Part shown: positions 1-64,000 of the stretch, in pieces
Position numbering within the stretch: the stretch's first letter is position 1
How the letters are laid out: each line of letters begins with the position of its first letter
DNA from: Mobula hypostoma
Taxonomy: Eukaryota
Length of the DNA: 64,000 nucleotides
Reading direction: 5' to 3'
Assembly: GCF_963921235.1 (NCBI RefSeq)
Contig: NC_086110.1
Coordinates: 13,578,001 to 13,642,000 of the forward strand
The notes under the pieces: model-generated
Seen by the model: only the letters and a program-made list of their open reading frames with translations
Database searches by the model: none
Told to the model about the DNA's origin: nothing
Made by a program: the position numbers and the translations under genes

Positions 1-260
1 TCTCATCCTCAGTAGGTTCACATTCCACGATCAACTCTGACGCCTGCTCATCAAATGTTCTCTTAGCTATATAATATTCACTATTTTTTCTTTGAATACC
101 TACCTTAGTCACACCCTTCTTTACATCAATTGTCAATTTTTTAGCAATATCCCGCAACTCATACGTTTTAGCTGACTTTCAAAGCACCAGATCTGGTGAT
201 TTCAGAAAGTCTCTACCTTCCATTTCTGCTGTCTTTCCACACAACCAAACCAAAAGTTTT
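1..260 (-). mobile_element. gag N-terminal fragment and leader of a second Gmr1-like LTR element copy (runs off the window)
   Basis: Aligns by eye to 4045-4290, the gag start of element A (e.g. cccgcaactcata, ctaccttagtcac). Confidence 0.8.
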
Positions 261-269
261 GTTATGTGG

Positions 270-3200
270 AGAAACTCCCCGCCAGTCAACCCCTTCTTAA
301 CTGTTGGAATACAAATTTGGGTCGAGCCGCCTGATCGATCCTCCAAAACCCACTTTCTCTGGGGGCACAACAATGCTCATTCAGTGTCCAGATCATGTGT
401 CTGAGGTCTGTATCATCTGACGTCCTATTTATCTCACCAGGCTGAGCGTCACCTGTCATTCAAAGAATCCCTCCTTCCTTTGTCTGTTAAGGAAATGCAC
501 AAGCAGGCGACAAGTCCTTGAAGAAATATCAACAACCTGCTGAAAATCATAACATCGAGTGTCCATTAAATAACACCGTCTTCGGTCACCATAGGAACTT
601 ACGAGCTGCTCAGTGCTGTCTCCAACTCCAAACTCAGTAAAAATCCCAAATTGCCTCCAATGCCTTAAAGTAACAGTCCAACCGTTAATCTTCGTCTCTC
701 TCTCCTTTCCAAACAAACCATCAATGATGAATGTCTCTCTCTCTCTCTGTCTCTCTTCAAACAGTTAATAGGGGTACTCCTGGATCCCCTCGCACTCCCC
801 TTCTTCAGGGAAAGAATTTGTCGAAGACGATTTTTTTTAAAAAAATGTTTATCACAGGGTTTTAAACAATACAGGGAAAAACATCATATGACAAAGCAAA
901 AATGGTTACAGTTTTCATCTTAACTTCAGGATAACTAATCAGCTATGATGTTTTTCAGTACCTTTTACATGTTTGATTTTTACGTCACCTTCCTGCAATA
1001 TCGGACTCTATTTTAAGAACCTTCTATTCTTATCCTTCATCTTAATTAGAAACATCAACGGATTATATCACATGTAAACCACAAGTGGTCTCTGAGCAAC
1101 AGAAAGGTTTTGAGGTCTCAGATCATAGTCCTCAAAATGTTGTAAAGCCAGAATAAGTGCTAGTAATTCCTTTTCAATAGTTGAATAACTTTTCTGGTGT
1201 ACATTAAAGTTCTTTGAGAAATAAGCTACTGGATGCTCAATGTCATCCATTCCTTTCTGTAACAGTACTGCCCCAGCAGCTTCGTCACTAACACCTGTTG
1301 TTATAGAAAATGGCTTTGAAAAATCAGGTGCTTTAAGCAGATGATAACACAGGATGGTTTCCTGACTCTTAAATGCCTCCTGGCAAAAGTGACTCAATTC
1401 AAATCTCTCACTCTTCCCTGGGAGCTTTGTTAGAGGGAGAGCGATGTCAGCAAAGTTCTTACATAACTTTTCATAATACCCAACCATTCCTAAACCCCTT
1501 CTTAAAGCAATCTTGACGGTTAGAACAGGATTTCAGAAGTAGCTTGAACCTTGGCCTTTACAGAAGTCAGTTGGCCTTGGCCCAACACATAATCCAGATA
1601 TGTAACTATGGCATGGCCAAACTCACTTTTAGCAAGGTTCACAGTAAGAGTGGCATTGGAAGGTCTGTCAAACCGTTTTTCCTCAGCTGCAATATGCTCT
1701 TCCCACGCATCATTCCAGACCACTAATTCATTGATATCAACCCCTGTGCTTTCTAACCCTCCAATCACAGAATTTATCATTCTCTGAAATGTTTCTAGAG
1801 CATTCTCCATCCCAAAGTGTAAAACATTGTATTCATACAGTCCAGACGGTGTCACAAATGCTGATATCTCTTTAACCCTCTCTGTTAAAGGAACACCCCG
1901 GTATCCTTTTAACAAGTCAATCTTAGTAAGATATTTAGCCTTCCCCACTCTATCAATGCAGTCATCCATTCTCTTTCTTTGTTCTTTCTTGTTTCTAATT
2001 CCTTGTTCAACCCTTTTAACTTTGTGAAGATGCCATTTCATAAGCTGGGCTAAATTCATAATGATGTCATGCACTGCACCTGTGCACCATTTCAAAACGC
2101 AAATTAGTCCTTTTACTTTTTTTTTCGGCTTTGGGTCCAACTGGTGGACCTTATCAGTAATAGTTTCCAAAACAATGGAATTCTGACATCTGGGTGAGTC
2201 TAGATTCAATGCGTAAACATGCATTTCCATTCCATTATCAGATTTCACCATTCCATTTTGCTCTACAACAATTCTCCCAGCAGCAATTCCAGTGAACAAG
2301 TGTCTTATTTTGAATCGACCATTTTCTAAACTTTCTTTGGCAAAGTCACAAAGCTTACTAAATCACTTCCGGAGTTCACTGAATAGGGTCAAAGGACCTT
2401 TTGGCCTGTAACTGAACACATGTTCCAACAAATTACCCTTCACTGCTTTCTAAATGGAATCTCCAACAATAAATAAAAGGAGGGGATCTCCCTCGTTCCC
2501 ATTTTCCTTATTTCTCACACAGTGATGTCCACCTAAAGACATCCTGTAAGCCATGTTTACAATTTCAGCCTTGTAACATTTCAAAACCACCACGTGACTT
2601 GCTGGCACAGTGGCTGGTCTCCACTTCCTCATCAACATCCCATCTTTAAAGTAATATCCTATTGACTCTCTCTGAACCTCCTCTGCTCTGAGAGCTATCT
2701 CTCTTAAAGCCGGCATTCCACAATCTTGCTTCTGCTCCTCGATACATTCCTTTCTCAACAAAGACAAGCCTTTCTTATACACCTTACCCATTTCAATTGT
2801 ACTACCCTCTAAGTCCTGCTGAAATCTGGAAGGTAGAAAAGTCTGTGACACATCATTATAATTTAAACCTCCGGTTTTCCTATCAAAAGTCTCAGTAGCA
2901 ACTTTGCATATTAGCTGAATAGCTGAAACGCTCTTATCTTGCAGAGCTGTAAACATGCCTCCATTGTTTACTAAACTCAGTACCAGCATCAGGATGATCA
3001 GAATCATGTATACATTATGAAGGAGACCAAATAAACCACCCATCTGATTACGACCTATACTTCGACTTGTATCCACGGCAACTTCCACTCCAAAACCAGA
3101 ACAATTCTTCTTTTCCTCGTCCAAAACATCACCCTGAATAACAGGATGACCTTGCAGGTGCTTAGATGTCCAAACAAAATCCAACAGAGCGGCACATCCG

Positions 3201-5159
3201 CTCTCAGCAGGCCTTTGCCCTGCAAGCAGGGTCAAAGGCCGCGCAACCAATCCACCTTTTTCCAGCACTGTATCCAAGAGTCCAGGAACAGCACTTTTCC
3301 CATTACTTCCAGCAACATTGACCTCAGCAGCTTTTAAAACACGGTCTAGTACAAATGACTGAGAATCCTCACATTCCACTGATATCACTGTTAACGCCTT
3401 ACTTACTGAACCAAGTCCGTCTGACACAAAAGATCTGCATTCCCTTTCCGCCAAGTCAGACACCTCAGACCTCAACTGAGCCTCAACATAAGGTTCAGAA
3501 TCCTGTGATATCACAGGTACTTCAACAACCTGGACACATTCAATCGGAATAACTGCCTCTTCTGGGGTGTCATCACTTGTCCCAGTTTCAGATTGAAAGT
3601 CATCTCGAACCTCCCAGCTGTTCTCTGGACAACTCCTTTCTGGAGTAAACTCAACCTCATCGGTTAAAACTTCTTTGTCTGTTTTCTTAACAAGCCCCTT
3701 CAGGGTAGGGGCATCCTCTGCCACTGGTCATGCCCTTACCTCATCAAGAACACAACTTTTAAATTCATCACACAAAACTAGCCCTTCCGAGCTGTAAAAA
3801 TCATCAGGGTCCGACACTGAACCTCTTTGCTGCAACCTCTCCCTTTTAAACTGCCTCTGCCGTTCTATCACGTGATCTTCACGTTGCCATTTCTCCCTCT
3901 CGAGCTGTCTCTGTCTTTCTGCCTTTTCTCTCGGTCTTGCTGCTTCTTCTCTCCGTTTCTCAGCCTCTCTGGCCTCTCTCTCGAGCTGTTTTAATTTCCA
4001 TTCAAGCTCCCTGTTTAATGTTTCCAGCAGAAGCTGAAGCTCATCCTCAGGTGGTTCAGCTTCCACGAACAACTCTAACGCCTCCTCATCAAATGTTCCC
4101 TTATCTATATAATATTCAATTATCTTTCTTTGAATATCTACCTTAGTCACGCCCTTCTTTACCTCAATTCTCAATTCTTTAGCAATGTCCCGCAACTCAT
4201 ACTTTTTAGTTAACTTCAAAGTCACCATGTCTGCTGGTTTCTAAAAGTCTATAACGTCCATTTCTGCTGTTTTTCCACACAACCAAATCAAAAGGGATTT
4301 TCCCCAATCAATTCAAACCAGCCTCCCGACCAATTTGTGCATATCGTGGACGCAGGCCCCAATCATGCCACGTACCCCGTGACGGGAAAAAAGAACCTGC
4401 AGAAATAGAAAACACTTTGGAATTTCGTATTGCTATAAACTAATTAATATTTATTAGTAACTACGCAATACAGTAATATCAATGTAAATAAATCACACAG
4501 GTTAGCAATGGTTATATATAAAAGTAGGTGTGGAATATATATGTATGAAAAACAAGCTTTTTTGATGACTTTAACCAGGGGGACCGGTTTTCCTGTGGTG
4601 GAGCTATCACCTCGGCAAAGGGTGGACACATAGACAACTCCCCACCAGTCAACCGCTTCTTCACCGTTGGAATAGCAATTTGGATCGATCGGCCTGATCG
4701 ATCCTCCAAAACGCACATTCTCTGCGGGCACAACAATGTTCATTCAGTGTCCATATCATATGTCTGAGGTCTGTATCATCTGACGTCCTATTTATCTCAC
4801 AGGGCTGAGCATCACCTCTCATTCAAAGAGTCCCTCCTTCTTTTGTCTGTTAAGGAAATGCACAAGCAGGCAACAAGTCCTTGAAGAAATATCAACAACC
4901 TGCTGGAAATCATAACATCGAGTGCCTATTAAATAACATCGCCTTCGGTCACCATAGCAACTTACGAACTTACGAGCTGCTCGGTGCTGTCTCCAACTCC
5001 AAACTCAGTAAAAATCCAAAGTTACTTCCAATGCCTTAAAGTGACAGTCCAACCGTTAATCTTCCTCTCTCTCTCTCCTTTCCAAACAAACCATCAATGA
5101 TGTGTCTCTCTCTGTCTCTCTTCAAACAGTTAATATGGGCACTCTTGGATCCCCTCACA
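270..5159 (-). mobile_element. Gmr1-type Ty3/gypsy LTR retrotransposon A, internally deleted and decayed
   Basis: 5' LTR 4366-5159 with TG..CA ends, followed by a degenerate tRNA-Pro-like PBS (TGATTGGGGCCTGCGTCC). gag 3728-4228; integrase N-terminus in 2450-3724 (GYYFKDGMLMRKWRP..SLGGH); RT 1520-2299 (KIDLLKGY, FQRMINSV); RNase H 1068-1487 (KAPDFSKPF, HPVAYFSK). PPT GAAGAAGGGGAG abuts a partial 3' LTR at about 270-794. Confidence 0.9.
4366..5159 (-). repeat. 5' LTR of element A
   Basis: Reads TGTGAGG...CGTGGCA on the minus strand; part 4645-5159 is repeated at about 283-794. Confidence 0.85.
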
Positions 5160-5315
5160 CAATGAATATCAATCAATATTTATAACCTGTTCACTTAATG
5201 ATGATTGGAAATCTTATTTAGATAAATGGGGAACAATGGCCATACCATTTGTGACTCGTGTAAAATTGATCCATATGCTACAAAAGAGTAACTGTCTTTC
5301 AGCTGTGTACATCTT

Positions 5316-5873
5316 GTTCGTCCATCATTGACGTCGATGAGGACCTCGACTCCATTATGATGGTGTCGAGACTAGCGCGTGATTTGGATTTAAGTGAGGG
5401 AGAGTTGAGCAGCGTCAGCCTCACTTTCTCTTCCCAATTCCCATCTGGATCCAGTGGAAAGAGAGAATCTAGACGGCTGGAGATGGGACTAGGCTCAGTG
5501 GATGACCAGGACGTCTTCTGTGTCTTGTCCTGCTCTACACGTTCCACGACGCTTGCAGAGACCGCCTTCTTGACCGTTGGACCTTCCATTGGTCTCGTCC
5601 GCTCAATCCGCCGGAGTCTGTCTTCACATGCTGGGATAGACAACTCCCTATCTCACCGAGGGTTTGAGACCCGTCGGCTATCCTCACCTGGTTTAGCCGG
5701 CTTGTCGAAGCCGTTGCCCGGGGTGTGGCCACTGTCGCATCCAAACAGCTACGGGGAGCCACAGGTGAGAGCTGAGTGCCAGGTGGGGACCAAAGGTGGA
5801 CTAACCGCCCTGAAAAGGACGCGACATGTTCCCCCACAAGAGGTGCTACCCCTCCCTGACACCCCATACGCCT
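5316..5873 (-). mobile_element. Short non-autonomous retroelement (RTE-like 5' end suspected) with 12-bp TSD
   Basis: Flanking direct repeats tgtgtacatctt (5304-5315) and tgtgtccatctt (5874-5885), 11/12 identical; GC-rich body in AT-rich flanks; HDV-like ribozyme at its 5' end. Confidence 0.7.
5683..5865 (-). ncRNA. HDV-like self-cleaving ribozyme (predicted nested double pseudoknot)
   Basis: P1 GGGGUGU (5865-5859)/ACACCCC (5726-5720); P2 CUCACCUG (5769-5762)/CAGGUGAG (5690-5683); P3 GGC/GCC; L3 starts UCCCCGU; GGGCAA follows P1'; P4 CGGC-UUCGACAA-GCCG; J4/2 GCUAA with the catalytic-C equivalent at 5696. Confidence 0.8.
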
Positions 5874-6084
5874 TGTGTCCATCTTATCCCTGGATTCAAT
5901 GCATGGAAGCCAGCAACCGTCTAAATTGTAGCTGTCTAATGGTACTGCTGATTAGTTATCAACATGATAAGCACAAAGATTTAGAGATTTCAGTGGAAGT
6001 AATTTCCTCATATCATTTTCTGCATGTTTTGGCCATTAATATGACGCTATTAAGCAGAAATGCTTGCAGATCTATGTAAAACTA

Positions 6085-6570
6085 GACCACCTGTATTTAC
6101 GTGTGAACCTATTTCTCACTGGGACCAGATGCGATATACCCCGGACTACTGTGGACGTAAGGAAGTAGATCGTTGAGCCTCTGGTGATGATCTTTGTATC
6201 ATCAGTAGTGCATGAGAAGTCCTGGAAGACTGGAAGGTTGCAAATGTTGTTCCCTTGTTGAAGAAAGGGAGTAGCAATAACCCAGGAAATTATAGACAAG
6301 TGACTCTAAGTTCAGTAGCGGGCAAATTGTTGGAGAAAATTCTGAAAGGAAGGATTTATGAGAATTTAGAGGGACATAATCTGATTAACGATAGCCAGTA
6401 TGGCTTTTTCAAGTAAGGTTGTGCCTTACGAGCCTATTGAATCCTATGAGGATGTAACAAAACACATTGACAAAGTACAGCAATGGATGTAGTGTATACT
6501 GATTTCAGTAAGTTATTTGACAAGGTTCCCCATGTGAATCTCATTCAGCAAGTATTCCTACAGGCTGGGA
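6085..6570 (+). mobile_element. CR1 LINE RT fragment, degenerate
   Basis: Remnant RT N-terminal motifs (ANVVPLLKKGSSNNPGNYR; atttgacaaggttcccc, i.e. FDKVP). Confidence 0.8.
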
Positions 6571-6619
6571 ACTCAGGAAGATTTTGAACGGATTTCGCGC
6601 GTGTTAGAATTACCAGTGC

Positions 6620-8030
6620 CCCATTATAATCTTATTACAATTACAGCACGGAAACAGGCCATCTCGGCCCTTCTAGTCCGTGCCGACTCTTACTCTCACC
6701 TAGTCCCATCGAACTGCACTCAGCCCATAACCCTCTATTCCTTTCCAGTCCATATACCCATTCAATTTTACTTTAAATGACAACATCGAACCTGCCCGAA
6801 CCACTTCTGCTGGAAGTTCGTTTCAAACAGCTACCACTCTCTGAGTAAGGAAGTTCCTCCTCATGTTACCCCTAAATTTTTCCCCTTTAACTCTCAACTC
6901 ATGTCCTCTTGTTTGAATCTCCCCCACTCTCGATGGAAAAAGCCTATCCACGTCAACTCTATCTATCCCCCTCATAATTTTAAATTCCTCTATCAAGTGC
7001 CCTCTCAACAATCTACGCTCCAAAGAATAAAGACCAAACTTGTTCAACCTTTCTCTGTAACTTAGGAGATGAAACCCAGTTAACATTCTAGTAAATCTTT
7101 TCTGTTCTCTCTCAATTTTGTTGACATTTTTCTTATAATTCGTTGACCAGATCTGTACACAATACTCCAAATTTGGCCTTACCAATCCCTTGTACAATTG
7201 GAAAATTACATCCCAACTCCTCTACTCAATGCTCTGATTTATAAAGGCCAGCATACCAAAAGCTTTCTTCACCACCCTATCCACATGAGATTCCACCTTC
7301 AGGCAACTATGCACCAGTATTCCTAGTTCCCTCTGTTCTACTCCATTCTTCAATGCCCTACCATTTACCATGTATGTCCTATTTCGATTAGTCCTACCAA
7401 AACGTAGCACCTCACATTTATCAACATTAAAAGCCATCTGCTATCCTTCAGCCCACTCTTCTAACTGGCCTAAATCTCTCTACAAGCTTTGAAAACCCAC
7501 TTCATTGTACACAACTGCTCCTGTCTTAATATCACTGCATACTTACTAATCCAATTTACTACGCCACCATCCGGATCATTAATATATATGGCAAACAACA
7601 TTCGACCCAGTACAGATAGCTGAGGCACACCACTGGTCACTGGCCTCCAATCTGACAAACAGTTATCCACCACTACTCTCTGGCATCTCCCATTCAGCCA
7701 CTGTTGAATCCATTTTACTACTTCAATATTAATACCTAACGATTGAACCTTCCTAACTAACCGTACGTGTGGAACCTTGTTAAAGGCCTTACTGAAGTCT
7801 ACATAGACAGCATCCATCGCTTTACCCTTGTCAACTTTCCTTGCAACCTCTTCAAAAAATTAAATAAGATTTGTCAGACATGACTTTCCACGCACAAATC
7901 CATGTTGACTGTTCCTAATCAGACCCTGTCTATCTAGATAATTATATATATCATCTCTAGAAATACTTTCCATCAATTTAACCACCACTGACGTCAAACT
8001 CACAGGCCGATAATTGCTAGGTTTACTCTC
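6620..8030 (-). mobile_element. CR1 LINE 3' portion (RT and 3' UTR), decayed
   Basis: ORFs 7860-8057, 7470-7817, 7222-7437 and 6823-7197 carry NYRPVSLTSV, QHGF, DFSKAFNKVPH, GVPQ, LVRPNLEYC, LERRLLRG. Confidence 0.92.
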
Positions 8031-8470
8031 AGAGACTGTCCATTTTTTCAACACCATCTCCCTTTCAGAGGTTCATCTTGTATAGACGCAAAATTCATGG
8101 CATTGAATCCGTCCAACTATGCTGGCTTCATTGCTATCCATACTGTGGAGCAGCACACGGAGCATGCCGTGTTTCTCATTTGTATAGATTTTACTCGTAA
8201 GCCGCATAATTGACATCACTGAATTAGCTTTGTTTGTTTTTGGACCACAAATGGTTTTAGATCGAAGGATAACATATTCTGTGAATTTACTGAAGTGTTG
8301 CGTATGCTTTTTCCCATTCCCCAAAAGTTCTTTGAGAGCTGGTCAATGCAAACGATATTCATTAGTTATAAATATTGGTAGCTCTGTATTTGAACAACTG
8401 CTAGATAACCGATATCGGTGAAATATGGACAGGTATGCTTGTCTAAAAGAAGGCCGAAGAATAGGAGGAT

Positions 8471-8892
8471 TGTCGGGTTTTGTCGGGTTTCGGTGGGACT
8501 CTGGTGAATACTTGTTCACCGTTATTTATTAGGGAGCATAAAGGCAACAGTCTTTCAAAAACAGAAGGCAGGCACGAATCTGAAATGGCAGGCAGAGATC
8601 TTACCAGGAAAGGGCAGACAATCCAGACCGCACTAGCAAAAATCAGGTCCAGGAACAGGCAAAATCCAAAACACAGAATCAGGCAAAATCGGTTGGCAGA
8701 AGTCGCAATGACAGGCTATAACGACACAGGTCAGAATTGGGACGAACTGACAGAGAATGCTTGCCAAGGTAGGGTTTAAGTGGACAGGGTAATAAGTGAA
8801 AATTAGAAACAGGTGGGTGCAGATGAGGAGACAAGCGGGTAATTGGAGGAAGTCCAAAAAGGAAAGGGGCTGGGCCAGAACCCGCATGACCA
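8471..8892 (-). mobile_element. Probable solo LTR (Gypsy-type)
   Basis: TGT... start and ...CATGACCA end; CACCTG box and TTAAA on the minus strand; no TSD found. Confidence 0.45.
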
Positions 8893-8899
8893 GGTGAAA

Positions 8900-11800
8900 G
8901 AAAGCAGAAATTAAAGACTGCCGTGATCCAGAACGGAGAGGAGATACTGTGAGCCTGCTAGAGATACCCGCATGGTGTGCTGCCTCCCAGGTGCCAGGGT
9001 ACGAGATGTCTCGGATCGAGTCCTGAATATTCTCAGGGGGGAGGGTGAGCAGCCAATTGTCTTGGTACATGTTGGTACCAATTACATAGATAGGACAAAC
9101 GAGGAGGTCCTGAAGAGAGATTTCTGGGAGTTAGGAAGAAGCTGAGAAGCAGCACCTCCAGGGTAGTAATCTCGGGATTGCTACCTGTGCCACGTGCTAG
9201 CGAGGGCAAGAATAGTAGCATGAGGCAGATGAATGGGTGGCTGAGAGACTGGTACAAGGGGCAGGGCGTCAGATTCTTGGATAATTAGGATCTTTTCTGG
9301 GGGAAGTATGACCTGTTCAAAAAGAACGGGTTACACCTGAACCCGAAGGGGGCCAATATCCTGGCGGGAAAGTTTAATAGAGCTGTTAGGGAGGTTTTAA
9401 ACTAATTTGGCATGGGGGATGGGAACCGGAATGACAGTGCGGAGGAAGGGGAAAACAGAAATAAATCTAAGATTGTGAGCAGTAAAGATGTCGGGAAAGT
9501 CAGGCAGGTGATGGGGCAATGGGATGTTACTTAGGAAAATTCAGTCGCCCGGTATACATGGAGAGGTGGTAAATTGGATTAGACATTGGCTCAATGGAAG
9601 AAGCCAAAGAGTGGTAGTAGAGAATTGCTTCTCCGAGTGGAGGCCTGTGACTAGTGGTGTGCCACAAGGATCAGTGCTGGGTCCGTTATTTGTTATCTAT
9701 ATCAATGATCTGGATGATAATGTGGTAAATTGGATCGGCAAATTTGCTGATGATACAAAGATTGAGGGTGTAGTAGACAGTCAGGAAGGTTTTCAGAGCC
9801 TGCAGAGGGACTTGGACCAGCTGGAAAAATGGGCTGAGAAATGGCAGATGGAGTTTAATACAGACAGGTGTGAGGTATTGCACGTTGGAAGGACAAACCA
9901 AGGTAGAACATACAGGGTTAATGGTAAGGCACTGAGGAGTGCAGTAGAACAGAGGGATCTGGGAATACAGATACAAAATTCCATAAAAGTGGCGTCACAG
10001 GTAGATATGGTCGTAAAGAGAGCTTTTGGTGCATTGGACATTATTAATCAAAGTATTGTGTATAAGAGCTGGATTGTTATGATGAGGTTGTATAAGGCAT
10101 TGATGAGGCCGAATCTGGAGTATTGTGTTCAGTTTTGGTCGCCAAATTACAGGAAGGATATAAATAAGGTTGAAACAATGCAGAGAAGGTTTACAAGGAT
10201 GTTGCAGGGACTTGAGAAACTCAGTTACAGAGAAATGTTGAATAGGTTAGGACTTTATTCCCTGGAGCGTAGAAGAATGAGGGGAGATTTGATTGAGGTA
10301 TATAATATTATGATGGGTGTAGATAGAGTGAATGCAAGTAGGCTTTTTCCACTGAGGCAAGGGGAGAAAAAAACCAGAGGACATGGGTTAAGGGTGAGGG
10401 GCGAAAAGTGTAAAGGGAATATTAGGGGGGGTGGGCTTCTTCACACAGAGAGTGGTGGGAGTATGGAATGAGCTGCCAGGCGAGGTGGTAAATGCGGGTT
10501 CTTTTTTAACATTTAAGAATAAATTGGACAGATACATGGATGGGAGGTGTATGAATGGATATGGTCCGTGTGCAGGTCAGTGGGACTAGGCAGAAAATGG
10601 TTCGGCACAGCCAAGAAGAGCCAAAAGGCCTGTTTCTGTGCTATAGTTTTTCTATGGTTTCAATGGTTTCTGAATGTTTAGCCACTGGGATGCGTTGCTG
10701 TGCAATAAATTTGCAGTGAAATCAAAGCGAAAAGTAGCAAATACTGGTCTGAAGGTGTTATACTGAAATGCATGCAGCATAAGGAATAAGGTGGATGATC
10801 TTGTCGTACAGCTACAGATTGGCAGGTATGATATTGTGGCCATCACTGAGACGTGGCTAAAGGATGCATGTGCCTGGGAGAGGGGGAGGCGTAGCTTTAT
10901 TGGTAGGAAATGATATTAAATCATTAGAAAGAGGTGATATAGGATCAGAAGGTGCAGAATCTTTATGGGTTGAGCTAAGAAATTGCAAGGGCAAAAGGAC
11001 CCTGATGGAAGTTATTTAGAGGCCTCCAAACAGGTGCAGGGATGTGGACTACAAATTACAACAGGAAATAGAAAAGGCTTGTCAGAAGCGCAGTGTTATG
11101 ATAATTGTGGGGGATTTTAACATGCGAGTGGATTGGAAAAATCAGGTCGGCACTGGATCTCGAGAGAGACTTTGTAGAATGTCTGCGAGATGGCTTTTTA
11201 GACCAGCTTGTTGTTGAGCCCACCAGGCTGTACTGGATTGGGCATTGTGTAATGAACCGGAGGTGATTAGGGTGGTTGAGGTGAAAGAACCCTTAGGAGG
11301 TAGTGATTGAGTTCACTGTGACATTTGAAAAAGAGAAGCCGAAATATGATGTGTCGGTATTTCAGTGGAGTAAAGGAAATTACATGAGACAGGAACTGGA
11401 CAAAGTTGACTGGAAAGGGATACTGGCGGGAAAGACGGCAGAGCAGCAGTGGCTGGAGTTAATGCGAGAAGTGAGGCAGGTGAAGGCAGGTATATGGCAG
11501 AAAAGAAGAATTTTTCGAATGGAAAAAGGGTGCAACCGTCGTTGACAAGAGAAGTCAAAGCCAAAGTTAAAGCAAAGGAGCGAGCATACAAGGAAGCAAA
11601 AATTAGTGGAAAGACAGAGGATTGGGAAGTTTTTAAAACCTTACAAAAGGAAACTAAGAAGGTCATTAAGAGAGAAAAGATTACTATGAAAGGAAGCTAG
11701 AATATAATATCAAAGAGGATACTAAAAGCGTTTTCAAATATATAAAGAGTAAAAGACAGGTGAGAGTAGATATAGGACCGATAGAAAATGATGCTGGAGA

Positions 11801-13563
11801 GATTGTAATGGGGGATAAGGAGATGGAAGAGTAACTGAACGAGTATTTTGCATGAGTCTTCACTGAGGGAGACATCAGTAGTATACCGGACACTCAAGGG
11901 TGGCAGGGAACAGAAGTGTGCGCAGTCAAAATTACGACAGAAAAAGTACTCAGGACGGTGAATAGTCTAATGGTAGATAAATCACCCGGACCAGATGGAA
12001 TGCACCCAAGTGTTCTGAAGGAAGTAGCTGTGGAGATTGTGGAGGCATTAGCGATGATCTTTCAAAAGTCGATAGATTCTGGCATGACTCCAGAGGACTG
12101 GAAGATTGCAAATGCCACTCCGCTATTTAAGAAGCTGACAAGGAAGTAAAACGGAAATTATAGACCTGTTAGCTTGACATCGGTGGTCGGGAAGTTGTTG
12201 GAGTCGATTGTCAAGGATGTGGTTACAGAGTACCTGGAGGCGTATGACGAGATAGGCAGAACTCAGCATGGATTTCTTAAAGGGAAATCCTGCCTGACAA
12301 ACCTATTACAATTTTTTGAGGAAATTACCAGTAGGCGAGACAAGGGAGATGCAGTGGATGTTGTATATTTGGATTTTCGGAAGGCCTTTGACAAGGTGCC
12401 ACACATGAGCCTACTTAGCAAGATAAGAGCCCATGGAATTACAGGAGAGTTACATACGTGGATAGAGTCTTGGCTGATTGGCAGGAAACAGAGAGTGGGA
12501 ATAAAGGGATCCTATTCTGATTGGCTGCCGGTTACCAGTGGTGTTTCACGGGGGTCCATGTTGGGGCCGCTTCTTTTTACATTGAACATCAACGATTTAG
12601 ATTATGGAATAGATGGCTTTGTGGCTAAGTTTGCTGACGATACGAAGCTAGGTGGAGAGTCTGCAGAGAGACTTGGATAGATTGGAAGAATGAGGAGAGA
12701 AGTGGCAAATGAAGTATAATGTTGGAAAGTGTATGGTTATGCACTTTGGCGGAAGAAATAAACGTGCAGACTATTATTTAAATGGGGAAAGGATTCAAAG
12801 TTCTGAGATGCAACGGGACTTGGGAGTCCTTGTACAGGATACCCTTAAGGTTAACCTCCAGGTTGAGCCGGTAGTGAAGAAGGCGAATGCAATGGTGGCA
12901 TTCATTTCTAGAGGAATAGAGTATAGGAGTAGGGATGTGATGTTGAGGCTCTGTAAGGCGTTGGTGAGACCTCAGTTGGAGTACTGTGGGCATTTGCGTT
13001 TCCTTATTTAAGAAAAGATGTGCTGACGTTGGAGATGGTACAGAGAACATTCACTAGAATGATTCCGGGAATGAGAGGGTTAACATATGAGGAACGTTTG
13101 TCCGCTCTTGGACTGTATTCCTTGGAGTTTAGAAGAATGAGGGGAAACCTTATACAAACATTTCGAATGTTCAAAGGCATGGACAGAGTGGATGTGGGAA
13201 AGTTGTTTTCCATGATGGAGGAGTCTACTACGAGAGGGCATGACTTAAGGATTGAGGGGCACCCATTCAGAACAGAAATGCGAAGAAATTATTTTAGTCA
13301 GAGGGTGGTGAATCTATGGAATTTGTTGCCACGGGCAGCAGTGGAGGCCAAGTCATTGGGTGTATTTAAGGCAGAGATTGATTGGTGTCTGCGTAGTCAG
13401 GGCATCAAATGTTATGGTGATAAGGCGGGGGAGTGGGACTGAATGGGAGAATGGACCAGCTCATGATAAAATGGCGGAGCAGACTCGATGGGTCGAATGG
13501 CCGACTTCTGCTCCTTTGTCTTATGGTCTTATGGTCTTATGGTCTTATGGTCTTATGGTCTAT
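8900..13563 (+). mobile_element. CR1 LINE (ORF1 esterase end, endonuclease, RT, 3' microsatellite tail), interrupted by a second CR1
   Basis: ORF1 remnant MVCCLPGARVRDVS (about 8970-9010); endonuclease remnant 10760-11300 (IVAITETW, VGDFN); RT ORFs 11916-13442; tail (TTATGGTC)x~5 at 13520-13563. Confidence 0.9.
9511..10672 (+). mobile_element. 5'-truncated CR1 (RT C-terminal half) nested in the host CR1
   Basis: ORF 9524-10471 (GVPQGSVLGP, KFADDTK, RPNLEYC); 3' tail tttctatggtt; host sequence resumes at about 10676. Confidence 0.9.
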
Positions 13564-13649
13564 CACTGGGACATGAATACTGCTTGTGGCACTGGTGTAC
13601 TTGCATGATCTCATCGTGTTTGCATCAACACTGGAGGAGCATGAGACGT

Positions 13650-15950
13650 GACGATTTATGTGTCAGGCCACCTGAAAGCGGAAGGATTAAAACTCTCACT
13701 GGACGAGTTCCTGTTCTTCAGCCGTCAGTGATCTATGTCATTCACATAGTCTCCCCGAATGGAGTGGCTACGGATCCCGGGAAGATATAGGCGGTAACCA
13801 CGTGGCCAAGGCCCAAGAATATGAGTGTCGCATGCTCATTCCTTGGATTCTGTGGGTACTACCAGAGATTTCTGAAGAGCCACTCCAGAGCAATCCATCA
13901 GTTGGATGAACTTCTATATGGTTACCCTCCTTTACTGAAGGAAGGTATGGAACAAAGGCAAAAGAAGGCAAGGTTTATTTTAGCTCTTTGGAGCCTTTAG
14001 AGGAAAGATGTGATGCAAAGTGCGAAGAGGCATTTCAGTTGTTGAAGAGTTATTGACTAAAACACCCTTCCCTGCCTTTGCAAACAACCAGTTGCCGTAT
14101 CTATTGCACACAGATGCCAGCCATGATGGATTAGGCGGGGTTCAATATCAAGATGAAGGTAAAGAGGCTTTTGCTTTCGTTAGCTGGTGTTTGGCACCAA
14201 CGGAACGAAACATCCCTGCACACAAATTCGAGTTTATGGCACTGAAATGGGAAGTGTGGGGGGGGGGTGAAATTAAGTGAATATCTGGTGCTAAATTCGA
14301 GGTTAGGACCAACAACAATCCAGTGACTTATATTCTCACTTCGGAGAAGTTGGATGTCATAGGTTATCGTTGGTTGACGGCGTTGTCTGCTTATGATTTC
14401 TGCCTTGCATATCGGCCTGGAAGTGAGCAATGATGCCGGTGCGTTTTCTCCAAGTTCTCATGAAGTGCCGGTAACAGACTGAGAGTGGGACGACGCTCCT
14501 GCCTCTGCTGTTGAAACAGTATGCCAGTTTTCCACAGCTGGAAAATCAGAGCACAGACTTTAGCCTGATAGAGCTGTTCGTTATTTGAGAGCTTGGATCC
14601 ATGCCATTCCCCAAGTATATTACAACTTTACCGCGCTGAATACGAAGAAGCTTCCTGCATTGAGTACTTCGGAACTGGCAGCAGCTCAGCAACACGACCC
14701 TTGTAAGGGTATGATCTGGTCATCTCTTGTGAAAGCCGATATGAATCCAGTTGAGAAGACAAAATACCCTGCCATACCCCTACCCACGAAGAAATGGGAC
14801 AAACTGGAGTTGAGGAACAAAGTTTCACACACTGTTCCATCTCCCCAGATAGACCTCGGCTTTCCCAGTTGCGTTTCCCTGAAAGAAGTATCCGATGATA
14901 GTACTGAAGTCACTTCAGGTCATTTGGGATTTGGCAAGACCTACGGATTGGTCCAATTTCGGTTTTATTGGACACAAGTGAAGCCTGGCGTTGAGAAGTA
15001 CTGTACGGCGTGCATCCAATGTATTCGGAGGAAGACTCTGCTTAATAAACTTGTCTATTAGACGCTGCCACTATCTCATTTACAAAGAACTGGACCACTT
15101 GACTTCGCGTGCATGGAACCTGATTCCAGTAACACTCCGAATGTCTTGGTCATCACGGTCTAATACACGTTATATGCTCAAGCGTTGTCCTCTTACGATC
15201 AGAGAGTATACACCGTTGCCAAAAGGTTATAGGATCAGTATATTATTCATTATGGCCTCCCGAGAAGGATGCATAGTGACCCGGGAAGGGATTTTGAGAG
15301 CCGGGTCATGTATAAGTTACGCAGTATGCTTGGATTTGAGAGGTCAAAGTCGACGCCATGTCACTCTCAAGGTGATCCTCAGCCCAAAGTTGAAAAGGAC
15401 ATTGCTAGACGTGCTTGGGACCCGAGATGCCAACAGAAGGAGAAAGTGGGGACAACATATTGGACATTTGTTACACTGCTACAACTGGACACAGAATGAA
15501 AACAATGGCTACTGGCCATACTATTTGATATTCGGACACAAAGCGAGGTTACTTGTAGACGGTTGGTTTGGAACCGCTGGGGTGGGGTGGGGCTTTCCGC
15601 AGAACACGTATCTCAAGTATGTATCTGACGTGAGAAAAGAAATGTGAAAAAGCCCTAGTAGCAGTTTCTGCTACCAAGCAAAACCAGGGAACATTCGAAG
15701 AGATATGGTCAAAGCATCATGCTCAGCCACTTGATGCCTGGACAAAGAGTTCTAATAAGAAATTTGGGATTACAAGGGAAGCATAAGTTTGCCAAACACT
15801 GGGTTTCTACGCCTTACGTAGTGGAGAGCCAGATGCCAAATTTGCCGGTTTTCCAGGTGAAGCCATGGTCCTGTCCATTTTCTTCATTAGCGCCATATTT
15901 TACCACAAGGGCAATAAGAACATGTTAGCCCAGAGTCTGACATGGAGCCT
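13650..15950 (+). mobile_element. Canonical-order Ty3/gypsy pol fragment (RT end, RNase H, integrase), decayed
   Basis: GVATDPGKI, FLGFCGYY, LHTDASHDGLG, then GHLGFGKT..FYW..C..C (integrase zinc finger) and HSDPGRDFES; integrase follows RNase H. Confidence 0.88.
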
Positions 15951-16100
15951 AAACCAAATAGTAAACTCTGCTCAGCAGGAGAACAGAAAGGCAACAAACT
16001 GACAATAGTGTGATTTCAGCGCAAATTCATTAGAGTTTTGTGATACAAATAATGATTTGATAACTTACTAAAGTTTATAACGTCATGAGGACATGACTAC

Positions 16101-16392
16101 ATTTGGTGTGGGAGAATGTTAAGAACATATTCTATTGTATTCCTACTGCTATGCTGTTCGGTATCTTAATTTTCAGCACATTTTCTGCAAGACGCAGTGT
16201 GCTCAGTTCATTAAGCTTTATAGACCATTATTTTGATTTCTGCTTAGATAAAGAGTTGTTTGCTCATCTGAGGAATGTTGTGTCAGCCAGTCGGGATGTC
16301 TTAGTAAAATTCTGTCCAGTAGGATGCCACAGAACATTCGAAAGAGTTGGACGGGATCAGATGTCTCTGAGGGACAATGGGTTGATTTTCGG
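16101..16392 (-). pseudogene. Decayed C1-set Ig exon of paralogue 3
   Basis: Phase-1 acceptor caaag|CC GAA AAT CAA CCC ATT GTC; frameshifted motifs FY*DI..DW, NQNNGL*SL, STLRL, QHSS; length about 292 nt vs 294 for the intact C1 exon; lies downstream of the decayed V exon. Confidence 0.45.
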
Positions 16393-17121
16393 CTTTGTTT
16401 GCAGGTGTCGGAAGAGCAAGGAGGTGTAGAGACGTGGACAAGCAGATTCCCACCCGAAGGGGAGACCGTGTTGTGAGAAGTGCTTTGAGCAGACGAATGG
16501 GTCCAAGGAAGAAATGTAAATATTTTTGAGTTAGCCAAGCCAGATCATTCATAACGATCTTCGAGGGAAGTCCGAACAGTGGCTGCCCACATGTGTTCAT
16601 CACCCTGAGTACTTAAAGTGAATCATCCGACTATCCAAGTATATGCTTCGACGTTCATATGCACACTTTGACTGGTTTACCTGTAAAGGGCCCTTTTTCT
16701 TTTATTGTTCTATTAACTGTTTGTTGAAGTTGAAATATCTGTGAATATACCTCCAATATCATTAAAAGCCGCTGTAAGGTCTATTCCTTCCTGTTGAGCG
16801 ATGACTTTGCATGGGGCAGTAATGATACAACATGCCCCGCAATTTTCGTTCGCTCAATGGAACAATCCAACTTTCCATTTTAGTTGAACCCGGATTTTAC
16901 CGACTCTAGACGTGTGTTGCTTATTGACTGTGGCCTCCGCTCGGTTACCCATGCAAAACTGGGTCACGTGGCTGTTTGCCAGGGTCAGCTAACAGGCCTA
17001 GTTTGTTACGAGCATCGGTGAGAGGGTAACACCAGAAATAACATTTCAAAAAATTCCCTCAATCCGGCGTTAGTCAAATTGCAAAGAGAGGAAATTTTTC
17101 TGTTTCCAGGAACCAAGGCAC

Positions 17122-17423
17122 CAGTTAACAGAATAGTCGAGAGCCGCTTTTATTTCCGAAAATAAAATGTTGCTGGAATTTTTACTTGACGGCAACAGAC
17201 TCCGAAGTCTGCGATACTAACATTCAGGAGGATAAATGTGCCCTTGTTATTCTTTACATTGAACCACTGTTTTCTGCTGACTGGTTCTATAAATGTCCCC
17301 CACCCCCGCCCAAACGAAACTTCAGCAATATTCTGTCGAATTGGAAATTTGCAGAACATGTATGCTGTTCCACCGATTGAGATGTTTAAGATTGGAAGGA
17401 CTGTTCCACTTTGGCCGAAGTTA
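17122..17423 (-). pseudogene. Decayed germline-joined VJ exon of paralogue 3
   Basis: Phase-1 acceptor reads TSAKVEQS, then a frameshift into ILNISIGGTAYMFC..VSF..FIEPVSRKQWFNVKNNKGTFILLNVSIADFGVCC, colinear with the intact V (FLESDSRKQFSLEKTRGTLVLLDVKFADSGIYYC); J-like FGNKSGSRL; 302 nt. Confidence 0.8.
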
Positions 17424-17630
17424 CTTTTGCAGTTCATAAAGCATAAATGAGAGTGATGAAAACAGTTGCATCCACTGGACAAATAACTCAGCAGACTAAG
17501 TAGGAAGAAGAAAGAAGAAACGACAATATTAGAATTGAATGTGTGCGATGGCCTAAGTTGCAGTGTAAATAATGTATAATATTATAACATCGGCTTAGCT
17601 CCAAACCATTAGCACAATAATTAATTGTAC

Positions 17631-17682
17631 CTGTGCACATGGCCAAAATACAGTGAAAAAGTAACTCACCGAACTGTTGTAT
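17631..17682 (-). pseudogene. Decayed leader exon of paralogue 3 (ATG apparently mutated to ATA)
   Basis: IQQFGELLFHCILAMCT-G, phase-1 donor GTACAA; 207-nt intron to the V exon vs 210 nt in the intact gene. Confidence 0.6.
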
Positions 17683-18260
17683 CTGTAACTTTAAGGAAAT
17701 AAAACGAAAAGAGGCGTTTTATGTTTAATGGAAACTGTAACATGTTTTATTGAACACATCACCTACAAACCAAAGCGGACTAACACTCTATGTGTGATAA
17801 CGTCGTCACTACGGAGCAGCCCATTAAAGTGAAATCCCAACCCAAAAACGTTACCCTTCACAAAGCCTCCCCACCCCAACCCCCACAATGAGCCTACTGT
17901 CGGAATGGGGCCACACTCAGTTTCCAGAGTTGTTGTATAGCAGTTACCTTCCGGTTAAGTTTGTCTTTTGTTTACTTTTCACTAGTATTGAGCAGAGTTA
18001 AATAAATGTTAGCAACACACACCAAAGTTACTGGTGAACGCAGCAGGCTAGGCAGCATCACTAGGAAGAGGTACAGTCGAAGTTTCGGGCTGAGACCCTT
18101 CGTCGAGACTAACAGCAGGAAGAGCTAGTAAGAGATTTGAAAGTGGGAGGGGGAGAAGGAGAACCAAAATGATAGGAGAAGACAGGAGAGGGAGGGATGG
18201 AGCTAAGAGGTGGACAGATGATTGGCAAAAGGGATATGAGATGATCATGGGACAGAAGGC

Positions 18261-18690
18261 CCATGATCCTCTCATATCCCTTTTGCACCTGTCCCATGAT
18301 CCTCTCATATCCCTTTTGCCCCTGTCCCATGATCCTCTCATATCCCTTTCGCCTCTGTCCCATGAACCTCTCATATCCCTTTTGCCCCTGTATCATGATC
18401 CTCTCATATCCCTTTTGCCCTGTCCCATGATCCTCTCATATCCCTTTTGCCCTGTCCCATGATCCACTCATATCCCTTTTGCCCCTGTCCCGTGATCCTC
18501 TCATATCCCTTTTGCCCCTGTATCATGATCCTCTCATATCCCTTTTGCCCTGTCTCATGATCCTCTCATATCCCTTTTACCCCTGTCCCATGATCCTCTC
18601 ATACCCCTTTTGTCGCTGTCCCATGATCTTCTCATATCCCTTTTGCCCCGGCCCATGATCCTCTCATATCCCTTTTGCCCCTGTCCCATG
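18261..18690 (+). repeat. 33-bp minisatellite, about 13 copies (cccatgatcctctcatatcccttttgcccctgt)
   Basis: ccatgat recurs at 18261, 18294, 18327 and onward. Confidence 0.95.
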
Positions 18691-18820
18691 ATCAACTCCT
18701 ATCCCTTTTGCCAATCACCTGTCCAGCTCTTGGCTCCATCCCTCCACCTCCTGTCTTCTCCTATCATTTTGGATCACCCCCTCCCCCTCCCACTTTCAAA
18801 TCTCTTACTAACTCTTCCTT

Positions 18821-18863
18821 CAGTTAACCCTGACGAAGGGTCTCGGCCCGAAACGTCGACTGT
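18821..18863 (+). ncRNA. Minimal type-I hammerhead ribozyme motif of a Penelope terminus
   Basis: CUGACGA, stem II GGG..CCC, GAAAC, GUC cleavage triplet; stem I weakened; the inverted copy (about 18075-18112) has a mutated core (UCGACGA, UUC). Confidence 0.65.
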
Positions 18864-19799
18864 ACCTCTTCCTAGAGTTGCTGCCTGGCCTGCTGCATTC
18901 ACCAGCAACTTTGATGTGTGATGCTTGAATTTCCAACATCTGCAGAATTCCTCCTGTTTACGTTAATAAATGTTACGTTTGTTTATTAAACCTGACTCAC
19001 TTCTATATTCATTTCTGCTGATGACATAACAATCCTTTCACGCTTGGAATGCTGTCAGTCATCGATATGGTTTAAGATTAAAACTTTAAACTCCGTTTCA
19101 TTTCATATTGTTATGAAACCTCTCATTTTTTCTCTTTCCGGAAAGCACACGTCGTAGAATCGCAAACAATTATATCACAGAACACATTAGAAACATTCAG
19201 TTGCGAGGAAGAGGCTTGGAAGTTAATTTATGGAGAAATAATCCATTGTCTGTAACCTAAATGTTGAGCTTTAAAAAAGGCCAAAACTTCGCAATTTGAT
19301 TTTTGAGACAAATGTAAATTTTTACCACAAACGCTTTCAATGATATCATCAGCGGGCACGTTAGTGCATTTCCATGCTCTGCTATTTCTAATTTCCTGAT
19401 AACCTGCACGAGGAGTTCGTTGTAGATTTTTAGCTGAAAGAAACATTGAAGCCTGGAATGCATCACGGAAGAGGGCTCTTCCACCCCTGTCATCCACCCC
19501 TGTCATCCATTCTGAACAAAACATTTGCGTAGCCTTTCTTTTATCTGCCTCCAGCACGGTACCACTTACTCTAACAGCTTGTTCTATATACCTACTATCT
19601 TCTGTCTGAAAACCGTGCCATTCCCAGTTCCTCCTTAAATATTTTCTCTTCCAGTTCACAGCTATGTTTCTAGATTTGGATCCCCTGTATTGAGAAATCG
19701 ACTATGAGCATCTCGTATGTTAATGTCCGTAACAATTGTGTGTGTTTTTTTTTTCCACATTCATAAGGTAATCACTCAGTCACCTGTACTCCGGGTGTC

Positions 19800-20140
19800 A
19801 GAATCCAGAATAAGAAAGGTGTGGAGCGGGTAAGGGGAAGGTGGTGGGTGACATGTGAAACCAGGAGAGTGCGAAATCCTGTGGATTATTGGGTTGGGAA
19901 TGACGTAAGAAGCAGGGGTTTGACGGGTGGAGAGGATAAACGTTGTAAGAAGGAATCAGAATGGGAGGACAGTGGACCCTGCAAAATGGAAGAAAAAGGA
20001 GCACTGGTGGGGTGGAGTGTGATGGGTTGATGATGAGAAGAGAAGAGGTGAAAGGGAACCAGAATGGGGAATAGAAAAGAGATAGCACGGAATGATGGGG
20101 ACATTCCCAATTGTTAGAGAAATCGACTTTTGTGCCTTCC
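19800..20140 (-). mobile_element. Degenerate Penelope-like ORF fragment
   Basis: ITLHPTS..LQR motif resembles the PLE segment between RT and GIY-YIG; heavily decayed. Confidence 0.35.
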
Positions 20141-20159
20141 GGTTGGAATAAAATAACCA

Positions 20160-20470
20160 GCTTACCATATAAAAGTTACAGCAAGGAAACAATCCATCTC
20201 GGCCCTTCTAGTCCGTGCCGAACTCTTACTCTCACCTAGTCCCACGGACCTGCACTCAGTATATAACCATATAACAATTACAGCACATAAACAGGCCATC
20301 TCGGCCCTTCTAGTCCGAAAAATATTATGTTTGCACCATAATGTTAAGTTCCCTGGGATACTCCGGTTTCCTCCTACACTCCAAAGACTTACGGGTTAGT
20401 AGTTTAGTTCGTCACATGGGCACATGGGTGTGATTAGGCGGTGTGGACTTGTACTGGAAGGCCCTGTGTT
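20160..20470. repeat. Two CR1 3'-end fragments plus a SINE body fragment
   Basis: catctcggcccttctagtccg occurs twice (as at 6660); ctccggtttcctcctacactccaaagac is a SINE-core-like tract. Confidence 0.55.
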
Positions 20471-20998
20471 CTATTGCTAAAGCAAATCTATATCTTAAGC
20501 ACGCTGATCTCTCTGCTTTACCAGATAATAGCTAATGCACTCTTCCTGCTATCGATCTTTGCGAAATTCTTTGCTCTCCCTCTGGTTTAGTGAAGCAAAG
20601 GCAGTGGTGTGCTCAAACGGTGCTTGTTCAACCTTTTGGAAAATTATATTTAATATAGCTAACTGATAGAGAGCTCAGGGATCATACACTAAATTATGTA
20701 AAAATCCAAACACTAAGGATAAAAAAAAATGTTGGAGTAACATTTTGTCTGCACACAATCATACTGTCCATACATCAAACCAGAGGTGGGATATCGACCG
20801 TTTCAGGGTGGAAGTCGCTATGTTAACTTCAGATTTTCAAACCACCGGCTGTAAGAATCGTACGGATAGGATGGGGTTCTCAGTTCTGGCCATCTCTTTT
20901 ATTTCATCTACTAATTCCTATACCTTACGCCCCACGAGGTTATGTACATGGACATCATACAATGTTCCACCTCTTATGCATGCGTCGAATTATTGTAA

Positions 20999-21174
20999 TC
21001 ATTGGCATGACCAGAATTCGTCCCCGTCGTACAAGCTCAAACTGTGACCCTTCCCACTCACATTATTTAATTTAAGGATATTGGAGCAAATAAGAAGTCC
21101 TGATGGTAAGTCTCGCTTAACGAAGGCAAGCTCGAGTGCGGCATCCTGGTCCTCCATTGATTTGACTGGTTTTG
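20999..21174 (-). CDS. Candidate terminal cytoplasmic exon of the intact VJ-C1 gene (xKPVKSMEDQ...FWSCQ*)
   Basis: Phase-1 acceptor ttaccag, open to TGA; AATAAA about 100 nt downstream (20898-20903); an internal GTGAGT donor offers an alternative. Confidence 0.3.
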
Positions 21175-22247
21175 CTGGTAAATCACTTAAATTACGATCG
21201 AAGTACGTACAGTAAATGGACGTAGTAGTTACAGTAAATGAATAAAATGGCATTTGTTTTGGCTAAAATTATGTCATAGCGTTTGATAGAAAAATGTAAT
21301 GGTAAAAATTTAATCATGAATGCTTCAGCTTCAACTTGATATCACTCTAAGAGGCACCCCTACATTTCCGGAAGTGTTACGAACACTGGTAGAAGATTTA
21401 GTGGAATTCTATATAATGAAATCGGTGATGTATGTATGACTACCCTGTCTTAGTTACTGCAGTCTCTTCATTTGCACCTAAAGACGTGACGTGAAATTAA
21501 AACTAATTGCATCAACCTGGAGAAAGTGACTAATGAAACACAAGAAGAGAAATGTTATCAGGTAGGGAAAATTTAATAAGATTGAAGTACTGGAAACCTG
21601 AAATAAAACAAAGAAATGGAAGACACAAAACTTTAGTTGATCAGGAACCACCAGTTAAAGAGAAGCAGTTAACGTTGTATTCTGGCGAATGGTCTTCAAT
21701 CTGGAATGTCAGCTGGTTCTCTTTCCAAAAATGCCGTCAGTAGCTACCGATTGTTTTCTGTTTGAATTCCAAATGGGAAAAGGCAATACTTTTATCCGTT
21801 TTCGGTATTTCTTCCCAAATTGAGGATAATGATCATTCAGCATAGCATCGTGGACCAGAAGATGCCATGTGCAGTTTCATTTAACATGTGGTTATCATTG
21901 TTCACCACATACTACAGCGTTTTGTTGCAAGTATATTCGATTCCATTGCAGGTTATGCACTGCTGTGTGGATTTTCGTTGCGGATCGGCGTTAAAACTGC
22001 ATGTAATATTGCAAAGACCAGTTCAACAAAACATTACGTCGTTGCATTTTTTTTATCTTGTTTACTATCCGTTGAGATTAAATGTAGCAGACATTACGAA
22101 TTGATTTGAGAACGCACTGTACTTTCCCATTGTGCAGTAAACTGTGATTCTCGTAAACTAGCATCTACTAGTTTCTCGCAGTCTCAGATGTTTGTTTAAT
22201 TATTCGCCAAACTATGTTACCTTCCACTGGGAAACATTACCGCTCAC

Positions 22248-22282
22248 CTTCCAATGCAACCGCTTACGAACTGGCGTGGAAT
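22248..22282 (-). CDS. Candidate cytoplasmic mini-exon (DSTPV, or DSTPVRKRLHWK)
   Basis: Acceptor cttcctgtgttctttcaag; alternative donors GTAAGC (exon ends 22268, phase 1) or GTGAGC (ends 22248, phase 0). Confidence 0.45.
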
Positions 22283-22426
22283 CTTGAAAGAACACAGGAA
22301 GCAGATGCAACGGGTACATTCAAATAAATCATGGATATATACTTGAAAATAGTTTTAAATTTTCCTGCTACGCTCCAAAGTTTTATGGAATAAAATAGAT
22401 TCATAATATCTATGCTATGCGTGTAC

Positions 22427-22504
22427 CCTGCTCTGAAACAAGACGAGTCACGGCATCTACCGGGTCTTCATTCTGACATCCGGCCAAATAATTTGTGTTA
22501 CGCC
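22427..22504 (-). CDS. Candidate cytoplasmic exon (GRNTNYLAGCQNEDPVDAVTRLVSEQ)
   Basis: Strong polypyrimidine acceptor tttctttttgttttcttttctgaag; open in phase 1-1; 78 nt; weak donor GTACAC. Confidence 0.5.
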
Positions 22505-23030
22505 CTTCAGAAAAGAAAACAAAAAGAAATAATTTGCATTGTAAACACTGAACATTATCCGTTTGATACTCATCGAATTAATCATCTAAGTGGAACTGCT
22601 GAAGTTACAGGTCTTTCAGAAATTATTTGCTGGTAACAGTCGTGGTAATATACTCTGTTCTGCATTCATCTGCTGCTATGCTCAAAGAGTTTTGACTTTC
22701 AACGAGGCTGTAAAGTGATAATAGCATTACAGCGGCCGTACTGTATTTAAATATTGTAACCAACATGGAAATTAAGACCAATGAGCCGTACATAAGTTGG
22801 TCAATGTTCTTCACACAATCAGAGGGACTTTAGATCAACCCCAAGTCTTTTATGTTTCAAAATACGGATCTGCCATTTTACTGAAAAGGACATTTGAAGA
22901 ACTCCAAAGGGATATAGCAGCAATCGTGAATGAGATATGAAATACTTCCAGTGGACTGGTGAAATAGTTGAATTTTAAAATCCAGCTTGTATTGTGCCAG
23001 AATATTATCACTGAAATCCGGCTTCGAAAA

Positions 23031-23068
23031 TCACGATCCATGTCCAATCATGCTGTAAATGTCATTTG
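23031..23068 (-). CDS. Alternative candidate short terminal exon (ANDIYSMIGHGS*)
   Basis: Phase-1 acceptor aaaacag; removing the SINE leaves a 79-nt intron from the TM exon; contains YxxI. Confidence 0.35.
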
Positions 23069-23090
23069 CTGTTTTAAAGTTAAATATCAT

Positions 23091-23415
23091 AATAGGAATC
23101 CTTAGTTTCATGAGACCATGGATTTGCCACTCGCTTGAACAACATCGGTGGTGTGTTAGAAAGTTTCCTTGGAAAGTTTCCAGGGCGCAGGCCTAAACAA
23201 GTTTGTATGGACGACCAGCAGTTGCCCATGCTGCCATTCTCCCCTCTCCACGCCACGGATGTTGACGAAGGGAATGCCATTAGGACATGCAGCTTGGCAC
23301 CGGTGCTGTCGCTATGTGTGGTTAAGTGCCTTCCTGAAGGACACACAGCCAAGATCAATTAGCGACCTTCAAATCACTGGACGAACCCCTTAACCACTTG
23401 GCCACGGGCCAACAC
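23091..23415 (-). mobile_element. tRNA-derived SINE with 10-bp TSD
   Basis: A-box-like GTGGCCAAGTGG at the 5' end; TSD taaatatcat at 23081-23090 and 23416-23425. Confidence 0.85.
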
Positions 23416-23482
23416 TAAATATCATTAAAGCTTCTATTTTGTACGAATATACGTGATGTTTCTCAGCGATCACAGTTCTTAC

Positions 23483-23587
23483 CGTGCGATCTCTTTCTCT
23501 TCAGCGAAGTTATTATCAGAACTAAAATTGCCAATCCGCCGACTGCACATGTAAGAATTAATCTAAGATCAGCGCCTTGTAGATCTA
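23483..23587 (-). CDS. Transmembrane exon of the VJ-C1 receptor (VDLQGADLRLILTCAVGGLAILVLIITSLKRKRSH)
   Basis: Acceptor tttgtttcctccag, donor GTAAGA, phase 1-1, 105 nt; hydrophobic stretch of about 22 aa followed by basic stop-transfer KRKR. Confidence 0.9.
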
Positions 23588-24846
23588 CTGGAGGAAACAA
23601 AGAAACCGTGAAGCATTTATACATCTGAAAACCAATCGACACGTGAGAATCAAAAATGCAGAGCATTTTATAAGCTCCCTTCAAAGCTCCCTACACAACG
23701 ATGGGAAAACAGAACATATTAATGACAGAATATACAATATAGAACAAAGAAATCTGGTGTTTAGTTTCTCGAGACACACGCGAGAAATTTACTAAGACTA
23801 TGAATAGACTCGGCTGCATCTTCCTTTACTTCACTTGACAATAGTTATCAGCACAACTATTGAACGTGTAAACATCAACCAAATACGATTCTAATCACGA
23901 TTCAAACGGTTAAATCATGTCTGTCAAGAAGATTTCTCAGTACGATCAAAACCTAAAGAGAACTCGTAGGAGTCCCGGTGCAGCAACAAATCGCTTCCGC
24001 ATTACATGCTGAAATTCCTCGCTAACTCTATGAGTTTAACACTGTATCCTCTAAGCCTCCTGAATGTGTATCGAGCATATTAAACATATTTTCCCACTGT
24101 TATGGTTTCCACAGGTTTAGGAGTGACAATCCTGAATTCATAGAAAACTGTTTTAATGAAAACATAGACCAAACTCCAGTCATTCATTTGAATTGTGTTG
24201 CCTACTATTATTGGAAGGTAATTACGCAGAGACTAAATTTTGACAAAATCTGTCCACAGTTTCGCTCCCTATGCATTCGGTCCAGGTGGCAATTAAGTGT
24301 CACGCCTCAGTGTTCAGGAATTCCTATTTTGATTCTGATTTTGCCCCAAAAAAAAACTATGTCAATGAAGTACACCTTTGCTCAACAGCAGGTGGTTTCC
24401 CCCCATTGTTATATCATCATGCAATTCAGAGTTTACGTGTAGCTTTGCTTCATCTTTGACTAATGTCCAGAATTTTGTTACCTTACAAGTACAACACGAA
24501 TTTAATTTCTTAATTCACCCTACACGATGTAAACTGAGGGTAAAAGAAATTTGATTTAAAAACCATTCACATTAAATGTTCACTGCAAACAAGTAATCTT
24601 AAAATTTCTCCCTTCTTCCGTGTTCGGATAGCTGTTCAGTGCCTGTTCTTAAGCAGATTTGATCTATCCAGCTCTATCATTTGCGAACGTTTCCAACTTG
24701 CCCGGAACGCTAGAGTTTCTGAAAGTGTTGAAAATTCAGAGTAGCACACAAAATACTGAAGGTACGCAGCAGATCAGGAGAGGAATAAAGTAACGAGGTT
24801 TCGGTCCGAGATCTGATATCGGGACGCAATCAAGATACCATCTTAC

Positions 24847-25140
24847 CTTGCTCCAGGATGTGGCTGAAACAGGCAGGCACTGTGAGGGAGACATGCAACA
24901 CCAGACAGATGTAAACATCTTTTCCCCAAGCAGACTGATTAATTTCCAATAAACTGTAAGCCTCATATAAACCCTCCGCCGTCCGGTTAATATCTGTTTT
25001 TATTCCAGTGAGAATTTGCCTGTTATTCGTTTGCCAGACGATTTGTAATTCCTTCGGGTAGAAGGCAGCTGTTTTACAAAGGAGTTTCCGAGGAGACGAA
25101 AACTCTGCAATAGGAACGATTTCCAATGGAGTTGGGGGAG
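24847..25140 (-). CDS. C1-set Ig constant-domain exon
   Basis: LLCKTAAFYPKELQIVW, EGLYEAYSLL, YICLVLHVSL; acceptor ctctttttattcaag, donor GTAAGA, phase 1-1, 294 nt, no stops. Confidence 0.93.
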
Positions 25141-26229
25141 CTTGAATAAAAAGAGAGTTATATTGGGTGTTACCATCCATTTAGTTCAAATAAATTCCTT
25201 TATCTTCCCGTCAATTACAATGACATCTCACTATCAAATTAGTTACCCGCCATAGGCTCCCAGCATTTTATAAATTATTTTAAGTTCAAGTTCAAGTTCA
25301 TAGTTAATAAACCACACAGATGTACATGGCTAAATGAAACATCCTTCTTTATACTTTATACTTTATACTATATACTTTATTGTCTTCTGGGGTCAACTGC
25401 AAAATGCAGTCCATGTATTCACACACAGCACGTGCAGTCACCATCCGGCAGATCCAGTGAAAAATAAACGAATCAAAATCGAGGCACCGTGCAGAGACAG
25501 ATGAAAGGAAAAATTCGAAGAAGGCACAGAAAAGGCGAATCTAAGGGGTGAGAAGTGAGAAAGACATTCCTTTTTGAATGGTCTTTCAGCTTTATCACAT
25601 GATTCTGTTTGCGGCAGCGTGTAAGTTTTGGAAAATATTCCTTTCTGTATTTTTTTTTCATTTCCAATTAAATCTGAACGATAAGACCTAAAATATTACA
25701 GATGTCCACACTCCGGACGCAAGAAGCTCTTGCACATTGGCAACTCATTTGTTCAGGTTGTTGTTCAGAGCTTACGTTGGAGCTTTCCAGTCATCAACAT
25801 TCACTGATAGAGTTTTCCTCGGAATGTATATCATTGCTAGAAAATTTCTCCCGCATATAATGTGTTGAATGTGGCAAATCCTACCCTCCATGAAACAACT
25901 AGGAACGGAAAAGCGGAGATGATATTAACCGCATTTATTCTACATTTCTGTTCTTTCATAAACCTGTCGGTCTGCAGCAAAATGGTCGAAAATGGCCTGA
26001 CACTGCTATACGAACGATGGTGCCCTGCAGAGAGGCAACCGAGGAGCTGAACGAGCTTCGCTTCTCCCTACAGAGATTCCACTGAAAGATAAGCCCAAAA
26101 TTCACGATTTTGTAAACTTGGACTGCTTCCGCTGCAACTATGGTCCGTATCTAACTTAGGAAAGGCTATTTTCAGATTGCTTTATCAATATGTCACAACA
26201 TTTAGCATTTTGCCCTGCCTATAATGGCC

Positions 26230-26930
26230 ATCCTGAGTTCACGGTTACCCCCACAGCACTGCCATGGTCCATATACAGATGACAGATGTTTATGTGCTTG
26301 TTGTCGTGAGGCAAATTAGTTTGTATAAATCCTCATGGCTCGAGATGGAGTCCCATCTGAAATCTTGGGAGGCTCGTGCATAATTTGAAGGTGCCTTGAT
26401 AGAGGTATTCAAAATATCCTGACCCACGGGTGAGAAGCCGGAAGACTGGATATGATTAATGTTTTGTAGTTGTTCAAGAAAATATCTAAGAAGACGCCGG
26501 GATCTTTTAGGTTGGTGAGACTGACGATTGTAAATTGTAACTTGTTGGCAATATTACAAGTGACAGGATACATAACTATTTAGATAGAAGTTCCAATAGC
26601 CATCAAGATTTTGTGCATGGTAAGTAGTGTCAGGCTTATCTTAAAGCGCTTTTCGAGGAGTTTACCAGAGATCATGTTGAAGGAAATGCAGGGGATGTTG
26701 TCTACATGGCAATCCCTTAGGCAAAGTCCGTAATGAGAGGCTGATCAAGAAGGTTCGGTTGGAATTCAGGATGAAGTGGTAAACTGCATTTAACATTGGC
26801 ATAGCGGGAAAGCCAGGGAGTGGTTGTAGACGGCTTCCCTCTGACTGGAGGCCTATAACTAGAGGTGTGCCGCGGGGATCGGTGCTGGCTACGTTGATAG
26901 TTCTTAATTAATTTTTTATGACAATGGATT
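26230..26930 (+). mobile_element. Old degenerate CR1 RT fragment in intron 2
   Basis: Remnants such as gactggaggcctataactagaggtgtgccgcggggatcggtgctg (WRP.T.GVP.GSVL). Confidence 0.65.
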
Positions 26931-27773
26931 AAACTGGTTCAGAATTTTTTTCAGATCTGCACAGTGGGTAACAAATGCAGACAGCTGTAAAATGGGCTGT
27001 AAAATGACAGCTGGAATTCATTCGCTTTCAAATTCCATTCGTGCTCAGCTCTCTACCCTTTACATTATAACCCTATCAAAATTCATCTCGATATTACGAT
27101 TTCTATTTCTCTCCCTATTTTGAATGGGGAAAGAGGTATAGATAGTCAGAAGTTTTGCAAAGCACATTTGGATTGACAATTTGCAGCGCGTGCGACAAAT
27201 AGATACATTATATTGCTATTAATTCTTTTGGATCTGGGTGAGTTTGCAACCTTGACATCCTATAAGAGAGTAGATAAAATTGTTCATGATTTGCCTCATG
27301 TGTGATCGGAAATCGAGCTTTCCAACTACAGCCACTCACATTAGTAACAATATTATTTTAACATCTTGCCTGCAAAGCAAATATTACTTCACTTGAAAAT
27401 TAATTCCTTGTTTTTGAAGCACCTTCCCGATGATAATGCTAAAATCGAAGGGCATCACTAACCTTGGACATTAGCTTTAAATTGGAGATTGCCGATCGAT
27501 AGGTCTGCACTAACAGCAGTTGTAAGGAGTACGATGCAACAAACAGAATCAGCGTTATTTCTCGCCCAATTGACGCTGCCTAAAAATGTATTTATTTTGT
27601 TCTGTTCTTTTTAACTCTACAATTGGAGCTTGTAGAGTGGGATTTGCTTTAACGCGTGAAACAAATCCACTCTCGCTTTTTGTTTTATCAAATAGTAACA
27701 TGACATATTAATCTCATCATTAGCTTTAATTTAAATTGCACAAAAGCGAAAATCTCCTCGCAGCCGCACTAAC

Positions 27774-28079
27774 CGAACACAGTGAGCTTGGAGCCACTTC
27801 CATTCCAGAATGATTGTTCCCGATACTTTGCTCCACAGTAGTAAATTCCGGAATCGGCGAATTTCACATCCAGCAGAACAAGCGTTCCTCTTGTCTTTTC
27901 GAGACTAAATTGTTTTCTGCTGTCACTTTCTAAAAATGCATTCTCGCCTTCCCTCCACCAAAGAAAGCTAACAGTATCTTTTGATATTTGAGTATTGCAG
28001 TGCAAGGTAACATTCGTCCCGCCCGGAACGTCCAAGTCCGTAGGGAATTGATATACTCTGAACGCAAGCACTTCGACCG
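27774..28079 (-). CDS. Germline-joined VJ-type Ig variable-domain exon
   Basis: VTLHC (B-strand Cys), FLWWRE (Trp), DSGIYYC (F-strand), J-like WNGSGSKLTV all in one exon with no RSS; acceptor ttttttcgccggcag, donor GTTAGT, phase 1-1, 306 nt. Confidence 0.95.
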
Positions 28080-28289
28080 CTGCCGGCGAAAAAAAACAAG
28101 AGCATTAATAACAGCTACACACAGGGAACAAATAAGAACCTAAAGACATACTGTATGTTACCGGATAACGAAGAGACAAAGACGACCGAATTGCTCAACC
28201 GCTGAAACTAGGTATGCAGCGGGAACCCAGGTTTAAATTTTCTAAAATAGAATACTCAGTTCAGAAACGGAACATTTAAGTTAGCATAC

Positions 28290-28344
28290 ATAGACAAGTA
28301 ATAGCCAGGAGCGCCATGTACGAAACCGTAAATTTCTCTGACAT
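28290..28344 (-). CDS. Leader (signal peptide) exon MSEKFTVSYMALLAITCL
   Basis: ATG at 28344, hydrophobic core, phase-1 donor GTATGC that joins in frame to the V exon; 210-nt intron. Confidence 0.85.
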
Positions 28345-28849
28345 ATTACAGAAACCGAACCGAGCAATTTTGGGATACAAGTGATATTCTGAAGAGTTTG
28401 TGGAAGGAATAGAAATTCAAGGGTAAATATATGAACCGTGTAATCATGACGTATGATGACGCCTCAACAAGACAGAAGCAGGTGTTTCAAAGATCCTTAT
28501 ACTGGGCAGACAGGGCAGTGAGATCTCTTCCCTTTTCAATTGTTAAAGGACTATCTAGTGCTTTCAAAATTATGTTCGGATTTTGTGCACTATGCTGAGT
28601 TCAGGAATTATCCATTTCTTTATTTCGAACTAAATTCAGATCTGTGCTCTGCCAAGTAATTCCAAATAAGGAAATCCGCATTGTAGTCATAAATATCTAA
28701 TAAAATTTGCGGTTTTGAATTGGATGGGTAAGATGGCACTCGCGACCAATGCGACTAACGGCCAATTCGTGCAAACGTTCACGATTTTTTTCTTCGTCTT
28801 TTCCTTCTTTAAAAAGCATTTTAAAAGTTATTAATGTGTGCGCGACTGA

Positions 28850-29530
28850 AGCCTGTAATGAACAAACTGATAATGTGTCTTTGGGCCGACTGAGGGACCT
28901 TGCGCTTTTAGTCCCTCCGACTGGATTCGGCGTGTCTGAGAACGTAGTATGCGGCTTACTGGTGGAGAGTGGATCCAATCGGCTCAGTTATTCCCACATC
29001 TCGTAATAAAAGCGTCGAGCAAGATTAAAAGTCAAGAAGGAAAATAGCGCAAAGCGAACGGGTGTTCAGAGCATCTGCCCGCGTTTGACTCGTATCTCTC
29101 TCCGTCTCGGTTGCCCGCAGAAGATCATTCAGTCTTGGATCATGGGCAAGATTTGTGGATTGGAGTCGTTTTCAGAAGTCTGCTAGTTCAGGTTATGTGT
29201 ATTTTTGGTTACACCGTTTATATTGCTATTTAGCACGATTTTGATGGAGCACTTCGACGCGAATTGGTCCTGCGACCTGCAGCGAAATTTTACACCGAAC
29301 TCAAAGACACTGAACGTTCCGAGAGTGTTTCAAGGACTCTGCTTTGAAGTTTACTAGTCTGTGTGTTATTCGTTCCTTTTTGCCGTCTGCACGAACTGCT
29401 CTTTCATTCTCGTTGGATGTTTGATATATATATTTTTTTAAGTGTCCATAATGTTTCTTTTTTTCTTGGCTGCCTGCGGGAAAACAAATCTCAGGGTTGT
29501 ATATTGCATACATAATTGATAGCAAATGTA
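28850..29530 (+). repeat. Interspersed repeat (unclassified)
   Basis: Ends in tggctgcctgcgggaaaacaaatctcagggttgtata, a retroposon-like 3' end; no coding motifs. Confidence 0.45.
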
Positions 29531-30779
29531 CGTTGATGTTGAATCGGACAAAAATAGTAACAACCTTCCTTCACTATTTAGCTTCGTTGTGTTGTTCCGT
29601 TTCAATCATATACCATCGGTCAATTATCATCCCGCTGGTTCCAAACCACAAACGCAAACCCCCGCTTCACGTCCTCTACATTCTCTTGATTATGTTTTAG
29701 CTCATCTCCCTCTCTTGTTCGAACTCTAGCCGCTCCTGCAAAGACATTCTGGACCTCCAAACTGAAATTTGATAGCTATGAATTCTGTTGTTCTTACAAT
29801 CACCATTGCAGTAAGATTTGCAGAAAAGCGGGAGAGCAGGTGCGCTTTTACAGCAAGAAAGGCTGTAACGCTTTTTTTTCTCCTGATAATATCCTTTAGG
29901 GTTTGCTTATAAAAGTCCGACTGATAAACTACTGTTTAATAGCTGGAAAACAAAACCGAAAAGAAACTGATGAACGAGACTGGTCTGAACAATAAGCACA
30001 TTCCCTCGGACACCGTCATTCACACGTCTCCGGTACAATGTGTGATTTTTGATTCTGAGCATTCATGAAACTGCACAAGGGAAGCGACATATGGTCGAGG
30101 AATAGGCCTGTTACTTCAGCAATTCTCATTTATTTTAAATGCTTGTTCATTTCAAGGCTACATACATTTTGTGAAATAAAAAACATAATACGAAATTTTA
30201 CTTCATAAATTTACTCCAGCGATGGATTTGTCGTTTTTTTTTGTACAAAGTCGCCCCCATAGTACTCAGGTTCCAGGCTTGCTGCTCTGGCTAGTTCGCA
30301 CTCAGAACTCGGCGAGAAGTAACAACAAGTGTTGTCTCTGACAGAAAACTATACCGGATAAAGGATGATAATCACAATGAAGAGAGCACTTAGAGGTGAA
30401 ACTATACGTTATTCAGTTTAATGATTATGGTAACACAGAGATTTAGGAGGCATTGCGAGAAAATCTATAAAGCGAGCATGGGGGACACCTCAACTGATAG
30501 AATGCAGTTCCGGGGCTCCATTTTAAGTCCAATTAGCACTAGCGGAACTGGGGGTAATGCTACTATTTCAAATATCTCTTAAATTTGCACAAAGTAAAAG
30601 AGAGACAGATGCAGAATCAATCTGAGCTAATGCTTAACCCGGTACTGACAAAACAGGCATCGGAATGATAATCATTTTTCTGACTTGGCAGCGCATACAC
30701 GCTTTCCTGTTTCGAATATTAGAATATTGAATATTCTTCAAATCATCGTGGTTGGCGGTGAAACTATACTGAATTTATC

Positions 30780-31357
30780 GCGAAAGCAGTAAAGACTCTG
30801 ATTATCATGCCGATCACCGCCCTATTTTGAGTAGTTATACATCTGGAATTGCCACGATTCGGCGAGGACGTTGCTCTGTTTTCATTGGCACGTTATCGCC
30901 ATCATATAATTGCATCTCCTGCCCTCTCAGAAATGAAATCTTTTATGTGTATCGAGCGTCAGGTTGTTCACAGTAACACGCATTTAGTCCAGTGGATCCC
31001 ACTGGATGTAATTAAGTTCGGGTTGTTGAGGAGTTTGTCGAGGAGAGTATGAATCAATGCTCAGCTTCCATGTGCTTCCGACGTTCAGAGTCAATATTCT
31101 GATTTCCATGCGAATCACCACGCCATTTTGCCCAGTTATGTATTGGGAATTTCCACGAATCGTTTGGGATGTTATGCTACTTTCATGGACACACTGCGCC
31201 ATCATTGAATTCCATCTGATGTCCTCTCAGAATTGAAATCGATTGCAGAAACACATATCCCTGTCCATTGGCACAGCTGGATGTAATTGAGTTGGGGAAG
31301 TTGAGGAGGTTGGCCGGATGAGGACACCGACTAAGTTAATTTTATCCCGCTGCGGAT
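30780..31357 (-). pseudogene. Tandemly duplicated (about 300 bp) decayed cytoplasmic-tail exon with ITIM-like LNYIQL / LNYIQW
   Basis: Matching anchors about 300 bp apart (30801/31102, 30845/31146, 30898/31198) and 275 bp apart (31002/31277); acceptor cttacacttcatccag just before 31357; both copies interrupted by stops. Confidence 0.5.
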
Positions 31358-31707
31358 CTGGATGAAGTGTAAGGGGGATAAAAACTAATAAGAGACAGTT
31401 CAATTTTACCTTTCAAGTGATTTGAGATGCCTAACACAGAAATGCGACTGTGGCTTAGAACACCGCTTCCAGTAGGTAAGTTTTCTGCCAAGACGCGGTG
31501 GGGGTGGGAAGGGGTGGAGGACTGGTCTTAATCTTCAGATATTCCTTTTTTCGACACATAACTACCAAAGGTGACAGGACTGTGATTAATTTCCCATGAA
31601 CCACCGTCTGTTCTCTATTAGTCGATTCTTCATGGGGTGAAGGAATTGAACAGTAACTTGGACAGATCATTAAACATTTAAAAATAAGCTGTCTGAAAAT
31701 AAAATAC

Positions 31708-31740
31708 CTGGCTTGAGCACTTGTGAGATTGCTTTGGTTG
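31708..31740 (-). pseudogene. Candidate 33-nt cytoplasmic mini-exon of paralogue 2 (xTKAISQVLKP)
   Basis: cacctaacag acceptor, CAG|GTATTT donor, phase 1-1, open. Confidence 0.3.
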
Positions 31741-32149
31741 CTGTTAGGTGACAATTAATTAAGACAGCACATGCATCATTAATTGTAAATGCTCTGGAAA
31801 TAGTCCCTGTATCTCTTCAGTTTCGTTCCCATATATATTGCTCATTGTTAACTGGCGTGGAAAAGCACAGGGCAGTATAAGGGAAAAAAATGTGTTTATA
31901 AGTATTTAATTTATCAGTTTATTAATTCAAATGCTTGAATATTTCTGATAATGTCAGAAAAATCAAGAGATTTCCAACTGTTAAGCACAGCTCTGGTTAT
32001 GTCTACGGGCTGACTGTGCATCTAGATTTGTAATTTCTGAGACACTTTTGTCCACTTTACGACGAAATCCATTGTAACGTCGCGCCTTTAAATGTCTTTA
32101 CCTTCATTGGAAACATAATCCCAAATGTTCTGAACAAAATCTTTCTATA

Positions 32150-32550
32150 AGTGAACAGAACAGGAACAGGCCACCGACCCACAATGCTGTGCCAAACCAG
32201 CTGAAAAGCAAATCAAAACACACCAACACTAATCACATCCACCTGACCCATGTTAATCCTTACATCCATATGCCTATCCAAATGTCTGTTGAAATCCTCT
32301 ATTGTACTTGCCGCTACGAGTATACAAGGCATCCCCAACTCTCTAAGTAAAAGACTTGCCCCGCTTGAACCTACCCCCTGTCACCGTCAATGTGTGTCCT
32401 CTGGTATTAGACATTTCAACTCTGGGTAATAGATGCTCTCTGTACACTTTATCTATGCCTCTCATAACCTTGTAAATCTCTATTAGATCTCCCTTCAGCC
32501 TGCAACGCGCCAAAGAAAACGACCCAAGTTTATCCTGCCACTAGTGATAG
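32150..32550 (-). mobile_element. Degenerate CR1 3' end
   Basis: ctttatctatgcctctcataaccttgtaaatctctattagatctccc matches the CR1 3' RT/UTR elsewhere in the window. Confidence 0.65.
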
Positions 32551-33504
32551 TATAAATATTTCAACTGAATTTTCATTATTATTTTGGTAAAATAATAGGG
32601 TGCTGTGTTGGAATACTCTGACTGCAAAATTAAAGCTATTGTTTTATACTCTTGGGCCAATATCCCAGAACGCTAGGCCCCATCGTCTGAGAGAGAAATC
32701 GTGATACCACTTCCTTTTTAGTTTTCCCCTCTTCAGAGAACGTTCCTGACGGGCCTAGGATTTCCAGAGTTTTCTGCTTAATTTCGGTTTACAAACATCG
32801 GCAGTGCTAGTTCCCGTTATTACCCTTCTTTTCATGAACGATCTATCTAGATATAAGCTGAACTCATGAAGGCATGACCTTCCTTCCACTTTCATTCGTC
32901 TTTAAATGCATCATGGAAATATTTTGGTTCAAAGACAGCTCTCGACATTGTCTCATCATACTATTTTTCAACCTGCTCCTTACCCCATTAAGACTGCTTT
33001 TAATATAAAATGGACGAGTACAGCACAGGATTATGACCTTCGTCAAATCAAACTAAATGCTTACTAGCTGCGTATGATCTGCATCTCTGAAGTCACTGCA
33101 CATTCGTGTCTGTATTCAAAAGCCTCTTAATTACAATATCTTCTTCTGATTTCATTTTCTTCAATGTACAAGGAGTTTTGTTCATTCCTGAGTGTAAGGT
33201 CAGTCTATTTCCCGGCGCCCTGCGAATTAAAGTCTTTGTAACAATTTGTCACATTTTTCTGCGAGTCCGTAGGAAAATAAAAATCATTCCGGTTAAGTGA
33301 AGGGACAGGACTTTCCACTACTTCTCAAATGTATTTTCCAACTCCTCTTAGTCTGGAACACGTTAAAGTCATCAAATAACAATCTGATACTCAGTGACCC
33401 GAAACGGATATTATTTCATGTAATGTAAGAATTCTGAATGACTTACACCACCGTCACTTTGGAAAGATATTGTCTAATACACTTAAAAGTTATACCAACA
33501 TCCT

Positions 33505-35880
33505 ATATAATCATATAACTATATAACAGTTACAACACGGAAGCAGGCTATCTCGGCCCTTTTAGTCCGTGCCGAAATCTTACCTAATCCCATCGACCTG
33601 CACTCATCCTCTATTACTTTCCTGGCCATATAGCTGTCCAATTTAACTTTAAACGACAACGTCGAACCCGCCTCAACCACTTCTGCTGGAAGCTCGTTCC
33701 ACACAACTACCATTCTCTGAGTAAGAAGCTTCCCCTCATGTCACCCCTAAACTTTTGTCCTTTAACTCTCAACTCATGTCCACTTGTTTGCATTTCTCCC
33801 ACTCTCCACGTCAACTCTATCTATCCCCCTCACAATTTTAAATACCTCTGTCAAGCCCCCTCTCAACTTTCTACATTCCAAACAATAAAGACCCAACTTG
33901 TTCAACCTTTTTCTGTAACTTAGATGATGAAACACACGTAACATTCTAGTAAATCTTCTCTGTACTCTCTATTTTGTTGACATCTTTCCTATAATTCAGT
34001 GACCAAAACTGTACACAATATTCCAAATTTGGCCTCACCAATGCCTTGTACAATTTCAACCTTACATCCCAACTCCTATACTCAATGCTCTGAATTATAA
34101 AGGCCAACATATCAAAAAGCTTTCTTCACCACTCTATCCATATAAGATTCCACCTTCAGGGAACTATGCACCATTATTCCTACATCCCACTGTTCTCAAC
34201 ATTCTTCAATGCCCTACCGTTTACCATGTAGGTCCTATTTTGATTAGCCCTACCAAAATGTAGCACCTCACATTTATCAGCATTAAACTCCATCTGCCAT
34301 CTTTCAGCCCACTCTTCTTACGGGCCTAAATCTCTCTGCAAGCTTTGAAAACCTACTTCATTATTTACAATTCCACCTATCTAAGTATCATATGCATACT
34401 TACTCATCCAATTTACCACCCCATCATCTAGATCCTTAATGAATATGACAAATAACATTGGACCAGTACAGGTCCCTGAGGTACACCACTAGACACCGGC
34501 CTTTATTTTGACAAACCGTTATCCACCAAGACTCTCTGGCGTCACCCATCCAGCCACTGCTGAATCCATTTTACCACTTCAATATTAATACCTAACGATT
34601 GAAACTTCCTAACCAGCCTTCCGTGTGGCAACTTGTCAAAGGCCTTACTGAAATCCATATAGACAACATCCACCACTTTACCCTCGTCAGCTTTCCCAGC
34701 AACCTCATCAAAAAATTCAATAAGATTTGTCAAACATGACCTTTCACGCACAAATCCATGTTGAGTGTTTCTAATCAGATCCTGTCTATCCAGATAATTA
34801 TATATACCATCTCTAAGAATACTTTCCAACACTTTACCCACCACTGACATCAAACTCACAGGCTGATTATTGCTAGGTTTAATCTTAGAACCCTCTGTAA
34901 ACAGTGGAACAACATGAGCAAAACGCATATCCTCTGGCACCATCCCCGTTTCTAATGACATTTGAAATATTTCTGTCAGAGCCCCTGCTATTTCCATACT
35001 AACTTCCCTCAAGGTCCTAGGGAATATCCTTTCAGGACCCGGAGATTTATCCACTTTAATATGCCTTAAAAGCTCCAGTACTTCCTCTTCTTTAATCATC
35101 ATAGTTTCCATAATTCCCTACCTGTTACCCTTATCTCACACAACTCAATATCCTTCTCCTCAATGAATACCGAAGAAAAGAAATTGTTCAGAATTTTTCC
35201 CATCACTTATGGCTCTACACATAGCTGTCCACGCTGATTCTCTAAGGGACCAATTTTATTCCTCACTATCCTTTTGCTCTTAATATAAAGGTAGAAACCC
35301 TTGGGATTTATTTTCACCTTACTTTCCAAAGCCCAACCTCAAATCTTATTTTAGCTTTACTAATTTTAATTCTTAAGATTATTTTTACATTCTTTATATT
35401 CCTCGACCGCCGCATTTACTCCATGCTGCCTTTATTAATTGTAGATATCTCTCTTTTTCTAAAGCAAGCTTCCAATATCCCTTGAAAGCCATGGCTCTCT
35501 CAAACTTTTAATCTTTCCTTTCAACCTAACAGGAACATAAAGATTCTGTACTCTCAAAATTTCACCTTTAAATGACCTCCATTTCTTTATTATATTCTTC
35601 CCATAAAACAAATTGTCACAATCCACTCCTTCTAAATCCTTTCGCATCTCCTCAAAGGTAGCCTTTCTCCAATCAAAAATTTCAACCCTGTGTCCAGACC
35701 TATCCTTCTCCATAATTATATTGAAACTAATAGCATTGTGATCAGCGGACCCGAAGTGCTCCCCAACACAAGCCTCCTTCACCTGACCAGTCTCACTCTC
35801 TAGCAGCAGATCCAACACTGCCCCTTCTTTCGTTGGTACCTCTATGTATTGCTGCAAAAAACTATCCTGAGGGCTAAATT
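33505..35880 (-). mobile_element. CR1 LINE (endonuclease end, RT, 3' UTR)
   Basis: ORFs 35459-35857 (EGAVLDLLL, EHFGSADHN) and 34542-35111 (KSPGPE, QHGF, DFSKAFDK). Confidence 0.92.
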
Positions 35881-36830
35881 ATCCGGATGAGCGATTTTTT
35901 TTTTTTTGCACAACCTTACCTTCCCTTTTCTATTTTCTATTTACGATTTATAATTTAAATTTGTAATGTATACTATCGATTTGTAATCCAGGGGGCGCGA
36001 AGCGCCGGGTCAAATATCACTGTGATGATTGTACGCTCTAATATCAATTGTTTGCGACAATAAAGTAAAGTAAAATTATTGTCCATTTTTACATTTAGTT
36101 TCTCATTTAAGTTATCAGAAAGGAAAATGTGTTACCTCACTACCGAGATCAAGTTCACATTGCCTTTTAATGTGTAAAGTAAGTTGTTCACTATTCAATT
36201 TTCTCAGAGAATGAGTCACACATGAATATCAACTATTTAGCTATTCTTAAAAACATTGTTTCGTGTAGTTATCTCCAGATTGAACATGTCGTAGAATCGG
36301 GAAGCAAATACACCGCTGCACAGCTTCAGAAACATTTAACTGACAGAAGCAGGCTTTCAAAAAAGTGTTATTTTCAACTTATTGTCCTAATGTTAGACGC
36401 AAACCAGCAGTCCGCAAAATACGTGTTTCAGAGAGGCGCAATCATTGACCACAGATCTTCCATGATGTCACCAATAGATTCGCGCGTGCAGTTCTGTTCT
36501 CAGACGGTGTGTTAGTTCCCGTAAACGCAAATTATAATCACCTTCTTGGTAAACTGATACTTAATTAAAACCTCTATTCCGAACATCTTTTCATAGAAAA
36601 CTTGCACCAGCTCGCATGCAAACATTCGCATTTGCGAATTACGAACAGGAAGTTAGCATATTTTTGCTTTGAGTGGATACGAAAACTCATCGGAATGGAA
36701 CATAGTAATGTAGTCTGATTGCATTTCAAATGGGCAGTGGAAATAGAAAAGGAAAGTACCAAGGTACACACGGATACACTCATTTAAATATTTTAATATG
36801 TTAACGTAAATGCTTCGATTCATGACTCAC

Positions 36831-37114
36831 GGATGTGGAGTTTGAATTTGGGTTTCCAGAAACAGAATCCTTGCACATATTCCTAGCATTCCATATTCAA
36901 TAGTCAGCAAGCTGAACCGTTACTCTATTTACTTATCTATTTTGATAGGCCACTTAATATTCATTGAATATAGAATTTTAATCTCGGTTTCTGACTCTAC
37001 CGTAATCCATAAAGCTCCTGATCTCCGAAGGTTTACATGATCCGCGAGTTAAGTACGCCATTTGTGAGAACATTCATTTGCTGAGGCACATAGCGTGAAA
37101 CGATGGTTGGGTTG
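36831..37114 (-). pseudogene. Heavily decayed VJ exon of paralogue 2
   Basis: Across frameshifts: VPQQMNVLTNG, SCK, ALWI, VQLADY*I..C, FCFWKPKFKLHI, ending at a phase-1 GTGAGT donor; compare ADSGIYYC..SFWNGSGSKLTV in the intact V. Confidence 0.5.
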
Positions 37115-38449
37115 CTAGATACAGATTACGGAGGGCGATAAACAGAAACACCACGGCTATCAGTGCTGGAATCTAACAAATAAAGGAAAGGGATAATGGG
37201 ATCCATTAGAGGAGAAGTGAAAACCAGATGAAACCAGGAGCAGATGGGGATGGGGAAGACTTTATGTGAAATATGTGTGTCGAATGGATGGAACTAGGAG
37301 GGGGCGATAACGAAAACGAGTACGTAGACACTGAGGTAAGAAAGTGTTAATAGCAATTAACCTTCAACAGCAAACACGGTGTGTAATTTTGTGGTTTGTA
37401 GAATATATAGGTGGAATATGAAGCGAGATATAAGCCACAGAATGGTAACCTTCATTGAAAAGGACTTGGTGTATGACCAGAGAGACATGTTGCAGCATGA
37501 TACAATGAATTGGCTAAGCCACACATACAAACTGTTTTGAAAATTTTCTTGGAAGGAGTACAGCGAAGTCTCTCTAAATTGGGTCAAGCAGCATCTATGT
37601 AGCGAAGTGGAAGGTCGACTTTTCTGGACTAGACTCGATCAGGACTGAAAGGAAAGAGGAGAGTTAGTATTATAAGGTCATCAAATAGCTGGAGCAAGAG
37701 TTGGAGATTAATAGCTGTATCCAGGTGAGGAAGTGACAGCCAGTAAAAGGGGCGAGATTTAGTGTGATCCATGAGGCTGATAGTGATAGATGGAAGCAAC
37801 AAAGACTAAAGAAGTCAGACGACTTCAGCAGTGAAGAATTCCATTCTTTTACACCCGTGAACAAACAACTCTTGATCATGTGATATATTGCAGGTGTATA
37901 CCGCATTTCATAAATTCCCCCGCGTCAGCGGGCCACTTACAAATATTTAGAATGCTATTTGCACGTATACTCCAAGATCAGGAGCTTCGAACGGTAGAAT
38001 GCACAATATTGACTATTCTAAGCAGTTTACAGAAGACCATAAAACTTCGTTTTTTTTTTCACCTCTCTCCTAAATCGCTATGATCGTCATTTTTTCTTCA
38101 TTCGTTCCTCTGCATACTCACAAATAGCAGGAAAGCTTCATAGCACGAAGATCCTCCTCATCGATCATGGCCGATGCAATCACATTCTCAGGCGACGCTT
38201 TCTTTTTCATCTGATGCTCATATCGGTATTGTGAAATTCCTCCATTACTTTGTGTGTATTGCTTTGATTTCCAGCATCTGCAGATTTTCTCTTGTTCAGA
38301 TCGGTATTAGTCAGCTTTACATTGTTTTCGAAAATTCTCCAGCGAGTTATTGTTATGAGTTTGGTCTTGTAAGTTAACAGTCTGGATCAATGACGAAAAT
38401 CATTTCTTCAAATTATTACTTACGATAGGTTCAAAAAACTAGGTAATGT

Positions 38450-40120
38450 TCAATAACTAGAAGATTATGAGGCTAGCAGGAAGGAGTTTAGGAATCAAAT
38501 TAGGAGAGGCAGAAGGGGCCATGAGAAGGCCTTGGCAAGCAGGGTTAAAGAAAATCCCAAGGCATTCTACAAGTATGTGAAGAGCAAGAGGATAAGACGT
38601 CAGAGAATAGAACTAAACAAGTTTGACAATAGAAAAGTGTGTATGGAACTGGAGGAGAAAGCAAAGGTAGTTAATGAATACTTTGCTTCGGAAAAGTACC
38701 ATGCCGATTGTGGGGATGACTTCAGCGGATTGAAAGGCTTGAGCATATAGTCATTAAGAAAAAGGATGTGCTGGAGCTTTTGGAAAGTGTCAGGTCTCCG
38801 GAACTGGCCGAGAGTCACTCCAGGATACTGTGGGGGGCGAGGGAGGAGATTGATGAGCCTCTGGCAATGACCTTTGGATCATCAGTCGGGACGGGAGAGA
38901 CTCCAGAGGATTGGAGGGTTGTAGATGTTGTTCCATTATTCAAGGAAGGGAGTAGACCAGTCAATCTTACTTCTGTGGTTGGTAAATTGATGGAAAAGAT
39001 TCTGAGAGGCAGGATTTATGAACATCTGGAGAGGCACAATATGATTAGCAATAGTCAACATGGCTTTCTCAAACGCAGTTCGTGCTTCACGAGCCTGATT
39101 TAATTTTTTGGAGGATGTGACTAAACACGTTGATGAACGCAGATTAGTAGATGTAGCGTACATGAATTTCAGAAAAGCATTTGATAAGGTATCTCATGCG
39201 AGGCTTATTGAGAAAGTGAGAAGGCATGGGATCCAAGGGACCTTGCTTTGTCGCTCCAGAACTGGCTTGCCCACAGAAGGCAGAGTAGATGTAGACGGGT
39301 CATACTCTGCATGAAGGTCTGTGACCAGTGCTGTGCCTCAGGGATCTATTCTGCGTCCCCGTCTCTTCGTAATTTTTGTAAATGACCTGGATGAGGAAGT
39401 GGAGGGATGGGTTAAAAAATTTGCTGATGATACCAAGGTCGGAGGTATTGTCGATAGTGTTGAGGGCTATCAGAGGTTAGAGCAGGACATCGATATGGTT
39501 AAAAAAAAAACTGGGCTGAGAAGTTCCAGATGGAGTTCAAAACAGATAAGTCTGAGGTGATTCATTTTGGAAGGTCAAATATGAAGGCAGAATAAAGTAT
39601 TAATGTCAGGCTCTTGGCAGTGCGGGATATCACTGTAATCTTGGGGTGCGAGTCTATTGGACACTCAAAGGTGCTCCGCAGGTTGACTCTGTTCATAAGA
39701 AGGCGTATGGTGTATTGACCGTCATAAACCATGGAATTGAGTTTAAGAGCCGAAAGGTAATGTTACAACTTTATTCAACCCTTGTCAGACCCCACTTGGA
39801 GTACTGTGCTCTGTTCTGGTCATCTCACTACATGCGAGGAAGAATGTGGAAACTATAGAAAGGTTGCAGAGGAGATTTACAAGGATGTTGCCTAGATTGG
39901 GGAGCATGCCTTATGAGAATAGGTTGAGTGAATTCGTCCTTTTCTCCTTAGAGCGGCGGAGAATGAGAGGTGACCTGAATGAGGTGTATAAGATGATGAG
40001 AGGCATTGATCATGTAGATAGTCAGAGGCTTTTTCCTAGGCCTGAAATGACTCGAGAGGGCACAGTTTTAAGTGTCTGGACGTAGGTACAGAGGAGATGT
40101 CAGCGGTATTTTTTTTTTAC
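38450..40120 (+). mobile_element. CR1 LINE RT region, decayed
   Basis: ORFs 38532-40085 with QHGF, FRKAFDKV, KKFADDTK, RPHLEYC, LERRRMRGD. Confidence 0.9.
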
Positions 40121-40274
40121 GTGTAACGCTCAGTTATATTGGCTGGTATATGTCTAGCGGAAATCCCGTCCAGCACCTGCCTGAACGCTTCCCACTGAGT
40201 CGGTTGCTGCACCAATAACGCCGAATCAATCCCAAACATCACTCATCAGCCAGCACACACAGTACGTGTGTATG

Positions 40275-43200
40275 AGAAAGACTTGTCCTTATCGAGGAAG
40301 GAATTTACAGAGGAGCAAAATAAAGATCCTGAAATTGTGGCTTTAAAAGAGACAGGTGTCTCTGAGGATGAAGTTCAGAATTAGTCAGTAGGATACTACC
40401 TAAAGGCTGGGGTGATACTGAGGAAGTTGAGATCAGCCACTGTGCCTGCATGTGAGGATTGGGCTGTTGAACATAAAGTAGTGGTTCCAAAAAGTTTGCA
40501 GGGCTGAAATGTTAAACTTGGCTCACGGTATGCCTTTAGGTAGACAGTATGCCTTTAGTAAAGAAGACAGTTCACAGCATAATGAAGGAATTCTATTGAC
40601 CTAATTTAAGAAGGGATGTTGTGAATTATTGCAGTGGTTGCCATACCTGCCAGGGTGTGGGGAAACCTAATCAGGTTATTCATGTAGCACCTATTAAATT
40701 GATACCTGTTTTTGGTGAACCTTTTTCCAGGGTCATAGTGGATTGTGTAGGCCCACTACCAAAGACTGCAGCTGGTCATCAGTATTTGTTAACAATTATG
40801 TGTGCTGCACCTAGGTTTCCTGAAGCCGTGCCTCTCAGAAGCATCCAGGCCAAGACTGTGGTAAGACATTCATGAAGTTTTTCATACTGGTAGGTCTGCC
40901 GAAGGAAATTCAATCTGACCAGGGTAGTAACTTTACTTCGGGAACATTCCAGCTCATAATTTATGAACTGGGGCCTAAACAAATTGTGTCATCTGCCTAC
41001 CACGCAGCGTCTCAAGGTGCTTTGGAGCGATTTCATTCTACTTTAAAGACCATGATTAAAACCTACTGTCATGAGAATGACAGGGACTGGGATGAAGGGA
41101 TACACTTATTACTTTTTGGCGTGCCCATTCAAGAATCCCTGGGGTTTATTCCATTCGAGCTCATTTTCGGCCATAGGCCCAAAGGATCTTTGAACTAGAA
41201 GTGTCTAACCCAGAAGTGTTTGTCAGTGTGTTAGATTATGTTTTGAAATTCCAGAAAAGACTTAACAAGGCTTGTGACCTTGCAAAACAGAATTTACAAA
41301 ACTCCCAAATTAAAATGAAGCAGTGGTATGATAAAAGAACGAGGGAACAGGTGCTCGAGGTTGGAGATAAAGTATTGGTCTTGCTCCCCCTGTTGACCAA
41401 CCCCGTCCAAGCGCAAATTCATGGACCATGTGAAATAATTAAGAAAATTGATTCTTTGAATTATGTTATTCAAACTCCTGACAGGAGAAAGGCTACCCAA
41501 TTAGTGCATGTACATATGGTGAAGCCTTATTATGACTCTGAGATGGTACCAGGAAGTACTGTTATGAAAACAAATGTAGTAATGAGGTGCAAGATCATTT
41601 TAACAAGCTGAATATCATAACAACCAGACATGAGAATTACAATATTCTGACAGACCTTACTGATAAAGGCAGTCATCTGAGAAAACAATTGAAAGAATTA
41701 ATTAGCAAGCATAAGGATTTATGTTCTGACATTCCAAGACGGTATACAGCCGCAGTGCAAGACGTCATTGTAAATTCAGGGCACCCGATCAAAGAGCATC
41801 CTTACAGAGTGATTTTAGAGAAAAGTGTGTTATGTACCCTGTAACTGGGTTGCCAAACCAGCAGAAATGGACCATTTAGTTGGAGTCTGGTTTAACAGAA
41901 CTAGTAAAGCTTTATTAAAGAAATAAGTAACACAGTACTCTAATCGCAAGGATATAAATGCAACACGTTAGCAATGATAAAACACACGTGCACAGAACTA
42001 GGGTAATAGGAATCAATCAAGTTCTATTGCAGTCTAGGGGTAAAATGATCAGTCTCAAGTAACGCAGAGTTCAGTTCAGCTTAGTACAGTTCGCAGTAAT
42101 CGCTGTTCTGCCGTTGGAGAGAGAGAGAGAGAAAGATATGCAAATCTGATTCAGCAGACCTTGATGTTCTTCGCAGTTAGCTTTCGGGATAAACCTTTTA
42201 TGTCTTCCGTGGTCACCGACTGCGACCCCTCCGTTCCGGATACGACCGTTCTTCCGCGGTGAACCCGGCACCCAGGCAAGGGCGGACACACACACCACGT
42301 CCCGCCGATCGTACCTTTTCACCCTGTGCGTCTATGGTCGGTTCCCGGGACCAGACCTCCAAACTTCCACCAACTTGTGGGGGCACACCGCTTTTCCAGG
42401 GTCTCGTTATCTCGTGATCTCGTGGTGTGTCGTGCCTTAGCGAACCTGTTCTTTTTATCCCCCTGCTGGGGTATCTCCTGTCTATCAAACTTCAAACAGT
42501 TCAGGTTCAAAGCAACCGGTCTGTCAATATTCTGAAATGTGTCTCTTTCTCGTTAATTTCTCTCTCACTTCTCTCTCATTAGCATTTTGAATGTTTCTGA
42601 ACTGTCTCTCTTATCTCTCTCATTTGCATCAATCTTCAGATAACTTGGTTTGTCGTCCCACCCTTATCCTTCAAAGGATTTTTACCGGCGTAAAAATTAT
42701 AGGCATGAATGCATTATTCGATACACACTAATATACAGGGTCATCAGCTATTCGGCTAATACAGAGAACTTTAATTTGTCTACACCTTGACAAACAGTCA
42801 GCAATCATATTTTCCATTCCTTTTATATGTTTTATTTTAATATCCTCTAAGACCAGGCTCCAACTTAGCAATTTTTGTTTTTTATCCCTCATAGTGGTCA
42901 AAAACACTAATAGGTTGTGATCAGTGTAAATTCTCAGTGGTTTCCGTCCTGGACAGATATAACAAAGGTCGTCCCACACAAACTTAGCATACTTTGGCAA
43001 GAGCTTAGTAAGAGGCAGGGTAATATTCGCAAAGTTTTTGCAAAACTTCCGATAGTACCCCACCATCCCCAAGAACCTTCTCAGGGCTCTCTTGTCTGTC
43101 AGAGTGGGGACTTCAGAGATAGCCCGCACCTTAGCCTGCATCGGGGCCAGCTGCCCCTGTCTTACCACAAATCCCAGATAAGTGATCTTTCCGTGGCCGA

Positions 43201-46200
43201 ATTCACTTTTTGCGTGGTTCACTGTCAGTCTGGCTTCAAACAGCTTTTTAAACAGCTCCTCTACTGCCACAATGTGCCGCTCCCACGTGTCACTCCAGAC
43301 CACTAAATCGTCAATATACGCTTCTGCATTCTCTAACCCTTTTGTCACTGAATTAATCATCCTATAGGGATGTTGCTTACTAGGCTGACCTGATGTGACA
43401 ACAACACCATGTACCGGCTCTTTGCATCGCCTCGGGACATCCGGACATACGTGTGCGTGCTGGTTAATTAGCTTTCTCAGCGGCTCGTTCTGTTCGGGGG
43501 TTAAGTGAGAGAACTCATCAACAAAGTTGGCCAAAACAATAGAGTTCTCCCATCTGGTCGGCACCATACTTCCCTTTTCAAAATGGGTTTTCCCCTTATC
43601 AGGTGGCACCCTAGCCTCAATAATTTTCGTGATAACACCGACTAGGTCTGCTCGCCTATCGTGGCAAGCTGTTAGCACATCAATAGCCTGTAATTGTGTT
43701 AGCTCACGTCTACAATAGTCAATAGCATCCATCCTCCTGTGTGGCAAGTAAAACACTTTCATGATTCTCTCGACTATCTTCCTTACACCAAAATGTCCAC
43801 CGAGGGGTATTTTGTGGGCCAGGTTAAAAATCTCATCCCCATAAATTTTCGGTACCACCCCCCATTCCTCATCTGCGGCCACGGTAGTTGGTCTCCATTC
43901 CCTCCTTAGTACTCCCTCCTTCACATAATAGCCCACTGGCTCCCTTTTTAATTCTGCTTCGGAGAGAGCTGTCTCCGTCAAAACCATTAGCTCCTCGTCT
44001 CGTTCCTGTGCCTGTATAAATTCCTTCCTTGATAATGATAAGTCTAACTCAACTCCCTTACTTTCTTCCGTTTCACTACGCCCCTTCTTTTCACTTTCTA
44101 ACCCCTCCTGGTACAAGACTGGTAAAAACGTCTCTGCTAAATCTACATTCGCTTCGGCAGCCTTTCTGGAGATGCGCCGAGTCACTGCGCAAACGGGATA
44201 AGCCTCTGAGTCCATGGGCAGGCTGACTTGTCAGTTTTACTGCTGGGTACACCTCTCCGCCGGCGAGGTCATTACCGAGTAACATCTCCACGTCTTCCAT
44301 CGGTAGTTCGGGCCTCACCCCGATCGTGACCGGTCCGGAGACCAGGTCGCTTTTTAGGTGTATCTGGTGCAAAGGTACTGCTTCAGTCCCTTTCCCAATG
44401 CCTTTTATCACACTGACCTCCCCAGTCTCGGTCTCTGAACTAAAGTCTAAAACACTCCTTAACATCAGTGACTGACAAGCTCCAGTGTCTCTCCAGATCC
44501 GCACTGGAACTGGGTTTGACCCCTCCTTCACCGACACCAATCCGGCCGAAATAAACTTCTCGCGCCCTTCCTGAACTCTATCAGACCTCTTCTCCGCTAG
44601 CGGTTTGTTTGCCGGCTCAATACAGCCAGTCGGAGTCGTTTTCCTTTCCCCGTCTCCTTCTTTGGGGCAAAGCACCTAGACGCAAAGTGACCGGCTTTCC
44701 CACAATTATAGCATACGACCCCAGGAGACTTCCTACCAAACTGCTTCCCGTCTTCCTTATCCTTCTCACTAGTGCCTGGCTTACTTTCTGGCTTTTCCAG
44801 CGAACTCTCTCCGTCCTCTCGGCTACCCCTGTGGTAGCCTTTACTCGGGGTAAACTTCGCTGTGTGTGTCAACGCGTACTCATCCGCTAACTTAGCAGTT
44901 GCGGCTAAGGTTTCTGCCTCTTTCTCATCTAGATATGGCCTCATACCTTCAGGGACACAACCTTTAAACTGCTCAATCAGTATTAGCTGTAGCAGTCTGT
45001 CATAATCCCCACTGACCCCTTTCGAGGCGCACCAACGCTCACTATACATCTGCATCTCACGGGCTAACTCTAAATACGTGCTTCCTCGCATTCCGGAACC
45101 TCTGCCGGTATGCCTCCGGGACCAACTCGTAAGTCCTGAGTATCGCCTCTTTCACCACATCATACCTCTGGGCATCTTCTGCGGATAATGCCGAGTAAGC
45201 TTGCTGGGCTTTTCCTTTAAGTACGCTCTGAAGCAAAACAGCCCACTTCTCCCTCGGCCAGTCCTGACTTGCAGCGACCTTTTCAAAATGTAGAAAGAAC
45301 CGATCAACATCATCCTCCTCAAATGGGGGAACCAGCCTAACCTCCTGGGTCGCCCTGAACCCTCCACCTTGGTTCGGCATGGGCCCCTGTGCTAGCCTCA
45401 TCCTTAACTTCCCCAGCTCAAATTCCCTTCCCCTCTGTTTCTCCCTCTCTTCTCGTTCGAACTGCCTGTCCCTCTCTTCTCGCTCTAACTGCCAGTCCCT
45501 CTATTCTCGCTCCAGCTGTTTTACCCGGAACTCGTGCTCGAGTCTCAATTTTTCAATCTGCAGCTGTACTGCTTCTCCACCAGGTTTGCCCATAGATACC
45601 ACCACCAGCTCCCCTTGTGGAAACACACCTTTAGATACATAATGCTCTATGATAGCTCTGTGCATCTCCGCGCTCCTCATTATCGACTTCCCCTTAAAAA
45701 GATTCAACCGTTTGGCCACAGTTGCCAATTCTGAATTCCTGGCATCGTCTAATGCCTCCAAGGTTGGTGCCTTCAGAAATTCCTCAATTTCCATTTCTGC
45801 TGTTTGCCCTTTCTTTCTTTCGGGAATTTTAACCCAATCAATTTACCCATTCCCAAATTTGGTGTTCGAAATCGCGGACGAGATCCCTACTTATGTTACG
45901 TACCCCGTAACCGGGTTGGGAAAACCAGCAGAAATGGACAACTTAGTTGCAGTCTGGTTTAACAGCACTAATAAAGTTTTATTAAAAAAAAATAAGTAAC
46001 ACAGTACTCTAATCGTAAGGATATAAATGCAACAGGTTAGCAATGATAAAAAACACACATGTACACAGAACTAGGGTAATAGGAATCAATCAAGCTCTAT
46101 CGCAGTCTAGGGGTAAAATGATCAGTCTCAAGTGACGCAGACTTCAGTTCAACTTAGTACAATTCGCAGTAATCGCTGTTCTGCCGTTGGAGAGAGAGAG

Positions 46201-48753
46201 AGAGAGAACGATATGCAAATCTGATTCAGCAAACCTTGATGTTCTTCGCAGTTAGCTTTCCGGGTAATCCTTTTATGTCTTCCGTGGTCACCGACTGTGA
46301 CCCCTCCGTTCCGGACACGACCGTTCTTCCGCGGTGAACCCGGCACCCAGGCAAGGGCGGACACACACACCAGGTTCCCGCCGATCGCACCCTTTGCGTC
46401 ACCCTTTGCGTCAATGGTCGGTTCCCGCGACTAGACCTCCAAACTTCCACCAACTTGTGGGGGAACACCGCTTTTCCAGGGTCTCGTTATCTCGTGATCT
46501 CGTGGTGTCTCGTGCCTTAGCGAACTTGTTCCCCTGCTGGGGTATCGCCTGTCCATCAAACTTCAAACAGCTCAGGTTCAAAGCAACCGGTCTGTCAATA
46601 TTCTGAAATACGTCTCTTTCTCGTTAATCTCTCTCTCTCTTCTCTCTTATTAGCATTCTGAATGTTTCTCCATTGTTTCTCTTATCTCTCTCATCAGCAT
46701 CAATCTTCTGATAATTTGGTTTGTCGTCACAAGCGAAATGGTTGAACAAGAAATTTGAAACAACAAAGAACAAGGAAAGAGATTTGATGACTGTATTGCT
46801 AGATTGAGAATGGCTAAATACCTTACAAAGATTGACCTGGTAAAAGGATACTGGGATGTTCCTTTAACAGAGAGGGCTAGAGAAATATCTATACTTGTGA
46901 AACTCATATATCTGAAATGTATGAGTACCATGTATTACCCTCCAGGATGAAAAATGCTCCAGGGACATTTCAAGGAATGATCAACTCTATGATTAGAGGT
47001 CTAGAAAACACAGGGGCTTATATTGATGATTTAGCGGTCTGTAATGACACGTGGGAAGCGCATATTGCAGCAGTCGAAAAACTGATTGAAAGGCTCTCCA
47101 AGGCCAATGTTACTGTGAACCAGATAAAAGTGAGTTTGGTCATGCCACAGCTACATACCTGGGCGACGTAGTAGGCCAGAGCCAACTGGCTCCTGTACAG
47201 GCCAAGGTTCAAGCTATTGCTGAGGTTCCCGTTCCACCGGGAAAGAAAGCTTTAAGAAGGTTTTTGGGAATGGTTGGGTATTACCAAAAGTTTTGTAGGA
47301 CCTTCGCAGATATCGCTCTCCCCCTTACAAAACTCCTAGGAAAGACTGAAAGATTTGTATGTAGTGATTGCAGTGTAGTGTATGTAGGAGACATCTTAAC
47401 GTCGGATAACCATCCTGTATTATCATCCTGTGCTCAAAGCACCTGATTTTTCCAAGCCATTTTCTATAGTGACAGACGCTATTGACGAAACTTCTGGGGT
47501 AGTACTGTTACAGAGGGGTGAGGAAGACATTGAACACTCAGTAGCTTATTTCTCAAAGAAATTTAATATGCATCATAAAAATTATTCCACTGTTGATATC
47601 ACTAATTTTGGCTTTACAACATTTTGAAGTCTATGTTTCTCCTGCCCAGAAATCACTTGTGCTTTACACGGATCACAATCCGTTAGTGTTTCTAACTAAG
47701 ATGAAGGATAAGAATAGAAGGTTATTAAACTGGAGTCTGATATTGCAAGAATATGACGGGCAAATAAAACATGTGAAAGGTACTGACAACATTATTACTG
47801 ATTGTTAATCGAGATGTTAAGTTAGAAACTGTACACATTTTTGCTGTTATCTGTTGATTATACAGATATTGTTGAATTTTTGTAATCTACAGTTAATGAA
47901 AAATTTTGCCTTCGTCAAGTTTTTTATCCTAAAAGGAAGGAAGTGTAACGGGATCCTGAATAATCCCTATGAACTGTGTTTTTAAAAAAGAGAGAGCGAG
48001 AGAGGTGTCCAACACAGACACCTTGTTATTAAGAGAGAGAACGAAGTATGCTTCAGATGGTGTTATGGTTTCTCTGCAGCATGTTTATACTTCTGCCAGG
48101 ATATTGGCTGCTTCTAACTTCTTACAGACAGAGAAGAGAGGAGCTACTTGATGACCAGCTGGTGTTCAAAATGGTAAGATAAAGAGAAGGTCAGATGATA
48201 GACTTAAAGACACATGATTTTGGACGCTGGCTGAGCTTTGTTGTGCCCACAGAAAGGATGGGTTTTTGGAGTATCGATCAGGAGAATCGATCAGTGGTTC
48301 TCGCAGTGTGGAAAAGGTGTGACCGTTGGGGAGTTGTTCGTGTGTCCAACCCCGCCTGGGTTGATAATTCCACGACATAAGAACGGTCCCCTTTGTTGTG
48401 GTCGCATTCGGTGAATTCTGGAGGATTTCGGAGGACAATGGGAAGATCGACGGCATCAGGTCACTGGAAGACTCAAACCTCTCTCTCTCTCTCCAACTCT
48501 ACTCAACTCAATACCACGAACTGAAATGAACTTTACTCATCACCGTGAGACTGCATCCATTTACCCCTAGGCTTGAAGAAGTTTGTTTTTTTATATTTCC
48601 ACACTTATATTTATTGCTAACCTGTGGATTTATCTGATTTTATATTCCTGTTTTGCGGAGTTACTAATAAATACCATTAGTTGTTACCATTACCAGACTC
48701 AAAAGTGTTTTCCATTTTTGCTGGATCTTTATCCCGTCACGGCGTACGTGACA
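40275..48753 (+). mobile_element. Gmr1-type LTR element C (5'-truncated; integrase, RT, RNase H, 3' LTR), split by element B
   Basis: Integrase 40500-41600 (CHTCQ, VDCVGPLP, IQSDQGSNF, ERFHSTLK) precedes RT (HPYR at about 41800; KIDLVKGY, AYIDDL after 46732) and RNase H (47430-47808); PPT aaaaggaagggaag, then 3' LTR 47944-48753 (TGTAACG...CGTGACA). Confidence 0.9.
41828..46731 (-). mobile_element. Gmr1-type LTR element B, both LTRs present, internally deleted, nested in element C
   Basis: LTRs 45894-46731 and 41828-42660; PBS-like TAAGTAGGGATCTCGTCCGCGAT; PPT GAAGGATAAGGG; 4-bp TSD agtg/agcg; gag with YELVPEAYRQRFR and CYNCGKAGHFASRC; protease WRDTGA; pol remnant 42728-44215. Confidence 0.93.
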
Positions 48754-48879
48754 GGGGCTATTCATCCCTCGAGCACAGGTGGTTGTGCGACAACCATACA
48801 TAGGTAATGTCAGGAAGGGCTCTCTAGATTACAGTCTTTTACCCAGAATTGGTTAACTGACAATGAGAATACTTCGATT

Positions 48880-50435
48880 CCAGGCGATAGAGAAAATATT
48901 CAAAAGGAGTCTCGGGAAAGTTTTTCAACAAAAGAGGCTTGTAAATGCTGTCAGAGCGGGCAGCGAATTGAGTGGCAGCAGAGTTTAGTGCTTTGGCTTC
49001 AACAGGCTTCGGCGGTAACGGGAAGAGGCGAGAGCGAAGCACCAGCTCTTTTTTTTCCACCTTGGCAAATCGGCCCTGACAGAAAAGACCAGCAGAGCTT
49101 ACGCAGCGAACGGTAGGAGCTAACAGTTTAAAAAGTACGTCAGTTTGGCGAGGTAAGTGGGTGAGTAGACTTTTTTTCCTGTTTCATTCCTGTAGAATTA
49201 GATCGTATGCCTGCAGAGTTAGTGCTTTGTTTACGGTGTCAGATGTGGGAATCCTGGGAGACCTCCTGCCTCCCTGATGGCCACATCTGCGCCAGGTGCA
49301 CCGAGATGAAACTCCTCAGAGACCGTGTTAGGGATCTGGAGCTGCAGCTTGATGACCTACTGCTTATCAGGGAAAGTAAAGAGGTGATAGACAGGAGCTA
49401 CAGGGAGGTAGTCATCCCTAGGCTACAGGGGTCAGAAAACTGGGTGACTGTCAGGAGAGGGAAGGAAAATGCCCGGATAGTGGAGAGCACATCTGTGGCT
49501 GTCCCCCTCAGCAACAAATATCTTGTTCTGGATGCTGTTGACCGGGATGACCTTACAGGGGACGCCCACTGTGACCTGTTCTCTGGCACTGAGCCTGGTG
49601 CTGTTGTGCAGGAGGGAAGGAGGGAGAAGAGGAATGCGGTAGTCATAGGAGATTCCATAGTCAGGGGAACAGACAAGAGGTTCTGTGAGCCTGATAAAGA
49701 TACCCTCTTGGTGTGTTGCCTCCCAGGTACCAGGGTACGGGATGTCTCGGATTGGGTCCAGAATATTCTGAACAGAGGGGGCGAGCAGACAGTTGTCTTG
49801 GTACATGCTGGTACCAATGACATAGATAGGAGAAGGGAGGAGGTCCTGAAGAGAGCTTTCCGGGAGTGAGGAAGGAAGCTGAAAAGCAGGACCTCCAGGG
49901 TGGTAATCTCGGGATTGCTACCTGTGCCACGTGCTAGTGAGGGAAAGAACCGTAGGATCAGGCAGATGAATGCGTGGCTGAGAGACTGGTGCAGGGGGCA
50001 GGGCTTCAGATTCTTGGATCATTCGGACATCTTCTGGGGAAATTATGACCTGTTCAAAATGGACAAGTTACACCTGAACCAGAAGCGCACCAATATCCTG
50101 GCGGGAAGGTTTACTAGAGCTGTTAGGGAGGGATTAAATGAATTTGGTATGGGTATGGAAACTGGAATGATAGATCGGAGAAAGGGGAAAACAGAAATAA
50201 ATCTAAGATAGCGAGCAGTGAAGATGTCAGGAAAGACAGGCAGGTGATGGGGCAAATTTATAGCCATTGGAATGAGTTGCAGCGCAATAAAGCTTCACTG
50301 AAATCAAAGCAAAAAGTACCAAATACTGGTCTTATGGTGTTGTGCTTAAGTGCAGGCAGCATAAGGAAAAAGGTGGATGATCTTGTCGTACAGCTGCAGA
50401 TTGGCAGGTATGATATTGTGGCCATCACTGAGACC
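48880..50435 (+). mobile_element. CR1 LINE 5' part: 5' UTR, ORF1 (zinc finger plus SGNH esterase), start of ORF2
   Basis: ORF 49207-49869 (CLRCQMW..C..C, VIGDSIVRG, HAGTNDI) frameshifts into 49900-50211 (DKLHLN); YDIVAITET at about 50410. Confidence 0.92.
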
Positions 50436-51600
50436 ATAGAACCATAGAACCATAGAAACTACAGCACAGAAACAGGCCTTTTGGCCCTTCTTGGCGGTGC
50501 CGAACCATTTTCTGCCTAGTCCCACTGACCTGCACACGGACCACATCCCTCCATACACCTCCCATCCATGTATCTGTCCAATTTATTCTTAAATGTTAAA
50601 AAAGAACCCGCATCTACCACCTCATCTGGCAGCTCATTCCATACTCCCACCACTCTCTGTGTGAAGAAGCCCCCGCTAATGTTCCCTTTAAACTTTTCCC
50701 CCCTCACCCTTAACCCATGTCCTCTGGTTTTTTTCTCCCCTTGCCTCAGTGGAAAAAGCCTGCTTGCATTCATTCTATCTATATCCATCATAATTTTATA
50801 CACCTCTATCAAATCTCCACTCATTCTTCTACGGTCCAGGGAATAACGTCCTAACCCAGTCAACTTTTCTCTGTAACTGAGTTTCTCAAGTCCCGGCAAC
50901 ATCCTTGTAAACCTTCTCTGCACTCTTTCAACCTTATTTATATCCTTACTGTAATTTGGTGACCAAAACTGAACACAATACTCCAGATTTGGCCTCACCA
51001 ATCCCTTATACAACCATATCATAACATTCCAGCTCTTATACTCAATACTTTGATTAATAAAGGCCAATATACCAAAAGCTCTCTTTACGACCCTATCTAC
51101 CTGTGACGCTACTTTTGGGAATTTTGTATCTGTAGTCCCAGATCCGTATGTTCTACTGCACTCCTCAGTGCCTTACCATTAACCCTATATGTTCTACCTT
51201 GGTTTCTCCTTCCAACGTGCAATACCTCACACTTGTCTGTATTAAACTCCATCTGCCATTTTTCAGCCCATTTTTCCAGCTGGTCCAAGTCCCTCTGCAG
51301 GCTCTGCAAACCTTCCTCACTGTCTACTACACCTCCAATCTTTGTATCATCAGCAAATTTGCTGATCCAATTTACCACATTATCATCCAGATCATTGATA
51401 TAGCTGACAAGTAACAATGGACCCAGCGCTGATCCCTGTGGCACACCACTAGTCACAGGCCTCCACTCAGAGAAGCAATTCTCCACTACCACTCTTTGGC
51501 TTCTTCCATTGAGCCAATATCTAATCCAATTTACCATTTCTCCATGTATACCTAGCGATTTAATTTTCCTAACTCACCTCCCATGCGGGACCTTGTCAAA
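50436..51600 (-). mobile_element. 5'-truncated CR1 inserted in inverted orientation
   Basis: ORFs 51109-51537 and 50516-51067 (KFADDTK, RPNLEYC); (CTATGGTT)n tail at 50436-50456. Confidence 0.92.
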
Positions 51601-51604
51601 GGCA

Positions 51605-52085
51605 GAAGATTCACTCGCATGATTCTGGGAATGAGAAGTTTAACATATGAGGAACGTTTGTCCGCTCTTGGACTGTATTCCTTGTAGTTTAGAAGGATGA
51701 GGGAAGACCTCATAGACACATTTCGAATGTTGAAAGGCATGGACAGAGTGGATGTAGCAAAGTTGTTTCAATGATGGGGGAGTCTAGTACGAGAGAGCAT
51801 GACTTAAGGATTGAACGGCGCCCATTCAGAACAGAAATGCGAAGTATTTTTTTTTTAGCCAGAGGGTGGTGAATCTATGGAATTTGTTGCCACTGGCGGC
51901 AGTGGAGGTCAGGTCATTGGGTGTATTTAAGGCAGAGATTGATAGGTATCTGCGTAGCCAGGGCATCAAAGGTTATGGTGAGAAGGCTGGGAGTGCGACT
52001 AAATGGGAGAATGGATCAGATCATGATAAAATGGCGGAGAAGACTCGATGGGCCGAATGGCCGACTTCTGCTCCTTTTATGGTCT
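51605..52085 (+). mobile_element. CR1 3' end fragment
   Basis: Closely similar to 13065-13525. Confidence 0.85.
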
Positions 52086-53214
52086 AAATGCAGCAGAGTA
52101 CCAAATGAATCTGTATAACTGGGTAGGATTCCATTGTGTGAAGTACATTTGGATTGGTACATGGGTAGAACATTTAATTGTGCTGAGATCCAAACGCAGC
52201 CAAATAGGGCCAATTGGGGTTTTCAATAGTGCAATAGTTCAATAGTTCCAATTTAATATCACTGAATACAAAACAATATAAAACCTGAAATTCTTAGCCT
52301 TCGCAGACATCCATGAAATAGGAAAGTACCCCCAAACAATCAATGACAGCAGAAACGTTAGAATTGTGGTCAGAAAACGTTAGAAAACGTTAGAAGGCTT
52401 TGGGGAAACTTCTCCTCCCCCTCCCACCCACAAGTACCACTTCCTCCAATGTTACTTCTACCCCTACAAGCAAACAATAGCAAACACCCCTGTCATGGTC
52501 TGGTCCATGAAATCTGCATTCCGGTTCACCGTCCGGTCTTCGGACGCAGGACTCCGGGTTTTCCAGCTGTCCCTCGTTTGGTTGACTTAATCATAGGCAC
52601 CTGATTCCCGTCTTTGGGCTTGGAATATAAGTAGTGTGGGCTTCTGGTTTGTCTTGTCAGTCCCCCTTGGAGCAAGCTGCTGATGGATGGTTGGTGAAAC
52701 TATTTGTGATCTCTAGGCCTGGTTGGAGGACCACCGCTTCAGAGAGCCTTATTGCCACTCGTTGGCGTAGTCTTGGCAGTATGGATTCGGCAGTTTCCCG
52801 GGCCAGCTGAGTTGCCGTCAACCACTCCGAGCTAGGTAGGGATCCGGCTGTTTCTGTAGCCATCGGAGGTTGCTGTCTGTAACTGCGGCTCGGAGAAACC
52901 CCGAAGCAGAGATGGAACTGTCTGTCGTTCTTTGGTGTTCGTCTCTTCTTATCCTCGCCTCTGTGTAGTAAGTCCGGCCATTCTGCCGTTGCCCAACAGG
53001 TGGACCTGTCCCACGTTGGTGTGGAGAGGTCGAGTCCCGGCTTGTCTTAGTAGAAGCCCCGGCTCTATGTCTATGTACTGTCCTGTCTCATGTTGGTGTT
53101 GTGTTAACGATGAGTCCTGGCTTTTCGAGGGACAATTCCCGGCTCTGTGTTGATGTTCAGTTTCCAGTCGGTATCTCAGCTCCAGCCTCCAAGTTATCAG
53201 CCTTCGCATTTCAA

Positions 53215-53957
53215 GACGAAGATTCCGCAGCCAAACTCCAAAAACTAAAGCCTCGAAGATCCCGCAGCCAAGCTCCAGGAACCCAAGCCTCGAAGATCCC
53301 GCAGCCAAGCTCCAAGAACCCAAGCCTCGAATATCCCGCAGCCAAGCTCCAAGAACCCAAGCCTCGAAGATCCCGCAGCCAAGCTCCAAGAACCCAAGCC
53401 TCGAAGATCCCGCAGCCAAGCTCCAAGAACCCAAGCCTCGAAGATCCCGCAGCCAAGCTCCAGGAACCCAAGCCTCGAAGATCCCGCAGCCAAGCTCCAG
53501 AAACCCAAGCCTCGAAGATCCCGCAGCCAAGCTCCAGGAACCCAAGCGTCGAAGATCCCGCAGCCAAGCTCCAAGAACCCAAGCCTCGAAGATCCCGCAG
53601 CCAAGCTCCAAGAACCCAAGCCTCGAATATCCCGCAGCCAAGCTCCAAGAACCCAAGCCTCGAAGATCCCGCAGCCAAGCTCCAAGAACCCAAGCCTCGA
53701 AGATCCCGCAGCCAAGCTCCAAGAACCCAAGCCTCGAAGATCCCGCAGCCAAGCTCCAGGAACCCAAGCCTCGAAGATCCCGCAGCCAAGCTCCAGGAAC
53801 CCAAGCCTCGAAGATCCCGCAGCCAAGCTCCAGGAACCCAGGCGTCGAAAATCCCGCAGCCAAGCTCCAGGAACCCAAGCGTCGAAGATCCCGCAGCCAA
53901 GCTCCAGGAACCCAAGCGTCGAAGATCCCGCAGCCAAGCTCCAGGAACCCAAGCGTT
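53215..53957 (+). repeat. 37-bp minisatellite, about 20 copies (gaagatcccgcagccaagctccaRgaacccaagcctc)
   Basis: gaagat at 53255 and 53292; 37-aa translational period (3x37 nt). Confidence 0.95.
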
Positions 53958-54250
53958 GAAGATCGCGCGGCCAATCCTCCAAGATCCCAAGCGTGGAAGA
54001 TCGCGCGGCCAAGCCTCCAAGATCCCAAGCGTGGAAGATCGCGCGGCCAGGCCTCCAAGATCCCAAGCGTGGAAGATCGCGCGGCCAAGCCTCCAAGATC
54101 CCAAGCGTGGAAGATCGCGCGGCCAAGCCTCCAAGATCCCAAGCGTGGAAGATCGCGCGGCCAAGCCTCCAAGATCGCAAGCGTGGGAGATCGCGCGGCC
54201 AAGCCTCCAAGATCCCAAGCGTGGAAGATCGCGCGGCCAAGCCTCCAAGC
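53958..54250 (+). repeat. 38-bp minisatellite, about 8 copies (gaagatcgcgcggccaagcctccaagatcccaagcgtg)
   Basis: gaagat at 53958 and 53996; unit homologous to the 37-mer. Confidence 0.95.
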
Positions 54251-55469
54251 TCAAGACCCAAGGCCCCAGCCCGCAGCTAAGCTCAAGACCCAAGGCCCCA
54301 GTCTCAAGCCTCAAGAGTAAAGACTCCAGCCTGTCTCCAAGCTCAGGCCTCTAGACTCCAGACGCGTCCTGTCCTGAAGCCATGTTATGTCTTTGCCTGG
54401 TTCTGGTGTCCGAGCCCGCGGCAAGACCCAGGTTCTGGGTCCTTGTCCAATCTTGGGCTCGGAGTCGTAGTCTTTTCTCCTAATCTCTGGTTTCTCTTCC
54501 TGGTCCCGCTTTCACGAGCCCAAGTCTGCATTCTTGTCCCTGCTCCCTGCCTGTATCCTGTCACGTCCCTAGTCTAGTCAAGTCCTGTTCCTTGTACTTC
54601 ATTGTCTATGTCTCGTATTTGGGATCGTTCACAGCACCGTAGTGTGACAACCGAAGAAATCCATGATTTGCAGTACAAAAAAAACTAATCGCCCTGCCAA
54701 CGAATTCAACGTGCCCCATCTCCCTCTGTCCCTAATAAAGGGACAAAGATTTGTCACACATCGACAGAGGGGAACAACAAAGCAAACAATTCGAAGAGTT
54801 ACGATGTTAAAGTCTGCTCTATTGCTCTTATTCGAGAGAAAGAGAAAGAAAGAGAGAGAGAGTGAGTCCAGTGAAGAAGTAAAAAGTGGACCCCCACCTA
54901 TGAAATCAATTGGAGTGCAAAACTACCTACCTGGAGTTCAGAACTGCAAGGTTTGTTCTTAGACTGGAAGGAAATGATGGGAATCACATTCAAGGGGAAA
55001 ATAGAGTACAGATTCCTCATCAGTTTCAAATACACGTTACAAATATCGACCAGATTTTTTTAATTCAACAGATGCTTGTTAATTGAAACTTGTACTGGAA
55101 AAAATGTATTTTGGTCTTTGAAAGTAGTGATAACAAAAAAAAATCTATTTTCCTGTTGGGATGAAAAATTTTGGAAGCTTTTAATTTAGCCCCCCAAAAA
55201 AAGAATCACCCGTTTAAATCGATTTCGATTTGACAGCCCGAGTTAACACTGGAGACAACTGAACTAATTTTCTCAAGATTCGTATCGGACTATTGATGTA
55301 AGCCCATGAATTATGCAATATTATTCATGTGCATGGTTTTATCACATAAAATCTTTACCTGGCCATCGGGATCGATGACATAGTTGAAGCGTTTTTTTTA
55401 ACAAACCTCTTGCAATTACTGCAAATTCCACGATACTTCCGGTTATAACTTAAAAGCTTCTAGGGAGAA

Positions 55470-58400
55470 ACAAAGTCAAAATAAAGGTTTAAAAAGAGAA
55501 ATTTTCAACCGTTCTTGTTTCAGTCGAAGCAAGCAGCAGAGAAGGGAGTAAATGAATCGGGTACACAAAGTATTTTTTAAACACTGTTCGGGGAGAAGAG
55601 TCTGCACTGCGCAGGCGCGTGACGTAGGGCGCCAAGGTTTAAAAAGAGAAATTTTCAACGGTTCTTGTTTCAGTCGAAACAAGCAGCTGTGAAAAAAGGA
55701 GTGAAGAAATCGGGTACAAAAAGTATTTTTTTAAAACAGAGGGACGGGTTATACTTGAACTACAAGGGGACCAATATCCTTTCAGGGAGGTTTTTTACTG
55801 CTGTTGGGGAGGCTTTAAACTAGATTTGCAGGGGGATGAGAACCAGAGTGCCAGAGCTGACAATGGGGCTGGGGTGAAAATAAATGATGTTGAAAGTTCA
55901 AGCAAAGCAGCAAATAGAAAGGTTGTGAGTGGTGGTAAAAATCTTTTGAGGTGTATATATTTCAATGCTCGGAGTATTGCGGGGAAGGCAAACGAGTTGA
56001 GGGTTGGATTGACACGTGGAATAATGACGTTATAGCAATTAGTGAAACTTGGCTACAAGAGGGACAGGACTGGCAGCTTAATATTCCAGGGTTCCAATGT
56101 TTCATATGTGATAGAGGCAGAGGAATGAAAAGTGTGTGGGGGGGGGGTAGCATTGCTTATCAGCGAAAATATTACAGCAGTGCTCAGAGAGGACAGATTA
56201 GAGGGCTTGCCTATTGAGTCCTTATGGGTGGAGCTGACAAACAGGAAAGGTATGGCTACATTAGTGGGGTTGTATTATAGACCACCAAACAGTCAGCGAG
56301 AATTGGAGGAGCAAATCTGCAGAGATATAGCAGGCAACTGCAAGAAACATAAAGTGGTGGTGAAAGGGGATTTTAATTTTCTACATAATGATTGGGACTC
56401 CCATACAGTTAGGAGTCTAAATGGGTTAGAGATTGTAAAACTTGTTCAGTAAAGTTTTCTAAATCTATATATAGAGGTACCAGCTAGAGGGGATGCAATA
56501 TCAGATCTACAATTAGCAAACGAGTTAGGACAAGTGACGGAAGTGTGTGTAGGGGATCACTTTGTTTCCAGTGATCAAAACACCATTAGTTTCAACTTGA
56601 TCATGGATAAAAATAGATCTGGTCCTAGGGTTGAGGTTCTAAACTGGAAGAACGCGAAATTTGAAGAAATGAGACAGTATCTAAAAAGCGTGGATTCGGA
56701 CAGGTTGTTCTCTGACAAGGATGTGATCGATAAGAGAGAAGACTTCAAAGGAGCCACTTTGAGAGTGCAGAGCTTGTATGTTCCTGTCAGGATTAAAGGC
56801 AAAGTGAATAGGAATAAGGAGCCTTGGTTCTCAAGGGATATTGCAACTCTGATAAAGAATAAGAGAGAGTTGTATGACATGTATAGAAAACAGGGAGTAA
56901 ATAAGGTGCTTGAGGAGTATAAAAAGTGCAAGAAGATACTTAAGAAGGAAAACAGCAGACATGAGGTTGCCTTGGTAGTCAAAGTGAAGGATAATCTAAA
57001 GAGCTTTTACAGGTATATTAAGAGTAAAAGGATTGTAAGGGTAAAATTGGTCCTCTTGAAGGTCAAAGTGGTCAGCTATGTGCGAAACCAAATGAAATGG
57101 GGGAGATCTTAAATGGGTTTTTTTGCGTCTGTATTTACTAAAGAAACTGGCATGAAGTCTATGGAATTAACGGGAACAAGTACTGAGATCATGGAAACTG
57201 TACAGATTGAAAAGGATAAGGAGCTTGCTATCTTGAGGCACATTTAAGTGGATAAATCCCCAACACCTGACAGGGTGTTCCCTCGGATCTTGAAGGAGAC
57301 TAGTGTTGAAATTGCGGGGACCCTGGAAGAAATATTTAAAATGTTGGTGTCTACGTGTGAGGTGCCGAAGGATTGGAGAATGTCTCATGTTGTTCCGTTG
57401 TTTAAAAAAGGATTGAAAAGTAATCCGGGAATTTATAGGCCGATAAATTTGAAGTCAGCAGTGGGTAACTTATTGGAGGGAGTACTAAGAGACAGAATCT
57501 ACAAGCATTTGGATAGACAGGGACATATTAGGGAGAGTCAACATGGCTTTGTGCGTGGTAGGTCATGTTTGACCAATTTGTTGGAGTTTTTCGAGGATTT
57601 TACCGGGACAGTGGATGCTGTCTACATATACTTCAGTAAGGCCTTTTGACAAGGTCCCGCATGGGAGGTTAGTTAGGAAAATTCAGTCTCTAAGTATACA
57701 TGGAGAAGTGGTAAATTGGATTAGACATTAGCTCAATGGAAGAAGCCAAAGAGTGGCAGTGGAGGATTGCTTCTCAGAGTGGCGACCTGTGATTAGTGGT
57801 CTGCCACAGGGATCAGTGCTGGGTCCATTGTTATTTGTCATCTATATCAATGACCTGGATGATAACGTGGTAAATTGGATCAGCAAATTTGCTGATGATA
57901 CACAGATTGTAGGTGTAGTGAACAATGAGGAAGGTTTTCAAAGCTTGTACAGGGATTTGGACCAGCTGGAAAAATGGGCTGAAAAATGGCAGATGGAGTT
58001 CAATAGAGGCAGGTGTGAGGTACTGCACTTTAGAAGGGCAAACCAAGGTAGAACATACAGGGTAAATGGTAAGGCACTGAGGAGTGCAGTAGAACAGAGG
58101 GATCTGGGAATGCAGATACAAAATTCCCTAAAAGTGGCGTCATAGGTAGATAGGGTCGTAAAGAGAACTTTTTGTACATTGGCCTTTATTAGTCAAAGAA
58201 CTGGAATGTTATGATGAGGTTGTATAAGGCATTGGTGAGGCCGAATCTGGAGTATTGTGTTCAGTTTTGGTCACCAAATAACAGGAAGGATCTTAATAAG
58301 GGTGAAAGAGTGCAGAGAAAGTTTACAAGGATGTTGCAGGGACTTGAGAAACTCAGTTACAGAGAAAGGTTGAATAGGTTAGGACGTTATTCCCTGGAGC

Positions 58401-58800
58401 ATAGAAGAACGAGGGAGATTTGATAGAGGTATATAAAATTATGATGGGTATAGATAGAGTGAATGCAAGCATGCTTTTTCCACTTAGGCAAGGGGAGAAA
58501 AAAAACAGAGGACATGGGTTAAGGGTGAAGGGGGAAAGGTTTGAAGGGAACATTGGAGGGGGGGTTTCTTCACACAGAGAGTGGTGGGAGTATGGAATGA
58601 GCTGCCAGACGAGGTGGTAAATGCTGGGTTTTTTTTCACACTTAAGAACAAATTGGACCGATACATGGATGGGAGGTATATGGAGGGATATGGTCCGTGT
58701 GCATGTCAGCGGGACTAGGCAGAATATGGTTTGGCACAGCCAAGAAGGGCCAAAAGGCCTGTTTCTGGGCTGTAATTTTTCTATGGTTTTCTATGGTTTT
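55470..58800 (+). mobile_element. CR1 LINE: duplicated 5' UTR, ORF1 almost deleted, decayed ORF2, 3' tail
   Basis: IYFNARSI, ISETWL, LYYRPPN, KGDFN, SDQNTI, QHGF, KFADDT, RPNLEYC; tail tttttctatggtttttctatggttt. Confidence 0.92.
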
Positions 58801-61361
58801 ATCTAAAGCCTTAGATTTATCTTTCACCGTGTTACTAATCATAAATCTGTTATCTTTCCTGCTCCATCAAAATTCAGACAGAGAAGTGTTGTCACGATAA
58901 CACGTTGCGAATATTCGAAAATCGTCGAATCTATATTTCCCTCGGTTGAACGTTGGCATTAGTGTGCAAGAATTTTTTTTTTAATTGGCGGGTTTTCCCT
59001 GTCAAACTTTTTTTTTTAATTCTCGCCGGTGGTGGCGAATCTCTGGATTTATTTTTTCATCCTGTGGGGTCTGTGGGGGCAAAACTATTGGGACGTTCGA
59101 GGGGAAGTAAGTTTTTTTTTGTTTGAAAGATCGGGTCTGTGGGGAGGATTTCAGGGTCACCAAGAGAATAGTAGCGTAGGGAAAATCTTTCGAGCAAAAA
59201 AGAACGTAAACTACTCCAAAGTGGAAATTAGACAAATATTTAGTATTGTATAACTATATCAATCAAAGGGGCATGGATGGAGTCTAAGTACAAGAATAAA
59301 AAGTCCGCTCAGTAGGCTAATAATATATTGTAAACAGACGCAGCAAGACGAGGGGCCTAGCTCCCCTGAAGGCTAGCCAGGACGGAGATAATGTGAAAGA
59401 ATCGGTGAATCTGACTTTGATTCTTAGAGAGATTCGTGATTTCCGACAAGATATCAACAAACAGCTGGAAGATATTAAAGGATAAATAGGGAAAACCAAT
59501 CTGAGTTTAGATGAAGCCGAAGCGAGGGTTGTAGGGACTGTGGAGAGGCTACAAAACGCAGAGGAGGTGATAGGAGAAATGCTGAAGCTACAAGACCAGC
59601 TCCAGTGGAAGCTAATTGACCAAGGGGGCCGCTCGAGAAGGGAAAATGTGAGGATCTAAGGAGTTCCCGTAGGAGCTGAAAGTAAACCCGGATTGGTGAT
59701 TCCATTCGTGGAGAAGCTGTTTCGAGAGAACCTTGAAATACCAGACGCAAAAGACCTACAGGGACAAAGGGCCCACCGCGCCTTGGCACCAGATCCCCCG
59801 GCTGATGCCCAGCCCAGATCGATTTTAGTCAGATTTCTCAGTTACAGAACGACGGAAGAAGTGCTTAAACTGCATGACAAAAGAAAGGCTTTATGTAGAA
59901 CATCTGTAAAATCAGTTTAGACCAGGATTACACACCGGGCATCCTTGCCAGACGGAAGGGATACGCGGAAACACGGAGGGTCCTGAAGGAAAACAACATC
60001 AGATTTCAGGCCCTGTATCCAGCTCGGCTAAGAGTCTTTAACGACGAGGGGACAAAAAGCTACGCTGCAGTGGAGGAGGCAACGATGGATTTGGCGGTTC
60101 AGGGCTACCCAGAGAAGTTATCACCCAAGCGGAGTGGTTACTGGAGTAGATTCCGCGGTGGACATGGCAGCCAGTGCGGCGAGGATGGTCCATTCGAACC
60201 ACAGTGCCAAGCTATAAGAAAAAGCTGCAAGTATTCAGACGCGAACCTACAGAGTGCAGAATATTTCAGAAATGTCTGAAAAGAGTAAATCGTCCTTAAA
60301 GTTAAAATGAAAGCTGATAGTTGAAAATAATCTAGACTGAATAAATTGAATGATAGCAATATGGCCGAGACATGAAAAGGAGAGAGTTCTCTATGACTGT
60401 TCACACTGCGGAGGGCCCTCTCACACAGATTGGAGATCGGGGTTATCCCTCTGTACTGAGGCGAGTCCGTGCTCTGGCCTCAACGTTGGAAGTCGGGGAA
60501 ATGTTCAAATGTTCTATGTTCAAAAATGCCTCGGGTTTGGTTTTCTTTTCTGGTTTACTGTTGAGAATGGTTTGCTTACTGTGGGTTTAGAGAAGGTGCG
60601 TGTTTTTTTTTTCTATTGGAGAAAAACACAAATTGAACTGGTAAAAATAATTTCCTCTAATGTAAATGGGGTTTTGAATCCAATTAAGAGAAATCAGATA
60701 ATGTCTAAATTGAAGAAAGGGATGACACAAATAACTTTCCTTCAGGAAACGCACATGAGCCACACTGAACTTGCAAAAATTTTTTTTAAATGGTATTTAA
60801 GCATTCATTTTACTCATCATATAAATTGTGCCACAAAGGAGGAGTAGCTACTTTAATATCAAGTGCTCTTAATTGTGAACATATTTCAGAGACTAAAGAC
60901 AAAGATGGATGTTTTGTAAAAATTACAAGAAGTATAAAACGTACCGAAATAACCCTGTTGAATGTTTATGCTGCACCAAGTTGTGAATGATCAGTCTTTC
61001 GACACATTTTTGTCCTAATGGTCAGCACTCAAGGGGTAGTAATCTGCGGAGGGGATTTTAATATTAGGTTAAACCCTGTATTAGATTCTTCAAGAACAGC
61101 TATTCGGAATAAACCTATGACTAGGAAAGTGAATCCATTGATGGAGGAGCTGTGTGGAATTATAGATATGTGGAGGGAATTACAGCCCACTAGTAAAGAC
61201 TATACGCATTTATTCTTTCCCTCGTTCAGCTTATTCAAGGATAGACTCCTTTTCTATTTAACAAGGATAGATTAAGGAGGAAACAGTATAATATTGCAAC
61301 AATTTACCTGTCGGACCATAGTCCAGTCTCTATGACTTTAATTCTGGAAAAGAAAATAAGA

Positions 61362-61497
61362 AACTCTGAAGGAAATAGCTGTGGAGATTGCGGAGGTGTT
61401 AGCGATGTTCTTTCAAAAGTCGATAGATTCTGGCATGGTTCCGGAGGACTGGACGATTGCAATTATCACTCTGCTTTTTAAGAAGGGGGCAAGGAAG
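61362..61497 (+). mobile_element. Small CR1 RT fragment inserted in the L1 ORF2
   Basis: Matches 12014-12145 (LKEIAVEIAEVLAMFFQKSIDSG). Confidence 0.8.
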
Positions 61498-62262
61498 CTT
61501 GGACGTTAAATTCACATATACACAATAACGTGAAAGTAATGGAGAAATTCCGGACAGAAGTCAAAGAATGCTTAGACCATAATGACACAGGCGAAACATC
61601 AGCAGTGATCTTATAAGATATACTGATGGCTGTACTGAGAGGGGAAATTATTTCCATTCCTACCTACATGAAAAATTCGATGCACAAAAGTTCGCAGTCC
61701 TTCAAGGAAAATTAAAACAACTTCAAGTTGTGGATAGCAACAAAATTATTTCTAATTTAAAACAGGAAATTTAGAAAGTACAAAGTGAAATTGATTATAT
61801 ACACATTGGAAACTCAAAGAAACTTTATTTACCCGAGACAAAAGAATTATGAAGTAGGAGGAAAATCGGCATATAAGTTACATAAGCAACTAGCAGACAA
61901 TACAATTCATAGAATAAAGAATCCAAAAACAAAGCTTGTGGAGAATACATTAGGGAAAATTTAAGAGAGTTTTGAAACATATTATCGAGCGCTGTACTCT
62001 CAACCCCGGGCCTCCAATGACCCCCATACAGACACTTCCCTGAATTCTTTAGATCTACCCAACCTCATGGATTTACAAAATGAATGCCTATTAGAACCAA
62101 TAACTGCCAAAGAACTGAAAGCGGCCGTCTCTGATTAAAGGCTGGAGAATCTCCAGGCTCAGATGGGTTTACCTCAGAGTGGTACAAATCGCTGAAGACT
62201 CAGCTAGTTCCATTATTACTCAACACCTTTAATTGGATCTTGCAGAGGGGAGAAATTCCAGA

Positions 62263-62430
62263 TGATTCACGGGGGGGGGGGTGCGGGGGGCAACGGCTTG
62301 GTGCGAAACGGGTTAATACAATTAAGGTGCCCAATATTTAAGTGTGTATTGATTAGTTGGGAGGGGTGAAATGTCGACTGGCATGTGGTGTGTCTACCGA
62401 CCAGGTAGAGGGCAGTGCTGAGCCGTGACA
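62263..62430 (-). mobile_element. Short LTR-end-like insertion in the L1 ORF2
   Basis: Begins TGTCACGG on the minus strand; interrupts L1 RT sequence. Confidence 0.4.
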
Positions 62431-64000
62431 GTCGCGGCTCTCTGGAAACAAACTACAAATTACTTACATCTATATTAGCGTGTAGACTGTACAAGCTTCT
62501 ACCTGGCCTCATCCACTTAGACCAGACTGGATTCATTCAGCAAAACAAAATCAGGACAACATAAGGAGAACTTTACACCAACTGGAACAGGTTTTTAAGA
62601 ACGGGACAGAGAAAGTGATGTTGGGATTAGACGCTGAGAAAGCTTTTGATTCAGTTAGTTGGGTATTGCTTTAGAGAATGTTAGGAAGATTCGGCTTTCA
62701 GGAAAGTTTATTAAAGTAATCCAGACTTTATATGACAGCCCTGCAGCTCTAATTAAGATAAATGGAGACCTCTCTAACTCTTTTATTTTGGAGAGAGGAA
62801 CTAGACAGGGATACCCAATTTCGCATCTCATTTTTGTATTAAACATTGAACCTCTTGCCCAACAAGTAAGACAGAGCGAAATTGTGAAAGGTATCAAGGT
62901 GGCAGGGATTGAAAAGAAAATGGCGCTATTCGCAGATGGAGTTTTAGTCTATTTGAGTGAACCAGAAAAATCATTTAGAGGATTGATTACACTGTTGGAC
63001 GAGTTCGGGAATATATCAATTTATACAATTAATGTAAAGAAAACACAGGTTTTGTCCTTAAATTATACAGCATCAAAAAACTGCAGGATACATATGATCT
63101 TAAGTGAGAAGCTAAATCATTAAAATATTTAGGAATAACCCTGCCAAAAGATCTTTCAACATTGTCACAGGTAAATTAATTTCAGAGATAAATGCAGGTA
63201 TACATAGGTGGAAACTTATCCCCTTTTTAAGTTTAAATTCAACGATAAATACCATAAAATGAATATTCTCCCTCGTTTACTTAACCTTTTCCGGGTTTTA
63301 CCTGCGGAGGTGGACGATAATCAATTTAAAGAATGGGACAAATGGATTTCCCGCTTTTTCTGGCAAGGGAAAAAAAAACCTAGAATCCGATTTAACACCT
63401 TACAGTTAGGAAAGGAAGGAGGAGGTATGGCATTTTCTTGTTTGAGAAATTATTTTTGTGCTTCACGGATAACCCCTCTGTTATATTGGTGCAATAGTGT
63501 ATATAGGGCTAGATGGAAGGAAATAGAATTTGGATTGATTGACAGTTTTCCTCTACAAGCCTCAATAGCGAACAAAGGATTGATGGCCCAATTGGAAAAG
63601 ATTAAAAACAGCTGCATAAATCTCATATTGAAAGTATGGCAGAAGGTGGCTAATTCATCTGGAATTAATAACATACAAAACTTTTCAAATGGTGTGGTTA
63701 TGATACCGAATTTCCTCCCAGCAGAGGAGACAAAAGATTTGAACTGTGGATCAGGAAAGGACTTACAACCTACCTCTTATTCACACATAAAAGTGTATTG
63801 CAAAGTTTCCAATCCCTGCAGGACAAACATGGCCTAGAAAAGAATGACTTTTCAGGTACCTTCAAGTACGACATCATGTTAACCAGAGTTGTAGATATAC
63901 AGACTTATCAACAGTAGGATTAGAATTTTTTCAAAATTCACAATTCGGCTTACAGTTCAATACTAAGTAAATCAGTTTCTCGATTATATAATGCCCTCTC

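What the first reader, a model, noticed from the sequence alone, without database searches (positions are those of the whole stretch)
5683..5865. Complete HDV-like ribozyme with a hairpin inserted in loop L3
Seen: every element of the HDV nested double pseudoknot is present and paired on the minus strand. These are a 7-bp P1 starting at G5865, an 8-bp P2, a 3-bp P3, P1.1 (CC in L3 with GG 5719-5718), GGGCAA, P4 and J4/2 GCUAA. J1/2 is about 89 nt. L3 keeps U20 and G25 (UCCCCGU) but then carries a hairpin GCUGU-UUGGAUGCG-ACAGU where HDV has U27. Established: HDV-like ribozymes occur in the 5' UTRs of R2, RTE and other non-LTR elements, and U27 is not required for HDV cleavage. Inference: a probably active ribozyme with an unusual peripheral domain.
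Basis: partly seen in the sequence, partly recalled or inferred. Interest (0 to 1): 0.85.

Follow-up and report, generated by a model that had tools for sequence, protein, structure and literature searches.

The report
Self-cutting RNA heading a ray retroposon
This is one copy of a very abundant short jumping element of rays whose first ~190 bases fold like the hepatitis-delta self-cutting RNA, with an extra hairpin next to the active-site loop; it is a known trick of such elements in an unusual form, and this copy has a damaged cutting-site strand.

Summary
It is not chance. The stretch is the head of a 558-nt element (5873->5316) flanked by target-site duplications (TSDs). The family gives over 10,000 contig pieces in each of two related genomes. 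Its first ~500 nt match the 5' UTR of a single-ORF LINE (endonuclease plus reverse transcriptase) that looks RTE-type.

Across seven copies the catalytic core is 84-95% identical, against 26% in the flanks. P2, P4, the L3 hairpin and the J1/2 rod carry compensatory changes. A covariance model built without the window finds it at 117 bits. Rfam finds nothing.

The reading needs one correction. In the family the element starts 9 nt further upstream, as GGGGUGU-AU-GGGGUGUCAGG. The terminal strand is the likely P1 and cleavage site. In this copy the terminal strand is degenerate (AAGGCGU), so cutting at G5865 is possible but unproven.

Verdict: a real HDV-like ribozyme family and a new structural variant of a known kind, since the L3-side hairpin is conserved. 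The scan has noted this family many times elsewhere in this genome. Cleavage is untested.

The parts
5874..5885 (-). Upstream target-site duplication, AAGAUGGACACA
   Evidence: Matches 5315-5304 (AAGATGTACACA) at 11 of 12 bases. Family depth stops at 5873/5874.
5316..5873 (-). 558-nt non-autonomous retroposon: LINE 5' UTR plus a short 3' tail
   Evidence: Depth of 11-13 thousand contig pieces per run is confined to 5302-5873. Positions 5869-5370 are 72-75% identical to the 5' UTR of LINE copies L004 and L005.
5866..5873 (-). Remnant of the family's terminal P1 strand plus spacer (AGGCGUAU; family consensus GGGGUGU-AU)
   Evidence: The loose-end consensus shows GGGGT before G5869 in 63 and 98 contigs. 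L001, L003, L005 and L006 carry it. At least 11 antisense ORFs carry the two-strand motif and then unrelated flank.
5859..5865 (-).
   Evidence: Pairs perfectly with 5726-5720. It also pairs with CCUGGCACUC 5783-5774.
5774..5864 (-). Structured J1/2 rod (P1.2-type peripheral domain)
   Evidence: 29 pairs, 92.5% of cells paired against 37-52% when slid, 5 pairs with changes on both sides. It folds as a rod in all seven copies.
5762..5769 (-). P2 5' strand, CUCACCUG
   Evidence: 8 bp with 5690-5683. C-G becomes U-A in L002 and U-A becomes A-U in L003 and L006.
5758..5760 (-). P3 5' strand, GGC
   Evidence: Invariant in 7 of 7 copies; pairs with 5729-5727.
5750..5757 (-). L3, UCCCCGUA (equivalents of U20, C21, C22 and G25)
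   Evidence: U, C, C and G are invariant. The two middle Cs are AA in a subfamily, 11-88% of depth depending on species.
5731..5749 (-). Hairpin between L3 and the P3 3' strand: 5-bp stem, 9-nt loop
   Evidence: The stem is kept in 7 of 7 copies (97% of cells paired), with U-A to G-C in L005. The loop varies. The family consensus closes it with G-C where this copy has G-U.
5727..5729 (-). P3 3' strand, GCC
   Evidence: Invariant.
5720..5726 (-). P1 3' strand, ACACCCC
   Evidence: Nearly invariant across copies: one substitution in L001 and one deletion in L006.
5714..5719 (-). GGGCAA: the P1.1 guanines 5719-5718 and the junction to P4
   Evidence: GGCAAC is invariant in 7 of 7 copies.
5698..5713 (-). 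P4 hairpin, CGGCUU-CGAC-AAGCCG
   Evidence: Three pairs carry changes on both sides: G-C to C-G in L004, G-C to A-U in L002, and one more. The same G-C to C-G swap appears in a minor subfamily.
5691..5697 (-). J4/2, GCUAAAC, with C5696 as the equivalent of catalytic C75
   Evidence: The G and C are invariant in 7 of 7 copies. The next base varies (U, C or A), as it does between genomic and antigenomic HDV. The following As are conserved.
5683..5690 (-). P2 3' strand, CAGGUGAG
   Evidence: See the P2 5' strand.
5316..5369 (-). 3' tail of the element, ending ...GGACGAACAA
   Evidence: Not homologous to the LINE 5' UTR. The family's loose ends read (TTG)n on the + strand, which is (CAA)n on the element strand, with no poly(A).
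5304..5315 (-). Downstream target-site duplication, AAGAUGUACACA

Best explanation
The stretch is the 5' head of a young, TSD-flanked, protein-less retroposon (5873->5316, minus strand). The element derives from the 5' UTR and 3' tail of a single-ORF LINE that looks RTE-type and is very abundant in rays. The head encodes an HDV-like self-cleaving ribozyme. Its likely role, by analogy with RTE, R2 and L1Tc elements, is to cut the element's RNA out of read-through host transcripts and so define the 5' end of the transposition intermediate. The core is canonical: P1', P1.1, P3, L3 with U-C-C...G, GGGCAAC, and J4/2 with an invariant C. Three peripheral features stand out. (1) A conserved 5-bp hairpin lies between L3 and the P3 3' strand, in effect extending P3 across an asymmetric internal loop. 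(2) A ~90-nt rod in J1/2 matches the P1.2 helix that pinches P1 and P2 together in mosquito RTE ribozymes. (3) Two tandem GGGGUGU strands sit at the very 5' end. In the family the terminal strand most likely forms P1, so cleavage gives element nucleotide 1, while the second strand closes the J1/2 rod. In this window copy the terminal strand is degenerate (AAGGCGU). Shown: the pairings, conservation, covariation, element boundaries and LINE homology. Inferred: catalysis, which strand is P1, and the biological role.
For: Pairings are present. The TSD and the family boundaries coincide. The family is high-copy in several coded organisms and appears in probable RNA assemblies. Homologous heads sit upstream of EN or EN+RT ORFs in L002, L004, L006 and two further places. 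Relatives of the ORF include proteins named craniofacial development protein 2, a name I take as an RTE-type marker. Conservation peaks on the core, 84-95% against 26% in the flank and 51% downstream. There are 8 pairs with changes on both sides, matched by 0 of 500 shuffles, and 91.7% of cells are paired against 31-49% when slid. The leave-one-out covariance model gives 117 bits. For the terminal-strand P1: the loose-end consensus is GGGGT at the boundary; L001, L003, L005 and L006 start with GGGGTGT; at least 11 divergent antisense ORFs show T-P-x-T-P type motifs followed by unrelated sequence. Cleavage at the element's 5' end is the reported rule for RTE, R4 and L1 ribozymes (PMC3774820). 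A structured J1/2 helix activates RTE-type ribozymes (PMC4908430).
Against: No cleavage assay exists and no RNA 5' ends are available, because every holder run was kept as contigs only. P1', P3 and P1.1 never vary, so covariation says nothing on them or on which GGGGUGU strand pairs with ACACCCC. Pairing counts are in fact slightly higher for the second strand (87.5% against 79.2%). L004, which has an intact ORF, lacks the terminal strand. Only seven full sequences were available, and they are decaying genomic copies. No Rfam HDV-family model matches. The RTE assignment rests on ORF architecture, the names of relatives and the tail, not on a phylogeny.
Confidence: 0.72

Rival explanations
1. 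The reader's register is the functional one for the whole family. P1 is the second GGGGUGU (G5865 here) and J1/2 starts at CAGG. The upstream GGGGUGUAU is a leader, or a by-product of 5'-end joining or slippage, and not part of the ribozyme.
For: The second strand is perfect in the window, L002, L004 and L006, and pairs in 87.5% of cells. L004, with an intact 1092-aa ORF, has no upstream strand. The 9-nt unit varies in number and form: L006 has an exact GGGGTGTCA duplication, and P0035 and P0018 show 6-nt periods. That pattern looks like slippage at the end. P1 (-11.8 kcal/mol) is stronger than the GGGUGU/GCACUC part of the rod (-5.8).
Against: Cutting at the second strand would remove the upstream 9 nt at every retrotransposition. 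Yet those bases are the conserved first bases of the element in most copies and in subfamilies under 50% identical at the ORF level. Changes in the second strand fit the rod rather than P1: G to A in L003 gives A-U in the rod but A.C in P1. Other copies in this genome were read as 192-195-nt ribozymes that start at element nucleotide 1 (these are unchecked notes).
Confidence: 0.2
2. The conserved fold is not catalytic. It is a 5' UTR structure kept for another purpose, such as binding the element's protein, IRES-like translation or RNA stability, and it only resembles HDV.
For: No cleavage has been shown. HDV-like folds in R2 and L1Tc are also proposed to bind protein or act as IRESs (PMC6765202). 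No Rfam HDV model matches. L3 is not a closed 7-8-nt loop.
Against: The invariant positions are exactly the HDV catalytic ones: C in J4/2, U-C-C and G in L3, GG of P1.1, and GGGCAAC. The variable regions are the known dispensable ones: P4, J1/2 interior and hairpin loop. The element's 5' end coincides with the first base of a P1 strand. A non-catalytic fold predicts none of this.
Confidence: 0.06
3. This is a chance match of a permissive HDV descriptor in repeat-rich DNA.
For: The MFE z-score is only -0.31. The descriptor allows a long J1/2 and an L3 insertion.
Against: The fold recurs in thousands of copies and in distant copies with compensatory changes. The leave-one-out model gives E about 3e-26.
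Confidence: 0.01

Closest known systems
drz-Agam-2 family: HDV-like ribozymes of Anopheles RTE elements with a P1.2 helix in J1/2 (Ruminski et al. 2011; Webb et al. 2016, PMC4908430)
   Same: Both are HDV-type double pseudoknots at the 5' end of an RTE-type element. Both have a long structured J1/2 whose closing helix brings P1 and P2 together. In both, cleavage is expected at the element's first nucleotide.
   Different: Here a 5-bp hairpin is inserted between L3 and the P3 3' strand. The closing strand of the J1/2 rod is a tandem duplicate of the P1 strand. There is no detectable sequence match, and the Rfam drz-Agam models do not hit.
R2 retrotransposon ribozymes (Eickbush and Eickbush; PMC3774820)
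   Same: Both self-process out of a co-transcript. Both have very long J1/2 loops and conserved P1.1, P3 and L3. In both, the cleavage position is set by which ~7-nt strand pairs with P1'.
   Different: R2 is site-specific in 28S rDNA and often takes its P1 strand from upstream 28S sequence. Many R2 ribozymes lack P4. An L3-side hairpin is not described in that paper.
L1Tc and NARTc of Trypanosoma cruzi (PMC3383444, PMC3185411)
   Same: An autonomous LINE and its short non-autonomous derivative share the same 5' HDV-like ribozyme.
   Different: L1Tc is a different LINE clade with a 77-nt minimal ribozyme that doubles as a promoter. It has no L3 hairpin and no large J1/2.
HDV genomic and antigenomic ribozymes
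   Same: The core sequence is close: GGGCAAC as in the genomic form, GCUAA in J4/2 as in the antigenomic form, L3 of the UCC..G type, a 7-bp P1 and a 3-bp P3.
   Different: The first P1 pair here is G1-C rather than a G.U wobble. J1/2 is ~90-100 nt rather than 4. A 19-nt hairpin sits just after the position of U27. The setting is a retroelement, not a rolling-circle replicon.

Membership tests
HDV-like self-cleaving ribozymes | Strand order of a nested double pseudoknot: P1, P2, P3, L3, P3', P1', P1.1, P4, J4/2, P2' | tested here: met
   All helices are present in that order in the window and in six other copies. 93.5% of cells are paired.
HDV-like self-cleaving ribozymes | Catalytic cytosine in J4/2 (C75/C76 equivalent) followed by conserved adenines | tested here: met
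   G-C is invariant (C5696 here) in 7 of 7 copies. The next base varies and the As are conserved.
HDV-like self-cleaving ribozymes | L3 with U, then two Cs that form P1.1 with two Gs after P1', and a conserved G (G25 equivalent) | tested here: met
   UCC and G are invariant. P1.1 is paired in 93% of cells.
HDV-like self-cleaving ribozymes | Helices supported by compensatory changes | tested here: inconclusive
   P2 (2 pairs) and P4 (3 pairs) covary. P1, P3 and P1.1 never vary, so they are neither supported nor contradicted. Only 7 sequences were available.
HDV-like self-cleaving ribozymes | L3 is a short closed loop of 7-8 nt on a 3-bp P3 | tested here: not met
   A conserved 19-nt hairpin follows the 8-nt L3 before the P3 3' strand in all seven copies.
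HDV-like self-cleaving ribozymes | Match to a curated covariance model of the family (Rfam HDV, CPEB3 or drz models) | tested here: not met
   No hit at the gathering score or at E up to 10 on the window, and none at E up to 5 on six related loci. The insertions in L3 and J1/2 probably explain this.
HDV-like self-cleaving ribozymes | Mg2+-dependent self-scission 5' of the first P1 nucleotide, giving 5'-OH and 2',3'-cyclic phosphate ends | not testable with these tools
   All runs that hold the sequence are kept as contigs, which cannot show RNA ends.
RTE-clade non-LTR retrotransposon, non-autonomous derivative | Dispersed insertion flanked by a target-site duplication | tested here: met
   A 12-bp TSD (11 of 12 bases) lies exactly at the family's boundaries.
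RTE-clade non-LTR retrotransposon, non-autonomous derivative | Shares its 5' region with an autonomous LINE encoding a single EN+RT ORF of about 1000 aa with no separate ORF1 | tested here: met
   5869-5370 aligns to the 5' UTR of L004, which is followed by an intact 1092-aa Exo_endo_phos plus RVT_1 ORF. EN ORFs also lie downstream in L002 and L006.
RTE-clade non-LTR retrotransposon, non-autonomous derivative | The ORF groups with the RTE clade | tested here: inconclusive
   Relatives are 55-66% identical across many phyla, and several are named craniofacial development protein 2, a name I link to RTE/BovB from background knowledge. No tree with reference clades was built.
RTE-clade non-LTR retrotransposon, non-autonomous derivative | 3' end without poly(A), ending in a short tandem repeat, and shared with the LINE | tested here: inconclusive
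   The family's loose ends read (CAA)n-like on the element strand. No LINE 3' end was available for comparison.

The most novel reading that the evidence does not exclude
The tandem pair of identical P1 strands may be functional redundancy or a switch. Normally the terminal strand forms P1 and the second closes the activating J1/2 helix. When the terminal bases are lost or garbled at integration, as in this window and in L004, the second strand can swap partners and restore cleavage 9 nt further in. The ribozyme would then survive the 5'-end erosion typical of LINE integration. Together with the conserved hairpin next to L3, which extends P3 across the active-site loop, this would be an HDV-fold architecture that current descriptors and Rfam models miss. 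By inference from peptides it is spread from rays to amphioxus.
Probability: 0.2. Interest if true: 0.7.

Novelty: new variant of a known kind. Interest (0 to 1): 0.45.

Why it matters
HDV-like ribozymes at the heads of RTE, R2 and L1Tc elements are established, so the principle is not new. Three points add something. First, a conserved helix sits at the L3/P3 junction, right beside the active site, where the known family tolerates little change. That bears on how the fold can be extended, and it explains why descriptor and Rfam searches miss this family. Second, the P1 strand is duplicated, and one copy doubles as the closing strand of the activating J1/2 helix. That suggests partner-swapping, or insurance against 5' truncation. 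Third, the ribozyme heads a very high-copy, protein-less element in rays, and its antisense ORF has been annotated as 'uncharacterized protein' in Mobula genomes. For this particular copy the practical message is smaller: it is an ordinary, slightly damaged member of that family.

Tried and rejected
Rfam at the gathering score and at a permissive E-value gave nothing relevant, on the window and on six related loci.

A plain MFE fold is no better than shuffles. It cannot represent the pseudoknot and was useful only for exposing the competing helix.

A self-BLAST of 4900-6700 against the window found no second copy. Model R1 found only this site.

Pfam on the neighbouring ORFs showed that the downstream minus-strand ORFs belong to an unrelated Ty3/gypsy-like element, not to this element. 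The + strand ORF 5357-6079 has no domain and is an antisense artefact. I used it only as a handle to fetch other copies.

Six of the twelve contig look-ups returned no DNA because the sample files were too large. These include both Mobula genomes and ERZ21830300.

Both read-laying runs could use contigs only, so RNA 5' ends, strand and expression level could not be assessed. No holder run is on record as RNA.

I considered making the hairpin stem serve as P3, with its loop as L3. I rejected this because the loop has no CC for P1.1 and it varies between copies.

Ruminski et al. 2011 (PMC3308841) is not in the library. Searches for an L3 insertion in HDV-like ribozymes, and for such ribozymes in sharks, found nothing relevant.

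Full report
**What is in the sequence**

- P1 is GGGGUGU (5865-5859) with ACACCCC (5726-5720).
- P2 is CUCACCUG (5769-5762) with CAGGUGAG (5690-5683).
- P3 is GGC (5760-5758) with GCC (5729-5727).
- L3 is UCCCCGUA (5757-5750).
- A hairpin follows: GCUGU-UUGGAUGCG-ACAGU (5749-5731).
- P1.1 pairs C5756 and C5755 with G5718 and G5719.
- GGGCAA is 5719-5714.
- P4 is CGGCUU-CGAC-AAGCCG (5713-5698).
- J4/2 is GCUAA, with C5696 in the position of the catalytic cytosine.
- J1/2 is 89 nt.

Rfam gives no match, either at gathering scores or at E up to 10 on the local region. A plain MFE fold is no better than shuffles (z = -0.31).

**Context**

The ORFs downstream on the minus strand (below 5160) belong to an unrelated Ty3/gypsy-like element with RVT_1 and RNase H domains and LTR-like direct repeats. 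Upstream lie unrelated LINE fragments.

The candidate sits in its own unit. AAGATGGACACA (5885-5874) and AAGATGTACACA (5315-5304) are an 11-of-12 target-site duplication around a 558-nt element, 5873->5316. An earlier first-reader note had proposed this (s1-143819).

I laid Logan contigs of two coded organisms on 5280-5910 at 80% likeness or better. Each gave 11,084 and 13,083 pieces. Depth fell to zero exactly at 5302-5315 and at 5873/5874. So this is one copy of a very high-copy family, and the TSD marks its true ends. Probable RNA assemblies of several organisms also hold it. They are contigs, so they say nothing about RNA ends.

**Getting other copies**

No tool searches this genome, so I used the meaningless + strand ORF 5357-6079 (no Pfam domain) as a handle. 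It finds 'uncharacterized proteins' of Mobula birostris and M. hypostoma, plus ENA and Logan ORFs. A profile search finds 61 cluster representatives, including one from Branchiostoma lanceolatum. DNA could be fetched for six places, L001-L006.

All six align to the window from about 5872-5866 onward. L004 and L005 align over 5869-5370. In L002, L004 and L006, and in two places that gave no DNA, the same strand continues into an endonuclease or EN+RT ORF. In L004 that ORF is an intact 1092-aa single ORF.

Relatives of that ORF are 55-66% identical across very distant animals. Several are named craniofacial development protein 2. From background knowledge I take that as a marker of RTE/BovB-type endonuclease domains.

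The family's 3' loose ends read (CAA)n on the element strand, with no poly(A).

The window element is therefore a non-autonomous derivative, made of the 5' UTR plus a short tail, of a LINE that looks RTE-type. The clade is not proven by a tree.

**Is the fold conserved as a structure?**

In the seven-copy alignment (A4), pairwise identity by segment is as follows.

| Segment | Pairwise identity |
|---|---|
| Upstream flank | 26% |
| P2 5' strand, P3 5' strand and L3 | 89% |
| P3', P1', P1.1, GCAA | 95% |
| J4/2 | 86% |
| P2 3' strand | 84% |
| J1/2 interior | 68% |
| P4 | 70% |
| L3 hairpin | 73% |
| Downstream of the ribozyme | 51% |

The invariant bases are the catalytic-core ones: the J4/2 G-C, the L3 U-C-C and G, and GGCAAC.

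Counting pairs gives these results.
Six pairs have changes on both sides, matched by 0 of 500 shuffles.
- P2 has two such pairs: C-G to U-A in L002, and U-A to A-U in L003 and L006.
- P4 has three, including G-C to C-G in L004. The same swap appears in a minor subfamily's loose ends.
- The L3 hairpin stem has one, U-A to G-C in L005. Its stem is kept and its loop varies.
- P1', P3 and P1.1 never vary, so covariation is silent on them.

A covariance model of the core built without the window finds 5677-5775(-) at 117.4 bits (E about 3e-26). The next best place scores 11 bits. No Rfam model recognises any of the six other copies either.

The window copy differs from the family consensus in the core at only four places. 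They are the closing pair of the hairpin (G-U here, G-C in the consensus), one loop base, one P4 pair, and a base just 3' of P2.

A subfamily has L3 UCCAAGU. It is a minority in two organisms and the majority in two others. This varies the two positions that also differ among known HDV-type ribozymes.

**Where the reading needs correction: the P1 register**

Homology among copies does not start at G5865. It starts 9 nt upstream.
- The loose-end consensus in two DNA runs puts GGGGT directly before G5869, followed by unrelated sequence.
- L001, L003 and L005 begin GGGGTGT-(AT/TGT)-..., and L006 begins GGGGTGTCA-GGGGTGTCA-GGG.
- In at least 11 divergent antisense ORFs the motif T-P-x-T-P (or H-P-x-H-P, or D-T-P-x-T-P in other frames) encodes two tandem GGNGT strands. 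It is followed at once by unrelated residues.

So the family's first nucleotides are GGGGUGU-AU-GGGGUGUCAGG. For dispersed LINEs the reported rule is cleavage at the element's first nucleotide (RTE, R4 and L1; PMC3774820). A ribozyme that cut at the second strand would lose the first 9 nt at every generation.

The second strand plus CAGG pairs with CCUGGCACUC (5783-5774), and GGGG (5852-5849) pairs with CCCC (5788-5785). Together they form the base of a rod that all seven copies fold into. The rod has 29 pairs, 92.5% of cells paired against 37-52% when slid, and five pairs with changes on both sides. Because RNAalifold derived this structure from the same sequences, the counts lean towards it.

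Changes in the second strand suit the rod rather than P1. For example, G to A in L003 makes A-U in the rod but A.C in P1.

This rod corresponds to the P1.2 helix of the mosquito drz-Agam-2 ribozymes. [quoted passage not shown]

Other first-reader notes on this family in the same genome describe 192-195-nt ribozymes that start at the element's first base. That is 183 + 9 or more. These notes are unchecked, but they fit.

In the window copy the terminal strand reads AAGGCGU, which gives -2.3 kcal/mol with ACACCCC against -11.8 for the consensus. For it to form P1 it must leave the rod. The two arrangements are about equal in nearest-neighbour energy: roughly -15 for P1 plus a shortened rod, against -17.6 for the full rod plus the weak terminal pairing.

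Cleavage at G5865 is therefore possible but not the expected outcome. L004, with an intact ORF, also lacks the terminal strand. The 9-nt unit also shows slippage-like variation.

**Comparison with known systems**

The working principle is established for R2, RTE, baggins and L1Tc/NARTc: a ribozyme at the 5' end frees a promoter-less retroelement from a co-transcript, and a non-autonomous partner shares the same head (PMC6765202, PMC3774820, PMC3383444).

Membership in the HDV-like family is met for topology, the catalytic C, L3/P1.1 and the conservation pattern. It is not met for a closed 7-8-nt L3 or for Rfam model matches. The defining activity is untested.

The hairpin lies after the eighth L3 base, next to the position of HDV U27. 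Only one base separates it from the P3 3' strand. In effect it turns L3 into the long strand of an asymmetric internal loop between P3 and an extra helix.

I found no description of such an insertion in the library searched. That is weak evidence, since the key papers are not held.

By back-translating the amphioxus peptide (...LPGVWPLRMLQLLGATGES), the same core and a GCUG...CAGC hairpin seem to exist in Branchiostoma. This is inference from amino acids, not DNA.

**Verdict**

This is a real, conserved HDV-like ribozyme family at the head of a non-autonomous retroposon that looks RTE-derived. It is a new structural variant of a known kind. This copy is a slightly damaged member, and its predicted cut site was placed on the paralogous strand. 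The scan has already noted this family dozens of times elsewhere in this genome. Catalysis, the cleavage site and the role of the hairpin all need bench tests.

Noticed in passing
window 5357-6079 (+): This 240-aa ORF is the antisense of the ribozyme element plus flank and has no Pfam domain. Equivalent ORFs are annotated as 'uncharacterized protein' in Mobula birostris and M. hypostoma, and as Hypp2644 in Branchiostoma lanceolatum. These are probably mis-annotated repeats.
   Followed up: partly
window 1-5160 (-): A Ty3/gypsy-like fragment lies here, with RVT_1 at 1520-2299 and RT_RNaseH_2 at 1068-1487. It is bounded by LTR-like direct repeats (2-795 and 4040-5160, 85-92% identical, the second about 325 nt longer). 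No integrase ORF was seen.
   Followed up: partly
window 6732-7906, 33608-34762, 50548-51423, with inverted partners near 9685-10660 and 57830-58789: Several copies of another LINE family, 70-95% alike (RVT_1 at 7470-7817, minus strand). It is unrelated to the ribozyme element.
   Followed up: no
window 53106-54318 and 18246-18778: Two tandem arrays. The first has 37/38-nt units, about 30 copies at roughly 95% identity. The second has 32/33-nt units and is flanked by a 252-nt inverted repeat (18004-18255 / 18681-18932).
   Followed up: no
window 5849-5874 (-) and the family consensus 5' end: The element's first ~26 nt hold four G-tracts (GGGG-N5-GGGG-N5-GGG-A-GGGG in the consensus). That is a possible G-quadruplex competing with P1 and P1.2. 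It was not evaluated.
   Followed up: no
relatives of the L004 ORF: The LINE's EN+RT protein is 55-66% identical to proteins in sea urchins, a soft coral, amphioxus, a slug, a mantis shrimp, a priapulid, tapeworms, a toad, a monitor lizard and a shark. This patchy, high identity is suggestive of horizontal spread of this lineage.
   Followed up: no
loose end before 5720: A minor subfamily (65-79 contigs per run) keeps P4 with a compensatory G-C to C-G swap but has AGUACA in place of GGGCAA. It would therefore lack the P1.1 guanines. This may be a dead lineage or a different arrangement.
   Followed up: no

Follow-up and report, generated by a model that had tools for sequence, protein, structure and literature searches.

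On its minus strand, the window (the whole 64-kb stretch of devil-ray, Mobula hypostoma, DNA that was analysed) holds a transcribed gene of five exons, the first four of which encode a leader, a VJ domain, a C1-set domain and a transmembrane (TM) segment (Table 1). The initial annotation had proposed four GT-AG exons, all in phase 1, and these borders and phases hold throughout in the sequence; transcripts with the predicted junctions were looked for and found in RNA contigs of run X1 at three places (28079/28290, 25140/27774 and 23584/24847). The same annotation missed the fifth, last coding exon and set the start of exon 4 3 nt off, the acceptor in the RNA being 23584, the TAG of a CAGTAG tandem acceptor, which lies 3 nt inside that exon and leaves one Val fewer. 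Exon 1, which closes in phase 1, carries the ATG at 28344; an intron of 210 nt (28080-28289) splits the leader, whose final residues are encoded by the V exon. One X1 contig extends 38 nt beyond 23482 into exon 5 at 22504, its loose end mapping to 22474-22503, and the GT at 23482-81 is therefore a used donor. Further X1 contigs span 21980-22421 and 21647-21811 of exon 5; positions 22422-22466 of this exon lie outside all contigs listed, and rare onward splicing may occur. Within exon 5 there are also a donor, CCG/GTAGAT (22460-59), apparently unused, at the point where ITIM-tailed relatives splice onward, and a copy of the alternative last exon of an M. birostris gene model (22203-22286; tblastn with the tails of relatives). 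The coding part of exon 5 translates to GRNTNYLAGCQNEDPVDAVTRLVSEQGTRIA and ends in a TAG stop codon. At 283 aa, the predicted product is a type I membrane protein, whose 37-residue tail has no signalling motif and a single Tyr that the closest paralogue does not share; the protein collection searched holds no entry identical to this product, and RefSeq may model the locus differently. RNA for the gene was present in one of three runs, X1, of unknown tissue, as low-depth contigs (about 4-6x). The remainder of the window outside the gene is transposon debris.

Table 1. Exons of the devil-ray gene and the relic exon downstream of it, in window coordinates.
Feature	Position	Strand	Content	Evidence
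Exon 1	28290..28381	-	at least 37 nt of 5'UTR and leader CDS (28290-28344)	X1 contig piece 28290-28381
Exon 2	27774..28079	-	VJ domain, 102 aa	sequence and X1 RNA junctions on both sides
Exon 3	24847..25140	-	C1-set domain	Pfam, family C1 HMM, RNA junctions
Exon 4	23483..23587	-	stalk, TM helix LRLILTCAVGGLAILVLIITSL, then KRKRSH	sequence and RNA
Exon 5, terminal	21647..22504	-	CDS (22410-22504) and at least 760 nt of 3'UTR	X1 contigs, translation
Relic of first ITIM-bearing cytoplasmic exon	20521..20632	-		tblastn, sequence, translation

Pfam recognises a V-set domain (9.5e-10) and a C1-set domain (3.7e-10, 40.4 bits against a cut-off of 21) in the product, both above the curated cut-offs, and the VJ exon also matches Ig_3 and I-set. 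The V domain is short and without a C'' strand, and its exon ends in WNGSGSKLTV, which holds the J-like G strand (GSGSKLTV) and an N-G-S sequon. V and the J-like strand share one exon that is spliced straight to C1, and a scan for heptamer/nonamer RSS-like sites returned none, either within the gene or across the rest of the window, in agreement with the first reading of a germline J-like strand free of RSS. The C1-set signatures noted at that stage are equally present (AFYPKELQIVW and YICLVLHVSL), and the last C1 strand has an extra Cys (PACFSH). No second C1-like exon was found anywhere in the window, and none in the downstream pseudogene at E < 1. The structure prediction that had been suggested as a check was made with AlphaFold2, which folds V and C1 confidently (pLDDT 89-90; 89.7 for the VJ domain) and gives the second domain a D strand. 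A rearranging V segment, or an Ig or TCR pseudogene, was considered and rejected on the lack of RSS and the splicing of the V exon to C1. With rearranging TCR and Ig light chains the gene shares the V(J)-C1 layout, phase-1 exons, the split leader and the short leader intron, whereas it has neither RSS nor separate V and J, its family consists of many genes for receptors fixed in the germline, and its model geometry is extended. The description as a non-rearranging VJ-C1-TM gene of a cartilaginous fish is upheld, the gene being transcribed and its layout confirmed by the RNA junctions.

Judged by its sequence, the gene is one copy of a large multigene receptor family of sharks, rays and chimaera, which comprises 60+ proteins from Mobula, Hypanus, Hemitrygon, Pristis, Amblyraja, Leucoraja, eight shark genera and Callorhinchus. 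No bony-vertebrate member was found in the searches run, and the family appears confined to cartilaginous fishes as far as these searches see. A possibly uncharacterised family had been suggested; this stands in so far as no publication describing it was found in the literature searched, and has to be qualified because RefSeq already predicts members, with dozens of paralogues per genome, under conflicting automatic names (SIRP-alpha-like, B7H6-like, Ig-lambda-like, tapasin-related-like, NCR3LG1-like, PD-L1-like and CD276-like). Neither the UrIg2 paper (PMC12227049) nor the shark MHC paper (PMC10751288) mentions the family or SIRP. The family is sharply bounded: with HMMs built from 57 members, family sequences reach at least 88 bits for C1 and at least 63 for V, against at most 58 and 34, respectively, for outsiders, and the devil-ray gene scores at family level in both (V 129.9 bits, C1 139.3 bits). 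The residues invariant in V (the Cys pair, WW, DxGxYxC and the GxG of the J-like strand) and in the linker and C1 (PPTP, FYP, W, the Cys pair and H) are all found in the product, and the whole J-like GxG(S/T)xLxV strand is nearly invariant across the family. The extra Cys in PACFSH is typical of the gene's subfamily, other family members having PASFSY. A skate member (P0024) has a V-C1-C1 layout, and a sawfish member (P0228) has a V-only isoform that RefSeq names NCR3-like.

Against the family profile, true members score above 220 bits, Ig lambda V-C 74.7, SIRP-alpha V-d2 70.3 (d3, 48.5) and UrIg2 V-C1 67.8, and by these scores the family would stand at equal distance from Ig lambda, SIRP-alpha and UrIg2 (the domain-by-domain PDB comparison covered lambda, UrIg2 and SIRP-alpha only, with B7H6, NKp30 and TCR unranked). 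The best non-chondrichthyan sequence matches were Ig kappa (73 bits) and TCR-beta (58 bits), and the best 60 listed in the PDB sequence searches are multi-domain antibodies, titin and contactins, ordered by summed scores. The searches run gave no one-to-one orthologue of a well-characterised gene. Predicted shape points to SIRP: the AlphaFold2 monomer model has an extended, SIRP-like geometry as against the elbow of Ig and TCR, and the two-domain model finds its best structural match in the SIRP-beta/alpha models (TM-score 0.75-0.82), compared with 0.43 to Ig light and TCR-beta chains. SIRP shares with the family a non-rearranging V that has a J-like strand and precedes C1-set domains, and paired membership of inhibitory (multi-ITIM) and short-tailed forms; it differs in its V-C1-C1 layout, the devil-ray gene and most family members having one C1, in a sequence score no better than those of Ig lambda or UrIg2, and in its V, the family V being shorter and closest to CD79b. 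We place the gene, as a new member, among receptors of the SIRP-like paired kind. Its best functional analogue would be sought among SIRP-type paired inhibitory/non-inhibitory receptors and not in a TCR chain; the earlier label of a TCR-chain-like innate receptor keeps its VJ-C1-TM layout and loses its TCR analogy.

Taken alone, the V domain has other neighbours. In V-only fold searches, CD79b ranked first in both Swiss-Prot and PDB (28-30% identity), and the best 30 Swiss-Prot and best 50 PDB matches are V domains of CD79b, CD8-beta, TCR, Ig and IgNAR, those most alike being CD79b, TCR V-alpha and IgNAR V; by sequence, too, CD79b is the closest single V among the matches listed (phmmer 8e-8). 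CD79b likewise has a short, J-bearing, non-rearranging V, but it lacks a C1 domain and bears an ITAM. C1 domains usually pair, and CD79b forms disulfide-linked dimers. Conceivably, the gene could encode one chain of a TCR/BCR-like germline dimer, either hetero- or homodimeric, in which C1 and the extra Cys would join a second family member covalently; the restriction of PACFSH to the subfamily and the closeness of V to CD79b and TCR V-alpha are in keeping with such a dimer, yet we consider it quite improbable, as the monomer model is extended and far nearer to SIRP than to the Ig light and TCR-beta chains. With two domains, the top of the Foldseek list is held by CD276, PD-L1 and B7H6 (E about 1e-13), and several of the automatic RefSeq names (NCR3LG1-like, PD-L1-like, CD276-like) likewise suggest a ligand of the B7H6/B7 type instead of a receptor. 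This is very unlikely, since B7 is absent from the best 30 Swiss-Prot and best 50 PDB V-only matches, the J-like strand is nearly invariant, and the ITIM/ITSM tails of the siblings are typical of receptors. B7H6 orthology was rejected on the same V-only lists, the V being of the wrong type.

NKp30 (NCR3) is a single VJ without a C domain and with a TM Arg, whereas the devil-ray gene splices in a C1, and NKp30 is absent from the V matches listed in the sequence and fold searches. PRARP genes (Fu et al. 2019, as cited in PMC10751288), compared by description only, are built like the long-tailed members of the family; they are reportedly found from bony fishes to birds, whereas the family searches gave no bony-vertebrate member. 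The RAG-invaded ancestor of antibodies and TCRs is reconstructed from non-rearranging VJ-C1 genes, the usual candidates being UrIg, UrIg2, NKp30, SIRP and PRARP. To these the devil-ray gene adds an RNA-confirmed member of a further VJ-C1 family, large and, within the reach of our searches, specific to cartilaginous fishes. One may speculate that in this family a side branch of the pre-RAG antigen-receptor lineage has survived, as a germline-joined sister of Ig/TCR and CD79b, which we hold to be rather improbable; in that event it would be a membrane-bound lineage and no offshoot of SIRP or B7, and its paired ITIM-bearing and short-tailed members would show receptor signalling before the CD3/CD79 adaptors. 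UrIg is a secreted protein with three C1 domains, and UrIg2 has nine to eleven of them (Flajnik et al. 2023; 2025, PMC12227049). Like the family, both are elasmobranch and non-rearranging, with a single-exon VJ, a split leader and C1 domains after VJ; unlike it, they have no paired ITIM/short-tail organisation, and the devil-ray gene has a single C1. UrIg2 (PDB 9dmx) is among the best PDB sequence matches listed, at a general level of C1/V likeness only and far below the scores of true family members. Membership in UrIg/UrIg2 was rejected, as neither the number of C1 domains nor the scores fit.

The tails of family members either bear two to four cytoplasmic ITIM/ITSM tyrosines or are short; about half of the members have [SIVLT]xYxx[ILV] motifs (e.g., LTYAAL, TLYADV), and some 'short-tailed' members may be truncated gene models. 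The devil-ray gene is short-tailed, and 1.8 kb past its stop codon lies the relic of the first ITIM-bearing cytoplasmic exon, in which the ag acceptor and the GTAAAG donor are intact, the Tyr has become Phe (TAFASLN) and an in-frame TAG interrupts the frame. The relic matches the tails of P0178, P0157 and P0004 (tblastn E 3e-10 to 5e-7) and has no RNA depth in run X1. The gene had been called intact; this is true of its open reading frame and not of its ancestral ITIM tail, which is lost and survives as the decayed exon downstream. In the tree of the family, four Mobula proteins form a group with the gene (SH-aLRT 98); one of the four, P0178 (346 aa), has an ITIM tail. The full inhibitory tail is still present in a close relative from M. 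birostris, and tail state switches at least nine times across the tree. Identity is mosaic: to XP_062923618.1 it reaches 98-99% in V and C1 and only 76% in the TM, whose best match is M. birostris P0151 (29/32 identical). Tyrosine-motif ORFs upstream (30984-31327) were considered as a family tail and rejected, having no similarity to any family tail.

We consider it likely that this five-exon transcribed receptor gene descends from an inhibitory form and acts as the non-inhibitory partner, decoy or activating, in a paired-receptor system. The ancestor would have been inhibitory, and the devil-ray copy would have lost the tyrosine-bearing exons; with these gone, it would most likely have its ligand-binding surface in common with its inhibitory siblings and recruit no SHP-type phosphatases. 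The product would presumably be expressed at the cell surface, share ligands with those siblings and perhaps play a signalling role.

A narrower reading, somewhat unlikely in our estimate, is that of a signalling-dead decoy or a gene being lost, the truncated receptor competing for ligand or doing nothing. The decayed ITIM exon, the motif-free tail with its unconserved Tyr, the sparse RNA from a single run and the frequent tail switches, which suggest birth-and-death turnover, are consistent with it; against it, each of the five exons is open and spliced correctly, and the short-tail TM type recurs in M. birostris, which argues for retention since the species split. Pairing of a basic TM residue with an ITAM adaptor is familiar from Fc-alpha-RI, GPVI, NKp46 and SIRP-beta. 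The devil-ray protein could similarly be an activating receptor, whose TM Arg, near the outer end of its helix, would be matched by an acidic residue in an ITAM adaptor (candidates being homologues of FcR-gamma, DAP12 or CD3-zeta) so that ligand triggers the cell. The short, motif-free tail would suit this, as would an ectodomain near-identical to those of relatives whose lineage includes an ITIM form, the classic paired-receptor pattern; the single basic TM residue is an Arg at the second position of the predicted helix, and other short-tailed members have an Arg deeper in the helix (e.g., IFRSALGG, LIYRSILG). However, the devil-ray Arg aligns with the Lys/Arg of a DTK/DTR motif in ITIM-tailed relatives and is therefore a family-wide juxtamembrane residue, not a specific mark of adaptor pairing, and we regard the activating role as unlikely.

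Taken by itself, the gene is one paralogue among many and is of value for the definition and naming of the family and for placing it relative to Ig/TCR, CD79b and SIRP. It offers a clean example of the conversion of an inhibitory receptor into a tail-less partner, with the ectodomain kept near-identical, the TM swapped and the ITIM exon decaying in place.

The minus-strand gene is transcribed, and RNA support for its junctions comes from one run (X1) of the same organism. Assembled X1 contigs join 28079/28290, 25140/27774 and 23584/24847, with CT..AC ends on the plus strand, so that transcripts with the three leader-V-C1-TM junctions predicted by the initial annotation are present; depth is zero across every intron of the gene. 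On spliced translation, every border is GT-AG and phase 1 is kept throughout. The borders and phases of the proposed four-exon model therefore hold, but a fifth exon had been missed and the TM acceptor lies 3 nt further in, since RNA splicing goes to the later of the two AGs in CAGTAG (23584, not 23587), leaving the TM exon one Val shorter. An X1 contig extends 38 nt past 23482, and the extension maps uniquely to 22474-22503, so the GT at 23482-81 is a used donor and exon 5 begins at 22504; its reading frame has 31 codons before the stop. Further X1 contigs span 21980-22421 and 21647-21811 and, given the introns without depth, exon 5 is terminal, its 3'UTR being 760 nt or longer; continuity over 22422-22466, where no listed contig lies, we infer. 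The product of 283 aa consists of a split leader, VJ, C1, stalk, the helix LRLILTCAVGGLAILVLIITSL, KRKRSH and a 31-residue C-terminal end in which no ITIM, ITSM or ITAM was found.

Features of the VJ-C1-TM gene and its surroundings (window positions)
Feature	Position	Strand	Remarks
Leader exon	28290-28344	minus	ATG at 28344, donor GTATGC (spliced-exon translation)
VJ exon (exon 2)	27774-28079	minus	donor GTTAGT
C1 exon (exon 3)	24847-25140	minus	donor GTAAGA
TM exon (exon 4), as first modelled	23483-23587	minus	
Fifth exon	start 22504, TAG stop 22412-22410	minus	ag acceptor and RNA contig
Copy of P0151 alternative last exon	22203-22286		inside the 3'UTR
Relic of next cytoplasmic exon	20521-20632	minus	some 1.8 kb past the stop codon; both splice sites (ag, GTAAAG) intact
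Degenerate family V-like exon	17153-17581, core 17198-17389	minus	6 kb downstream of the gene, same strand
Two adjacent short ORFs	30984-31327	minus	carry PQLNYIQL and PELNYIQW
Tandem repeats, about 1.3 kb	52949-54354	both	open in several frames

Exon 2 matches Pfam V-set best (9.5e-10), narrowly ahead of Ig_3 and I-set, and the C1-set assignment of exon 3 was confirmed well above the cut-off (3.7e-10; 40.4 bits against 21). The gene had also been described as non-rearranging and devoid of RSS; consistently, a scan for heptamer-spacer-nonamer signals returned zero in the gene and zero in the full 64 kb, where exactly one V and one C1 exon are of family grade.

By exhaustive HMMER with the C1 exon and word-indexed searches (best match, family profiles), we gathered more than 60 proteins sharing the V-C1 layout, all from rays/skates (Mobula hypostoma, M. 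birostris, Hypanus, Hemitrygon, Pristis, Amblyraja, Leucoraja), sharks (Heterodontus, Scyliorhinus, Heptranchias, Mustelus, Hemiscyllium, Chiloscyllium, Stegostoma, Carcharodon) and the chimaera Callorhinchus. Conserved columns comprise, in V, the Cys pair, WW after strand C, DxGxYxC and a G strand G-N-G-T-G-S-x-L-x-V and, beyond it, a PPTP linker, the C1 Cys pair, FYP...W and C.V.H.SL. Against HMMs made from 57 members, each family protein, those of Callorhinchus included, scored at least 88 bits for C1 and at least 63 for V, compared with at most 58 and 34, respectively, for all else retrieved; by this score gap the family is sharply bounded. Outside the chondrichthyans, the best matches were an ordinary Ig kappa chain at 73 bits, a zebrafish NITR at 59 and a teleost TCR-beta at 58. 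The suggestion of an uncharacterised family survives insofar as our literature search, whose reach did not extend to the PRARP, shark NCR3 and B7H6/NKp30 papers (the likeliest overlap), found no paper describing it; RefSeq, however, already predicts its members under contradictory names (SIRP-alpha-like, SIRP-beta-1-like, NCR3LG1 (B7H6)-like, Ig lambda-like, PD-L1-like, CD276-like, TCR-beta-like, MHC II-like, tapasin-related-like). Phylogeny and synteny of the entire family merit proper treatment.

Long-tailed members carry two to four [SIVLT]xYxx[ILV] motifs (e.g., TAYASLN, LTYAALQL, TLYADVNT), while other classes are short-tailed without motifs, form a lysine-rich-tail clade or are TM-less isoforms. 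The window gene has a short tail. Homology links its exon 5 to the first exon of the cytoplasmic part in long forms (..NT.SL..CQNE[ED]P), and the donor from which those splice onward is kept, with no use seen in RNA; in the relic of the next exon, Phe replaces the ITIM tyrosine, an in-frame stop is present and X1 coverage is nil. The protein cannot bear the family's inhibitory motifs. The 3'UTR also holds a copy of the alternative last exon of P0151, a short-tailed M. birostris relative.

In the ML ectodomain tree, the gene falls in a group with four proteins from Mobula (SH-aLRT 98); among these four, M. birostris XP_072135231.1 has a complete four-tyrosine tail. At least nine changes of tail state fall on well-supported branches, some 'short' states being possibly truncated gene models. 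The exact product has no entry in the searched protein collection; the nearest is the M. hypostoma paralogue XP_062923618.1 (93% identity overall), with V and C1 98-99% identical and the TM exon 76%, and the TM best fits P0151 (29/32). Such a mosaic would be expected for paired receptors, with ectodomains kept alike and signalling ends diverging. A C1-exon contig in a second run, X2 (24846-25140), has six differences from the window, including the two behind the Thr-to-Lys change (QKNN) found in XP_062923618.1, so the near-identical paralogue is also transcribed, in a different sample.

Among single-domain PDB chains, the V exon alone was closest by sequence to CD79b (8e-8), along with TCR V-alpha. 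CD79b was also the top fold match of the confident AF2 model of the V domain (pLDDT 89.7, without a C'' strand) in Swiss-Prot models and in PDB, followed by CD8-beta, Ig light-chain, TCR and IgNAR V domains; B7 members and NKp30 were absent from the best 30 (Swiss-Prot) and 50 (PDB) matches. Against the family profile, Ig lambda V-C (74.7 bits), SIRP-alpha (V-d2 70.3, d3 another 48.5) and UrIg2 V-C1 (67.8) are effectively tied for V+C1 sequence closeness. The two-domain model (pLDDT 89.3) is extended and superposes best on SIRP-beta/alpha (TM 0.75-0.82), with B7s, CADMs and TAPBPR intermediate (all E about 1e-13), whereas Ig light and TCR-beta chains have an elbow and superpose poorly (TM 0.43). 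By these comparisons, the gene combines antigen-receptor-like domain types with a SIRP-like overall build, and no orthologue among characterised genes emerged; the earlier reading as a TCR-chain-like receptor holds for domain types but not for the modelled shape. We rate it as a further SIRP-like or PRARP-like germline VJ-C1 paired receptor.

The protein probably binds the same ligand as its ITIM-tailed siblings and would either compete as a decoy or activate. As an activating receptor it is a weak candidate: its sole basic TM residue, the Arg second in the helix, lines up with Lys/Arg of ITIM-tailed ray members, whereas an Arg deeper in the helix is seen in other short-tailed members. The last C1 strand has an additional Cys particular to the subfamily, through which the protein might dimerise covalently.

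The family V HMM gives the downstream V-like exon 30 bits, over positions 14-90 only; the exon reads VCC where YYC is expected and is without a J-like strand, and neither RNA depth over it nor a partnering C1 exon (at E below 1) was found, so only the V-like part of a full leader-VJ-C1 pseudogene is supported. The two short ORFs were rejected as family tail exons, as tblastn with eight family tails gave no similarity. Positions 1-16000 and 34000-64000 are taken up mostly by remains of retroelements, with reverse-transcriptase, gag/integrase-like and LINE ORFs on both strands, and no conserved single-copy neighbour gene was found there as a synteny anchor. The tandem repeats, with ORFs of 338-417 aa and periodic SWSLAAGSSRLGFLELGCGIFEAW-type units, are probably a satellite or transposon-internal repeat and not a gene. 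In each of the three runs, RNA word depth reaches thousands at 18000-19000 and 20150-20350 and many joints are odd, as is typical of expressed dispersed repeats; both stretches lie outside the window gene.
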